Origin: Myxococcota bacterium
GTDB lineage: Bacteria; Myxococcota; JACRCW01
Direction: 5' to 3'
DNA length: 40,655 bases
NCBI GenBank assembly: GCA_040752415.1
Contig: JBFMGU010000078.1
Coordinates: 1 to 40,655 of the forward strand
In this document: in pieces, positions 1 to 40,655 of the stretch
How positions within the stretch are numbered: position 1 is the stretch's first letter
Layout: every line of letters starts with the position of its first letter
Notes under the pieces: generated by a model
What the model saw: the letters and a program-made list of their open reading frames with translations, nothing else
What the model was told of the DNA's origin: nothing
Databases searched by the model: none
Position numbers and translations under genes: made by a program

Positions 1-262
1 GTCCACGCGCCACGAGGCAGAGCCTCGCCCGACGTCATTGAGCCCCAGGGCTGTTCGGCCCGTTGTGAACGCGCTCGGCGCTGGCCAGGGCGGCGAGGGC
101 CCGCCGCACTCCAGGTCGTGGTCCGCTCACGACGTCTGCAACCCCACTGGGCATCTTGCTCTGACGCCGCCCCTGAAGTGCCCAGTGCGGAAGCGGCTTG
201 AGCACCTGCCGTTCAAACCCGTTCGGGTGCGGCTCTCCCGAAACGACGCTGGATCCCGGTGC

Positions 263-1570
263 TCATCCTGACGCAGGCAAGGACTGCGGACGCCGCCGCG
301 CGCGCCGACGTAGCGTCGAGCGGTCCACGCCCAGCGTGCGCGCCGCCTGCGCGTGGTTTCCCCCGCAGCCGTCCATGACCCGACGGGTGTACCAGTCCTG
401 CACCTGCGCCAGCGTGGCGCGGCCCTGCAGGATCTCGACGGGCACCGCGGTCCCGCCGCTCGTCGGCAGCGGGCCCAGGGAGCGCGTGGGCCACGGCGGC
501 AATCCCAGCATCATGTTGCGCAGCGCATTGTTGAGCTCACGCACGTTGCCGGGCCAGGGATGCTGGCGCGTCTCGTCGGAGTGGAGCCAGGACAGGATCT
601 GTTCTCCCTGCTTCTCCTGCAGGCCCTCACCCAACCACCGCGACACGAACTGCATGCCAATGGGAACAATGTCCTCGGGGCGCTCCCTGAGCGCGGGCAC
701 GCGGATGATGCACCCGGCAATGCGCTCGTACAGGTCCCGACGGAACGTCCCGCGCTCCACCATGCGCGGCAGGTCATGGTGCGTGGCCGCCACGAAGCGC
801 ACGTCCACGCGGTGGCTCACGTCGCTGCCCACCGGCACCACCTCGTCCGCTTCGATGAGTCGCAGCAGCTTGGACTGTGTGGTCATGGGCAGGTCGCCCA
901 CCTCGTCCAGGAAGAACCCGCCACCGTCGGCGCCACGGATGCGACCAGGCCGGTCCCGCGTGGCCCCGGTGAACGCGCCGCGGATGTGCCCGAACAGCTC
1001 GCTCTCCACCAGCGTCTCGGGGAGCGCCGCCGCGTTGACCGTGCCCTGCGGCGCGGCGTCGAGGCCGGGACCGGGAATGGCCGCCAGCACCGCGCTGGCC
1101 ACCGTCTCCTTGCCCGTCCCGGTCTCACCCTGGATGAGCACGTCGTGGTCGCGGATGACGCGCTCCAGGCGCTCGGTGACCTCGAGCGACGGACCAAAAC
1201 ACGCGCCCCACACCTCCTCGCGCAGTCGCCCCATCGTCGCGGACTGCCCCTGCAGCGTCAGCAGCTGCCGGTGACAGCGCACCGCGGCCGCGGCAATCCG
1301 CACGTGCATCACCCGACGCGGCTTGAGGTGCTTGAGCACTGGCGGCGCGGCCGGCTTCCCCGCGACGGACTCCATCTGCTGGAGCGTCCAGGCCAGCGCC
1401 AGCCGGTCGGCGTCCTCGTGCCGGGTGCGGTGGGTCAATGTGCCGAGCGCGGCGTCGACGTCCAACGCGGCCAACCGGGCTGCCGCCTTGTGGCGTCGGG
1501 CCGGGTCCACCTCGAAGGGGTTGCGCAACATGACCCGCGCCGCTTCCAGGGTCTCCTCGCTCACGTCCAC
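263..1570 (-). CDS. Sigma-54-dependent transcriptional activator (bacterial enhancer-binding protein, AAA+ plus C-terminal Fis-type HTH) with a ~150-aa non-receiver N-terminal sensor region
   Basis: Translation carries Walker A GETGTGKE, the sigma-54 contact motif GAFTGA (ELFGHIRGAFTGA), DEVGDL and a C-terminal HTH (AARTLGVDRSTLRRR). The ORF track extends to 2020, but that upstream part is Arg/Pro-rich junk. I place the start at GTG 1570, which is preceded by AGGAGGAAG; the alternative is ATG at 1531. Confidence 0.8.
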   Translation of the reverse strand: MDVSEETLEAARVMLRNPFEVDPARRHKAAARLAALDVDAALGTLTHRTRHEDADRLALAWTLQQMESVAGKPAAPPVLKHLKPRRVMHVRIAAAAVRCHRQLLTLQGQSATMGRLREEVWGACFGPSLEVTERLERVIRDHDVLIQGETGTGKETVASAVLAAIPGPGLDAAPQGTVNAAALPETLVESELFGHIRGAFTGATRDRPGRIRGADGGGFFLDEVGDLPMTTQSKLLRLIEADEVVPVGSDVSHRVDVRFVAATHHDLPRMVERGTFRRDLYERIAGCIIRVPALRERPEDIVPIGMQFVSRWLGEGLQEKQGEQILSWLHSDETRQHPWPGNVRELNNALRNMMLGLPPWPTRSLGPLPTSGGTAVPVEILQGRATLAQVQDWYTRRVMDGCGGNHAQAARTLGVDRSTLRRRARRRPQSLPASG

Positions 1571-1705
1571 GGACTTCCTCCTGGTCAAGAGCCGGTGTGC
1601 AGTCTGCACCAGGTGGCGCGTCCTGCCCAGGCAGCTCGCCGGGGGGTGCCCGTTCGCACCTTCCCAAGTGCCTGGATCCCCTGGCCTCCACGCCGAGCCT
1701 CCTCG

Positions 1706-1721
1706 TGGCACGCGCCTCGCT
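1706..1721 (+). promoter_or_regulatory. Candidate sigma-54 (-24/-12) promoter for the nfeD-floT operon: TGGCACG-N4-TCGCT
   Basis: TGGCACGcgccTCGCTT lies about 47 nt upstream of the NfeD ATG. It matches TGGCACG-N4-TTGCW except for T to C at the first T of the -12 box. An EBP gene lies immediately divergent. Confidence 0.35.
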
Positions 1722-1767
1722 TGGAAGCCTGGCAAACGCGCCCACCCGGCGCAGGGAGGTGAGGACC

Positions 1768-2451
1768 ATGGAATCGCTCCTGGCCTGGCACAACCTGATC
1801 TTCCACATCCCCATTGCCACCTCACTGCTGATGCTGCTGGGCCTGGCCTGGGGCGCGGGGCTCGACGACGGCCACGCGGAAGCGGACGCCGACGCTGACG
1901 CTGACCCGGACACGGAGGCCGACACCGACGCCGACGCGGTCCATGCGCTCGACGTGGCGAGCCTGGTGCAGCGCACCCGCTGGCGTGTGGCCAACGCGCT
2001 GGGCGTGGGACGTGTGCCACTGACGCTGGTGGTGATGACGGGCGGGTTGCTCTTTGGGAGCACGGGCCTGCTCGCCAACGCGCTGCTCGCCCCGGTGCTC
2101 GGCGCGCCCGGCGTGTTCGGGCCCATCAGCGTGGCGGTGGCCACGTGCGCCAGCGCGCTGCTCACCGGCCAGGTGGCGCGGCTCGTCGGGAGGGTGATGC
2201 CCACGTCGGAGACCTACCGCGTGACGCGCGGGGATCTCGTCGGGCGCTCCGGGACGCTGGTGCTTCCAGCCGGCCCGTCCAGCGGGTTGGCCCAGGTGCG
2301 GGACCACGAGGGGAACCTGCACCAGATCCGTTGTCGCACGAACGGGGAGGAGCTCCCCAAGGGAGGCGAAGTCCTGGTGATTGATCACGACGTCAAGAGC
2401 AACACCTACGCCGTGGCGGAGCTCCCGCCCGACGTCAGCAGCCGGTCCTGA
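1768..2451 (+). CDS. NfeD-like membrane protein (stomatin/flotillin operon partner, YqiJ/YuaF-like)
   Basis: ATG at 1768 is preceded by GGGAGGTGAGGA. The protein has N-terminal TM helices, an acidic D/E/A/T-rich linker and a C-terminal beta-domain (LVGRSGTLVL, GEVLVIDHD). It sits directly upstream of the flotillin gene. Confidence 0.6.
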   Translation: MESLLAWHNLIFHIPIATSLLMLLGLAWGAGLDDGHAEADADADADPDTEADTDADAVHALDVASLVQRTRWRVANALGVGRVPLTLVVMTGGLLFGSTGLLANALLAPVLGAPGVFGPISVAVATCASALLTGQVARLVGRVMPTSETYRVTRGDLVGRSGTLVLPAGPSSGLAQVRDHEGNLHQIRCRTNGEELPKGGEVLVIDHDVKSNTYAVAELPPDVSSRS

Positions 2452-2487
2452 ACGCAGTCCAACCACGCGTGGAAAGAGGAGGAGAAC

Positions 2488-4284
2488 ATGGGAGCCATCA
2501 CGTTGTTGCTGTTGTTTGCCGTTGCCCTGATTGCCGGGCCCATTGTCGCCGGCGTTGCGGGCATTCCGCTGTCCACCCTGTCCGCCACCATCATGACCCT
2601 CAGCGGTGTGCTGCTGGCCGTCGTCACCGGGATGCTGCTCATTGTCACCAGGCTGTACGTGAAGACCAAGGCCAGTGAAGCGCTGGTGCGCACCGGCATG
2701 GGCGGGATGCGCGTCATCAAGGACGGTGGCGCGCTCATCATCCCCGTGGTGCACCAGATCGTGCGCATCTCCCTGCAGACCCTGCGGCTGGAAGTCAGCC
2801 GGGAAGGCGGCGACGCGCTCATCACCAAGGACAAGCTCCGCGCCGACGTGCGGGCGGAGTTCTTCGTCCGCGTGCAGCCCGACGAGGAATCCATCCGGAG
2901 CGCGGCACGCTCCTTTGGGGATCACATGGGTGACGCGCGGTTCGTGCGCGGGCTGGTGGAAGACAAGCTGGTGAGCGCGCTGCGCACCGTGGCCGCCACC
3001 AAGACGCTGGAGGAGCTCAACACGGAGCGTGACAAGTTCATGGAGCAGGTGACGCACATCGTGGCGCCCGACCTCAGCCACAACGGGCTCACGCTGGAGA
3101 CCGCCACCATCAGCAAGCTGGACCAGACCGACCCGCGCATGCTCCGCGACGACAACATCTTCGACGCGCAGGGCAAGCGCACCATCGCGGAGATCACGCA
3201 GCAGCAGCTCACCGAGCGCAACAAGCTGGAACGCCTGGGTGAGCAGCACCGCAAGCTGCAGGACGTGGAGGCGCGCAAGAAGCTCGTCGAGCTGGAGCGC
3301 ATGCAGGCGGAGACGGAGGCCGCGCAGCGCGCGGAGCTGGCCAAGGTGCAGGCGGCCAAGAGCCGCGAGGCGCAGGAGAAGCAGATCGAGGCGCAGCGCG
3401 CCGTCGAGCTGGCCGCGGTGGCCAAGCAGCAGGCCATCGAGGTGGCGCTGCGGGAGCAGCAGATGGCGGTGGAGGTGGCGGAGCGGAAGAAGCAGGAGGC
3501 GGTGGCCCAGGCGGAAGCCGAGCGGGCCGCCAAGGAGGCTGCGCTGGCCCAGGCGGAAGCCCTGCGTGAGCGCGAGAGGCAGCTGGTGAAGACGGTGGAG
3601 GTGGAGGCCGCCGCGGAGCGCGACAAGCGCAAGCAGATCATCACCGCGGAGGCCGAAGCGGAGAGGAAGTTCGTGGAGGCGCAGCGTTCGGCGGATGCGG
3701 AGGCCTACCGGCTGGAGCGTGAAGCGGCGGCGCACAAGGCCGCGGCGGAAGCCGACGCGGAGGCCATCACCCGTCGCGCGCAGGCGGAGGCGGACGCGGC
3801 ACGGGCCCGCGCGGAAGGTGAGAAGGCCGCGGCGCTGGTTCCCGTCGAGGTGGAGCGGCAGAAGGTGGAGGTGGAGCGCAGGAGGGTGGATGAGGTGCTG
3901 AAGATGGAGCTGGAAGCCCGCGAGCAGCACGGCAAGGCGGCGCAGGAGTTCGAGCTGGCGCAGCTGCGCATCACCAAGGAGGCGGAGGTCCGCATCGAGG
4001 CGGCGCGCGCCACCGTCAACCTGCTCGGGAAGGTGCACGCGCAGGTGTTCGGCACGCCGGAGGACGTCAGCCGCATGACGCAGGCCCTGATGAACGGCAT
4101 GGGCATCTCGCAGACGGTGGACGGATTCTTCGCCGGGGCGAGCCCGCGGACGCTGCAGGTGGCCGACGCGGTGGGCAAGCAGGTGGCGAGCCTGGCCAGC
4201 GCGGTGACCCGCAAGCTGGAGGGTGACGGCGAGAAGCCCGCGCCGGTGCCCGTCAATGGCAGCGGTGAGCCGGCCCGCTGGTAA
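2488..4284 (+). CDS. Flotillin-like SPFH/band-7 protein (YqiK/FloT family) with a long Ala/Glu/Arg-rich coiled-coil C-terminal region
   Basis: Strong RBS GAAAGAGGAGGAG is followed by ATG. There is an N-terminal TM helix, an SPFH core (RVIKDGGALIIPVVHQIVRISLQTLRLEV) and about 250 aa of EA-repeat coiled coil. The gene lies 3' of nfeD. Confidence 0.85.
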   Translation: MGAITLLLLFAVALIAGPIVAGVAGIPLSTLSATIMTLSGVLLAVVTGMLLIVTRLYVKTKASEALVRTGMGGMRVIKDGGALIIPVVHQIVRISLQTLRLEVSREGGDALITKDKLRADVRAEFFVRVQPDEESIRSAARSFGDHMGDARFVRGLVEDKLVSALRTVAATKTLEELNTERDKFMEQVTHIVAPDLSHNGLTLETATISKLDQTDPRMLRDDNIFDAQGKRTIAEITQQQLTERNKLERLGEQHRKLQDVEARKKLVELERMQAETEAAQRAELAKVQAAKSREAQEKQIEAQRAVELAAVAKQQAIEVALREQQMAVEVAERKKQEAVAQAEAERAAKEAALAQAEALRERERQLVKTVEVEAAAERDKRKQIITAEAEAERKFVEAQRSADAEAYRLEREAAAHKAAAEADAEAITRRAQAEADAARARAEGEKAAALVPVEVERQKVEVERRRVDEVLKMELEAREQHGKAAQEFELAQLRITKEAEVRIEAARATVNLLGKVHAQVFGTPEDVSRMTQALMNGMGISQTVDGFFAGASPRTLQVADAVGKQVASLASAVTRKLEGDGEKPAPVPVNGSGEPARW

Positions 4285-4299
4285 CGAGGGTGCAACATG

Positions 4300-4348
4300 G
4301 TCCCCTCCGCATCCACGTCGTCACGGGTGCGGAGGGGACTTCTGTCTT
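4300..4348 (+). terminator. Intrinsic terminator hairpin between convergent genes
   Basis: Perfect 12-bp stem GTCCCCTCCGCA / TGCGGAGGGGAC (4300-4311 and 4327-4338) encloses a 15-nt loop and is followed by TTCTGTCTTG. It sits in the 75-bp gap between the floT stop and the converging LarA-like gene. Confidence 0.55.
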
Positions 4349-4359
4349 GCGACGGAGGG

Positions 4360-5973
4360 CTACACGCTGACGTCAGCCTGCAGGATGGGCGGGAGGTGCA
4401 ACAACGTGATCTGCGGTGAACGCGGTGCGGTGTCCTTCGCCATCTCGATTGCCTCGGCCATGGTCCGCGCGGTCTCGTACCCCAGCAGCCGCGGGATGTA
4501 CGCGTTGTCGGCTCCCACGACGATGACCCGCCCCAGCCACTGACGTCCCGCCTCGCCCCAGTACCACATGAAGAACGGGTGCGCGGGATGGAACGCGTGG
4601 CCTTCGCGGTATAGCTTGAGATAGGCCGGATTCGTGGCGAACGCTTCTTCGTACCTGCGGTGCAGCTCCAGCGCGTCGCGCGTCTCGGGCAGCAGCCGGT
4701 GCACGAACTCGACGTAGGGTGCGTGATAGGGGTCGAAGCGGTCCGTGCACGGGTGCGTGATGATGAGCGTGCCGCCCTTCTTCACCACCGGCTGACCCCG
4801 GTACAGGTTGAAGATGTACCCCTGCGCCATGACCTGCACGAGCAGCGGGTTCAGGAATGCGTTGACGTTGTAGGGCCCCAGAAACGGAATGCCGGCAATG
4901 AGGATGTCCGCCTGTCCGTGCACCGGCACCAGGTACTGGTCGAAGGTCCGTCGGACCGTGTGCGGGTGGACCGCCTCCGTGCTCCCCGCGAACACACCGG
5001 TCATCTCGTACGGCGCCACCAGACTGTGAAACAACGCTCCGCGCGCCCGCTCCGGCATGCGGTCCAACGAGAAGAGCAGGCTCTTGAGCGCGAGGCGCTC
5101 GGTCGCGGTGAGGTCGTCCTCGTTCTTGGCCAGGAAGGCCAGCGACGAATCATAGGCGCGGTTGTTGATCGTCGTCTCGATGGTGAAGACATTGAGGTGC
5201 GTGTTGGCCACGCGGCCCATGCGGTCCACGACGGTGTGCAGCTCGCTCGACGCGGGATCCATGTAGCTGTGGCACTGGCGCATCACGCGCGGGTTGTGGT
5301 GCGGCTTGAGGCTCTCGTAGCCACACAGGCCCACCGCCACGGACTTGTGGCCGCCGTCCATCGCCACCAGGTTGAGGTTCGCGTAGATGATGAGGTCGCT
5401 CTCCACCGCCTTGCGGTTGAGCACCACGCGCTCGCCGAGCTCTGTCTCCCCCACGAGCTTCATCGCGTCGGGCGCCTCGGGGTCGTGGTTGTGGAGGCGG
5501 TCCGGCCAGTAGGCGTTGAAGATCCTGTCGCCCACCAGCCCGCGGATCTCCGGCTCGGTGAGCTTCCGGTGAAGACACGTGGCAAGGATGATTTCCACGT
5601 CGTCCACGCCGTGCTGCGCCAGCACCTCGAGGACAATCGTGATGATGCGCTCGCGCACGTCGGGTCCCCGCATGGCCGGCAGCGGCATGGAGTTGTCATC
5701 CAGCGCAATGACCACCTTCATCCCCGGGCGCAGCAGCGCGTGGAGCGGGTCGCTGCCGTGGGGGTGGTTGAGCGCGTACCGGATGGCGGCGTCGGGATCC
5801 TTCAGTCCCGCCAGCGGCGGCTTCGGATAGACCACGCGCGTGCCCGGCGGCAGGTGCACCTCGACGAAGCGCTCACCGGAGTACAGCACACGCGGCGCGC
5901 TGTGACGGTCCAGGGTCACCACGCACCCGTGAAGCGGATCCTGTGTTGAACCGCGCGCCGACATGGTGGGCAA
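4360..5973 (-). CDS. LarA-like (lactate racemase / DUF2088 family) protein, last gene of the operon
   Basis: 537-aa ORF with motifs typical of the LarA N-terminal domain (MKVVIALDDNSMP, IILATCLHRKLT). Its TTG 5973 / ATG 5964 start abuts the TAG stop (5974-5976) of the upstream CDP-alcohol transferase. Family assignment rests on motif recall only. Confidence 0.45.
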   Translation of the reverse strand: MPTMSARGSTQDPLHGCVVTLDRHSAPRVLYSGERFVEVHLPPGTRVVYPKPPLAGLKDPDAAIRYALNHPHGSDPLHALLRPGMKVVIALDDNSMPLPAMRGPDVRERIITIVLEVLAQHGVDDVEIILATCLHRKLTEPEIRGLVGDRIFNAYWPDRLHNHDPEAPDAMKLVGETELGERVVLNRKAVESDLIIYANLNLVAMDGGHKSVAVGLCGYESLKPHHNPRVMRQCHSYMDPASSELHTVVDRMGRVANTHLNVFTIETTINNRAYDSSLAFLAKNEDDLTATERLALKSLLFSLDRMPERARGALFHSLVAPYEMTGVFAGSTEAVHPHTVRRTFDQYLVPVHGQADILIAGIPFLGPYNVNAFLNPLLVQVMAQGYIFNLYRGQPVVKKGGTLIITHPCTDRFDPYHAPYVEFVHRLLPETRDALELHRRYEEAFATNPAYLKLYREGHAFHPAHPFFMWYWGEAGRQWLGRVIVVGADNAYIPRLLGYETARTMAEAIEMAKDTAPRSPQITLLHLPPILQADVSV

Positions 5974-7134
5974 CTACTCGAGGTGGTCCACGGGCGTGCG
6001 CGCCTTGGCGGCCCGCTCCGGGGCGACGGGGATGTTCGCCACCGCAGCAGGATCCCGTCGTCGCTGCTCCGGCGTCAGCACCAGCAGCCCCAGGCCCAGC
6101 GTCCCGACGGCAAACCGCGTGCTGTGCATCAGCTGCCACCCCAGCTTGAGTGCCACCATCACCAACACGCCCGCGGCCACCGTGGTCTGCACCTCGTACC
6201 CACCCGGCAGGTGCAGCGTGACGTTCCATCCGACGAGAAGCGCGGTCAGTTGCAGATCCCACCCGCGGTAACGCGTGCCGAAGAGGATGTTGCGCAGGAT
6301 GTCCCAGTTGTGCTTCACCGCCACCAGGCACAGCACCACCGGCCCAAGCAAAGGCGCGCCCGGCACTCCACCCATGCTCTGCGCTTGCAGGTGCCAGGCG
6401 CATACCAGCGCGACGTTCACGCCAATACCCAGCACGTTCCGGCGCTCCCTGCCCACCTTGACCAACGCCTCGACGCCAACCGCCGCATAACCGAGTGCCG
6501 CAACCACCGTGAGCACGTCCGCGGCGCCCACACTGCCCACCCGCGCACGCCAAAGCGCGCCACCCGCCACCACGGTGGCCAGGTGCACCACGATGGCGAG
6601 GAAGTTTCCCTCCATGGCACCGAACGGCGGCAGCACCAGGCTGTTGGTCCGACGACGATCCAGGTTGTTGGACCACCACCCCAGCGAGAACGCGACTGCC
6701 AGCACCATGCACTCATTGGCCGTGGCCCCGTACGCCGCGAAGCCGCCCAGCGGAATGCTAAATCCCGCGAAGGCATCCAGACCGTGGTCATAGAAGTCGC
6801 CCAGCGGATTTGACACGCCAATGCGTCGCGCCTGCAGGCCGTCCATGCTGTCGGTGATGCAGTACAGGAAGAGCAGCAGCGCCGAGCACAACGCCACCAG
6901 GCGAAGCGTCACGTCGGAAATGGCGGCGTTGGTGATGGCGGCGAGCAGGAGAAAAACGAACACCGCCGCGGCGTGCCCGGTGAAGGTGAGGACGTTGGGA
7001 TTGAGTTCGCGCGGCGTGCGTGAGAGGAGCGGGCGGTTGATGAGGCGGTCGAACGGCGCCTGCACGAGGGAGCGGTCCTCGCACGAGAAGCGGTAGCGGT
7101 GGATGCGCTCGGGAACCTCGAAGTCAACCGGCAT
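5974..7134 (-). CDS. CDP-alcohol phosphatidyltransferase family protein, unusually long (386 aa, ~10 TM)
   Basis: Signature D-x2-DG-x2-AR-x8-G-x3-D-x3-D is present as DSMDGLQARRIGVSNPLGDFYDHGLD. The protein is polytopic. RBS GGAGAAG precedes ATG 7134. Its start overlaps the upstream gene by 11 nt. Confidence 0.75.
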   Translation of the reverse strand: MPVDFEVPERIHRYRFSCEDRSLVQAPFDRLINRPLLSRTPRELNPNVLTFTGHAAAVFVFLLLAAITNAAISDVTLRLVALCSALLLFLYCITDSMDGLQARRIGVSNPLGDFYDHGLDAFAGFSIPLGGFAAYGATANECMVLAVAFSLGWWSNNLDRRRTNSLVLPPFGAMEGNFLAIVVHLATVVAGGALWRARVGSVGAADVLTVVAALGYAAVGVEALVKVGRERRNVLGIGVNVALVCAWHLQAQSMGGVPGAPLLGPVVLCLVAVKHNWDILRNILFGTRYRGWDLQLTALLVGWNVTLHLPGGYEVQTTVAAGVLVMVALKLGWQLMHSTRFAVGTLGLGLLVLTPEQRRRDPAAVANIPVAPERAAKARTPVDHLE

Positions 7135-8572
7135 GGGCGGTGGCTTCTCCGTCGAGGAGTTGGTTCAGGGTACGGAACCCGTGACGCTGCGGCGCTCCCG
7201 ACTCCGCCACGTCTGGGCCGGAGAGTCGACCATCCACGAGGTACCGCTTGCCCATGCGCTCCTGCGCCCAGGTGAGGACCTTGTCAATCATCGGCGTGCG
7301 CACGTCGGCCAGCTCGGCGATCCCGCGCAGCACCACCAGTCCAAAGGGAATGTCCTCAAGAAAGAAGCGGCTGCCCCAGTTGGGGACGTACCCGCCATCA
7401 ACCTTCAGCATGGGCGTGCGGATGCCCGCGTAGGCGCGATTGCTGGCCAGGATGCGCTGCAGCGAGGAGTGGTCCGCGATGTCCGAGCTGTACGCGGCCC
7501 GAATGGCCAGGTCCACGGGCAGCACCGCGGTGAGGTCGAAGTCCGGCCGCGCCGCTTCAATGGCCGCGCGCATGGCCAGGATCTCCTCTCCCATGGCCGC
7601 CACCACCGCGGCGCCCTCCGACGTGGCGGACTCGTAGAAGAGCGGCGGCTCGGGCAGCGGCGTTGCGTCCCAGTTGGCAAAGAGGTCGAACATCAGGCCC
7701 GGGTGGAGGAGCTGGTTGCCGGGATTGAAGATGATCTGCAGGAAGTTGCCGATGTCGATGACGGGAAAGCCCACCAGCAGCGCCATGAGGTCGCTGGCCA
7801 GGGCTGCGTTCTCGCGGTCGGCGGTGGCCAGGCCGGTGATGGTCTTGGTGCCCAGCACGCGCACGGACCGACCGGGCTCGTCGAGCTTGCACATCCACGG
7901 AATGCTCGCCAGACCAAAGACCGTGGCGCGCTTTCCCGCCGCCTCCAGCGCGCGACGTGCCGCCCAGTGGACACCGCCTGGGCCGGGGATGGAACCCACC
8001 AGCGCACCGTCGTCGAGGTGTGGGACGATGCGCGCGAGCACCGCGGGCTCACAGAAAGACGGGAGGCACATCAGGACCAGGCGCGAGCCCGGGATGACGC
8101 GCGCGGGATCGGCGGTGACCACGTGGGGCCGACCCACGACCTCGCCGTCACGCGAGCGCACCCGCACACCGTCCTGCATGGCCCGGCGGAGCATGTCCGC
8201 GCGCTCCTCCGACGAGGTCAGCAGGTTCACCCGCACCTCGGGATGGTTGCCGAGCCGCCCCAGGAACACGTGGCCCAGGTTCCCTGCGCCGCACACCGTC
8301 ACCTGCAGCGGACCATCACCACCGCCAAGCCGCGCGCGCACCGACGACACCGCGGGGTCATGACGGACCACCGCCTCAATGGGGACCTGCAGCGCCATGC
8401 ACAGCGCGTAGATGGTCAACGGCTCGGGGATGAGGCGCGGGTTGTCATGCAGCGCTTGCAGCTTTTCCGTCGTCAGACCGGTCTGCTCGGCGGCTTCCGC
8501 CACGGTCAGGCCGCGCGCGGCGAGCAACGCACGGACATCATTGCGGGACACCTGGCTCAACAGGGACGTCAT
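7124..8572 (-). CDS. Fusion protein: N-terminal XRE-type HTH plus NAD(P)-binding opine-dehydrogenase-like (ODH/GpsA-fold) domain
   Basis: ATG 8572 follows GGGAGGTG. Residues 1-70 form an HTH (GLTVAEAAEQTGLTTEKLQALHDNP). A Rossmann motif VTVCGAGNLGHVFLGRLG resembles the octopine/nopaline dehydrogenase N-terminus. Confidence 0.6.
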   Translation of the reverse strand: MTSLLSQVSRNDVRALLAARGLTVAEAAEQTGLTTEKLQALHDNPRLIPEPLTIYALCMALQVPIEAVVRHDPAVSSVRARLGGGDGPLQVTVCGAGNLGHVFLGRLGNHPEVRVNLLTSSEERADMLRRAMQDGVRVRSRDGEVVGRPHVVTADPARVIPGSRLVLMCLPSFCEPAVLARIVPHLDDGALVGSIPGPGGVHWAARRALEAAGKRATVFGLASIPWMCKLDEPGRSVRVLGTKTITGLATADRENAALASDLMALLVGFPVIDIGNFLQIIFNPGNQLLHPGLMFDLFANWDATPLPEPPLFYESATSEGAAVVAAMGEEILAMRAAIEAARPDFDLTAVLPVDLAIRAAYSSDIADHSSLQRILASNRAYAGIRTPMLKVDGGYVPNWGSRFFLEDIPFGLVVLRGIAELADVRTPMIDKVLTWAQERMGKRYLVDGRLSGPDVAESGAPQRHGFRTLNQLLDGEATAHAG

Positions 8573-8598
8573 GCGAACACCTCCCGCCACAACGCCTA

Positions 8599-9774
8599 TC
8601 ATGCCGTTGGCGCGGGCGAACAGGTGGCGGGACGATTCCTAACCAGCACGATCGTCGCCGTGAGCGCTACGAGAATCACCGCTCCCAGCGCGGCGGCACT
8701 GCCCTGGCGCTCGAGCAGGAATCCGCCCGCGAGCGGTCCCACCACGCGCCCCAGCGTTCCCGCCACCTGCTGCCAACCCAGGATGCGTCCGCGCTCTCCG
8801 GCGGGGGTCAGTGCCGCCAGCGTCGCGGTTGCCAGCGGCGTGATCAGACCCATCCCCGCCGCCATGACGACGAGCGCGGCAAGCAGCGTTGCGGCGTGCA
8901 TCCCCGCCATCAGTCCCGCCCCGCCCACCGCCATCATCGCCGCGCCAGCGATCATCACGCTTCGCGGAAGATACCGTCGGGTGAGCGGCGCAATGAGCGC
9001 GCCCTGAACCGCCAGCAGGACGGCGCCGAAGACCGCGAACCCCACGCCCGCTGCGTCGGCACCCCAGCCGCGTCGCTGCTGGACCACCAGGGGCATCACC
9101 GCCTGCAGCAGCGACGTGCACAAATAGGCCGCCAGGATGACGACGAGGATGTGCACGCTACCCCGCTGCGGAATCATGAACGCCGCTGGTGGAGCACCAT
9201 CACGCGCGGGGCGCGTCTCAGGGAGGATGACGAGTGCAGCAAGCGCGGCCAGCAACGCCACGAGTCCAGCCGCCGCCGCGGGTACCCAGATGCCCCGCTC
9301 CGAGAGCCCCGCACCGAGCAGCGGCCCCGTCACCATGCCCACGCCCATTGCGGCGCCAAAGCGGCCCAGCCGCGCCGCGCGTTCGTGCTCGCTGCTGGTG
9401 TCGACGACGATGAGCTGCAGCGTTGCCAGGTTCCCGGCGGTTGCTCCGGCGAGAACCCGCGCCACCACCATGCCCACCACGGAGGACGACGCCATGGCCA
9501 CCCCCAGCAGCGCCATGGACACTGCGTTGCCGAGGAGACTGAGCAGCACCACCGGCCTGCGACCCACGCGGTCCGCGAGCATTCCGAGACACGGCGCCAT
9601 GATGAGCTGGGCCACGGAGTAGCTGGCGAGCGTGACCCCGGCGTCCTCCGCGGTTCCGCCGACGGCGGTGACGGCGAGCGGAAGGATGGGTGCCACGATG
9701 CCGAACCCCACCAGGTCCAGGAATGCGGCGCAGTACAGCAGGACGTGCACGTGCGATGGGTTTAGCTTCGGCAC
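8599..9774 (-). CDS. MFS transporter (12-TM major facilitator)
   Basis: 391 aa and hydrophobic throughout, with the MFS loop motif GMLADRVGRRP. First gene of a co-directional four-gene cluster. Confidence 0.8.
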   Translation of the reverse strand: MPKLNPSHVHVLLYCAAFLDLVGFGIVAPILPLAVTAVGGTAEDAGVTLASYSVAQLIMAPCLGMLADRVGRRPVVLLSLLGNAVSMALLGVAMASSSVVGMVVARVLAGATAGNLATLQLIVVDTSSEHERAARLGRFGAAMGVGMVTGPLLGAGLSERGIWVPAAAAGLVALLAALAALVILPETRPARDGAPPAAFMIPQRGSVHILVVILAAYLCTSLLQAVMPLVVQQRRGWGADAAGVGFAVFGAVLLAVQGALIAPLTRRYLPRSVMIAGAAMMAVGGAGLMAGMHAATLLAALVVMAAGMGLITPLATATLAALTPAGERGRILGWQQVAGTLGRVVGPLAGGFLLERQGSAAALGAVILVALTATIVLVRNRPATCSPAPTA

Positions 9775-9895
9775 CCGCCCAGGCTATCCCGGAAGGCCGC
9801 GCTTGTGGATGACCGACCAATGTCCTAGTGACGACGCGACGGCCGGAAGCGCCAACCGGGGGGAGCGCGACGCGACGGACGGCCACGGAGCCTGC

Positions 9896-10768
9896 ATGAC
9901 CGAGACCTCCTCCACGCACGCCGCCCACGTCGAGCGTGTTGCCACCTACTACGACGACATGACGCGGCTGGCGAAGTTCATCGGCTGGTTCGACCAGAGC
10001 GACATGATCCACTTCGGGTACTGGGACGCGTCGGTGCGCACGCACCAGGAGTCGCTGGTGGCCATGAGCGACCAGTTGCTGCAGGGCGTCGGCTTCTCAC
10101 GCGGGATGCACGTCCTGGACGCGGGGTGCGGCATTGGCGGCATGGCGCTGAAGCTGGCGCGACAGCACGGCGTTCAGGTCACCGGCGTGAACATCTGCGA
10201 GTCCCAGCTGGAGCAGGCGCGGACGCTTGCCGCGCGCGAGGGACTGCAGGACCGGGTGTCCTTCCAGAATGCGGACTACAACCACCTGCCCTTTCCCGAC
10301 GCCACCTTTGACGTGGTCACCATGGTGGAGAGCCTGATCTACACGCCGGACAAGGCCCCACCGCTGCGCGAGATGTGTCGCGTGCTCAAGCCCGGTGGCC
10401 GCCTGCTGATTGCGGATGGGTTCCTGACGCGGGATCCGCTCGACGACGCCGCGGCCGCCGAGGTGAAGCGCTCCGGGGAATGCTGGGGCGGCGCGGTGTG
10501 GATCTCCAAGGACGCCACGGACCGCACCCTGCGTGAGATCGGCTTCAGCGAGGTGAACATCCGCGATGTCACCCACCACGTCGAGAAGTCGCTCAAGCGG
10601 CTGCTCTGGACGTGTCGCGTGCTGGTGCCGTTGGCGCGTCCCTTCGTCGAGGTGGGCATCATCCCGCGGAACTACTTTCCCATCGGGATGGCCGGGATCC
10701 ACCAGTGGGAGATCCATCGGAAGGGCTACTGGTGCTACGCGCTCGTGCAGGCGCGGAAGGCCGGATAA
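9896..10768 (+). CDS. Class I SAM-dependent methyltransferase (Methyltransf_11-like; phospholipid N-methyltransferase or CFA-synthase-like)
   Basis: YYDDMTRLAKFIGW...HFGYW pre-motif, SAM-binding VLDAGCGIGG, and LKPGGRLLI. ATG at 9896; an alternative ATG lies at 9809. Divergent from the MFS operon. Confidence 0.75.
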   Translation: MTETSSTHAAHVERVATYYDDMTRLAKFIGWFDQSDMIHFGYWDASVRTHQESLVAMSDQLLQGVGFSRGMHVLDAGCGIGGMALKLARQHGVQVTGVNICESQLEQARTLAAREGLQDRVSFQNADYNHLPFPDATFDVVTMVESLIYTPDKAPPLREMCRVLKPGGRLLIADGFLTRDPLDDAAAAEVKRSGECWGGAVWISKDATDRTLREIGFSEVNIRDVTHHVEKSLKRLLWTCRVLVPLARPFVEVGIIPRNYFPIGMAGIHQWEIHRKGYWCYALVQARKAG

Positions 10769-11131
10769 GGCGGCTCGCGCCGTCGGTGTTGGGGCACGGG
10801 ATCCTTCCCGCGCTGACTGCATCCCCTCCGGTACGCTCCACGGACAAACGCCAACCGTTGTCCGGCAGGCGGGCCCCAGTCACCTGATTCACAGCGTGTC
10901 CTCGGCACGTGCACCAGGGGCGGCGCGCGGAGCCGCGTTGGCTCCTCGGTCGTCTGATGGGGACGGACCAGCCGGGGCTGTCGGCGCGCGGGGCCTGCGA
11001 CTTCGTCCGTGCTTCGCTATCTCATCGCGCACGGTGTCGCGGTTCCTCGGAAAGTCCACTGATGGGACTCCCAGGGCGCGCTGGACACCGTGCTCATGAC
11101 GCGCGTGACCATCCCAGGGGGGGAGGGAACC

Positions 11132-11728
11132 ATGAAACTCGGTGAACAACTCGTGTTGGAGCGGCGCATCACGCCAACCCAGTTGCAGTCGGTGCTGGCC
11201 TACCAGAAGCGCTGGTCCTGCAAGTTTGGAGAGGCGCTCCTGGCGTCAAACCTCTTGAGCAGCAGGGACGTCCTGTCGCTCGTGGCGCGCAAGCTCGGCG
11301 TACCTTATGTGGAGCTGGATGTGCTGAGGATCCCAGAGCACACGGTGGGAATGCTGCCCTCCCAGCTCCTCGCCCGTCACGCGGTGATACCGCTGGGCAC
11401 CCGGGGCTCCACCGCGCGGGCGCCAATGATGGTGGCGATGAGCGAGCCCCAGAACCTTCGGGCCGTGGACGACATCTCGTTTGCCGCGGGAAGGCCCATC
11501 ATGCCCGTCCTTGCCATGCCGCAGGACATCCAAACCGCACTGCGTCGCCATGGCATCATCCTCGGCCGACCCTTCGACCCGCTGGAGCTCCCGGAAGACG
11601 CGGAAGACCTGGTGATCACGCGGGGCGTCGAGGTCGAGTTCCTGCAGGTGCAATCCGCGACCGTTCCCGCCCCCCAAACTCGCGACCCCCTGGACTGGAC
11701 CGTGGCGATTGCGCAGGGTCAGGCCTGA
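11132..11728 (+). CDS. Stand-alone T2SS-E N-terminal (GspE_N / MshEN-type, putative c-di-GMP-binding) domain protein
   Basis: RBS GGGAGGG then ATG 11132. Contains LGEQLVLERRITPTQLQSVLAYQK...LGEALLASNLLSSRDVLSLVARKLGVPYVELD, typical of GspE N-terminal or MshEN domains. Confidence 0.6.
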   Translation: MKLGEQLVLERRITPTQLQSVLAYQKRWSCKFGEALLASNLLSSRDVLSLVARKLGVPYVELDVLRIPEHTVGMLPSQLLARHAVIPLGTRGSTARAPMMVAMSEPQNLRAVDDISFAAGRPIMPVLAMPQDIQTALRRHGIILGRPFDPLELPEDAEDLVITRGVEVEFLQVQSATVPAPQTRDPLDWTVAIAQGQA

Positions 11729-11775
11729 GCCAGCGCGTGACGCGTGGCTCCCACGACAATCCACGCCACCTTTCA
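11640..11775. repeat. Repeat copy A (3' end of the MshEN gene plus downstream hairpin GCCAGCGCGTGACGCGTGGC)
   Basis: About 135 bp with near-identical counterpart at 17990-18135 (core ggtcaggccWgagccagcgcgtgacgc..gtggctccca.cgacaatYcacgcc). Confidence 0.55.
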
Positions 11776-12027
11776 TGTTCGTGCAGGGTAGTTCTTGGCC
11801 ACGGTGACATGCGCCTTGCACACCGCCAGCCCCTGCCTCGACGTCGGGCCCAGGTTCGGCCTGGCCGCAGCGGTCGGTGGCGTACGGGGTGAGCGCCGCC
11901 GCCGCAAGGTGGGCGTAGAGCAGGGAACCCGCAGCGAGCACAACCGGCTGCGACCAGAACACCACCTGGTCCACGCGGTTGGATGCACCCGCATCCGGAG
12001 GCGAAGGACACGGACCTGAAAGAGCCG

Positions 12028-12842
12028 CTATTTCGCGAACACCTTCCGCGCGCTCTCCTGGTGTGCCGCCTTCTTCGCGGCGCACAGCCGCACGTTCTCG
12101 ACGGTCAACGCCAGCTCCCGCTCCAATCCGGGCGTGCTCTGCTTGCGCGGCGCGAAATAGGTTTCGAGCTCCCTGGCCTTCTCCTCGGAGCACCAACCCC
12201 CGAAGAGGCCGGGCAGCCGCGCCGCGCCAAAGGTCTGCGGCAGCCGCGCCAGCGACGCGTCGACGTGCGACTGCACCCAGGCCCAGGTCGCGTCGGTGGT
12301 CCGGAAGTCGTGCGCCTGGCGACCTGGATGCGACCGTCGGAGAGCGTGGTTGGCGGCTGCTCGGGCGCATTGGCGAAGACGCGGTTGCCGGCGGGAGTGG
12401 TGATGGAGAGGGTGAAGGGCGTCTTGAAGCCGGGCTCGTCGAAACATGGAAACGCATCCCGCGCGGTGATCGCCTCGAACTGTGTGAACACGTACCAGTT
12501 GTCCCCGAATTTCACGCGGTAGACCGACTCGAGCGATTCGTTGAACTTCGTCCTCCATGCGATCTCCAGGTCCACCTCGCCTGGCCCCACCGCGCTGCCC
12601 GCCTCCAGGCGCGCCATTCCGTCGTCATCAGCTGCGTGGGATCGAGGTCGAGCTGGACGGTGTACGCCAAGGGTCGCACGCCGGGCGGGAGCCGGAACCC
12701 GCGTTTCGAGCCGGCGCTGCTCCCGTCGGCTTCGGCGCCGTGGTATCCGCATCTCTCGGAAACCTGCGCAGGCGAGAACCCAGGAGCGCTCCGCGATGAC
12801 GACGAGAGCCAACACGGAACTCATCCTCCACAACGCTCCCAC
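12028..12842 (-). pseudogene. Remnant of an M1-family aminopeptidase N gene (N-terminal and C-terminal fragments only; catalytic HEXXH core deleted)
   Basis: ORF 12105-12842 encodes an M1 N-domain (FEAITARDAFPCFDEPGFKTPFTLSITTPAGN). ORF 12028-12558 in another frame encodes an M1 C-terminal domain (LPGLFGGWCSEEKARELETYF). The frames join near 12300-12330. Total length is under 0.8 kb against about 2.6 kb for an intact gene. Confidence 0.6.
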
Positions 12843-13617
12843 CCGGCCCGGTCACGAGGACCGTTGGCCGTTCCTCAAGACGCTGGGCTACACGCTGGAC
12901 ATCTCGGTGCGTTGCCTGTGGTCCACCTACCGGGGACGCGGCGGCGTCAAGCGTTGCGACGAGCTGCTGGACTGGTGGTGGCGGAAGATCTTCACGTCCG
13001 GGGAGGCGTCCCTGACGGTGGAGGGACGCGAGCACTTCATCCGCGGCGGCGCGCACGTGGTCATGTCCAACCACACCTCGCTCCTGGACATCCCGGCCAT
13101 CATTGGCGCGGTGCCTGGCTCCGTGCGCATGGTGACCAAGCAGGAGCTGATGCGCGTTCCGTTGTGGGGTCGCGCGCTGCTGGCGTCGGGCTTCATTCCC
13201 ATTGACCGCCGCAACCGGGAGCGCGCCATCCAGCAGTTGGAGAAGGCCAAGGAGACGCTGGCCACCGGCGTGAATGTGTGGATTGCGCCGGAGGGAACGC
13301 GGAGCCGGGATGGTCGGCTGGCCCCGTTCAAGAAGGGCGGGTTCCACACCGCCGTCGCGCTGGGCGCGACCATCATTCCGACGTGGATTGATGGCGCCTC
13401 CGACATCATCCCGCCTGACCAGCTCGTGGCGCGCCACGGGCGGATGGTCACGGTGCGTTTTGGGGCGCCCATTCCGACGGTGAGCCGCTCCCGGGAAGAC
13501 CTCGAGCCGCTGATGCAGGAAGTGCGTGACGCCATCCTGGCGTTGTCACGCGGTGCCGCGGTGGCGACGGAGGCCGCGCAAGCGGAGCCCGCACCGACGG
13601 TTGCACGCGGAGACTGA
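12796..13617 (+). CDS. plsC: 1-acyl-sn-glycerol-3-phosphate acyltransferase (PlsC/LPLAT family)
   Basis: Motifs NHTSLLD (HX4D) and PEGTRS. ATG 12796 follows CAGGAG. The Arg-rich ORF extension upstream is ignored. Confidence 0.8.
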   Translation: MTTRANTELILHNAPTRPGHEDRWPFLKTLGYTLDISVRCLWSTYRGRGGVKRCDELLDWWWRKIFTSGEASLTVEGREHFIRGGAHVVMSNHTSLLDIPAIIGAVPGSVRMVTKQELMRVPLWGRALLASGFIPIDRRNRERAIQQLEKAKETLATGVNVWIAPEGTRSRDGRLAPFKKGGFHTAVALGATIIPTWIDGASDIIPPDQLVARHGRMVTVRFGAPIPTVSRSREDLEPLMQEVRDAILALSRGAAVATEAAQAEPAPTVARGD

Positions 13618-13958
13618 GCGTTCCCGGTCACCACCGTCGATGACCCGCCAGGCGTACACGTTCAATCCCCCGCGGAGGCCCACCCTTTCGCCGCTCGGGC
13701 GCTCCACTTCGTCCTCGTCGACGAGGCTGAGCGCGGGGCCTCTCCGCTCGCGCGTCGCCAGCGCGCCCGCACACACGCCGCGAGCGCGTCCAGACCGTCG
13801 TGCTCCTGACGCGCCAGCCGCAGGAACTCCTCGAGCTGCTCCCGCACCAGGCTGGCAGTCGGACTCCTGGTAAGACTGCGCCGACAATGCGGCCCTACCG
13901 GACGGATACTGCGGACGGCTCCGTCCTCCCAAGGTGGCGCGTAGCGGACGCCCACCGG

Positions 13959-14948
13959 TCATCTTCCAAGGGCGTCCTTGAGCGCGGCGGGATCGTCGGT
14001 GATCAGGGCGTCAACGCCCCAACTGGCCAGCGTCCTTGCCCGTGCGGCGGTGTTGACCGTCCATGCCGCGATCCTCCTCCCGTGCGCGTGCGCCGCCTGG
14101 ACCAACTCCCTGGAAACGGTTCTTGCCGGCACCACGATGTCGTCGGCGCTGGTGTCGCGGATGATTTCCATGACCAACTGTTCGGGCGAGGCAGCCCGCC
14201 GCGTCTCCATCCACGTCGCGTCGACCAGTGCGCCGGTCCGAATGCACGGGTCGGCTGCCTTGATCTCCCGGAGCGTCGGAAAGTCGAACGAGGAGACGAG
14301 GACGGCGTGGGTCATCTCATGGCTCCGGATGACCTCGACCAGCCTGCGCTCGATGCCAGGATAGCGGCTTGAGTCTCGGGCAGTCTTGACCTCGATCTGC
14401 ACGCCCGCCTTGCCCCTGACGAGGCTCAGCACCTCACCCAGGTTGGGAACAGCCTGCTCCGGATGGCCCATGACCTTCGCTGCTGCGTTCAGCTTGCGGA
14501 TGTCCCCGAGCGTCATGCGTCGGACCTCGCCAGTGCCGTTGGTGGTGCGCGCCACGTCGGGATCGTGGATGACGACGAGCTCGCCGTCCTTGCTGAGGTG
14601 GACGTCGCACTCCACCTGGTCCACGCCCAGCTGGAGCGCCCTGACGAACGTCCCCAAGGTGTTCTCCGGTCCAAGCGCTACTCCCCCCCGGTGCGCCGCG
14701 ATCACGGGGTGAGTCGCAGCTGCCACGGGCGCGCACCCGGGCCTGGCCGACAGCACCGAGGGCGCCTCGCGCGGAGGGCCGGTGGATGTGGCGCCAGGCG
14801 TGTTCTGCGTCGCCACCGCGTGCGCCTGCGCCGGGCCCGGCGGTCCGAGGTGCGGTCCGCGCGGGTTCGGCTGCTGGCACGCCACCGCGAGCAGGAGCGC
14901 CACCATCCAACGCCACGAGCGCGTTGCCACCGCCACGGCGGGGAGCAT
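13959..14948 (-). CDS. Glycerophosphodiester phosphodiesterase (GDPD) lipoprotein
   Basis: IAAHRGG...PENTLGTF...ECDVHLSKDGELVVIHD. Signal peptide with lipobox LLAVAC after ATG 14948. Confidence 0.8.
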   Translation of the reverse strand: MLPAVAVATRSWRWMVALLLAVACQQPNPRGPHLGPPGPAQAHAVATQNTPGATSTGPPREAPSVLSARPGCAPVAAATHPVIAAHRGGVALGPENTLGTFVRALQLGVDQVECDVHLSKDGELVVIHDPDVARTTNGTGEVRRMTLGDIRKLNAAAKVMGHPEQAVPNLGEVLSLVRGKAGVQIEVKTARDSSRYPGIERRLVEVIRSHEMTHAVLVSSFDFPTLREIKAADPCIRTGALVDATWMETRRAASPEQLVMEIIRDTSADDIVVPARTVSRELVQAAHAHGRRIAAWTVNTAARARTLASWGVDALITDDPAALKDALGR

Positions 14949-15149
14949 AGCCAGTAGCGGCCCCCTCCCGCGACCCCACAGCGCATGCGCACCACCTCGG
15001 CGGCTTGACGGGCGCCCCAGTCCTTTTCCCGTTGTGCTCCGACCCCTGGAGGGATGCACTGGGCCCGACCAGGAGCGCGCTCGCCCTTTGCTGCGACGCA
15101 GCTCTCGCGCCCCTTCGACGATGCACTCGACGTCCAGTTCGGCCATGGC

Positions 15150-15530
15150 TTCTCGGATTCCCAGCAACGATGACGCGGCTGTGACCATCCAGAAGCTGGC
15201 ACGGGTAGTAGAAAGTCCCGCTGATGTTGAGATACGTGACGACGACGTGCCAGTGCTCGTGAGCGCGCAGCGGCTGGACGAACCCCGGTCCTTTCTTCGT
15301 CGGTGAGCGATTCCAGCGGTCGAGTCGCCCAGCGTTCTTGAGCACGCGCTTGGTTGTGGCTGGGCTGACCGCCACGACGTCAGCGTCGAGCATCGAGAAG
15401 GCGAGTGTTTCGTGCGGCGCTGCGTGCGGGTCGCTCAAGGTCGTCCCGCGGTTGCTCCATCGAGGGTGGTCGCGTACTTTGTGCCGTGCGCCACGTGCTC
15501 CACCATCGCACCGGTTCACCACGACAGTGA
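15150..15530 (-). pseudogene. Transposase integrase-core (rve/DDE) fragment, IS remnant
   Basis: Minus-strand translation ...PLRAHEHWHVVVTYLNISGTFYYPCQLLDGHSRVIVAG fits the rve pattern W-x-D-x-T-Y...G..YL..v.D..SR.iv, with the first catalytic Asp replaced. No upstream HTH or downstream remainder is present. Confidence 0.35.
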
Positions 15531-15604
15531 TTGCCCCGTCCCTCTCAGGCCCAGACACTGCTGCCCGGCCCGATGAAGCGGACGACCCGGTTGCCCGCTG
15601 GCTG

Positions 15605-17653
15605 TTGCCGGCGTGCGTGGTGGGCGCGGCCATTGCGGCGGTGGCGCATCCGGTGCTGACGGGTGGTGAGCTGCTGGACTCGGACCTGCTCCGCTACTTC
15701 CTGCCGACGCTGGGCCTCATGGAAGGCCGGATCCCCGTCGTGGAGGTGCCTTCGGTCAATCCCTACGTGGCGGGCGGAAACCCGTACTGGGCGGACTTGC
15801 AGACCCTGGTCCTTTATCCACCGGCGTGGCTGTTCAGCGTCGCGCCGGCGCCGCGCGCGTTGCTGCTCTACCTCGCATTGCACGCGGGCGTTGCCTGCTG
15901 GGGTGCGGCGCGCATGCTGCGTGTGCTCGGCCTGTCCCTCACGGCCTGCTGTGCCGGGGGCCTGACCTGGGGTTTGACGCCGTGGATCATCCAGCACCAG
16001 GTGCACCCCACGTTTGTCGCCGTGGCGGCGTGGACGCCGTGGATCGGTGAACGCATCCGGCGAATCATGTCGTCGGAGCGGCCATGGGATCACGCGCCGG
16101 CACTCTGCCTGCTGTTTGCCGCCGTCGTCGCAGCGGCCAGCCCGGACATGATTCTCCTCGTCGCGCTTCCCATCGCGGTGTTGTTGGTGTGGGACGCGGA
16201 CCAGCGTGGCGTGGCGTTCGTTTCCCGGCGCGTGCTGTGCATTTTCACCTGCGCGGGGGTTGCCCTGGCGCTCACCGCGCCCATGTGGATTCCTGCGCTG
16301 CGTTGGGTTCCGCAGACCATCCGCCCCATGATGGTGACTGCAGGAGTTCGTCCCTATCCGTTGCTGCCGAGCGCCATGCTGAGAATGTTGGCGCCCGGCA
16401 TGTTGGGCAACCCGCTTTCCGAATACAGTGGACCGGGACCGGGTGGCGAGGAAGAGACGTTTCCTGGCCTCCTGGGTCTGTTGGCGTTGCCGCTGCTGAC
16501 CCAGCTTCCCCGTCGGGTTGCCCTGTGGGGCGGGGTTCTCCTGGCCGCCGGTTATCTGCTCGGTTTCACCTCGAGCGAAGTGGCGGGCGTCAACCGCGTG
16601 CCCTCGCGGTTTGCGGTGGTGTCCATCTTTGGTGCCACGCTGCTGGGGGCGGCGCTCGTCGAGACGGCGCAGCGTTCGGCATCGTCTGCGCTGAAACAGC
16701 GGCTGGCGCTCTGGGCGCTGGTTCTGGTGCTGAGCCAGGTCACCCTTTGGCGGGCGGTGGAGCACGTGACCCGTGGATCGGAGCTCTTCGCCGCGCACAG
16801 TGTGTGGGCGACGGTGGTGGCGGTGGTCCTGGCTGCGGCGGGCGTCTGGCTCGCCACGGAGCGCCGGCGCGCGGGAAGTCTCTTGATCCTCGTCGCCATT
16901 TTCACGCATGGGGCGCACAATGCCTGGCTGCAGCAGGACGTTTCCCCCGCCGGAACCTACGCGCGACCAGGCGCGGCGGCTCCCGCCATGCGGGAAGCCG
17001 GAGGCCGGATGTTGGATGCGCAGCCCGCCACCGCGCTCGTCAACTATGGCAGTGCGTGGCGCGTGCCCACGGTGCGCGGGTTCTCGCTGGTGCCGCGAGC
17101 CACCTGGGACATCGTGGCGCAACTGGATGGCCATCCCAACCCCGCCGCAGATGGCGCTTCGGCATTGGTGCTTGCGGCTAAGAATCCCTATTCGAGCGCG
17201 TGGGAGCAGTTGGGCGTCGGCAGTGTGCTCGACATGGCGGGCCGTCCCGTACCCCCGGACTGGAAGGTGGCTTGGCGCGACGACATCTTCCAGGTGGCCA
17301 CCCCCCCGTGGGCGTCGTGGGACGCGCGTTATTCGGGCGGACAGGTCACCGCGGTGGAGCGCAGCGAGGAGGGCGTTCGCGTCAGCGTGGCCGGGCCGGG
17401 CGGACCGGTGATCCTCGCGATGTGGCTGGAACATGGGCTGGAGTTGACGGTCGACGGGCACGCCGCGCCGTGGGAGCGCACGCCGCTGGGGCTGCTGCAG
17501 GTGGACGTGGCGCCGGGGGAGCACCAGGTCCTGATGACGTGGTCGGTGCCGGGCCTGGCCGCGGGCACGTACGCCTTCGCCATGGGCGCGGCGGTGTGGT
17601 TGCTGCTCGTCATTGCCCGCCGTCGTCGTGGGCGAGGGTCAACGCCCCTTTGA
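15605..17653 (+). CDS. Large polytopic membrane protein, YfhO-like (glycosyltransferase-C-fold family); start uncertain
   Basis: Many TM helices and the N-terminal pattern HPVLTGGELLDSDLLRYFLPTLG...NPYVAGGNPYWADLQTLVLYPPAWLF. The ORF is open from 15338, but that region is antisense to the transposase fragment, so I place a TTG/GTG start near 15605-15620. Confidence 0.5.
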   Translation: MPACVVGAAIAAVAHPVLTGGELLDSDLLRYFLPTLGLMEGRIPVVEVPSVNPYVAGGNPYWADLQTLVLYPPAWLFSVAPAPRALLLYLALHAGVACWGAARMLRVLGLSLTACCAGGLTWGLTPWIIQHQVHPTFVAVAAWTPWIGERIRRIMSSERPWDHAPALCLLFAAVVAAASPDMILLVALPIAVLLVWDADQRGVAFVSRRVLCIFTCAGVALALTAPMWIPALRWVPQTIRPMMVTAGVRPYPLLPSAMLRMLAPGMLGNPLSEYSGPGPGGEEETFPGLLGLLALPLLTQLPRRVALWGGVLLAAGYLLGFTSSEVAGVNRVPSRFAVVSIFGATLLGAALVETAQRSASSALKQRLALWALVLVLSQVTLWRAVEHVTRGSELFAAHSVWATVVAVVLAAAGVWLATERRRAGSLLILVAIFTHGAHNAWLQQDVSPAGTYARPGAAAPAMREAGGRMLDAQPATALVNYGSAWRVPTVRGFSLVPRATWDIVAQLDGHPNPAADGASALVLAAKNPYSSAWEQLGVGSVLDMAGRPVPPDWKVAWRDDIFQVATPPWASWDARYSGGQVTAVERSEEGVRVSVAGPGGPVILAMWLEHGLELTVDGHAAPWERTPLGLLQVDVAPGEHQVLMTWSVPGLAAGTYAFAMGAAVWLLLVIARRRRGRGSTPL

Positions 17654-17989
17654 CCACGCGCGGTCGCGGGCGGGGCGCAGCGGCGGGTCGCGCACCAGCA
17701 CATCCACGACGCGCTGCGCGGCGTGGCCGTCGCCAATGAGCACCTCCCAGTTCCGTGCCGCGGCGAGCATGGTGTCCACCGCGCCATCCAACGCCTGCAC
17801 CTCTGCGCTGGGCACAAGACGCTGGCTCCCACCGCAACCGTCTCCCGGCGCTCCGTGCTCTCCCGCAGCGTTACGTCCGGGACGTGCAGCGCGCCGGACC
17901 TCTTCCTGGACGCCAGCGGAGTCGGTCAGCGTGAGGACGGCGGACTGAAGGAGACACAGCGCATCCAGGTGACCCAGAGCATCCGTGGC

Positions 17990-18135
17990 GACGAGCTCGG
18001 GGGCGCGCAAGAGCCAGCTGCAACCCGCGCCCGCCCCGCCCCTCCAAACGTCGCGCCCCCGGATTGACCGCGGCGACTGCACAGGGTCAGGCCAGAGCCA
18101 GCGCGTGACGCCGTGGCTCCCAACGACAATTCACG
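17990..18135. repeat. Repeat copy B: decayed partial duplicate of the MshEN gene 3' end plus downstream hairpin; overlaps the stop of the DUF1501 gene
   Basis: Aligns with 11640-11775. Upstream ORF 17723-18067 ends ...QEPAATRARPAPPNVAPPD, a degenerate match to the MshEN C-terminus ...QVQSATVPAPQTRDPLD. Confidence 0.5.
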
Positions 18136-19420
18136 CCATCAGCGCGGCGAGCGGCGGGACCTGCGGCAGGAACTCCGCGGAAGGCACACCCACCAGCTCC
18201 ATGATGCCCGCCACGAAGTGATTGGACTCCAACACCACGCCGCCCTCGTCGGGCTGGCCGGTGGTGAGGTTCACCTTCTGCGAGCTTAGCGTGTTGTCCG
18301 TGGCGCCGAAGATCTGCCCCACGTTCACGCCGCCACCCGCCACCATGGCGCTGGTGTGAGGCCAGTGATCCTTGCCGCCCTGTCCGTTGTACAGCGGCGT
18401 GCGCGTCATCTCGCTGAGCACCACCACCACGGTGTCGTCGATCATCTTGCTCCCGGCCACCAGGCCCGGACGCGTCTTCAACTCCGTGAGCAGGTTGGTG
18501 AGCGCGGGCCACAGCACCATGTTCTGCGCGCCCTGCGCCCGCTGGTAGTTCCCCGACGGCGTGGCGGAAGGATCATGCGTGTCCCACACGAAACCCGTGC
18601 TCACGTTCACCGACCAGCAGACGCCGCGCTCCAACATGGCCAGCGCGCTGTTGAGCTGGTCCTGCAATGACAACGACACCGAGAATGGATTCCCCAACAC
18701 CTCGCGGTTCTCGTAGAGGCCCTGCGTGCGCTCGATGGCGTCGAGATAGTCCAGCGCCTTGGCCTGGTTGCGCCCGTACTGCCCGCGCGTGTTGCGCAGC
18801 CGCGTGCCGCCCTGGCGCAGGAAGTCGTTGATGATTCCCTGTTCCTGGTCATTGGGGAACGCCGCGCCCAGGTTCGGATCGATCTCGCCGTGACGGTGCG
18901 CCAGCGCGAGCTGGTTGCTCAGCCCCGTGCGCACCGAGCTGCCTTCCAGGGTGCCGGGGAATGAGACCGCGCCCAGCGTGAGATACGGCGCCGGCAACGT
19001 GCTGCCGTGCCACGCGCCCGCCACCACACCCATGTCCGCCGCGTCCGTCGAGGGTGAGCCGGTCAACATGCGGCGGATGCACACGTCATGGGAGATGGAG
19101 CGCACGCTGATGCCGCGGATGATGCTGGTGACGTCGTGGTGCGCGCTCATGTACGCGTCCACCACGCCATTGCACGCCACCGCGCTGTAGTACGTGAGCG
19201 AGCCTGCGGTGGCGATGGCGCCGGCGGGAACATCCAGCCCGGTGATGCCGGTGGACTTGGGGTCCAGATGGAAGGTGACGTCCCAGCCGCCATTGCACGT
19301 CACCAGGATCATGCGCTTGCCCGAGGCCGCCTGCGCTCGCGCTGCGCGCGGCAGACCCAGCGCCATCGCTCCCAGCAGGGACACGCCGCCCAACAGGAAT
19401 TCACGTCGTGAGTGAGCCAT
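18131..19420 (-). CDS. DUF1501 family protein with Tat signal (sulfatase-fold partner of PSCyt/DUF1549-1553 proteins)
   Basis: Twin-arginine motif SRREFLLGG and the DUF1501-typical ...VTCNGGWD...KDHWPH motifs. Lies 12 nt downstream of the large cytochrome-like gene. Confidence 0.85.
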   Translation of the reverse strand: MAHSRREFLLGGVSLLGAMALGLPRAARAQAASGKRMILVTCNGGWDVTFHLDPKSTGITGLDVPAGAIATAGSLTYYSAVACNGVVDAYMSAHHDVTSIIRGISVRSISHDVCIRRMLTGSPSTDAADMGVVAGAWHGSTLPAPYLTLGAVSFPGTLEGSSVRTGLSNQLALAHRHGEIDPNLGAAFPNDQEQGIINDFLRQGGTRLRNTRGQYGRNQAKALDYLDAIERTQGLYENREVLGNPFSVSLSLQDQLNSALAMLERGVCWSVNVSTGFVWDTHDPSATPSGNYQRAQGAQNMVLWPALTNLLTELKTRPGLVAGSKMIDDTVVVVLSEMTRTPLYNGQGGKDHWPHTSAMVAGGGVNVGQIFGATDNTLSSQKVNLTTGQPDEGGVVLESNHFVAGIMELVGVPSAEFLPQVPPLAALMA

Positions 19421-19432
19421 GGGTGGTCCTCG

Positions 19433-22330
19433 TCAGTAGGTGAACGTGCGGGCGTCCTGGAGGAACGCGCTGAGAACGTGGTGCCAGGTGCGACCGATGT
19501 CGCCGCTGAGCGCGTACAGGGAGGTCCACAACGCGTACGCCTCGTCGACCTCCGGCGAGTCCGCGGTGACCTCCTGGCCAAACAGCTTGAGATGCAGCTC
19601 CACCAGCAGCGTGCGCACCGCCGTCTCGCTGGGGTCGAACATCTCCGCCGTCGTGAACAGCCGGCGCGACGCGAGCGGCACGGAGGCCTCCAGGATCACC
19701 GCGTAGTAACCGCCGAAGTTGCCGAGCCAGCGGTTGGCCGAGTGCGTGCCCGCCGTGAACGTGGTGACCGGCCGCGTGACGATGAAGGAGTCCGTATCCC
19801 CGGCCAGCTCACGGAAGCCGATGAAGCTGTCGCGCATGTAATCGGTCATGCCGTAGGGGAGCCCTTCCTCGTCGGGGCGGGTGGTGAGCGTGAGGATGAA
19901 GTCGCTGAGCGGGAACGCCAACGTGACGCCCGTGGCGGCCTGGTAGACGCGCGCGAGCTGACTGGGACGCGCGCGCAGGATGCCGTTGATCTCGTCGGCG
20001 CCCACCGCGGTGGCGGTGTGGGAGGCGCGGAACCGCTCCGACATCATGATGGCCTTGATGAGCGTCTTGGCGCTGAAGTTGTTGCCGGTGAACACGGGGA
20101 CCAGCTCGTCCACCACCGCGGCGGGTACGTCGTTGAGCGAGGTCTGCGTGAAGAAGCTGTAGAAGCGTTTGACCGTGCAGGTGGCGAACCGCGGGTCGTC
20201 GGCAATCTGCGCGCCCAGGTCACCGATGTCGATGCGGCCGTTGAAGTCGTAGTCCACCGGCGGAGGGTTGGGCTCCTCGGTGGTGGCGGCGAAGTAGCCC
20301 GGCGGACGGCTGTTCATCCACGATCCACCGGTGGCCAGGTTGGCGAAGTACTCGGCGAAGAGCTGCGAGCGCATCGGGAACGGATATCCGTCGCTCCCGG
20401 CGATGCTGGGGATGTAGAGCGGGCGCCACTCCTGCATGTAGCTGGCAATCGGGTCCAGCGTGGCGTGACAACCCCAGCAGGAGGTGGATGGGTCCTTCAC
20501 CGCGTTGGCCACCGCGTCGGGGTCGCTCAGGTCCAGGCCACCTTCCGACGTGAGATCCACCGGCTGCGAGAGGAAGTCGTAGCAGAGGAAGGCCTTGGTG
20601 ACCTGGTTGGCGCGGCCGCGGTTGTAGTTCACCCCCGCGCTCATCCAGCGGTGGAAGAAGGAGTTGTCGCTGATGATGCCCGCGGCGCCGCGACCGTCCA
20701 TCCAGCGGTGCACATCGAAATCACCGTCGGCACCGAGGCCGTAGGGATCCTCGGAGTACTGGTACGCCGAGCCCACCGCGCTGGTCTCCGCGATGCCGTA
20801 GAACAGGTGGTCCTGCACGGAGCCGTCGCCGTAGACCGCCTGGTGCGCCGGGTTGCTCACCACGTAGTTCCCGGTGACGACCTCGGTGTACGGCCGGTCC
20901 GTGACGACGATGAACTCCGCCGTCCGCAGGGGCGCCTCGAGGATGGAGCGCGTGACGAAGGACATGTCGTTGTAGCGCGCGTCGAGGTTCTTGAGGTCCT
21001 TCAGCTCCTCGATGGCGGGGAAGAGCAGCTGGAAGAGCATGGTGGTCTTGAGGAGCAGCGCGTCGTTGTGCAGCTCCTGGATGGTCTCCCCGAACTGTGG
21101 GCGCCTCATGTACGCGTCCATGATGTCGTCGACGGCGTTGGGGTCCGCGCGCACCGCGGCAAGCTCGGCGGCGGTGGGACGCGTACCGGTCAGCGCCATG
21201 GCCACGCGGTTGAGGTGGGCTTCCGGCGAGAGCGGCACCAGCTCGGTCACCGGCACCGCGCCGCAGTCGACGCTGGCACCGCCGAGGATCCACTCCCGGA
21301 TGACGGAGAGCTCACCGGCATTGAGCGTGGACCCCGGAGGCATGGACGCGCCCACACCCGCGAGGTCACCGGTGACCTTGCGATACAGCAGGCTGTTGGC
21401 CGGGTCGCCCGGGACGACGAGGAAGTTGCCCGGATACAGCGTGCTCTCCTGGCTCACCAGCGCGGTGCGCGCCGCGCCCTCGCGGAAGTCCCGCTGGTAC
21501 GCACCGTCGTGGCAACCGGTGCAGCGTGGCCCCAGCACGCGCTCCACCACGTCGCACACGCTGGGGGGAAGGCCCGTGCCGCCGTCGACACCGGGTTCAC
21601 CGCCATCGCCCTGCCCGGCGTCACCCTCCGGCACGCCGGCATCACCGGGCACGCCTGCGTCCGGCTGCGCGGACTCGCACGTCACCGGGAGCGCCCCCAG
21701 CGCAATCCATTGGTAGACCACGTCGCGCTCCTCCGTCGTGGTGGAGCCGCCCAGCGGCATGGGGTCACCCAGTCCGTCGATGTTGCCGCCGATCTTCCGG
21801 TACAGCAGGCTGCTCTCGGGATTGCCGGGCACCACGAAGAGCTCGCCCGGGTACTGCTCACTCTCCCGCCCCACCAGCGCGTTGAGCGCCATGGCGGTGC
21901 TGAAGTCCACCTGGCCCGTGCCGGGATGACAGCGCGCGCACTTGGGAGCCAGGAGTTGATCCACGACGTCACACGGCGTTGGCCCCTGGTAGCCCGCGTC
22001 CGGCTCCTGGCCCGCGTCCACCTCCACCGTTGCGTCGACGTCGACCGCGGCATCCAACCGCTGCGCCGCCGCGTCGGTGCCCGGGGTACTCGCGTCGAGT
22101 TCCGGCGTGCTCGCGTCCAGGTCCGGCGTGCTGGCGTCGCGGTCCGGGATGCCTGCGTCGGTGATGGGTTGGGACGCGTCGGGGTGGTTGACGCTGGCGT
22201 CCGGGGAGGGCTCGCTTGGCTCCGGCTGCTGCGTGGTTGCCGTGCATCCACTGGCAATCCAGGCGGACAACAGCACGCACGTGAAGGAGCGACGCGGCAG
22301 GCGACGTTCAGCGAGAAGGTGCATGGCCAT
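19433..22330 (-). CDS. Large secreted lipoprotein of the planctomycete-type cytochrome (PSCyt) / DUF1549-DUF1553-like family with two CxxCH motifs
   Basis: Two repeats of C-x2-CH...DF...LVVPG(N/D)P..SLLYRK (CARCH and CTGCH), lipobox IASGC, and a DUF1501 partner downstream. Start set at ATG 22330; the ORF is open to 22405. Confidence 0.7.
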   Translation of the reverse strand: MAMHLLAERRLPRRSFTCVLLSAWIASGCTATTQQPEPSEPSPDASVNHPDASQPITDAGIPDRDASTPDLDASTPELDASTPGTDAAAQRLDAAVDVDATVEVDAGQEPDAGYQGPTPCDVVDQLLAPKCARCHPGTGQVDFSTAMALNALVGRESEQYPGELFVVPGNPESSLLYRKIGGNIDGLGDPMPLGGSTTTEERDVVYQWIALGALPVTCESAQPDAGVPGDAGVPEGDAGQGDGGEPGVDGGTGLPPSVCDVVERVLGPRCTGCHDGAYQRDFREGAARTALVSQESTLYPGNFLVVPGDPANSLLYRKVTGDLAGVGASMPPGSTLNAGELSVIREWILGGASVDCGAVPVTELVPLSPEAHLNRVAMALTGTRPTAAELAAVRADPNAVDDIMDAYMRRPQFGETIQELHNDALLLKTTMLFQLLFPAIEELKDLKNLDARYNDMSFVTRSILEAPLRTAEFIVVTDRPYTEVVTGNYVVSNPAHQAVYGDGSVQDHLFYGIAETSAVGSAYQYSEDPYGLGADGDFDVHRWMDGRGAAGIISDNSFFHRWMSAGVNYNRGRANQVTKAFLCYDFLSQPVDLTSEGGLDLSDPDAVANAVKDPSTSCWGCHATLDPIASYMQEWRPLYIPSIAGSDGYPFPMRSQLFAEYFANLATGGSWMNSRPPGYFAATTEEPNPPPVDYDFNGRIDIGDLGAQIADDPRFATCTVKRFYSFFTQTSLNDVPAAVVDELVPVFTGNNFSAKTLIKAIMMSERFRASHTATAVGADEINGILRARPSQLARVYQAATGVTLAFPLSDFILTLTTRPDEEGLPYGMTDYMRDSFIGFRELAGDTDSFIVTRPVTTFTAGTHSANRWLGNFGGYYAVILEASVPLASRRLFTTAEMFDPSETAVRTLLVELHLKLFGQEVTADSPEVDEAYALWTSLYALSGDIGRTWHHVLSAFLQDARTFTY

Positions 22331-22494
22331 CCCGTGGGTGTTGGCAGGCTGCAACAACAGACACCGCTGCGGGCGGCGACTGTAAGACAAAATTGCGCGC
22401 GCCACCGGCCAGAGGTCAGCGGGCCAGAAACACCAGGGAATTCAACGCACTGGACGTGCGGGACCGCGCCACGGATCCGCAGCCACCGGATTCC

Positions 22495-24564
22495 TCACGG
22501 ATTGGCGGTGGTGATGCTGAGCGTGAACGGACCACCGGAGGAATAGCTGTCCACCACCAGGATGTACGACGTGCTGGCGTCGAGCAGGACGTCCTGCAGC
22601 CGGCTCTCGTAGACTCCGCCATTGAAGTCAATGTCGTCGTTGCATGCCACCTCGGTGTTCGTCGCGCAGTTGCCGCGCAGCAGGTAGATCAGCGTGTCGT
22701 GGTTGGCGGTCTCCGCGGTCATCCGCACGGCGTTCGTCGTGGTGAATGCGTAGAAGACCTCCGGCTTGGTGCCGTTGCCGCCGCCGCAGTTGGTGGTGTC
22801 GGTGCTGTTGAGATCGTCGTTGGCGCTGGTGGTGTCGCCGGACACCACGAGCGCCGCGGCACCGGGCGCGGGGAGCGTGAGCGGCTCGGCGGTGGCGCAG
22901 GTGTCGTTGCCCGGACCGGGGAACCCCATGGTCACCGTGTAGTTGAGCCCCACCGCCGGCACGCTCCCGGAGGGAGAGACGCGCACCAGGAAGCTCTCGT
23001 CGGCGGACGCGTTGGCGTGGGTGACCACCTTGTTGGCGCCGCTGGTGGAGACCTGGATGTTCGCGTTGGGCGAGCTGCCGGTGATGACGCCGTTGGCGTC
23101 GACGGTGGCGCTGTGCGTGGTGAGGGCGAGGTTGGCGCCGTTGCTGAAGGTCACCGTCACCGGACCGGCGGTGGCGCCGTTGCGGAACCACAGCCAGTCC
23201 ACGTCCTGCGGACACAACGTGCCGCTCTTCCATTCCTCGCCGGGGCCAAACGGACCGGACGCCTTGACGTCGACGTTGTTGGGCCGGAGCTCCATCTCGT
23301 CCTCGCTCTGGCAGGAGAAATCCAGGTTGAAGCCGTAGTGCATGCCCGCGGTGGGAACGCCCGCGCCAAAGACCCGCAGCGCGTACTCACCCGGCGCCAG
23401 CGCGGGAGCGCTCAACGTGTTGTTCGTGAAGTTGTACGACGACAACAGCGTCCCGGTGGGCGTGTCGGCGGCGTCGCGCGCCACGGTGTAGAGGTCCACG
23501 TCCAGCGTCCCGCTGCCGCTGTCCAGGCGACGCGCGGTCACGGTCACGTCGCCACCCTCGTGCGTGATGGTGAACCAGTCCTCATCACCATTGCAGATGC
23601 TGAGCTGGACCTCCCCGTCAACATCTCCCACCGGACCCAACGCGCGCTCGAGCACGTTGTTGTCGTCGTTGAAACCCTGGGTCTCGCCCACGTCGGGCGC
23701 GCAGAATCCGCCGGGGATGAGCTCCACGGTCAGCGTGTACGCGCCGGTGGTGGGACCGTTGGTGTCGTTATAGCCGTCCACCACGAGCCAGTAGGTGCCC
23801 GCCTCCAGGTACTGCATCTCCAGCGTCTCGGTGTTGCCGCTGCCGTCGACGCAGGCCTCGGTGAGCGTGGCCGTTTCACACGTGTTGCCGGCCAGCAGGT
23901 AGAGCGCGGCGTCGTAGCCCTGGAGGTTGATGCGCACGCCGCCCGCTTGCGCCAGGGGAAGCCGCCACACCTGCTCCGGCGCTCCCGCACCCACGGTGTA
24001 GAAGAAACCGCCGCAACCCTGCAGCGCATCTCCCGTCAGACCCACGGTGCTGCCGTTGAAGGTGCCCGCGCCCAGCTCCTGCGCGCCCGCGCACGCACCC
24101 GTCCCCGAAGACCCACCCGACGAGGACGAGACGTTCCCGCCCGACGACGACGAGGACGACGACGAGGGTGCTCCGGATGACGACGACGAACTGCTGGACC
24201 CGACGTTGCCCGACGAGCTGGAGGACGGGCCCCCCGCGGAGGACGACGCCGACGACGTGGAGGACTCCCCGGAGCTGCTCCCTCCCGACGTGGACGACGA
24301 CGAACTGATGGTGCCGCTGGAGGAGGCCACCCCGGAGGAGCTGCCGGTGGACCCGCCACTGACCCCCGACGACCCACCTGACGACGAGCTCTCTCCCACG
24401 ATGCCGGACGAGGACGACGCCCCACCGCTGGACGCGCCGTTGCCGATCCCGCCGCCTCCGCTGGAGGCCGAAGTCCCGCGCGACTCGCGCTCACCGCCGC
24501 CGCAGCCCGCAACCACCAGCACACCACCCAGCACGACCAGTCGCACGCCGTCACGCAGCTTCAT
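22495..24564 (-). CDS. Lipoprotein with ~140-aa Ser/Gly-rich low-complexity linker and four beta-sandwich (pre-peptidase C-terminal / PPC-like) repeats
   Basis: ATG 24564 (RBS GAGGG), signal peptide with lipobox VVAGC, linker SSGGGGIGNGASSGG..., then repeats with the D-W-F...G..V.V......D.DLY pattern. Confidence 0.7.
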   Translation of the reverse strand: MKLRDGVRLVVLGGVLVVAGCGGGERESRGTSASSGGGGIGNGASSGGASSSSGIVGESSSSGGSSGVSGGSTGSSSGVASSSGTISSSSSTSGGSSSGESSTSSASSSAGGPSSSSSGNVGSSSSSSSSGAPSSSSSSSSGGNVSSSSGGSSGTGACAGAQELGAGTFNGSTVGLTGDALQGCGGFFYTVGAGAPEQVWRLPLAQAGGVRINLQGYDAALYLLAGNTCETATLTEACVDGSGNTETLEMQYLEAGTYWLVVDGYNDTNGPTTGAYTLTVELIPGGFCAPDVGETQGFNDDNNVLERALGPVGDVDGEVQLSICNGDEDWFTITHEGGDVTVTARRLDSGSGTLDVDLYTVARDAADTPTGTLLSSYNFTNNTLSAPALAPGEYALRVFGAGVPTAGMHYGFNLDFSCQSEDEMELRPNNVDVKASGPFGPGEEWKSGTLCPQDVDWLWFRNGATAGPVTVTFSNGANLALTTHSATVDANGVITGSSPNANIQVSTSGANKVVTHANASADESFLVRVSPSGSVPAVGLNYTVTMGFPGPGNDTCATAEPLTLPAPGAAALVVSGDTTSANDDLNSTDTTNCGGGNGTKPEVFYAFTTTNAVRMTAETANHDTLIYLLRGNCATNTEVACNDDIDFNGGVYESRLQDVLLDASTSYILVVDSYSSGGPFTLSITTANP

Positions 24565-24708
24565 GACCACACCCTCACACATGAAACGGGAGGAGCATGG
24601 TGGACGGTGCCGGGCACTCCAGCAAGCGCCGAGCGACCGATCTGTTGGCATCCGGCGGGCGTATCCCCATGATGCAGGGCTGGATGTCCGCAGGATGGGG
24701 AGTCGGTG

Positions 24709-25155
24709 ATGGCGCAGGATCCCGAGGAGGCATTGCCCACGGCGCGGTTCCGTCGTCAGCACGCGGAGCTGTTTGAGCTGGCCCAGGAGCTGCTCGCCAT
24801 CCGGGACCCGGAGGCCGTCCGCGCCGACGCCACCAACGTGCGCCTGCGCATGGCGCGTTTCCTGGGCAAGCTCCGCGTGCACGCGGCCATGGAGAATGAC
24901 GCCATGTACCCGCGGCTCCTGAAGGACCCCGACCCGCGCATCCAGGAGACCGCGCGCCGTCTCTTCACGGACGTGGGTCCCATCTATGACGAGGTCTTTG
25001 CCTACGCCGACCGCTGGCCCACCGCCGCCGCGGTGGCCGCGGATCCCACCACCTTCGTGCAGGAGACGAAGAAGGTGCTGCGCCGGCTGGGAGAGCGCGT
25101 CACGCTGGAGACCATGGAGCTCTATCCGCTCGTCGACGAGCGCGGGCTCACCTGA
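24709..25155 (+). CDS. Hemerythrin-like (HHE cation-binding) domain protein
   Basis: GGGGAG then ATG 24709. Two H...H...E-type segments (RRQHAELFELAQEL and RVHAAMENDAMYP). Confidence 0.5.
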   Translation: MAQDPEEALPTARFRRQHAELFELAQELLAIRDPEAVRADATNVRLRMARFLGKLRVHAAMENDAMYPRLLKDPDPRIQETARRLFTDVGPIYDEVFAYADRWPTAAAVAADPTTFVQETKKVLRRLGERVTLETMELYPLVDERGLT

Positions 25156-25945
25156 CCAGCTCCACCTCGTCATACTCCCCCAGGTGCAGCGGCAGTCCGC
25201 CCCACGGCGTCGTGTAGTACGCCTGCACGCGCGCCGGCAGCAGCAGCCCGTCCACCCAGCGCCACTCCTCGTAGACCACGTCGCCAAAGGCCAGCGCGTG
25301 GTACGCGGTCACCGTCAGGAACAGCTTCGTGAGGCGCCCGGTCTCCCGGTCGAACAGCACCCAGTAGCGGTCCGCGGATGAGTCCCCCACGCCCGCGTCA
25401 AAGGTCACCAGCACCTCGTCGTGGTCCCGCCCGTCGACGACGCGGTGGCCCAGCCAGGTGTGACGCGCGCCGGGGTCCAGCAGCTTGAACGGCAACAGCG
25501 TGAGGTAGTGCGTGCGCGGCAGGGCGTAGCCCGGGTTCCAGTCCAGCACGTGCGCGGGCTCGCTGGAGACCTGTCCCTCGTCGAGGATCCAGGTGACGCC
25601 GGGCTCGTGGGAGAAGCGCACCTCCGCCCGGACCTGGTGCAGCCAGAACGCCACGTCGGCCTGCACGACGGAACGCGGCCACGGGTTCTGTCCCAGCCAG
25701 GTGAACGGCGCGCTCCAGGTCTCGCGGTAACGGAAACGCATCACCTGCGCGCTGCGCCAGCGCCCCAGCCCACCGTGCGCCGCCACCGCGCGTTCCACCA
25801 CCCGGCGGCCAAGCCCCTCGTGGTCCGCTACCCTCACGCGCGGCCGGTCCGACGGGACGCAGGCCGCTCCCAACATCAGCGCCAACCCCAGCGCCACCAC
25901 GGTGCTGTGGTCCCGCCGACTTGCCGAGGTAGAGTGCCGCGCCAT
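25148..25945 (-). CDS. Hypothetical lipoprotein
   Basis: Signal peptide with lipobox LGAAC after ATG 25945; no recognizable family. Its start codon overlaps the divergent plsB-like start within the palindrome GCGCATGCGC. Confidence 0.5.
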   Translation of the reverse strand: MARHSTSASRRDHSTVVALGLALMLGAACVPSDRPRVRVADHEGLGRRVVERAVAAHGGLGRWRSAQVMRFRYRETWSAPFTWLGQNPWPRSVVQADVAFWLHQVRAEVRFSHEPGVTWILDEGQVSSEPAHVLDWNPGYALPRTHYLTLLPFKLLDPGARHTWLGHRVVDGRDHDEVLVTFDAGVGDSSADRYWVLFDRETGRLTKLFLTVTAYHALAFGDVVYEEWRWVDGLLLPARVQAYYTTPWGGLPLHLGEYDEVELVR

Positions 25946-27590
25946 GCGCCAGGAAGACCAGGAAAGAATCCTTACCGAGCTGAGGAGTCGCTTGGTCCGT
26001 GACATCGGACAGAGCGCCGACAAGGGCACCACCCGCGTGGATGAGGTGCTCGCCGACAGCATCTACCATGAGCTGCGCCGTCTCAAGGACGAGCACGACC
26101 GCAAGACGCGCGAGCGCGAGATGGAGTTCTGGCGTGGCATCCAGAAGCGCATGCGTCGCGCCTCGGACCGCGCCCAGCTGGACCTGGTGGGTGAGGTGGC
26201 CTCCCACTACAGCCGCGAGATTGCCGGCTACTTTGACATGCGCGTGTACCGCGCCGTGACCCGCGCCGGTGAGCCACTGCTCGCCATGCTGCTCAACGCC
26301 ATGAGCCCCAAGCGGCTGGTGCAGAGCTTCCCGCACCTGCCCACCCTCGAGGGCACGCTCACGGTGCAGGGTGAGACCGCGCACCTGCGTCGCCTGCATG
26401 AGCTGGGCACCGTCATCCTCGTCCCCACGCACGTGTCCAACATGGACTCCATCATCGTGGGGTACGCGGTGTGGAAGATGGGGCTGCCGCCGTTCCTCTA
26501 CGGCGCCGGCCTGAACCTCTTCTCCAATCCCATCCTCGGCTACTTCATGCGGAACCTCGGCGCGTACACCGTGGACCGCCGCAAGACCGACCCGCTCTAC
26601 AAGCAGGTGCTCAAGGAGTACGCCACCCTCACCCTCGAGCACGAGTACGACAACATCTTCTTCCCCGGCGGCACGCGCTGCCGCTCCGGCGCCATTGAGC
26701 GCAAGCTCAAGCTGGGTCTCCTGGGCACGGGCATCAGCGCCTACGTCAACAACCTCAAGCGCGGGAAAGCGCAGCCCAAGGTCTTCGTCGTCCCGGCCAC
26801 GCTCAGCTACCAGCTGGTGCTGGAGGCGGAGACGCTCATCGACGACTTCCTCAAGGAAGTGGGCAAGAGCCGCTACATCATCACCGACGACGAGTTCAGC
26901 AAGCCGCAGCGCGTGCTGGATTTTGCCAAGCAGCTCTTCAACCTGGACAGCCGCATCTTCTTCACCGTGGGCCGCGGGCTGGATCCCTTCGGCAACCCGG
27001 TCGACGACGACGGAGAAAGCCTGGATCCGCGCGGCCGTCGCGTGGACACCTCCCGCTACGTGATGCTGAACGGCCAGCCCGCCGAGCATGAGCAGCGCGA
27101 CGCCGAATACACGCGCGAGGTGGGCAACAAGCTCGTGGAGTCCTACCTGGAGGACAACGTGGTGCAGTGCACCAACGTCACCGCGCGCGCCATCCTCACG
27201 TTGATGCGTCGTCAGAACCCGGGCATGGACCTGGTGCGGCTCATCCGCGCCGGCGGCAAGGTGGAGGACGTGGAGCTGCTGGCTGTCTACCGTGAGGTGG
27301 AGCGCCTGCTGATGGAGCTGCGGGGATTGGCGGGGCGCGGCGGCGTGCGGCTGGGACCGGTGGTGGACCACGGCACCGCGGAAGACGTGGTGGCCGACGG
27401 CCTGCGCCACTTCGCCATCTACCACACCGAAGCGGCCGCCACCCGACGAGGAGACCGCATCTTCCCCACCGACCGCGCGCTGCTGTTCTATTACCAGAAC
27501 CGTCTCGAGGGTTACCGGCTGGAGCGTGAGGAAGGCATCAAGCCCGCGCTCGCTCCGGACCACAAGAGCCTCTACCGAGGTGCGGCATGA
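25944..27590 (+). CDS. Glycerol-3-phosphate acyltransferase-like (PlsB/GPAT LPLAT family)
   Basis: Acyltransferase motifs VPTHVSNMDSIIV (HX4D) and FFPGGTRCRSG (FP-G-TRS) in a 548-aa protein. Stop overlaps the gpsA start (ATGA). Confidence 0.7.
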   Translation: MRQEDQERILTELRSRLVRDIGQSADKGTTRVDEVLADSIYHELRRLKDEHDRKTREREMEFWRGIQKRMRRASDRAQLDLVGEVASHYSREIAGYFDMRVYRAVTRAGEPLLAMLLNAMSPKRLVQSFPHLPTLEGTLTVQGETAHLRRLHELGTVILVPTHVSNMDSIIVGYAVWKMGLPPFLYGAGLNLFSNPILGYFMRNLGAYTVDRRKTDPLYKQVLKEYATLTLEHEYDNIFFPGGTRCRSGAIERKLKLGLLGTGISAYVNNLKRGKAQPKVFVVPATLSYQLVLEAETLIDDFLKEVGKSRYIITDDEFSKPQRVLDFAKQLFNLDSRIFFTVGRGLDPFGNPVDDDGESLDPRGRRVDTSRYVMLNGQPAEHEQRDAEYTREVGNKLVESYLEDNVVQCTNVTARAILTLMRRQNPGMDLVRLIRAGGKVEDVELLAVYREVERLLMELRGLAGRGGVRLGPVVDHGTAEDVVADGLRHFAIYHTEAAATRRGDRIFPTDRALLFYYQNRLEGYRLEREEGIKPALAPDHKSLYRGAA

Positions 27591-28570
27591 CCAGCACGAC
27601 GATGAAGGCCACCATCCTGGGCGGCGGGCGCATGGCCCAGGTGCTCAGCGGGATGCTGTTGCGCACGGGCGTGCAGGTTCAGTTGTGGGCGCGTCGCGAG
27701 GAGGTGCGGAACAAGCTGGCCGCGGCGCTGAAGGACGTGAAGGTCTGCGCCACCGTCGGGGAAGCGTGTGAGGGCAGCCGCACCGTGTTCCTCACCGTCC
27801 CCGCCAACGCGCTGGCCGAGGTGTCCGCCCTCTACGGCGACCACGCCGAGGGAGACCACGTGGTGCTGCACGCGGCGCGCGGCGTGGCGGAGGGATTCGT
27901 GCTCCCGCACCAGGCCATCCGCTCGCAGTGTTGCGTGCGCAAGGTGGGCGCGCTGGGCGGACCGCTCTACACCATTGCCGACGGGTCCAGCCGTCCGCTG
28001 GTGGCGGTGGTGGGCTCGCGCTTCACGGAGACGGTGGAGCTGGCGCGCCGGCTGGTCTCCGGCACCAGCGTGCGCATCCACATCACCTCGGACATCGTGG
28101 GCGTGGAGGTGGCGGGCGCCGTCTCCAACGTCACCGCGCTGGCGGTGGGCATGGCCGACGCGCTGGATCTCGGCGAGACCGCGCGCGGCGTGCTCATGAC
28201 CCGCGGTCTTTCCGAGGCCACGCGGCTGGGCGTGCGCCTGGGAGCGGAGCTCAGCACCTTCAGCGGCCTGGCCGGCGTGGGGGACCTCATTCCCCGCCCG
28301 GTCAGCTCCATGCAGCGTCACCGCGACGTGGGCGCGCGGGTGGCCCAGGGCGCCACGTTGGAGCAGGCGCTCGCCTCGGTGCAGGGGTGCGTGGAGGGTG
28401 TGCTCACCGCGTTCGAGGGAGCCGCCTTGTCGCGCCGGCTGGGCGTGAAGCTGCCGCTGGTGTGCGCCGTGGATCAGATCCTGCGCGGTGAGACCCAGCC
28501 GCGCGCCGCGCTCGACGAGATCCTCCGCCTGGACATCGAGCTCGAGCGGGAATCGGTCTCCGCGCGATGA
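27587..28570 (+). CDS. gpsA: NAD(P)H-dependent glycerol-3-phosphate dehydrogenase
   Basis: N-terminal Rossmann TILGGGRMAQVL and the GpsA signature GVLMTRGLSEATRLGVRLGAELSTFSGLAGVGDLI. ATGA overlap with the next gene. Confidence 0.85.
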   Translation: MTSTTMKATILGGGRMAQVLSGMLLRTGVQVQLWARREEVRNKLAAALKDVKVCATVGEACEGSRTVFLTVPANALAEVSALYGDHAEGDHVVLHAARGVAEGFVLPHQAIRSQCCVRKVGALGGPLYTIADGSSRPLVAVVGSRFTETVELARRLVSGTSVRIHITSDIVGVEVAGAVSNVTALAVGMADALDLGETARGVLMTRGLSEATRLGVRLGAELSTFSGLAGVGDLIPRPVSSMQRHRDVGARVAQGATLEQALASVQGCVEGVLTAFEGAALSRRLGVKLPLVCAVDQILRGETQPRAALDEILRLDIELERESVSAR

Positions 28571-29460
28571 GCCACCTGTTCATTGAGCGCAGCAACCACC
28601 GCAAGCTCCCGGCGGACTACCGCGGGGACATCCTGGTCTGGGACATCGACAAGACGTACCTGGACACGCGTTTCTCGTCGGTGCGCGGGCTGCTGGGCAT
28701 TGCGCTGGAAGCGGCGTTGGACAAGCGGGCCATCCCCGGCGCGGTGCCGTTGTTGCGCGGGTTGCGTCGGGGCGTGACGCAGCAGAGCGCACTCACCCCG
28801 CTCTACTTCGTCAGCGGCTCACCGGTGCAGCTGCGCGGCATCCTGGAGCGGAAGATGCTCCTGGACAGCGTCGACCACGACGGCATTGCCTTCAAGGATC
28901 AGCTGGGCCTGCTCAAGAACGGCCGCCCGCTCGCCATCGTCGAGCAGGTTGGTTACAAGCTGTGCGCGCTCCTGATGTACCGTCGGGAGCTGCCGCACGG
29001 CGCGCGCTACCTCTTCTTCGGTGACGACGCGGAATCCGACGCCACGGTGTTCACCCTGTTTGGGGAGGTGTGCGCGGGCCTGCGCGGCGCCGAGCTCAAG
29101 CGACGCATGCAGCAGCTGGGTGCGTTTGGCGCGGAGACCGAGGGCGCCGTCGAGCTCTCGTCGGGATTGCCGGCGGGGCCGGACCCGGTGGAGCGCATCT
29201 TCATCCGCCTGGAGCGCAACACGGACCCGGCGCGACTCACCTCCGGCGTGGTGACCCCGGTTCGCTCCTTCCTGCAGGCCGCGCTGGTGCTGCTGGACAT
29301 GAAGCGCATCACGCCCAACGCCCTGCTCGCGGTGGCGGAGGACCTGCGTCGCAACATGGTGCCGGAGTACGTGATCCGGGAGCACGTGGCGGACGCGCGC
29401 GCGCGGCTCGGCGTGACGGTGGAGACCACGGCCCTCCTGGAGCAGAACGCGCCGGGTTGA
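28567..29460 (+). CDS. App1-like phosphatidate phosphatase (DUF2183, HAD-type DxDxT)
   Basis: WDIDKTYLDT motif and the overall App1/DUF2183 pattern. Translationally coupled to gpsA. Confidence 0.55.
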   Translation: MSHLFIERSNHRKLPADYRGDILVWDIDKTYLDTRFSSVRGLLGIALEAALDKRAIPGAVPLLRGLRRGVTQQSALTPLYFVSGSPVQLRGILERKMLLDSVDHDGIAFKDQLGLLKNGRPLAIVEQVGYKLCALLMYRRELPHGARYLFFGDDAESDATVFTLFGEVCAGLRGAELKRRMQQLGAFGAETEGAVELSSGLPAGPDPVERIFIRLERNTDPARLTSGVVTPVRSFLQAALVLLDMKRITPNALLAVAEDLRRNMVPEYVIREHVADARARLGVTVETTALLEQNAPG

Positions 29461-29466
29461 GCCGGG

Positions 29467-30189
29467 TCATTCCTCCAGGATGCGACGTCGTCCCCACAGC
29501 GGCGGCCGACGTTCCCACGGCTCCAGCGCGTCAAACGCCTGCGCCTGCTCGCTGGTGAGCACGGCCTTGATGCGCTGGTCCCACTGCGTGCGGAACTCCT
29601 CCATCTGCGCCCGCATCTGCTCGCGGGGAATCTCGCCGTTGGCGCGTTTCTGCATGGCGTCCGTCATCTGCGCCACCGCCCAGCTGAGCACCTCCGCCAG
29701 CTTCTCCTTCTGCGCGCCGTCGAGCTGCAGGCGGGACGCGGTGTCGTCGAGCCATTCCTGCTCCCGCTTGCCCTGACGCGCCAGCTGCTCACCCTTGCGA
29801 CGCTCCGCCTCGTCGCGCATGGCCTGCTCCACCGCCTCGCGGATCTCCGGCGGCGGCGCGCCCCCTCCCGCGGGCGCGTCGTGGGTTGGGGTGGGTTGAG
29901 CCGCCCCCGGCACGGATGACGTCGTCACCGGCCGCGCCACCGCGAGCTGGCGGCGGAGCTGGTCCACCAGGTCTTCCAGCTGGGCGTGCGACTCCTCCAG
30001 CTCACGGATCCTCCGCTGTTGCTTCTCCACCGACGAGCGCAACGCCGCGAGCTCCGGGGCTCCCGGCGGAGTGGGTTGCGCTGACGACGTCACGGCAGCG
30101 GTCGACGGGGGCTCCCGCGCCAGCTGAACCACCAGTCCCACCACCGAGAGTCCCAGGGCAATCCAGGCCACACGCATGCCCTGGTGCAT
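29467..30189 (-). CDS. LTXXQ-motif (Spy/CpxP-like) periplasmic protein with N-terminal membrane anchor
   Basis: N-terminal TM (VAWIALGLSVVGLVV), coiled-coil middle, and C-terminal LTSEQAQAFDALE plus LDGAQKEKLAEVL (LTXXQ-type). Confidence 0.5.
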   Translation of the reverse strand: MHQGMRVAWIALGLSVVGLVVQLAREPPSTAAVTSSAQPTPPGAPELAALRSSVEKQQRRIRELEESHAQLEDLVDQLRRQLAVARPVTTSSVPGAAQPTPTHDAPAGGGAPPPEIREAVEQAMRDEAERRKGEQLARQGKREQEWLDDTASRLQLDGAQKEKLAEVLSWAVAQMTDAMQKRANGEIPREQMRAQMEEFRTQWDQRIKAVLTSEQAQAFDALEPWERRPPLWGRRRILEE

Positions 30190-30252
30190 AGCGCGAAGGG
30201 TGGCGACGCGCAGCGGGCCTTCCCCAGCGACGGTCCGCGGAACCGGGAGCGT

Positions 30253-31074
30253 TCACCCGTCGTAGAACATGGTGGCGCGCTGCTCGATGAACGCGCGCAC
30301 GGCCGCCTCCGCCCCCGGGCCCAGCTCGGTGAACTGCAATCCCGCGCCGGGAATGACGTCGCCACGCGGGCTCTCGCGCAGCCAGCGGACCACCGCGGTG
30401 GCGCGGATGCGCGGTCCCCCGGTGAGCTGGAGCGTGACTTCCACCTCGTCACCCACGTTCAGCTCGTCAAAGCACACCACGAAGAGCCCGCCGGTGCTGA
30501 TGTCCCAGCCATACGCGGAGAAGAAGTTGCTCTCCGTCTCCAGGCCCACCTCGCAGTCGATGCGGACCCGTCGCTGGGTGCGCCGCTCGTCGACGGGACG
30601 CGCGGGCAGTGGCGGCGCACCGGGCGCCCGCGGAAGGCCCACCGGCGTTGCTGCCAGCGCCTGCACCCGGCCCCGCTGCGCCACCAGCGCCTGGCCCGCC
30701 TGCTCCAGCGCACCGTCGAGGCTGTGCAGCACCTTCTCGCGCGCCTCGGCGGCCTCCACGCGCGCCTCCATGGCCATCACCCGCGCCAGGCGTGCTTTCT
30801 CCCGCGCCGTCACCGCCGGGGGTGGAGGCACGCGGGGCATGTCGCGGAGCAGCTCCGTCACCACCACGCCGCGCTCACGTTGCAGCGTCACCAGGCGGCC
30901 CTCCAGCTCGGCCCGTTGCGCGTCGGTGTCCATGATGCGCTCCTGCGCCTCCCGCTCGCGGGCCGCCAGGCGGGCCTCCCACGACGTCACCCGCGCTTCC
31001 TGTTCGGACAGCTCCTGCTCCTGGTGGCCTTCCGTGCCGGTACCGGGCACCGCGTATTCCGAGACCTTGCGCAT
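30253..31074 (-). CDS. PilZ-domain protein with N-terminal coiled coil (c-di-GMP effector)
   Basis: RBS GGAGG then ATG 31074. C-terminal RRTQRRVRIDCEVGLE...DISTGGLFVV matches PilZ RxxxR...D/NxSxGG. Confidence 0.7.
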   Translation of the reverse strand: MRKVSEYAVPGTGTEGHQEQELSEQEARVTSWEARLAAREREAQERIMDTDAQRAELEGRLVTLQRERGVVVTELLRDMPRVPPPPAVTAREKARLARVMAMEARVEAAEAREKVLHSLDGALEQAGQALVAQRGRVQALAATPVGLPRAPGAPPLPARPVDERRTQRRVRIDCEVGLETESNFFSAYGWDISTGGLFVVCFDELNVGDEVEVTLQLTGGPRIRATAVVRWLRESPRGDVIPGAGLQFTELGPGAEAAVRAFIEQRATMFYDG

Positions 31075-31196
31075 CTCCAAACCTCCGGAGCTTCGCATCG
31101 GCACGGGTCGGGACGGCCTTGAGCCGGAGTGCGCGGTCCGGCGCCGCCCATGCCAAGTCACCCCTCGGTCGGGTCATGGGGTTGGAGAATCCCCAC

Positions 31197-31286
31197 AGAA
31201 GGAAGTCAGGAGTCAGAAAGAAGGTGGTCACGTGACGACGACGGGCGAGCACCATCTGCATTCTGACTTCTGACTTCCTTCTTCTG
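31197..31286. repeat. Large inverted repeat (18/18-bp arms with 1 mismatch, GGAAGTCAGGAGTCAGAA / TTCTGACTTCTGACTTCC) around a 42-nt spacer containing the 10-bp palindrome GTCACGTGAC
   Basis: Read directly in the sequence. Arms at 31201-31218 and 31261-31278 carry an internal tandem heptamer AGTCAGG/AGTCAGA. It lies between the SRPBCC gene stop and the PilZ gene start. Confidence 0.6.
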
Positions 31287-31303
31287 GCCCCCCCCACCGC
31301 GCT

Positions 31304-32026
31304 TCAGTCCTTCTTCCAGGTCCCACCGCTCTCCGCGCGACGCTTCATGGCCATGAGCACCTCCGGCAGGTCCTTCTTGGTGAGGTACTCCTCCAGGAAC
31401 GCGGGGATCATGGCCCCTGTGTCGACGGCGATGTCATAGACCACCAATGTGCGCCCGCCATTCCACGGCTGGAAGTGCCAGGAACCGAAGGTGTCGTTGA
31501 TGTCGTTCTTGCTGCTCTTGTCCAGCGCCCAGGCCATGCGCTTCTTGCTGGCGTCGAACTTGAGGTCCAGCACGTAGCGCACCGTCTTGAACAGGACCTT
31601 CAGCTCCTGCACCACCTTCATGCCGTCCGCGGTGCGGTTCTGGATGGTGACCCGGGCCAGGCGCGGCATGAACTCTGGCATCTTCTCGTAGTCGTTGAGG
31701 ATGGCCCACGGCGCCTCGGGCGGCTTGTTGATGATGACAAACGCCTTGCCCTTCCCGGCGCGTTTGCCGGCGGCGTTGGTGTACATCTCCCCGCGCACCA
31801 CCACCTGGCCCTTCTCCAGCTTGGCCAGCTCATCCTTCTCGAAGGTGGGCGCCTCCGACGGAGCAGCGGGCGCGGGGGCAGGCGCGGCGGGGTGCGGCGC
31901 GGGCTGGGCGGGCGGAGGCGTGGCGGGGGCCGCGGTCTCCGACGTGGGGGCAGGGGCCGGCTGCTGGCCGGTGGCTCGGGCGGTGACGAGCAACAGGACG
32001 ACGCCAAGGAGGGATGCGCGTTTCAC
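31304..32026 (-). CDS. Secreted SRPBCC (START/Bet v1-like lipid-binding) domain protein with Pro/Ala-rich linker
   Basis: GTG 32026 gives signal peptide VKRASLLGVVLLLVTARA; the ORF is open to 32089 with an Arg-rich extension. A PAPAP-rich linker is followed by a ~150-aa domain with the SRPBCC pattern. Confidence 0.5.
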   Translation of the reverse strand: MKRASLLGVVLLLVTARATGQQPAPAPTSETAAPATPPPAQPAPHPAAPAPAPAAPSEAPTFEKDELAKLEKGQVVVRGEMYTNAAGKRAGKGKAFVIINKPPEAPWAILNDYEKMPEFMPRLARVTIQNRTADGMKVVQELKVLFKTVRYVLDLKFDASKKRMAWALDKSSKNDINDTFGSWHFQPWNGGRTLVVYDIAVDTGAMIPAFLEEYLTKKDLPEVLMAMKRRAESGGTWKKD

Positions 32027-32143
32027 GGCCCGTCTTCTAACGCGCCGCGCCCGCGATCTTCCAGCGCCCGCGCGCCCTGCCCTGCGCACCCGGATGGCCT
32101 TGTTACCTCACGAGTCAGCAGGCTTCAGGCGTGAGGTGTCACC

Positions 32144-32983
32144 ATGAAGCGGTTCCCTTCCGGGTATGCGTGCATGATGGCGGTGGGGCTGATGGCGGCG
32201 TGCTCCGCGCAGCAGCGGGTGGACGCGCAGGTGACCGCCGCCAAAGCCCTGGTCTCCGACGAGGACGAGAACAGGATTGGGGAGCAGGTCCACGCCGAGC
32301 TGGAGAAGCAGGGCATCCGCTACCTCAACAACCCCACCGTCACCTCGTACGTGGAGCAGATTGCCAAGCCCATCATTGACCAGGCGCGCGACGAGCGGCC
32401 CGGCGTGCACTGGCATGTCCACGTGGTGGATGACCCCAAGACGGTGAACGCGTTTGCCACGCCGGGCGGGCACCTCTACGTGATGTCCGGGCTGCTGAGC
32501 CAGGTGGACACCGACGCGGAGCTGGCCGGCGTGCTGGCGCACGAGGCCGGTCACGTGGTGGCGCGGCACACCGCGCGGCAGCTGGTGGCGCTCTACGGGA
32601 TGCAGACGGTGGCGGCCATGGCGCTGGGGAAGGATCCCACGCTCATCAAGCAGGTTGCGGCCATGCTGGCCACGCGCGGTGTGCTGCTGGCCTACACGCG
32701 CAGCGCCGAGCGCGAGGCGGATGAGTGGGGTGCGCGTTTCGCCAGCGCGGCGGACTTCGACCCGCACGGCATCGTGAAGTTCTTTGAGAAGCTGAAGGCG
32801 CGGGAGGGGCAGATCCCGCAGGTGCTCACCTGGCTCATGGACCACCCGCCCACCGCCGACCGCATTGCCCACGTCAACCAGTTCATCGACGAGAACAACC
32901 TGGGCGGTGGCAAGCCGGACAGCGGTCGCCTCCCCGCGGTGAAGCAGGCCATCGTCTCCGGCGTGCCGCGCGCCGCGCTGTAG
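32144..32983 (+). CDS. M48-family zinc metallopeptidase lipoprotein (HEXXH)
   Basis: TGAGGTG RBS, lipobox GLMAAC, HEAGHVVARH, and a downstream E...E typical of M48/BepA-like peptidases. Confidence 0.8.
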   Translation: MKRFPSGYACMMAVGLMAACSAQQRVDAQVTAAKALVSDEDENRIGEQVHAELEKQGIRYLNNPTVTSYVEQIAKPIIDQARDERPGVHWHVHVVDDPKTVNAFATPGGHLYVMSGLLSQVDTDAELAGVLAHEAGHVVARHTARQLVALYGMQTVAAMALGKDPTLIKQVAAMLATRGVLLAYTRSAEREADEWGARFASAADFDPHGIVKFFEKLKAREGQIPQVLTWLMDHPPTADRIAHVNQFIDENNLGGGKPDSGRLPAVKQAIVSGVPRAAL

Positions 32984-33184
32984 CGCCCAGCGCTGGCCCC
33001 ACTCCACGACGTGGGCGACAGCGCCGATCCCAAAGCCCACGCTGCGTCGTATCTCCCGTGGCCCCGGCACCAACGCGGTGTGTCCACCGTCACGCGGCCG
33101 GCCCGGGAGGACGGGGAGCCAGCTTGTCAGCGTCGGGTGGGTCGCTAGAAGGAATGCCGGGTTCTCGAAGACACGGAGCGCGTC

Positions 33185-33865
33185 ATGGGTCTGCGGGTGA
33201 TGGGGGCTTTGGCGATGGCGGTGGCGCTGGTGACGACGTGGGGATGCCAGGACGGCGTGCACGCGGCGGAGCTCCCGCGCGCGGCGGTGGATCTTCCCGC
33301 GCCCAAGCCGGGGGAGCTGCGCACGGTGGTGCTGGCCGGCGGTTGCTTCTGGTGCGTGGAAGCGGTGTTCGAGCAGGTGGAGGGCGTCACCGAGGTGGTG
33401 AGCGGATTCGCGGGCGGCACGCCGGAGACCGCCACCTATGAGCAGGTCTCGTCGGGGAAGACCTTGCACGCGGAGGTGGTGCGCATCACCTATGATCCTT
33501 CCCGGGTCAGCCTGGGTGAGCTGCTGCGCATCTTCTTTGCCACGCATGACCCCACCACCAAGGACCGCCAGGGACCGGACTGGGGTCACCAGTACCGCTC
33601 CGCGATCTTCTACGACGGCGAGGAGCAGCGGAAGGTGGCCGCGGCCTACCTGGAGCAGCTGGGCAAGGCGCGCGTGTTCGGCAGCCCCGTCGTCACCACG
33701 CTGGAGCCGCTCAAGGGCTTCTACCCGGCGGAGGGCTATCACCAGGACTTCGTGCGGCTGCACCCCGACCATCCGTACGTGCAGCAGTGGTCGGTTCCCA
33801 AGATCCGCAAGCTGCGTGAGGGCTTCCCCGAGCGCATCAAGAAAGCGACTGCCTCGCAACGTTGA
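33185..33865 (+). CDS. msrA: Peptide methionine sulfoxide reductase MsrA (secreted/lipoprotein form)
   Basis: Active-site GGCFWCVEA plus GHQYRSAIFY, with signal peptide and Cys at residue 21. Confidence 0.9.
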   Translation: MGLRVMGALAMAVALVTTWGCQDGVHAAELPRAAVDLPAPKPGELRTVVLAGGCFWCVEAVFEQVEGVTEVVSGFAGGTPETATYEQVSSGKTLHAEVVRITYDPSRVSLGELLRIFFATHDPTTKDRQGPDWGHQYRSAIFYDGEEQRKVAAAYLEQLGKARVFGSPVVTTLEPLKGFYPAEGYHQDFVRLHPDHPYVQQWSVPKIRKLREGFPERIKKATASQR

Positions 33866-33996
33866 GGACGCTCGACGGATGGTCACCTGTCCGAAAAGGC
33901 AGGTAAGGGATAGCTGTTTGATAGCGCAGGCATGGGCCGGCACGGCTTCCTGGGGCCGCACCGCTCACGCCGGGGGCCCCGTCCAAGGAGACAGTG

Positions 33997-34734
33997 ATGG
34001 AGGTGACGACGGAGCTGCGGGACCTCCCGGGATTGCGCATCACGTCCTGCAACGTGCGCTGTGAGCCGGGGGAGGCGGGACCGGTGCTGGTCCGTCGTCC
34101 GCTGGACCCGGCGCGCTCCGACTTTGCCGTGCTGTTCTCCAGCGTGCTCCCGCGCCTGCACCACCGGATCCTCCTGGTGGGCCCGGACGTGTTCCAGCTC
34201 CCGTCGACGCCACAGGAGGACCCGGCGGGCGCGGCCGCGCTGGCGTCCTGCTTCAAGCATCACCTCACCCCCCACGGCGTGGCCTGGACCGCGCGCGGTG
34301 AGCGCTTCCTCCCCGGGTACGCGCGCCACGTCCGCGACGACTGGAACGAGCTGCACGTCCTGGTGGGCGAGCGCTTTGACGTGGGCGCCATCCACGCGGC
34401 GCTGCACCGCACCGGCGCGTGGGGCAGTGAGCTCTGGGATGACCTTGAGCTCAACGCGCTCTACTTCCAGCACGTGGACACGGTGTTCAAGAACGTTGAC
34501 GGATTGTGCTGGTCGGTCTTCAGCGCGGACGCGGAGCTGCTGCGCATGCTCGAGGAATCCCTCACGCTGCGCCGGGACGTTGCGCTGGAGCGCGCCACCC
34601 TGCGGGAAACACACGCGTTGATGCGCACCACGACGAGCACACATCCCCGCCGCTTTGCTCCGCGCCACGTGCAAGCACCTGCTCACGCTTCTCAAGCCGT
34701 CTCAGACAAGCTGGATTCTTCACAATTCACCTAG
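33997..34734 (+). CDS. Hypothetical protein
   Basis: Good RBS AAGGAGA then ATG 33997; 245 aa, no recognizable family. Confidence 0.5.
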   Translation: MEVTTELRDLPGLRITSCNVRCEPGEAGPVLVRRPLDPARSDFAVLFSSVLPRLHHRILLVGPDVFQLPSTPQEDPAGAAALASCFKHHLTPHGVAWTARGERFLPGYARHVRDDWNELHVLVGERFDVGAIHAALHRTGAWGSELWDDLELNALYFQHVDTVFKNVDGLCWSVFSADAELLRMLEESLTLRRDVALERATLRETHALMRTTTSTHPRRFAPRHVQAPAHASQAVSDKLDSSQFT

Positions 34735-34939
34735 GGTTTCCCCGGAGATTGTGGCGACGTGCAACACCGTCGAGTAATGGCGTGATTCGCACTTGCAGCA
34801 GCCGCGGTGCGCTTCCTACCCTCGGGTCGAAAATTTCGCGGGTACTTGTGCAGTGGAGATGTTGAGCTGAGCCGCGTTTTTCAGTCCGGACGTCCAGGTT
34901 GTGGCGGGATTGGTGAACTGGTGTGGCTGTGGAGCCCGT

Positions 34940-35563
34940 ATGTCGCAGCAGCGAAAGCGCAGGACACAGATGGATCAGGTCTCGGAGCAGGCGGCGCGTT
35001 TGTCTCCGACGATCTTTGAATGCGTGCAGGAACCCGTGGCCATTGCGGACATGGACCGGGGGCTGGTGTTTTGGAACAAGGCGTTCGCAAACCTGGTGGG
35101 CCACCACGGTCCGGACGGAGACGGATTCTCGTCGGCGGGAGCGGACTGGGACCCCCTGGAGACGCGGGAGGTGATTCGCCTGGTCAACGGCGAGACCACC
35201 GTGGTGGCGTATGACAAGCACTACACGCACCGGGAGGGACACACCGTGCCCATCCGGGTGCGCGTCTCCATGCTGAAGAGCAACGACGGCTCGGGACAGG
35301 CCTACCTGGTGGTGGCGCGTCCCAACGTCCCGCAGCAGGAGGGACGCTCCACGCGCGTGGAGTGCGCCGCGCGGGAGTGGGACCTCACCGGGCGTCAGAC
35401 GGAGGTGCTGGAGCTGTTGGCGCGCGGCCTGGGCAACAAGGAGATTGCCTCCCGGCTGCAGTGCGCGGAGAGCACGGTGGAGTTCCACGTCACCGCGCTG
35501 CTGCGCAAGTCCAGCACCACCAGCCGCGCCAACCTCATCTGGGCGCTGTACTCCCGCTGGTAA
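34940..35563 (+). CDS. PAS-sensor / LuxR-type HTH transcriptional regulator
   Basis: N-terminal PAS-like region (VAIADMDRGLVFWNKAFANLVG). C-terminal LuxR HTH (LTGRQTEVLELLARGLGNKEIASRLQCAESTVEFHVTALLRK). Confidence 0.7.
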   Translation: MSQQRKRRTQMDQVSEQAARLSPTIFECVQEPVAIADMDRGLVFWNKAFANLVGHHGPDGDGFSSAGADWDPLETREVIRLVNGETTVVAYDKHYTHREGHTVPIRVRVSMLKSNDGSGQAYLVVARPNVPQQEGRSTRVECAAREWDLTGRQTEVLELLARGLGNKEIASRLQCAESTVEFHVTALLRKSSTTSRANLIWALYSRW

Positions 35564-35935
35564 CGCGCGTCGTCCGCCCCGAAGTTCGGACGAAGCTTCA
35601 CGAAGCGTCACGAAGGCCCGGGTGCAGCCCGTGTCCCAGGCTCCGCCCTGGCCCCGGTTGATCCGCGCGGACCCTCGCGCGGGCGCGGGCGGGTCCCACG
35701 GCATGCCAGCGCGCGCGTCGTCCCTGCGGGAGGTGAGACCCGCTGCCGCGTGGTGGGAGCCGGCCGGCGGGGCGCGGTGCTGGCGTTACACCAATGCTGG
35801 CGCGAGCGGACGTGCCGGTGCCGCTCCTGGAGTTGCGCCGTGAACTTGAACGCGAGTTCCGGGGCGACACCATCCATCCCTCAATGCGGGACATCAGGCC
35901 GAGCGACGGCGGTGCGTACCAGCACGTGCACGGCG

Positions 35936-36265
35936 TCAGCGGCCTGCCGTCCCCGTCGACAGCTTGAGCCCCACGATGCCCACCACGACGAGCAGGATGC
36001 ACCCCACGCGCGGCGCGTTGGCCGGCTCGCCCCAGGCCACCATGCCCACCAACGCCGCGCCCACCGCGCCAATCCCCGTCCACACCGCGTAGGCGGTGCC
36101 CAGCGGCAGGGTGCGCATGGCCTGCGCCAGCAGCACGAAGCTGAGCACCATCACCCCCACGGTGACGACGGAAACCACGGGCCTGGAAAAGCCCTCCGAG
36201 GCCTTGAGCCCGGCGGCCCAGACCACCTCACACACGCCGGCAACCACCAGGTAGACCCAGGCCAT
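35936..36265 (-). CDS. sugE: SMR-family small multidrug/quaternary-ammonium efflux protein (SugE/EmrE-like)
   Basis: 109 aa, four TM helices with conserved Glu (VAGVCEVVWAAGLK). GGAGG RBS lies 5 nt upstream of ATG 36265. Confidence 0.8.
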   Translation of the reverse strand: MAWVYLVVAGVCEVVWAAGLKASEGFSRPVVSVVTVGVMVLSFVLLAQAMRTLPLGTAYAVWTGIGAVGAALVGMVAWGEPANAPRVGCILLVVVGIVGLKLSTGTAGR

Positions 36266-36345
36266 GCGCACCTCCGCGGCCCCGGGTTGTAGCCCGCGGC
36301 CCCTGGGTCGCCACCGGGCGCCTCGTCGCGTTATCCCTTGGGGCC

Positions 36346-37563
36346 ATGACCAGCCTGATTGCCTCGGTGAAGGCCGCCCACGCGCGGCACCGTCGACGTC
36401 ACACGCCCAGCGGGCACCGCTTTGCGCTCGCCGACGCGGTGGACTTCCTCAACCCGGCGCACTGGGACGCGCTCACCGCCGGCGCCAGCATCTTCCTGCA
36501 GCGCCCCTACCTGCGCCTGCTGGAGGAGGGCGGGCCCGCCAACATGGCCCAGCGCTACGCGCTCATCTACGAGGGCGACACGCCGGTGGCGGCGGTGGCG
36601 GCGCAGAGCGTCCACGTGGACGGCGCGCGGCTGCTCAAGGGCTCCCCCTCCGGCGGCGCGGCGCTGGCGCGCAAGGCGCTGGTGGCGGCGGTGCAGCAGT
36701 GGCAGGAGCGGCTGCTGGTGTGCGGCAACCTGCTCTCCTGGGGACAACACGGCGTGGCCATGGCGCCGGGCGCGGATCCCACGGCCACGTGGAGCGCGGT
36801 GGCGGAGGCGCTCTACCGGCTGCGTCGGGCGGACCGGCTCCACGGCGAGACGGACTTTGCCATGGTGAAGGACATTCCCGCCGCCCACCTGGAGCACGCC
36901 GGCGCGCTGCGGACGTTCAGCTACCGGCGCGTGGACACCGACCCGGACATGGTGCTGCGCATCCCGCCGGACTGGCGCACCCACGAGGACTACCTGGCCA
37001 GCCTCAACGCCAAGTACCGCAAGGGCGTGCGCCAGCTGCAGCGCGACGTGGAGAAGGCCGGCTGCACCGTGGAGCCGCTGCGCATCACGGCCGCGGACAC
37101 CGACGCGCTGCACGGGCTCTACCTGCAGGTGCACCAGCGCGCGCCGCTGCGCCTCTTCACGCTGCCGGAGGACTTCCAGGCCGGCCTGGCGGGCGCCTTC
37201 GGGGAGGGGTTCCGGTGCACGGTCATCCGCCAGTCGGGGCGGCTGGTGGGCTTTGTGACCACGCTGCGCGACGGCGACACCGCGGTGGGCTACCACATCG
37301 GCTTTGACCGGGCCCTCAGCGAGGAGGTGCCGCTGTACTTCCGCCTGCTCCAGGCCGCGGTGGCGGATGCGGTGGCGCTCGGGTGTCGCCGCCTCAGCCT
37401 GGGACGCACCGCCCTGGAGCCCAAGGCCAAACTGGGGGCGCGCCCGGAGCCGCTCGCCGTCTGGGTCCGCCACCGCGTCCCCGCCCTCAACCTCCTGGTC
37501 CGCACCCTGCTGGGCACGCTGGAGTTCGACGAGGCCCCCGACCGCAACCCCTTCAAGGACTAG
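36346..37563 (+). CDS. GNAT-superfamily N-acyltransferase of the FemAB/BioF2-like (DUF482/CelD-like) type
   Basis: 405 aa with FemAB-like architecture (FLQRPYLRLLEE...YHIGFD). It is the nearest upstream gene to the tandem sRNA array. Family call is moderate. Confidence 0.55.
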   Translation: MTSLIASVKAAHARHRRRHTPSGHRFALADAVDFLNPAHWDALTAGASIFLQRPYLRLLEEGGPANMAQRYALIYEGDTPVAAVAAQSVHVDGARLLKGSPSGGAALARKALVAAVQQWQERLLVCGNLLSWGQHGVAMAPGADPTATWSAVAEALYRLRRADRLHGETDFAMVKDIPAAHLEHAGALRTFSYRRVDTDPDMVLRIPPDWRTHEDYLASLNAKYRKGVRQLQRDVEKAGCTVEPLRITAADTDALHGLYLQVHQRAPLRLFTLPEDFQAGLAGAFGEGFRCTVIRQSGRLVGFVTTLRDGDTAVGYHIGFDRALSEEVPLYFRLLQAAVADAVALGCRRLSLGRTALEPKAKLGARPEPLAVWVRHRVPALNLLVRTLLGTLEFDEAPDRNPFKD

Positions 37564-37762
37564 AAAAACAGGGCACCGGGTACCTGCTGTGGCAACGCCG
37601 CCCTATTCCGGCAACACGTTGAAATTATTGGTCTTCTCGGACTTGTCAGCAAATTAATCGGGCGCGCGAACCCTTTCCGGGCCTGGTCGCACAATCTGCG
37701 CTCACGCTACAAGACCATGAAATCCATGTGTTTTCCGTCACTCTTTCGTTCCAGCGGACGCC

Positions 37763-37778
37763 TGGCACACCCTCTGCT
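37763..37778 (+). promoter_or_regulatory. Sigma-54 promoter, copy 1 (TGGCACA-N4-CTGCT)
   Basis: -24 GG and -12 GC are correctly spaced; an AT-rich tract lies upstream. Confidence 0.45.
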
Positions 37779-37788
37779 ATGACCTTCA

Positions 37789-37859
37789 TCGCACGGCGCG
37801 ATGCCCAGGCGGACTTCCCCCCCCGGTCCCCTTGAGGCGTTGCCCGTGCTCTTTTTTTT
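37789..37859 (+). ncRNA. Putative sigma-54-dependent small RNA, paralog 1 (~71 nt; Pxr-like)
   Basis: Predicted +1 lies 12 nt after the -12 GC. Transcript (U)CGCACGGCG...GCCCGUGC closes in a 6-bp outer stem followed by UCUUUUUUUU. The 60-nt core is identical to paralog 2. Confidence 0.45.
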
Positions 37860-38168
37860 CGACCTGGTTTCGCACGTCGCCAGGCATCGCTCCTCCCCAT
37901 CCCCCAGTTTCCGGAACGGTTGCCCCTGGCGGCGAGGCCCACCCCTGGCCGTGGCGCCGTACGTGGAAAATCCCGGTCATACCAACCCTGGAATGGCGTC
38001 GGCGCCCACCATTTGCCAACAGCTTGAAATCATGGAGTTTATCGACCGTCACGGGGACCCAAAACCCGGGCGCCATCGCCCTTTTCGTGGCCCCCGGGAT
38101 TTCCCCGTACCGCACACAAGATCTTGTAAACATTGATGAATTACCAATCGCCCGGAAGCACCAACGGC

Positions 38169-38184
38169 TGGCACGGCGACTGCT
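38169..38184 (+). promoter_or_regulatory. Sigma-54 promoter, copy 2 (TGGCACG-N4-CTGCT)
   Basis: Best match to TGGCACG-N4-TTGCW. An AT-rich tract with an IHF-like half-site (CATCAATGTTTAC on the minus strand) lies about 40 nt upstream. Confidence 0.5.
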
Positions 38185-38194
38185 ATGTCCAGGT

Positions 38195-38265
38195 ACGCAC
38201 GGCGCGATGCCCAGGCGGACTTCCCCCCCCGGTCCCCTTGAGGCGTTGCCCGTGCTGTTTTTTTT
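38195..38265 (+). ncRNA. Putative sigma-54-dependent small RNA, paralog 2 (~71 nt; Pxr-like)
   Basis: ACGCACGGCGCGAUGCCCAGGCGGACUUCCCCCCCCGGUCCCCUUGAGGCGUUGCCCGUGCUGUUUUUUUU. Outer stem GCACGG/CCGUGC, an internal C8 tract, and a U8 run. Confidence 0.45.
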
Positions 38266-38561
38266 CGACTTCGTCTCCCGCCCAGCCCAGTCCCCCCCGG
38301 GTTCCGGAACCCAGCCCCCGGCCGGTGAAGCCCGCCCTGGCCGCGGCGCTTTGCGCGGAAAATCCAGGTCAAGACCGCCCTGAAATGGCATCGTCGCCCA
38401 CCATCCGCCAACATCTTGAAATCATGGGGTTTATCGGCTGTCACGCGGCCCAGAACCAGGGCACCCACGCCCATCAAGTGCATCCAGGGATTTGCCGGGA
38501 TGAGGATTCAAACGCTTGTAAACATTGATGATTTTTCCATCGGCGGGAAACGCCCAACGGC

Positions 38562-38577
38562 TGGCACGGTGACTGCT
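38562..38577 (+). promoter_or_regulatory. Sigma-54 promoter, copy 3 (TGGCACG-N4-CTGCT)
   Basis: Same architecture as copy 2 with a GTGA spacer. Confidence 0.5.
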
Positions 38578-38587
38578 ATGTCCAGGT

Positions 38588-38655
38588 GCGCACGGCGCGA
38601 TGCCTCGGACTTCCCCCCCCGGTCCCTGTAGGCGTTGCCCGTGCTTTTTCTTTTC
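38588..38655 (+). ncRNA. Putative sigma-54-dependent small RNA, paralog 3 (diverged: 4-nt deletion and substitutions in the middle; terminator UUUUUCUUUU)
   Basis: ...GAUGCCUCGGACUUCCCCCCCCGGUCCCUGUAGGCGUUGCCCGUGCUUUUUCUUUU. Outer stem and C8 tract are retained while internal positions differ from paralogs 1 and 2. Confidence 0.4.
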
Positions 38656-38741
38656 GACCTCCCGCACAGACGCCGACGGCCGGAACCAGCCCTGGCCGGC
38701 TCCGGCCGCCGTGGTGCGGCTGAGTCACGCGGGTGCGCGGC

Positions 38742-39236
38742 TCAGTCGAACAGGCCTCCACGTTCCTTCTCATGCAGGCGCTCGGTGGTCTTCACGTAGT
38801 CCTTGTTGAGGTCCTCGAACGCGTTGCGGATGTCGTCGCGGAGCTCGGTCATCTTGCGTGAGTCGACGCCCGGGTCGGCCATCTTGCGGGCGCGCTCCTT
38901 GGTGTCAAAGGCCTTCTCACGCATCTTCTTGATGTCGTTCTTGAGGTCGTTCCGCAGGTCCTTCTCCTGCTTGTTGGCCACGTCCTCCAGGTGATCCAGC
39001 TTGTTCTCGAAGCCGTCCAGCATGGAGATGATCTCCCGCGAGCCGGTCTGCTCACGGATGTCTCCCAGCACCCGCTGGTAGCCCTTCTCCACGTCCACCT
39101 TCTGGCCCGGCTTGGCGTCCTTCTGCACGTCCACGTCGTACTGCTTGACGTCCGTGTCCTTCTCGTCGGCGTGGGCGTAGCTGCCCACCGCGGCCACCAG
39201 ACCCACCGTCAAACCCGCCAGCAACTTGCTGCGCAT
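38742..39236 (-). CDS. Small secreted, highly charged (Lys/Asp/Glu-rich) hypothetical protein
   Basis: Perfect RBS GGAGG 7 nt before ATG 39236. Signal peptide MRSKLLAGLTVGLVAAVGSYAHA is followed by about 140 aa of charged helical sequence. Confidence 0.6.
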   Translation of the reverse strand: MRSKLLAGLTVGLVAAVGSYAHADEKDTDVKQYDVDVQKDAKPGQKVDVEKGYQRVLGDIREQTGSREIISMLDGFENKLDHLEDVANKQEKDLRNDLKNDIKKMREKAFDTKERARKMADPGVDSRKMTELRDDIRNAFEDLNKDYVKTTERLHEKERGGLFD

Positions 39237-39385
39237 GACATGCCTCCTTCAGGGGGAAGCCCCGCAGACATGTACGCCGCCGCAACCCCGCATCAAGCTG
39301 CTGCCACGACGAGGACACGCGCTGTCCATGTCCCTGCCGCGGGTGCCTGCCAACGCAGCGACCTGGCTCTAACTCCTCCGCCGAG

Positions 39386-40495
39386 ATGGAGACGCGCGCC
39401 CGTTCCCAGGTCTCCCCGCGCACCGTCTGGACCGTGGGGCTGAACCTCCTGATGCTCGGCGCGGTGCTGGGCCTGCTGTGGCTCACCAGGCTGGTGGTGG
39501 CGTGGCTGGCCCTGGCGCTCCTGCTCACCGTGGCGCTGCAGCCGGTGATGGTGTGGCTGGAACGTCGGGGGATGAAGCGCCCCGCGGCGGTGCTGCTGGT
39601 GTTTGGTGCGCTGGGCCTGTCCCTGCTGCTCTTTGCCGCCAGCGTGGTGCCACTGCTGGTGGGTCAGGGCCGGGAGATGGCCGACGCGCTGCCGGAGCTG
39701 CTGGAACGGCTGCGGGAGTCGCGCGCGGCGCAGTGGCTGGACCAGCGGGTGGGCGACATCGACGTGGTGCGGGAGCGGGCCACGCAGCAGGCCACCGCGG
39801 CGGTGGGGACCGCGTTCACGCTGGCGCGTCGGGCGCTGATGGGCGTGCTGGGGCTGGTGACCATCCTGGTGCTCTCCATGTTCATGCAGCTGTTCGGCGG
39901 CGAGGTGGTGGCCGGGCTCCTGGCCTGGGTGCGTCCCGACCAACGGCAGCAGTACCTGGAGATCGGGAGGCGCATGGTGCACGCGGTGGGCGGCTACATG
40001 CTGGGTGTGCTGGTTGTCTCCAGCATTGGCGGCACGGTGACGGGGGCCACGCTGCTCATCCTGGGCGTGCCCTTCTTCCTGCCGCTGGCGCTGGCCGCGG
40101 TGGTGCTGGGCATCATCCCGTTCCTGGGCGCGTGGCTGGTGGGTGTGCTCATCCTGGCCACCACGTTCGCCACGGTGGGGGGCCGGGCGGCGCTCGTCGC
40201 GCTGGGGGTGGGGCTGGTGTACCAGCAACTGGAGAACCACGTGCTGCAGCCGCTCATCCAGCGACGGACGATGCGCATGAACCCGCTCATCATCTCGGTG
40301 GTGATGCTGTTGGGGACCAACCTGCTGGGTGTGCTGGGTGCCATCCTGGCGTTGCCGTTTGCCGGTGCGCTGCAGGTGGTGCTGCGGGAGGTCCTGCTGC
40401 GGCGACAGACGGGATGGGGCGAGGTGCTGCCGCGGCCCCACGACGAGCGGCCCGTGCAGGCGGAACTGCCCATGGGCCCGCCGCGTCCCGCGTGA
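39386..40495 (+). CDS. AI-2E family transporter (PerM/YhhT, UPF0118)
   Basis: 369 aa, about 8 TM helices, with the conserved ...YQQLENHVLQPLI... motif of the AI-2E family. Confidence 0.8.
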   Translation: METRARSQVSPRTVWTVGLNLLMLGAVLGLLWLTRLVVAWLALALLLTVALQPVMVWLERRGMKRPAAVLLVFGALGLSLLLFAASVVPLLVGQGREMADALPELLERLRESRAAQWLDQRVGDIDVVRERATQQATAAVGTAFTLARRALMGVLGLVTILVLSMFMQLFGGEVVAGLLAWVRPDQRQQYLEIGRRMVHAVGGYMLGVLVVSSIGGTVTGATLLILGVPFFLPLALAAVVLGIIPFLGAWLVGVLILATTFATVGGRAALVALGVGLVYQQLENHVLQPLIQRRTMRMNPLIISVVMLLGTNLLGVLGAILALPFAGALQVVLREVLLRRQTGWGEVLPRPHDERPVQAELPMGPPRPA

Positions 40496-40655
40496 AGGAC
40501 TGTGGCCTTCCCCCTCCCACGCCCTCTCCCCACGTGATCCGCATCAGCGCGTCAGGCGACCGTCGGTGTCAGCGGCAGCCAAGGCTGCACCTGGAAATGC
40601 ACCAAGCCTGGCCTCGAAGCCCGCCTGCACGACGTGACCGCGCCAGGCTCCACGT

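What the first reader, a model, noticed from the sequence alone, without database searches (positions are those of the whole stretch)
4360..9774. Unusual four-gene operon: MFS transporter, HTH-fused opine-dehydrogenase-like enzyme, long CDP-alcohol phosphatidyltransferase and LarA-like protein
Four co-directional genes have overlapping or abutting boundaries (8599/8572, 7134/7124, 5974/5973). They combine a lipid head-group transferase of atypical length (386 aa, ~10 TM) with two soluble enzymes not normally linked to phospholipid synthesis: an NAD(P) opine-DH-fold protein and a LarA-family, possibly Ni-pincer-dependent, racemase/epimerase-like protein. A transporter and a divergent SAM methyltransferase complete the cluster. 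This resembles a pathway that makes and attaches a modified polyol or hydroxy-acid head group to CDP-diacylglycerol, and such a combination is not a described system to my knowledge.
Basis: inference. Interest (0 to 1): 0.65.

Follow-up and report, generated by a model that had tools for sequence, protein, structure and literature searches.

The report
Ether-lipid head-group operon with opine dehydrogenase
A myxobacterial operon joins a eukaryote-type phospholipid head-group transferase, an animal-type opine dehydrogenase, a transporter and the unexplained nickel-enzyme-like gene of the bacterial ether-lipid pathway, and this combination recurs in unrelated bacteria, which points to an undescribed membrane-lipid head group.

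Summary
The four minus-strand genes are real and tightly coupled. The domain calls hold, but the proposed mechanism does not.

- **Transferase (5974-7134):** it is not a CDP-diacylglycerol enzyme. Its family profile matches human CEPT1 and Xenopus CHPT1 over the full length (E~1e-42), against ~1e-3 for prokaryotic CDP-alcohol transferases. It should therefore move a phospho-head group from a CDP-alcohol onto diacyl- or alkylacyl-glycerol.
- **LarA-like protein (4360-5973):** it passes NCBIfam LarAH14/15/16 and keeps the cofactor-binding Asp, Lys and His, but it has Asn in place of the second catalytic His. Homologs 71-74% identical occupy the elbC slot of HAD-LarAH-ElbD-epimerase ether-lipid operons.
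- **Opine-dehydrogenase homolog (7124-8602):** E=3e-72 to scallop octopine dehydrogenase, catalytic His/Arg/Asp invariant, with an XRE-like N-terminal domain.
- **Recurrence:** the dehydrogenase sits next to a CPT-like gene and an MFS transporter in four independent loci, once as a CPT::MFS fusion, and near one in a fifth. The neighbours are AGPS, FAR, HAD, PF10520-desaturase or aminoethylphosphonate genes.
- **Limits:** LarAH adjacency is unique to this window. No cytidylyltransferase is present here.

Best reading: an ether-lipid-linked, Kennedy-type head-group module. The dehydrogenase may make an N-carboxyalkyl (opine-type) amino head group. This is an undescribed variant of a known kind.

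The parts
8599..9774 (-). First gene: 12-TM major-facilitator transporter of the DHA1 (NorA/Tet-like) type.
   Evidence: Pfam MFS_1 7e-48. Best solved relative is NorA, 1.5e-23. 50% identical to the MFS gene at the head of locus L001.
7124..8602 (-). Opine-dehydrogenase homolog with an N-terminal XRE-like domain. The likely true start is ATG 8572.
   Evidence: E=3e-72 to Pecten octopine dehydrogenase over residues 100-488. H300, R412 and D417 are invariant in 37 family members and align to Pecten H212, R324 and D329. AF2 model pLDDT 94. Foldseek top hits are all opine dehydrogenases: 3iqd 2.6e-37, 1bg6 3e-21, metallophore opine dehydrogenases 1e-13. GpsA reaches only 4e-8.
8303..8572 (-). N-terminal domain (about 90 aa) of the dehydrogenase: a helical XRE/Cro-C1-like helix-turn-helix fold.
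   Evidence: 32 bacterial homologs carry 83-134 residues before the Rossmann fold; the short and eukaryotic ones carry 1-27. HTH_26 matches 6 of 37 members (best 1.1e-5), plus HTH_31, HTH_3 and HTH_19; the window protein itself gets only HTH_25 at 0.07. In the full model this region forms four helices with pLDDT 87-98. The isolated-domain model matches only XRE-type folds, weakly (E 0.08-0.5, TM 0.5-0.6).
5974..7134 (-). CDP-alcohol phosphotransferase of the choline/ethanolamine-phosphotransferase (CPT/EPT, CEPT1-like) class.
   Evidence: Complete motif D95-x2-D98-G99-x2-A102-R103-x8-G112-x3-D116-x3-D120, invariant or nearly so in the family. The family profile hits human CEPT1 at 3.6e-42, Xenopus CHPT1 at 3.5e-41 and yeast Cpt1 at 6e-36, the two vertebrate enzymes over the full length; AF2299 and PIPS reach only about 1e-3. 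The family is rare: 22 representatives at E<1e-30 among 1.84 billion proteins.
4360..5973 (-). ElbC-type LarA homolog (LarAH14/15/16 family) with a single catalytic His. The likely start is ATG 5964.
   Evidence: NF052592 783.7 bits, above the cut-off of 740. Closest solved structures are the single-His LarAs 9q2u and 9q3j. D93, H135 and K210 align to LarASp D73, H115 and K195. N201 aligns to N185, the position that replaces the second catalytic His. H235 is the probable Ni ligand. Homologs 71-74% identical lie between a HAD gene and an ElbD-like gene.
9899..10768 (+). Divergently transcribed class I SAM methyltransferase. The longest ORF starts at 9632; the likely start is ATG 9899.
   Evidence: Methyltransf_11/25/31 at about 1e-25. 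Best solved relative is MitM, an N-methyltransferase, at 1.8e-34; phosphoethanolamine N-methyltransferases reach 4e-19. Membership in the module is inferred only from position and from methyltransferases recurring beside the dehydrogenase in other loci.
9775..9898 (.). Divergent intergenic region between the MFS gene and the methyltransferase gene; presumed promoter region.
   Evidence: Sequence read. No sigma-70 consensus match was found there, and no inverted repeat.
4300..4339 (.). GC-rich inverted repeat between the convergent ends of the operon and the flotillin-like gene; a likely terminator hairpin.
   Evidence: 15-nt arms, 93% complementary, 10-nt loop.

Best explanation
This is a membrane-lipid operon tied to bacterial ether-lipid biosynthesis. 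It completes a glycerolipid by the Kennedy route found in eukaryotes.

Shown:
- The 386-aa membrane protein belongs to the CEPT1/CHPT1 class and has an intact catalytic motif.
- The dehydrogenase belongs to the opine-dehydrogenase clade, keeps its His-Arg-Asp catalytic residues and has an XRE-like N-terminal domain.
- The LarA homolog belongs to the family that fills the elbC slot of myxobacterial elb ether-lipid operons.
- The dehydrogenase, a CPT-like transferase and an MFS transporter travel together in several lineages, among ether-lipid genes.

Inferred:
- The transferase moves a phospho-head group from a CDP- or CMP-activated 2-aminoethyl-phosphate or 2-aminoethyl-phosphonate compound onto 1-alkyl-2-acyl- or diacyl-glycerol.
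- The dehydrogenase reductively condenses the primary amine of that head group (free, nucleotide-activated or already lipid-bound) with pyruvate or another 2-oxo acid, using NAD(P)H. This is the reaction tauropine dehydrogenase performs on taurine. The product is an N-(1-carboxyalkyl) opine-type head group, which the divergent methyltransferase may N-methylate.
- The MFS protein flips or exports the product, or imports a precursor.
- The ElbC-type nickel-pincer enzyme acts on the lipid backbone rather than the head group, probably by a transient hydride-shuttle oxidation. Its reaction is unknown.
For: Transferase class:
- Family profile versus solved structures: CEPT1 3.6e-42, CHPT1 3.5e-41, prokaryotic types about 1e-3.
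- The catalytic motif is intact.
- Single-sequence hits go to plant and animal CEPT/EPT.

Ether-lipid link of the transferase family:
- Methylobacter loci L010, L011, L076 and L077 carry PKS-with-reductase, AGPS-like FAD oxidase, SDR and then the CPT-like gene.
- L150 carries acyltransferase, AGPS, FAR-like, HAD and NTP-transferase genes beside CPT-like, MFS and the dehydrogenase.
- L152 carries the dehydrogenase followed by a FAAL-ACP-LLM-MT-R megasynthase, and divergently a CPT::MFS fusion followed by HAD.
- L001, the closest relative, carries MFS, dehydrogenase, PF10520 lipid desaturase, methyltransferase, Rce1-like and CPT-like genes.
- In Vitiosangium (L009) the CPT-like gene lies three genes upstream of, and co-directional with, an APP1 phosphatidate phosphatase gene.

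ElbC link:
- HAD, LarAH, ElbD-like (reductase/AMP-binding/ACP/acyltransferase) and epimerase genes in L146-L149 match the published elbB-elbE order, in which elbC is 'of unknown function' (PMC9131029).

Head-group role of the dehydrogenase:
- Sequence and fold place it among opine dehydrogenases, far above GpsA or ketopantoate reductase.
- The catalytic residues are invariant.
- In L005 it ends a complete 2-aminoethylphosphonate cluster: CDP-OH transferase, PEP mutase, decarboxylase, NTP-transferase, aminotransferase, methyltransferase, dehydrogenase.
- In L151 it follows an NTP-transferase 66% identical to the L005 one.
- Relatives include a cnidarian protein annotated tauropine dehydrogenase-like.
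- A lipid with an N-carboxymethyl-ethanolamine head group, PHEG, exists in brown algae (PMC10532667).

Operon coupling.
Against: - The window has no kinase or cytidylyltransferase to make the CDP-head group, and no FAR, AGPS or ElbD gene.
- The LarAH-transferase adjacency is unique to this window. L001, the closest relative, has a different gene downstream.
- The dehydrogenase family also occurs without any CPT-like gene (L003, L007, L153).
- Close CPT-like genes also occur without the dehydrogenase within 10 kb (Vitiosangium L009). In Methylobacter the two are about 27 kb apart.
- The MFS proteins of the different loci are not orthologous, and neither are the methyltransferases.
- Gln118 of Pecten octopine dehydrogenase aligns to Pro in the window protein. 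From memory, that residue contacts pyruvate, so the 2-oxo-acid site may differ.
- No substrate of any of the four proteins has been tested, and lipids with an N-(1-carboxyethyl) head group have not been reported from bacteria to my knowledge.
Confidence: 0.5

Rival explanations
1. Plain Kennedy-type ether-lipid synthesis without head-group chemistry. The dehydrogenase works on the glycerol backbone, for example as an acyl- or alkyl-dihydroxyacetone-phosphate reductase or a glycerol-3-phosphate-dehydrogenase-like enzyme. The product is ordinary plasmanyl-ethanolamine or plasmanyl-choline.
For: Locus L150 has FAR-like, acyltransferase, AGPS, HAD and two CDP-alcohol transferase genes but no SDR for the alkyl-DHAP reduction step, and the dehydrogenase is adjacent. 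The fold superfamily includes GpsA and ketopantoate reductases. Twenty-four of 37 family members weakly match NAD_Gly3P_dh_N.
Against: Sequence and fold similarity to opine dehydrogenases is far stronger: 3e-72 and 2.6e-37, against 4e-8 for GpsA. The opine-type His-Arg-Asp set is invariant. L152 and the Methylobacter contig (L076/L151) carry an SDR as well as the dehydrogenase, adjacent in L152 and about 26 kb away in Methylobacter. In L005 the gene closes an aminophosphonate head-group cluster.
Confidence: 0.17
2. The operon makes an exported amphiphile rather than a bulk membrane lipid. The CPT-like enzyme phosphorylates a fatty alcohol or lyso-ether lipid with an amino head group, the dehydrogenase tailors it, and the DHA1-type MFS pump secretes it as a signal, surfactant or weapon.
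For: The MFS protein is closest to drug:H+ efflux pumps (NorA 1.5e-23; Tet and CntE-like models). A transporter recurs with the transferase and is once fused to it. Partner genes in other loci are PKS/NRPS-like megasynthases with terminal reductase domains that would yield fatty aldehydes or alcohols. RND efflux genes follow the dehydrogenase in L005 and L151.
Against: Full-length similarity to CEPT1 includes the C-terminal transmembrane helices; that these helices form the diacylglycerol chamber in CEPT1 is from memory. HAD and APP1 phosphatases and acyltransferases in partner loci fit the making of a diradylglycerol acceptor. There is no evidence on localisation.
Confidence: 0.13
3. One reading: the transferase attaches a modified polyol or hydroxy acid, made by the dehydrogenase and epimerised by the LarA-like enzyme, to CDP-diacylglycerol.
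For: Weak NCBIfam matches to archaetidylinositol-phosphate, PGP and PIP synthases (1e-6 to 1e-3, far below their cut-offs). LarA enzymes act on 2-hydroxy acids (PMC7583248).
Against: The profile comparison favours CEPT1/CHPT1 by about 39 orders of magnitude over CDP-DAG-type enzymes. LarAH lacks the second catalytic His needed for racemisation, and its conserved context is the ElbD ether-lipid operon, not head-group genes. Opine dehydrogenases make secondary amines, not polyols.
Confidence: 0.05
4. Chance neighbourhood: a mobile MFS-dehydrogenase-transferase cassette landed upstream of a conserved, functionally unrelated LarA-family gene, so the four genes do not form one pathway.
For: LarAH is widespread and highly conserved: more than 120 relatives at 67% identity or above and 3548 at E<1e-20. 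The transferase has only six hits in the same database. The adjacency is seen once.
Against: Both partners are independently tied to ether-lipid genes, so a common theme is unlikely to arise by chance. The stop and start codons abut or lie 9 nt apart, and no terminator-like site lies between them.
Confidence: 0.12

Closest known systems
Eukaryotic choline/ethanolamine phosphotransferases (CEPT1, CHPT1, yeast Cpt1) and the Treponema denticola CDP-choline pathway
   Same: Full-length profile match and the same D-x2-DG-x2-AR-x8-G-x3-D-x3-D motif. More distant homologs (25-31% identity) are common in Spirochaete and Treponema genomes. In bacteria this route has been described as uncommon and is known from T. 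denticola (PMC8590670).
   Different: About 30% identity or less to any characterised enzyme. No LicCA-type kinase or cytidylyltransferase is nearby. The gene is embedded with an opine dehydrogenase, an MFS transporter and an ElbC homolog. The donor and acceptor are untested.
Myxococcus xanthus ether-lipid genes (elbA-E, the MXAN_1676 AGPS operon, CarF/PEDS1)
   Same: The LarA homolog belongs to the family found between HAD (elbB-like) and ElbD-like genes in Myxococcota MAGs. This matches the published gene order, in which elbC is of unknown function (PMC9131029). Partner loci carry AGPS, FAR, acyltransferase, HAD and a PF10520 desaturase.
   Different: In the window the elbC-type gene is detached from elbB, elbD and elbE and coupled to a head-group transferase. 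The described operons contain no opine dehydrogenase, CPT-like enzyme or MFS transporter. The identity of M. xanthus ElbC with this family is inferred from synteny and was not checked on its sequence.
Opine dehydrogenases of marine invertebrates (octopine, tauropine, strombine and alanopine dehydrogenases)
   Same: 33-37% identity over the whole catalytic part, the same fold, and the His-Arg-Asp residues.
   Different: The bacterial clade carries an extra XRE-like domain of about 90 aa. It sits in lipid or phosphonate gene clusters instead of serving anaerobic glycolysis. A residue that I recall contacting pyruvate, Pecten Gln118, aligns to Pro.
Single-histidine LarA homologs (LarA from Streptococcus plurextorum and Blautia wexlerae; PMC12611868)
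   Same: These are the best solved relatives (8e-35). The window protein shares the catalytic His, the Lys that links the nickel-pincer cofactor, the ribose-binding Asp, and Asn at the position of the second catalytic His.
   Different: Similarity is limited to two stretches. The window protein belongs to a different LarAH group (14/15/16, not 17). The genomic context is lipid genes rather than glycolysis or sugar genes. Lys76 aligns to Met.
Staphylopine-type metallophore operons (cnt: opine dehydrogenase CntM with MFS exporter CntE)
   Same: An opine dehydrogenase is paired with an MFS transporter. There is a weak MFS match to the CntE model (4e-8).
   Different: No CntL or CntK genes are present. 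The dehydrogenase is of the octopine type, not the Staph_opine_DH type (1 of 37 family members matches PF10100). The transferase and lipid genes have no counterpart in cnt operons.
Phosphatidyl-hydroxyethylglycine (PHEG) of brown algae
   Same: PHEG is a natural phospholipid whose head group is N-carboxymethyl-ethanolamine. This is the kind of product the proposed reaction would give (PMC10532667; the structure is from memory).
   Different: It is a eukaryotic diacyl lipid, and I know of no described biosynthesis. No sequence link to this operon was tested.

Membership tests
CDP-alcohol phosphotransferase superfamily (PF01066) | Signature D-x2-D-G-x2-A-R-x8-G-x3-D-x3-D in the second and third transmembrane helices. 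| tested here: met
   DSMDGLQARRIGVSNPLGDFYDHGLD. D95, G99, A102, R103, G112 and D120 are invariant and D98 and D116 at least 90% conserved in 21 family members. Pfam score 23.3 against a cut-off of 22.
Choline/ethanolamine phosphotransferase class (CEPT1/CHPT1/Cpt1) | Full-length homology to the roughly 380-400-aa, 10-TM enzymes, including the N-terminal HxYxS...S region and the C-terminal helices. | tested here: met
   Profile positions 24-370 align to CEPT1 residues 22-378 of 380, E=3.6e-42. CHPT1 gives 3.5e-41. AF2299 and PIPS reach only about 1e-3.
Choline/ethanolamine phosphotransferase class (CEPT1/CHPT1/Cpt1) | Activity: CDP-choline or CDP-ethanolamine plus diradylglycerol gives a phospholipid plus CMP. 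| not testable with these tools
   Needs an enzyme assay. No cytidylyltransferase gene is present in the 40-kb window.
LarA superfamily, LarAH14/15/16 (NF052592) | Score above NCBI's curated cut-off for the equivalog model. | tested here: met
   783.7 bits against 740, covering residues 17-535.
LarA-type racemase/epimerase | Two catalytic histidines (His108 and His174 of L. plantarum LarA) acting alternately as acid and base. | tested here: not met
   H135 is present. The second position is N201 (YANLN-LVAMDGGHK), aligned to Asn185 of LarASp.
LarA superfamily | Residues that bind the nickel-pincer cofactor: the ribose Asp, the Lys forming the covalent link, and the His ligand of Ni. | tested here: met
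   D93 and K210 are invariant and align to D73 and K195 of LarASp. H235 is at least 90% conserved and lies one position from the aligned Ni-ligand His221. The Ni-ligand assignment is approximate.
LarA superfamily | Cofactor synthesis genes larB, larC and larE present in the genome. | tested here: inconclusive
   None occur in the 40-kb window or in the elbC-type loci examined. The rest of the genome is not available.
Myxobacterial elb ether-lipid operon | The gene lies in the elbC position, between HAD (elbB) and the multidomain ElbD, followed by an epimerase (elbE). | tested here: not met
   This holds for homologs 71-74% identical (L146-L149). The window copy is flanked by the CPT-like gene and a convergent flotillin-like gene instead. 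It is therefore a family member outside the canonical operon.
Opine dehydrogenase (octopine dehydrogenase type, PF02317) | Rossmann domain plus helical Octopine_DH domain, with the catalytic His, Arg and Asp. | tested here: met
   PF02317 at 6e-29. GAGNLGH nucleotide-binding motif at 105-111. H300, R412 and D417 are invariant. Foldseek hit 3iqd at E 2.6e-37, target-normalised TM 0.83.
Opine dehydrogenase (octopine dehydrogenase type, PF02317) | NAD(P)H-dependent reductive condensation of an amine with a 2-oxo acid. | not testable with these tools
   The substrates are unknown. Pecten Gln118 aligns to Pro in the window protein.
XRE/Cro-C1 helix-turn-helix domain | A recognisable HTH domain at the N-terminus. 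| tested here: inconclusive
   At family level: HTH_26 in 6 of 37 members (best 1.1e-5), plus HTH_31, HTH_3 and HTH_19. For the window protein itself: HTH_25 at E=0.07 only. The fold hits are exclusively XRE-like but weak (E 0.08-0.5). DNA binding was not tested; the same fold occurs as a non-regulatory domain in HEPD.
Major facilitator superfamily, DHA1 | Twelve-TM MFS_1 architecture. | tested here: met
   MFS_1 163.7 bits. NorA match over residues 12-378.

The most novel reading that the evidence does not exclude
Some bacteria (Myxococcota, methanotrophs and others) make ether phospholipids by a eukaryote-like Kennedy route. Their head group would be a new opine-type one: N-(1-carboxyalkyl), possibly N-methylated, aminoethyl-phosphate or aminoethyl-phosphonate, built by an animal-type opine dehydrogenase. 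In the same pathway, the long-unexplained ElbC would be a nickel-pincer enzyme that performs a redox-neutral step on the glycerol backbone, which would explain ether-bond formation without AGPS.
Probability: 0.22. Interest if true: 0.88.

Novelty: new variant of a known kind. Interest (0 to 1): 0.72.

Why it matters
If correct, the finding bears on four questions.

1. **Ether-bond formation in the Elb pathway.** How the dominant Elb pathway of myxobacteria makes ether bonds is open, and elbC is listed as 'unknown function' (PMC9131029). Recognising it as a single-histidine LarA homolog gives a testable hypothesis: nickel dependence, a requirement for larBCE, and hydride-shuttle chemistry.
2. 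**Substrates of single-His LarAs.** It would give the single-histidine LarA enzymes, whose substrates are unknown (PMC12611868), a concrete physiological context.
3. **Origin of the eukaryotic pathway.** Bacterial CEPT/EPT-like enzymes beside AGPS, FAR and PEDS1-family genes extend the set of eukaryote-like plasmalogen steps found in bacteria. This is relevant to the proposal that eukaryotes acquired this pathway from myxobacteria (PMC13012113), which does not discuss the head-group transferase.
4. **A new role for opine dehydrogenases.** An animal-type opine dehydrogenase recruited to lipid and phosphonate clusters predicts a new head-group class. It might also explain lipids such as PHEG.

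Tried and rejected
- **Exact-sequence look-up.** The window transferase and P0001 are not on record in the contig collection.
- **Search for the whole cluster elsewhere.** tblastn with all window proteins against about 150 fetched loci found LarAH only in its own elb-type loci. The window methyltransferase found only generic matches.
- **Promoter and terminator scan of 4000-10200.** It gave one internal promoter-like site and four weak terminator-like sites, close to the numbers expected from shuffles, so it was not used.
- **Genes upstream of the Vitiosangium CPT-like gene.** They have no informative Pfam matches.
- **Cofactor genes.** The window contains no larB, larC or larE gene, cytidylyltransferase, choline or ethanolamine kinase, FAR, AGPS or ElbD gene.
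- **Transmembrane count.** A crude hydropathy count for the transferase gave about 7 peaks and was judged unreliable. I relied on the full-length alignment to 10-TM CEPT1 instead.
- **Metallophore idea.** An opine metallophore (cnt-like) operon was considered and rejected: no CntL or CntK genes, and the dehydrogenase is of a different subtype.
- **Literature.** Lorenzen et al. 2014 (the original elb paper) is not held. 'MXAN_1529' occurs in no held paper. The identity of M. xanthus ElbC with this family therefore rests on synteny.
- **L153.** The unknown 385-aa membrane protein next to the dehydrogenase is not CPT-like.

Full report
**Source and observation**

The window is a 40,655-bp contig of a Myxococcota MAG; a protein 100% identical to the transferase is recorded from an NCBI contig of exactly that length. 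The four minus-strand ORFs at 8599-9774, 7124-8602, 5974-7134 and 4360-5973 exist as described. They have the codon-position GC pattern of genuine genes in this 69% GC DNA.

The junctions are tight:
- The MFS stop is at 8599-8601. The next start is ATG 8602 (ATGA overlap) or, more probably, ATG 8572 behind a GGGAGG ribosome-binding site.
- The transferase ATG at 7134 overlaps the dehydrogenase stop by 11 nt.
- The LarA-like ORF begins at TTG 5973 or ATG 5964, right after the transferase stop.

A 15-nt inverted repeat (4300-4339) lies between the end of the operon and the convergent flotillin-like gene. A methyltransferase gene is transcribed divergently from a 124-bp spacer.

**The transferase**

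Pfam only just detects CDP-OH_P_transf (23.3 bits), but the catalytic signature is complete and conserved. The protein has very few close relatives: 6 hits in the 5.8-billion-sequence search, the weak ones being plant and animal choline/ethanolamine phosphotransferases. An exhaustive scan of 1.84 billion representatives found 22 at E<1e-30.

A profile of the 21 closest sequences matches human CEPT1 (3.6e-42), Xenopus CHPT1 (3.5e-41) and yeast Cpt1 (6e-36), the two vertebrate enzymes over essentially the whole length. The prokaryotic enzymes AF2299 and PIP synthase reach only about 1e-3. The 386-aa length is therefore normal for this class. In bacteria this Kennedy-type step has been described as uncommon and is known from Treponema denticola (PMC8590670). 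More distant homologs (25-31%) are indeed frequent in Spirochaete MAGs.

**The LarA homolog**

It scores 783.7 bits on NCBIfam NF052592 (LarAH14/15/16), above the cut-off of 740. The closest solved structures are the two single-histidine LarAs of PMC12611868.

Mapping that paper's residues onto the alignment:
- D93 is the ribose-binding Asp.
- H135 is the retained catalytic His.
- K210 is the cofactor-linking Lys.
- H235 is the probable Ni ligand.
- N201 occupies the place of the second catalytic His.

A classical two-base racemase mechanism is thus unlikely. Desguin et al. found a group-14 member inactive on all acids tested. [quoted passage not shown]

Unlike the other genes, this one is widespread and highly conserved: more than 120 relatives at 67% identity or above. 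Two of them (74% and 71% identical, Myxococcota MAGs) lie in the same operon. The order is HAD hydrolase, LarAH, a roughly 1560-aa reductase/AMP-binding/ACP/acyltransferase protein, and an NAD-epimerase. [quoted passage not shown]

I could not check the M. xanthus sequence itself, so ElbC = LarAH is an inference from synteny. No held paper connects elbC with LarA or DUF2088.

**The dehydrogenase**

Residues 100-488 match scallop octopine dehydrogenase at 3e-72. H300, R412 and D417 align with its H212, R324 and D329 and are invariant in 37 relatives, including eukaryotic ones. That these three are the catalytic residues of the scallop enzyme is from memory.

The AlphaFold model is confident (pLDDT 94). 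Its best structural matches are exclusively opine dehydrogenases. Ketopantoate reductases and GpsA follow far behind.

About 60 bacterial homologs of roughly 470-500 aa cover 94-98% of the query. The 32 aligned here carry 83-134 residues before the Rossmann fold, and the eukaryotic and short forms lack this extension. Pfam sees Cro/C1-type HTH models in a minority of members (HTH_26 1.1e-5; the window protein only HTH_25 at 0.07). The domain folds into a helical bundle whose only structural neighbours are XRE-type domains, with weak scores. Among those neighbours are the non-regulatory N-terminal domains of the phosphonate enzymes HEPD and PhpD. 'HTH-fused' is therefore right as a fold statement, but DNA binding is unproven.

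**Gene neighbourhoods elsewhere**

Dehydrogenase next to, or near, a CPT-like gene:
- **L001** (metagenome) is the closest relative: MFS 50%, dehydrogenase 68%, transferase 59% identical. The gene order is MFS, dehydrogenase, PF10520 lipid desaturase (the CarF/PEDS1 family), methyltransferase, Rce1-like, CPT-like. The gene that follows is not LarA-like.
- **L150** has CPT-like (39%) followed by MFS, convergent with the dehydrogenase (48%). A divergent operon carries a small CDP-OH transferase, acyltransferase, AGPS-like, FAR-like, HAD and NTP-transferase genes.
- **L152** has the dehydrogenase followed by a FAAL-ACP-luciferase-like-methyltransferase-reductase megasynthase. Divergently it has a CPT-like::MFS fusion protein followed by HAD, and an SDR gene.
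- **One Methylobacter-like 218-kb contig** carries DUF5765, NTP-transferase and dehydrogenase genes about 9 kb from an operon of acyltransferase, HAD, a 4534-aa PKS, AGPS, SDR and CPT-like genes.

Dehydrogenase with a small CDP-OH transferase:
- **L005** is a related contig with a complete 2-aminoethylphosphonate cluster: small CDP-OH transferase, PEP mutase/NTP-transferase, decarboxylase, NTP-transferase, aminotransferase and methyltransferase. It ends with the dehydrogenase.

CPT-like gene without the dehydrogenase:
- **Vitiosangium (L009)** has a CPT-like gene (53%) lying three genes upstream of, and co-directional with, an APP1 phosphatidate phosphatase gene, with no dehydrogenase within 10 kb.

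Dehydrogenase without a CPT-like gene:
- **L003** also carries the PF10520 desaturase, methyltransferase and Rce1-like genes, plus acyl-activating genes.
- **L007** has the gene beside an HpcH aldolase.
- **L153** has it beside PKS genes.

Distant CPT-like genes, at 31% identity or below, never have the dehydrogenase nearby. The conserved core is therefore dehydrogenase + CPT-like + a transporter, set among ether-lipid or aminophosphonate genes. The transporters are not orthologous between loci, and neither are the methyltransferases. LarAH adjacency is unique to the window.

**Mechanism**

Shown:
- the family memberships;
- the catalytic motifs;
- the operon-like arrangement;
- the recurrence of the triad in lipid contexts.

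Inferred:
- The CPT-like enzyme finishes an (alkyl)acyl-glycerolipid using a nucleotide-activated 2-aminoethyl-phosphate or 2-aminoethyl-phosphonate head group.
- The dehydrogenase converts the primary amine of that head group into an N-(1-carboxyalkyl) secondary amine. Taurine, the tauropine dehydrogenase substrate, is isosteric with phosphoethanolamine and aminoethylphosphonate (established chemistry).
- The methyltransferase may N-methylate the product. Its nearest solved relative is the N-methyltransferase MitM, and phosphoethanolamine N-methyltransferases come further down the list.
- The MFS protein moves the product or a precursor.
- ElbC acts on the backbone.

A natural lipid with an N-carboxymethyl-ethanolamine head group (PHEG) exists in brown algae, so the product class is chemically plausible.

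Main weaknesses:
- No cytidylyltransferase, FAR, AGPS or ElbD gene is present in this window, and only 40 kb of the genome is known.
- The link between the dehydrogenase and the transferase is incomplete.
- Nothing has been tested biochemically.

I put 0.5 on the overall model and about 0.3 on the specific opine-type head group.

**Rivals**
- A backbone-reductase role for the dehydrogenase is possible, since L150 lacks an SDR. It is disfavoured by the strength of the opine-dehydrogenase signal, by co-occurrence with SDRs, and by the phosphonate-cluster context.
- An exported amphiphile fits the efflux-type MFS protein and the megasynthases with reductase ends.
- A chance neighbourhood for LarAH cannot be excluded, but both neighbours independently point to ether lipids.

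**Novelty and score**

All four protein families are known, and ether-lipid operons and the Kennedy pathway are known kinds of system. I found three points undescribed in the held literature:
- the conserved pairing of an animal-type, XRE-fused opine dehydrogenase with a CEPT1-like transferase and a transporter inside bacterial ether-lipid and phosphonolipid loci;
- bacterial CEPT/EPT-like genes next to AGPS, FAR and PEDS1-family genes;
- the elbC slot being filled by a single-histidine nickel-pincer-type enzyme.

I rate this a new variant of a known kind, with interest 0.72. It would surprise lipid and LarA specialists, and it makes the open ElbC and ether-bond question directly testable.

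Noticed in passing
window 25902-29460 (+): Three overlapping genes: a 562-aa acyltransferase, a GpsA glycerol-3-phosphate dehydrogenase, and a weak APP1-like phosphatidate phosphatase (22.8 bits, below cut-off). They could supply diacylglycerol for the CPT-like enzyme. With a PlsC-like acyltransferase (12541-13617) and a GDPD phosphodiesterase (13959-15188, minus strand), the contig is rich in glycerolipid genes.
   Followed up: partly
window 1597-4284 (+): A YqiJ/NfeD-like membrane protein is followed by a 598-aa SPFH/flotillin-like protein with a long Ala/Glu/Lys-rich coiled coil. This gene pair converges on the operon.
   Followed up: no
window 11090-11728 (+): A stand-alone 212-aa protein made only of an MshEN-type domain (a c-di-GMP-binding motif model matches at 2.7e-9), without the ATPase part of PilB or MshE.
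   Followed up: no
window 18131-22405 (-): A Planctomycete-type pair: a 990-aa PSCyt1/PSCyt2/PSD protein followed by a DUF1501 protein. This pair is unusual in a Myxococcota contig.
   Followed up: no
window 8303-8572 (-); PDB 6b9r, 4yar, 3g7d: The XRE-like N-terminal domain of the dehydrogenase shows 27-32% identity over about 62-67 residues to the N-terminal domains of the phosphonate enzymes HEPD and PhpD. The fold scores are weak (E 0.16-0.5). It may be a structural or substrate domain rather than a DNA-binding one.
   Followed up: partly
L012 10001-13033; proteins P0090, P0095, P0096: Proteins of about 1000 aa fuse a CPT-like domain to a sulfatase/alkaline-phosphatase-type domain (the fold of LtaS and EptA head-group transferases). 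This suggests that in Pirellulales and others the lipid head group is passed on to an extracytoplasmic acceptor.
   Followed up: partly
L152 3-4820 (-): A megasynthase of at least 1606 aa with the order FAAL-type AMP-binding, ACP, luciferase-like monooxygenase, methyltransferase, terminal reductase. It lies directly downstream of the dehydrogenase gene.
   Followed up: partly
L005 3735-11428: A complete 2-aminoethylphosphonate/phosphonolipid cluster (CDP-OH transferase, PEP mutase-NTP-transferase fusion, phosphonopyruvate decarboxylase, NTP-transferase, aminotransferase, methyltransferase) ends with the HTH-fused opine dehydrogenase. This predicts an N-modified aminophosphonate head group in Methylobacter-like bacteria.
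   Followed up: partly
L001 7872-10011; L003 11463-14088: A PF10520 (CarF/PEDS1-family) desaturase, a methyltransferase (64% identical between the two loci) and an Rce1/CPBP-like membrane protein form a conserved trio downstream of the dehydrogenase. The role of the CPBP-like protein is unexplained.
   Followed up: partly
proteins P0065-P0073: The bacterial HTH-fused dehydrogenases are 35-42% identical to short forms (about 390-420 aa). At least two of these are eukaryotic: an EukProt transcript and a cnidarian protein annotated tauropine dehydrogenase-like. The direction of any transfer between bacteria and eukaryotes was not analysed.
   Followed up: no

Follow-up and report, generated by a model that had tools for sequence, protein, structure and literature searches.

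The 1.2-kb non-coding gap of the window (the whole 40.6-kb stretch of DNA analysed, a complete contig of a metagenome-assembled genome labelled 'Myxococcota bacterium') is read here, with moderate confidence, as three tandem paralogous sigma-54-dependent small RNA (sRNA) genes whose C-rich terminator loop would pair with G-rich targets. In this uncultured myxobacterial genome the gap carries three tandem + strand gene copies at unit spacings of 406 and 393 bp, each unit being composed of an upstream conserved block, an AT-rich tract, a sigma-54-type promoter, a hairpin and a U-run. Tandem triplication in an intergenic gap had been proposed in an earlier note on this DNA; all three copies were located, and repeat analysis and unit alignment added approximately 80 bp beyond copy 3 that resemble the beginning of a fourth unit. 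This remnant (38661..38741; repeat D6 and tail alignment) contains a GC-rich inverted repeat and abuts the stop codon of a convergent gene for a 164-aa protein. The array sits between convergent genes: upstream, a gene for a 405-aa GNAT/FemAB-like protein (Acetyltransf_6/FemAB-like type) and, downstream, the 164-aa gene, accompanied on that side by an AI-2E transporter gene. GC content dips to 0.55–0.58 once per unit, compared with about 0.72 in the adjoining genes. Tandem Repeats Finder reported nothing for the array, because the units are too diverged (about 60–80% identity outside promoter and RNA). We infer the expression of the window RNAs, the identity of their activator, their exact 5′ ends and their targeting from the sequence.

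The motif TGGCAC-N5-CTGCT was found at 37763, 38169 and 38562 and nowhere else in the window, where chance alone would give 0.69 matches. Promoter 1 (TGGCACACCCTCTGCT, 37763..37778, + strand) has the −24 GG and −12 GC correctly spaced, and promoters 2 (TGGCACGGCGACTGCT, 38169..38184, + strand) and 3 (TGGCACGGTGACTGCT, 38562..38577, + strand) have 0 mismatches. The site had been given earlier as TGGCACG-N4-CTGCT; a sigma-54-type site is indeed present at every copy, but copy 1 reads TGGCACA. The sole spacer block conserved across all three units (69–84% identity) carries CAACA-N-[CG]TTGAAAT; it lies at about −155 to −125 from the promoter and was delimited by unit alignment and identity at 37610..37640 in unit 1 (GGCAACACGTTGAAATTATTGGTCTTCTCGG), 38015..38046 in unit 2 (GCCAACAGCTTGAAATCATGGAGTTTATCGACC) and 38407..38437 in unit 3 (GCCAACATCTTGAAATCATGGGGTTTATCGG). 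From their position, these blocks are candidate enhancer sites for a sigma-54 activator. AT-rich tracts were recognized from the GC dip and the alignment at 37715..37736 (unit 1, about −50 to −25), 38123..38146 (unit 2, CTTGTAAACATTGATGAATTACCA, also repeat D5) and 38515..38539 (unit 3, CTTGTAAACATTGATGATTTTTCCA, also found by repeat analysis), and are candidate DNA-bending or IHF-type sites. The inter-copy spacer contained neither a conserved inverted repeat qualifying as an activator site nor a convincing conserved RNA structure. The window genes that were scanned yielded neither a Sigma54_activat domain nor a pxrR-like activator gene, which counts against the sigma-54 sRNA reading.

A hairpin begins 12 nt 3′ of the promoter in all three copies (hairpin lengths 59, 59 and 55 nt), and RNA 5′ ends are predicted near 37789, 38195 and 38588 from the −12 promoter geometry. 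Predicted small RNA 1 (about 71 nt, 37789..37859, + strand) comprises a hairpin at 37791–37849 with the loop UCCCCCCCC, followed by UCU8; predicted small RNA 2 (about 71 nt, 38195..38265, + strand) has a hairpin at 38197–38255, identical to that of copy 1, followed by UGU8; and predicted small RNA 3 (about 67 nt, 38588..38654, + strand) has a hairpin at 38590–38644, followed by U5CU4. The nine-base loop (U+C8) is common to all three copies. Folding energies of the hairpins in copies 1, 2 and 3 were −37.4, −37.4 and −31.5 kcal/mol, with z-scores against shuffles of −6.0, −4.1 and −3.1, and model R2, built from the window copies only, scored them at 117, 121.7 and 107.3 bits. An RNA of about 70 nt with a terminator had been expected; a hairpin plus U-run of about 71 nt was found, but in place of a body with a separate terminator hairpin each RNA consists of a single long hairpin, which doubles as the terminator. 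Intrinsic terminators seldom reach the 23 bp of this hairpin, which counts against the sRNA reading. It has no U-run on the − strand and is therefore not a bidirectional terminator. A simple terminator scan missed the three hairpins because it limits loop size to 8 nt.

Between copies 1 and 2, 61 nt run without a difference (60 nt had been claimed), and their hairpins match at 59/59 positions. Outside the hairpin, identity between them falls to 58% in the adjacent spacer, 75% in the promoter and 44–71% in the upstream region, in keeping with the earlier view that paralog divergence has spared the RNA. Copy 3 is 4 nt shorter and carries substitutions, as described before, but not by a single 4-nt deletion: its 5′ arm has a 3-nt gap and a substitution, and its 3′ arm a 1-nt gap and substitutions. 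Its hairpin is without the 4-bp CAGG/CUUG helix segment, and its U-run is interrupted. By their flanks copies 2 and 3 group together, but by their hairpin copies 1 and 2 do; the latter two could owe their identity to recent gene conversion instead of selection.

Open reading frames in the array showed flat GC over codon positions (0.54–0.70), compared with a GC3 of 0.92–0.96 in the adjoining genes, and gave no significant Pfam match (the one match, at E = 0.088, was at chance level); in the alignment the units are set apart by frameshifting indels. A small-ORF or protein-coding reading of the array was ruled out by the flat codon-position GC and the Pfam result, and the previous assertion that no protein explains the conservation holds. 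Each copy has the features of a free-standing sRNA gene, with its own promoter, hairpin and U-run and zero coding signal. An Rfam search had been suggested: no Rfam 15 family reached its gathering score over the whole window, and a permissive Rfam search of the array region returned only a chance miRNA match (E = 4.4). Scanning of representative genomes of 185,579 species with the loop motif gave 105 loci, all of them apparently due to chance; two were myxobacterial (L025 and L068) and on reading proved unrelated. A metagenome scan with the 5′ stem plus loop gave 0 matches, and the loop motif alone gave one genuine match (L165) in the metagenome collection and 0 in viral contigs. No further unit copies were found elsewhere in the 40.6-kb window.

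L165, itself found via the loop motif, and its ortholog L218 come from uncultured organisms labelled Deltaproteobacteria/Pseudomonadota, and the RNA there adjoins a type-2 IPP isomerase gene. Model R2 matched both over full length (L218, 29 bits, E about 1e-5; L165, 24 bits, E about 3e-4); among 100 metagenome control loci bearing the loop motif, no others did so. Like the window copies, both have a TGGCAC-N5-CTGC(T/A)-AT promoter and a 12-nt spacer to the hairpin; a motif match with such a promoter at that distance has a chance expectation of 0.0175. Their hairpins are 57–59 nt long (59, 59 and 55 nt in the window) and share with the window copies the 20-nt tip GGACUUC7-9GGUCCC, while the basal stems differ in sequence yet still pair. 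In the alignment of all five sequences 94% of cells pair, and both-side changes were counted in 8 of 23 pairs, compared with 4.2 ± 1.2 in shuffles and 0–3 in slid controls; this count covers two independent lineages, essentially one divergence, in an alignment fitted to the model. Between L165 and L218, there are 3 compensatory and 2 wobble changes and 0 pair-breaking ones. The covariation analysis that had been proposed thus found the structure kept through compensatory change across the window copies, L165 and L218, within the bounds of two lineages and a model-fitted alignment. Unlike the window copies, the L165/L218 RNA has two extra stem-loops in a Pxr-like layout, the second a short GGUG..CACC and the third a terminator whose loop is again C-rich; it is also single-copy, in a genome of about 55% GC and with different neighbour genes. 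The RNA was absent from the same locus in relatives of the L165 lineage whose IPP isomerase is 81% and 71% identical. As far as sequence can tell, the predicted window RNAs and the three-stem-loop RNA of L165/L218 belong to one small family.

The sRNA with which the array had been compared, Pxr, is sigma-54/PxrR-dependent, occurs as three tandem paralogs in Cystobacter, and in Myxococcus xanthus adjoins the GNAT acetyltransferase gene pxrA (MXAN_1079), and the biology given in the earlier note agrees with the literature (PMC5568312, PMC11928866). The pxr gene is preceded by pxrR (nla19), which encodes an NtrC-like regulator, and followed by pxrA or an NADH dehydrogenase gene (PMC5568312, PMC11928866). 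Pxr is about 108 nt long and acts as a block to development, and Pxr-S arises by processing of Pxr-L; the RNA has three stem-loops (SL1–SL3) with a conserved 8-bp SL3 segment, its accumulation needs SL3, and a C-to-A change in the SL1 loop abolishes function. Some tandem copies are degenerate in species with paralogs, and its origin is placed within Cystobacterineae. By sequence match, the window promoters are of the same class, sigma-54 type with an upstream enhancer-like block, and both systems have a Myxococcota host, with tandem triplicates in the window as in some Pxr species. The window loop UCCCCCCCC, U(U)C8, resembles the Pxr SL1 loop UUCCCCCC(C)A known from published primers: the latter is U followed by 6–8 C, and the former likewise U and a C-run. 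The window RNA differs from the three stem-loops of Pxr in being one 55–59-nt hairpin fused to a U-run. An acyltransferase neighbour, as in Pxr, had also been claimed; a GNAT gene is adjacent, but upstream of the array and not downstream as in Pxr, and no pxrR or pxrK gene adjoins the array.

Model R1, a covariance model of the Pxr ancestor, was rebuilt from published primers, and the rebuilt ancestor folds at −57.9 kcal/mol (published value −57.5). R1 gave no match at E ≤ 10 at the window copies, a weak test because the model is essentially one sequence, and in L165 it gave only an offset match (E = 7). Local alignments to the primer-rebuilt Pxr were at chance level (p = 0.24–0.32; p = 0.24 for the copies). 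The proposed homology to Pxr was therefore not sustained, given the Rfam and one-sequence R1 results, the chance-level alignment and the one stem-loop as opposed to three. With no Rfam or R1 match, no activator in the window genes scanned and a single stem-loop, the predicted window RNAs are not demonstrable members of the Pxr family. By analogy, 'Pxr-like' is fair for how the RNA probably works, and not an established family assignment; the array would represent a new sRNA family of a known kind, possibly distantly akin to Pxr.

Four other accounts of the array were weighed. A first one, in which the three genes are genuine Pxr homologs that have diverged strongly, in a stripped-down SL1-only form outside the known Pxr range, is considered unlikely. 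The sigma-54 promoter at each copy, the U(U)C8 loop set beside UUCCCCCC(C)A, the triple tandem layout of Cystobacter and an adjacent GNAT gene as with pxrA in M. xanthus would all fit such an origin, as would L165/L218, where the same hairpin tip is followed by a GGUG..CACC SL2 and a terminator SL3 in the Pxr layout, and the nearest named transporter homologs, which are in Hyalangium and Archangium. However, the shared loop is only about 8 nt and of low complexity, Rfam and R1 found nothing at the copies (L165 matching only at an offset, E = 7), the local alignments did not exceed chance (p = 0.24–0.32), pxrR and pxrK are missing from beside the array, and the GNAT gene, of the Acetyltransf_6/FemAB-like type, stands on the upstream side. 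Less probable still is a decaying segmental duplication of a promoter–terminator module with no trans role, in which recent gene conversion made copies 1 and 2 identical. Loss of the helix segment and interruption of the U-run in copy 3 would be expected of decay, the pairing of copies 2 and 3 by flanks and of 1 and 2 by hairpin is a pattern typical of conversion, and no targets were found in the window. Conversion confined to exactly the 61-nt RNA amid flanks of about 60% identity is, however, unlikely without selection; promoter cores and upstream block are retained in 3 of 3 units, and another lineage has a relative in which the structure is kept although the stem sequences differ.

An action of the units in cis or as DNA, either as a cluster of binding sites titrating a regulator or as terminators insulating the convergent genes, is very improbable. 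The array does lie between the convergent GNAT and 164-aa genes, and published work suggests that extra pxr promoter/enhancer copies can sequester factors; yet terminators of flanking genes need no sigma-54 promoters of their own, the transcribed hairpin and not the binding blocks is most conserved, and a hairpin with no U-run on the − strand does not terminate in both directions. A dispersed repetitive or mobile element (REP/MITE-like or phage-derived), a prospect raised in the earlier note, hardly comes into consideration. The unit is repeated and contains a strong hairpin, but no dispersed copies were seen in the 40.6-kb window, in viral contigs (0 matches) or in the representative genomes of 185,579 species, where loop-motif matches were at chance only; the metagenomes yielded one genuine match, and neither terminal inverted repeats nor a transposase gene was present.

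In the preferred reading, that of three sigma-54-dependent sRNA genes, a sigma-54 activator encoded elsewhere in the genome would bind the conserved block about 125–155 bp upstream of each promoter, and the AT-rich tract would permit the DNA to bend such that sigma-54 RNA polymerase is opened at TGGCAC-N5-CTGCT. Transcription would start near 37789, 38195 and 38588 and stop at the U-run, giving an RNA of about 67–71 nt that is essentially one 23-bp interrupted hairpin. This hairpin would serve both as intrinsic terminator and as display of the nine-base U+C8 loop, the likely seed for mRNA segments rich in G, either ribosome-binding regions or G-runs. A target search over the 28 gene starts of the window did not exceed background and gave no convincing candidate, the best duplex energies lying at the 5th percentile of background. 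Loops that are C- or C/U-rich, including a terminator loop, pair with G-rich sequence near the ribosome-binding site in RepG of Helicobacter pylori and in LhrC1–5 and RsaE-type sRNAs of Firmicutes, and LhrC1–4 are tandem multi-copy genes. These sRNAs belong to other phyla, do not depend on sigma-54 and have no sequence relation to the window RNAs, and the likeness would be one of mechanism only. Promoters of the −24/−12 type under an enhancer-binding activator drive Qrr1–5, GlmY and CrcZ, the Qrr RNAs being redundant multi-copy paralogs; they differ from the window RNAs in sequence and structure, their copies are not head-to-tail units of about 400 bp, and none had an Rfam match in the window.

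The host is an uncultured lineage that is probably only distantly related to the Pxr-carrying genera. The nearest GNAT homolog (64% identical) has no intergenic gap and unrelated neighbours, the best named transporter homologs (Hyalangium, Archangium) are only 41–50% identical, and no synteny was seen with the closest transporter homolog that sits on a long contig (Hyalangium, 50% identical). The contig is the sole record of its proteins, and therefore has no close relative in the databases.

If expressed, the three genes would constitute an undescribed sRNA family in an uncultured myxobacterial lineage, the three tandem copies having diverged to different degrees and one hairpin acting as stabilizer, terminator and seed display, a very compact use of standard parts. 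Practical value is limited, as all that is known of the host is a metagenome-assembled genome, and mechanistically nothing would be unprecedented. The finding bears on the origin of Pxr, the gatekeeper of myxobacterial multicellular development: a family probably outside Cystobacterineae with the same promoter class and C-run loop would point to either an older origin of Pxr or convergent C-loop RNAs under sigma-54. It is conceivable, though rather unlikely, that the window RNAs, the L165/L218 RNA and Pxr share one ancient sigma-54-driven 'C-loop' sRNA ancestor in Myxococcota and related deltaproteobacterial lineages. Pxr would then be no recent arrival inside Cystobacterineae, contrary to the current view; SL1, the C-loop hairpin, would form the original functional core and could act by itself once joined to a terminator, and tandem amplification would be a recurring trait of the sRNA family.

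The 1.18-kb gap holds three head-to-tail units on the plus strand, between a GNAT/FemAB-like gene upstream (36346-37563, plus strand) and a convergent gene of 164 codons downstream (38742-39236, minus strand). Each unit ends in a sigma-54-type promoter, TGGCAC-N5-CTGCT (plus strand, at 37763, 38169 and 38562), followed after a 12-nt spacer by a hairpin and a U-run, which bears out the tandem triplication described in the earlier note. The promoter pattern was matched three times in the whole 40.6-kb window, always within the array, against a chance expectation of 0.69. TGGCACG, reported previously for every copy, does not apply to copy 1, which reads TGGCACA. Unit spacing is 406 and 393 bp, in line with the claimed repeat of ~400 bp, but identity between units is only ~60-80% away from the promoter and RNA; Tandem Repeats Finder reported no repeat in the array because the spacers are too diverged. 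About 80 bp beyond copy 3 are similar to the beginning of a fourth unit. GC content dips once per unit, to 0.55-0.58, compared with ~0.72 in the flanking genes. Unit alignment revealed an upstream block, CAACA-N-[CG]TTGAAAT...TCG, recurring ~125-155 bp upstream in all three units, as does an AT-rich tract ~25-55 bp upstream. In a classic activator-dependent sigma-54 promoter, an upstream site, a bendable tract and the -24/-12 promoter occur in that order, and by analogy the units would have this layout. On the minus strand, a terminator-like hairpin with a T-run (37572-37584) immediately follows the GNAT stop codon and could stop antisense transcription leaving the array.

The three RNAs were predicted as interrupted long hairpins at 37791-37849, 38197-38255 and 38590-38644 (plus strand), each with a U-rich run immediately 3'. 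Folding energies for copies 1, 2 and 3 were -37.4, -37.4 and -31.5 kcal/mol, with z-scores against dinucleotide shuffles of -6.0, -4.1 and -3.1, and every hairpin shows the nine-base loop UCCCCCCCC. The terminator hairpin is the entire RNA body, which replaces the earlier description of a body with a separate terminator. Copy 3 is shorter by 4 nt, owing not to a single 4-nt deletion, as had been stated, but to gaps of 3 nt and 1 nt in opposite arms; together these remove a 4-bp CAGG/CUUG helix segment, and copy 3 looks partly degenerate.

Open reading frames crossing the array had flat GC over the three codon positions (0.54-0.70; GC3 of neighbouring genes 0.92-0.96) and gave nothing significant against Pfam (a single chance-level match, E = 0.088), upholding the view that they do not explain the conservation. 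Several indels between units 2 and 3 have lengths that are not multiples of three, and the region is judged to be non-coding. In a segment-by-segment comparison, the hairpins of copies 1 and 2 were identical at 59/59 positions, with 58% identity in the adjacent spacer, 75% in the promoter and 44-71% in the upstream region; between copies 2 and 3 the flanks were closer (64-94%) and the hairpins 90% identical. Since hairpin and flank identities differ by pair, the RNA segment appears to have its own history, attributable to purifying selection, gene conversion or both.

Rfam 15, recommended as a check in the earlier note, returned no match at the gathering score in the whole window and, at a permissive threshold, one chance miRNA match in the array region. 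The loop-plus-tip motif was then searched in genome, viral-contig and metagenome-contig collections. One genome per species (185,579 species) yielded 105 loci, apparently all chance matches, including two myxobacterial loci that were inspected and found unrelated; viral contigs yielded none. Among metagenome contigs a stricter pattern gave 0 matches and the loop motif 111 loci. A dispersed repeat, CCGGGGGACTTCCCCCCGGTCCCCCGC...GGGG(G/T)CCTAACTC, was rejected as a chance match to the loop motif unrelated to the array; it is found in Leptolyngbya, Stenomitos and Oscillatoriales genomes and accounts for L010, L011, L023, L062, L077, L093, L095, L098, L116, L128 and other motif-bearing loci. When all motif-bearing loci were screened for a sigma-54-type promoter upstream, the metagenome locus L165 was the sole survivor. 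There, TGGCACGGAGCCTGCA starts 50 nt ahead of the motif (49, 49 and 45 nt in the window). By chance, 0.0175 motif matches would be expected to have a promoter of this kind so placed, and the more specific signature TGGCAC-N5-CTGC[AT]AT had a single occurrence in control loci totalling 2.86 Mb, at L165 itself. A type-2 IPP isomerase gene adjoins the L165 RNA, and an ortholog, L218, was recovered through its 88%-identical IPP isomerase gene without use of the motif; in more distant relatives of this lineage the RNA is absent from the IPP isomerase locus.

The RNAs of L165 (1685-1853, plus strand) and L218 (1003-1170, minus strand) are ~150 nt long and form three stem-loops: a first hairpin of 57-59 nt, ending in the same 20-nt tip as the window RNAs (GGACUU-C7/C9-GGUCCC); a short second hairpin, GGUG...CACC; and a terminator hairpin, which again has a C-rich loop. 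Both RNAs come from an uncultured lineage that bears the label Deltaproteobacteria/Pseudomonadota; a sigma-54 promoter precedes them, and their predicted transcription diverges from that of the isomerase gene. Without an Rfam match, this looks like an undescribed small RNA of Pxr-like layout. The C-run of the hairpin loop has 8 residues in the window copies, 7 in the L165 RNA, 9 in the L218 RNA and 6-7 in alleles of Pxr (published primers); the homopolymer seems free to slip in length yet stays C-only. Between L165 and L218, three pairs changed on both sides (compensatory), two by wobble, and none was broken. A covariance model of the three window copies alone matched L218 (29 bits, E ~1e-5) and L165 (24 bits, E ~3e-4) over its full length, with no fourth copy within the window and no other full-length match among 100 motif-bearing metagenome control loci. 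In the five-sequence alignment 94% of cells are standard pairs and both sides changed in 8/23 pairs (shuffles 4.2 +/- 1.2, at least 8 in 1/500; slid partners 0-3), figures to be read knowing that the alignment had been fitted to the model, that the lineages number only two and that L165 was found via the tip motif. Common ancestry with structural constraint would be the simplest reading, because the promoter signature, the 12-nt spacing and a near-equal hairpin length are shared and the basal stems are different yet paired.

The feature is real, and in the most likely reading the three units are tandem genes for a sigma-54-dependent small RNA not described before, with a C-rich loop in its terminator. 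Decay of a functionless duplication is disfavoured, given how sharply localised the conservation is and that another lineage has a relative. A role at the DNA level only, in factor titration or insulation, is likewise disfavoured: the best-conserved part is the transcribed hairpin, which has no U-run on the minus strand. Copies of a dispersed repeat or mobile element, sought as a possible refutation, were absent elsewhere in the window, in the 185,579-species set and in viral contigs, and metagenomes gave only L165, which weighs against that origin.

Pxr, a developmental small RNA of Myxococcus, has a sigma-54 promoter, is encoded downstream of pxrR (nla19), the gene of an NtrC-like regulator, and folds into three stem-loops; a C-to-A substitution in the loop of the first one abolishes function; in M. 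xanthus the next gene is pxrA (MXAN_1079), for a GNAT acetyltransferase; Cystobacter minor and C. violaceus carry three tandem paralogs, two of them functionally degenerate; and the literature places the origin of Pxr within Cystobacterineae (PMC5568312, PMC5684412, PMC11928866). Much of what the earlier note states on Pxr (sigma-54, tandem paralogs, acyltransferase neighbour) was thus confirmed by the literature. An ancestral Pxr was rebuilt from published primers and a Northern probe and folded as published, into three stem-loops, at -57.9 kcal/mol (published -57.5). In a comparison that is a weak test, resting on essentially one sequence, its covariance model had no match at E <= 10 at the three window copies and one offset match in L165 (E = 7), and local alignments to the window RNA (p = 0.24) and L165 RNA (p = 0.32) were at chance level. 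No sigma-54 activator gene was found among the window genes scanned, the GNAT gene precedes the array whereas pxrA follows pxr, and the window RNA lacks both SL2 and the SL3 segment on which Pxr accumulation depends. A functional resemblance remains: shared features are the promoter class, a U+C-run loop in a hairpin starting within ~5 nt of the 5' end, and tandem triplication, with one degenerating copy in the window; the L165/L218 relative parallels Pxr in its three-stem-loop layout. Membership of the Pxr family thus failed in model search, alignment and genomic context, and with several defining features not found the array is not filed as Pxr. Because the test rests on so little, distant homology retains some chance, though we consider it unlikely. 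The name 'Pxr-like' suits the array as an analogy and may also denote distant kinship.

The window spans the full length (40,655 bp) of a contig from an NCBI metagenome-assembled genome with the label 'Myxococcota bacterium'. For the GNAT protein, the top homolog (64% identical) is encoded on a contig where the neighbours are unrelated and the intergenic gap is absent. The closest homologs of the GNAT protein (55-64%) come mainly from Acidobacteriota (Pyrinomonadaceae and Blastocatellia) rather than from myxobacteria, which suggests horizontal acquisition of the gene. For the downstream AI-2E transporter, the best homologs from named organisms belong to Hyalangium, Archangium and Myxococcaceae (41-50% identity), without synteny to the Hyalangium locus, and no orthologous locus of the array was found in databases. 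With homologs this distant and no synteny, the host is judged to be a myxobacterium with only distant kinship to those in culture. About 2 kb upstream of the array (34901-35563) lies a gene for a PAS-LuxR (GerE) regulator, which is not a sigma-54 activator. At 31190-31295, between PilZ-domain and polyketide-cyclase-like genes (both minus strand), a 21-nt inverted repeat (GAAGGAAGTCAGGAGTCAGAA ... TTCTGACTTCTGACTTCCTTC) with a C8 run behind it is a candidate terminator or further structured RNA.

In the proposed mechanism, an activator bound upstream would open the sigma-54 polymerase, and transcription would start ~12 nt past the -12 GC, near 37789, 38195 and 38588, and stop in the U-run. The product, 67-71 nt long, would fold into a stable hairpin and use its C8 loop to pair with G-rich stretches of its targets, in a manner resembling the terminator-loop seeds of RepG and LhrC; the proposed seed also resembles the genetically essential loop of Pxr SL1. 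Scanned as targets, the window's 28 gene starts did no better than background, and targets, if any, would therefore lie elsewhere in the genome. Triple copy number could provide higher dosage or room for divergence. The window RNAs most likely constitute a new family of a well-known kind, implying no new mechanism. As read from the sequence of an uncultured organism, the array would be a compact example of a one-hairpin regulator, and it bears on the origin of Pxr.
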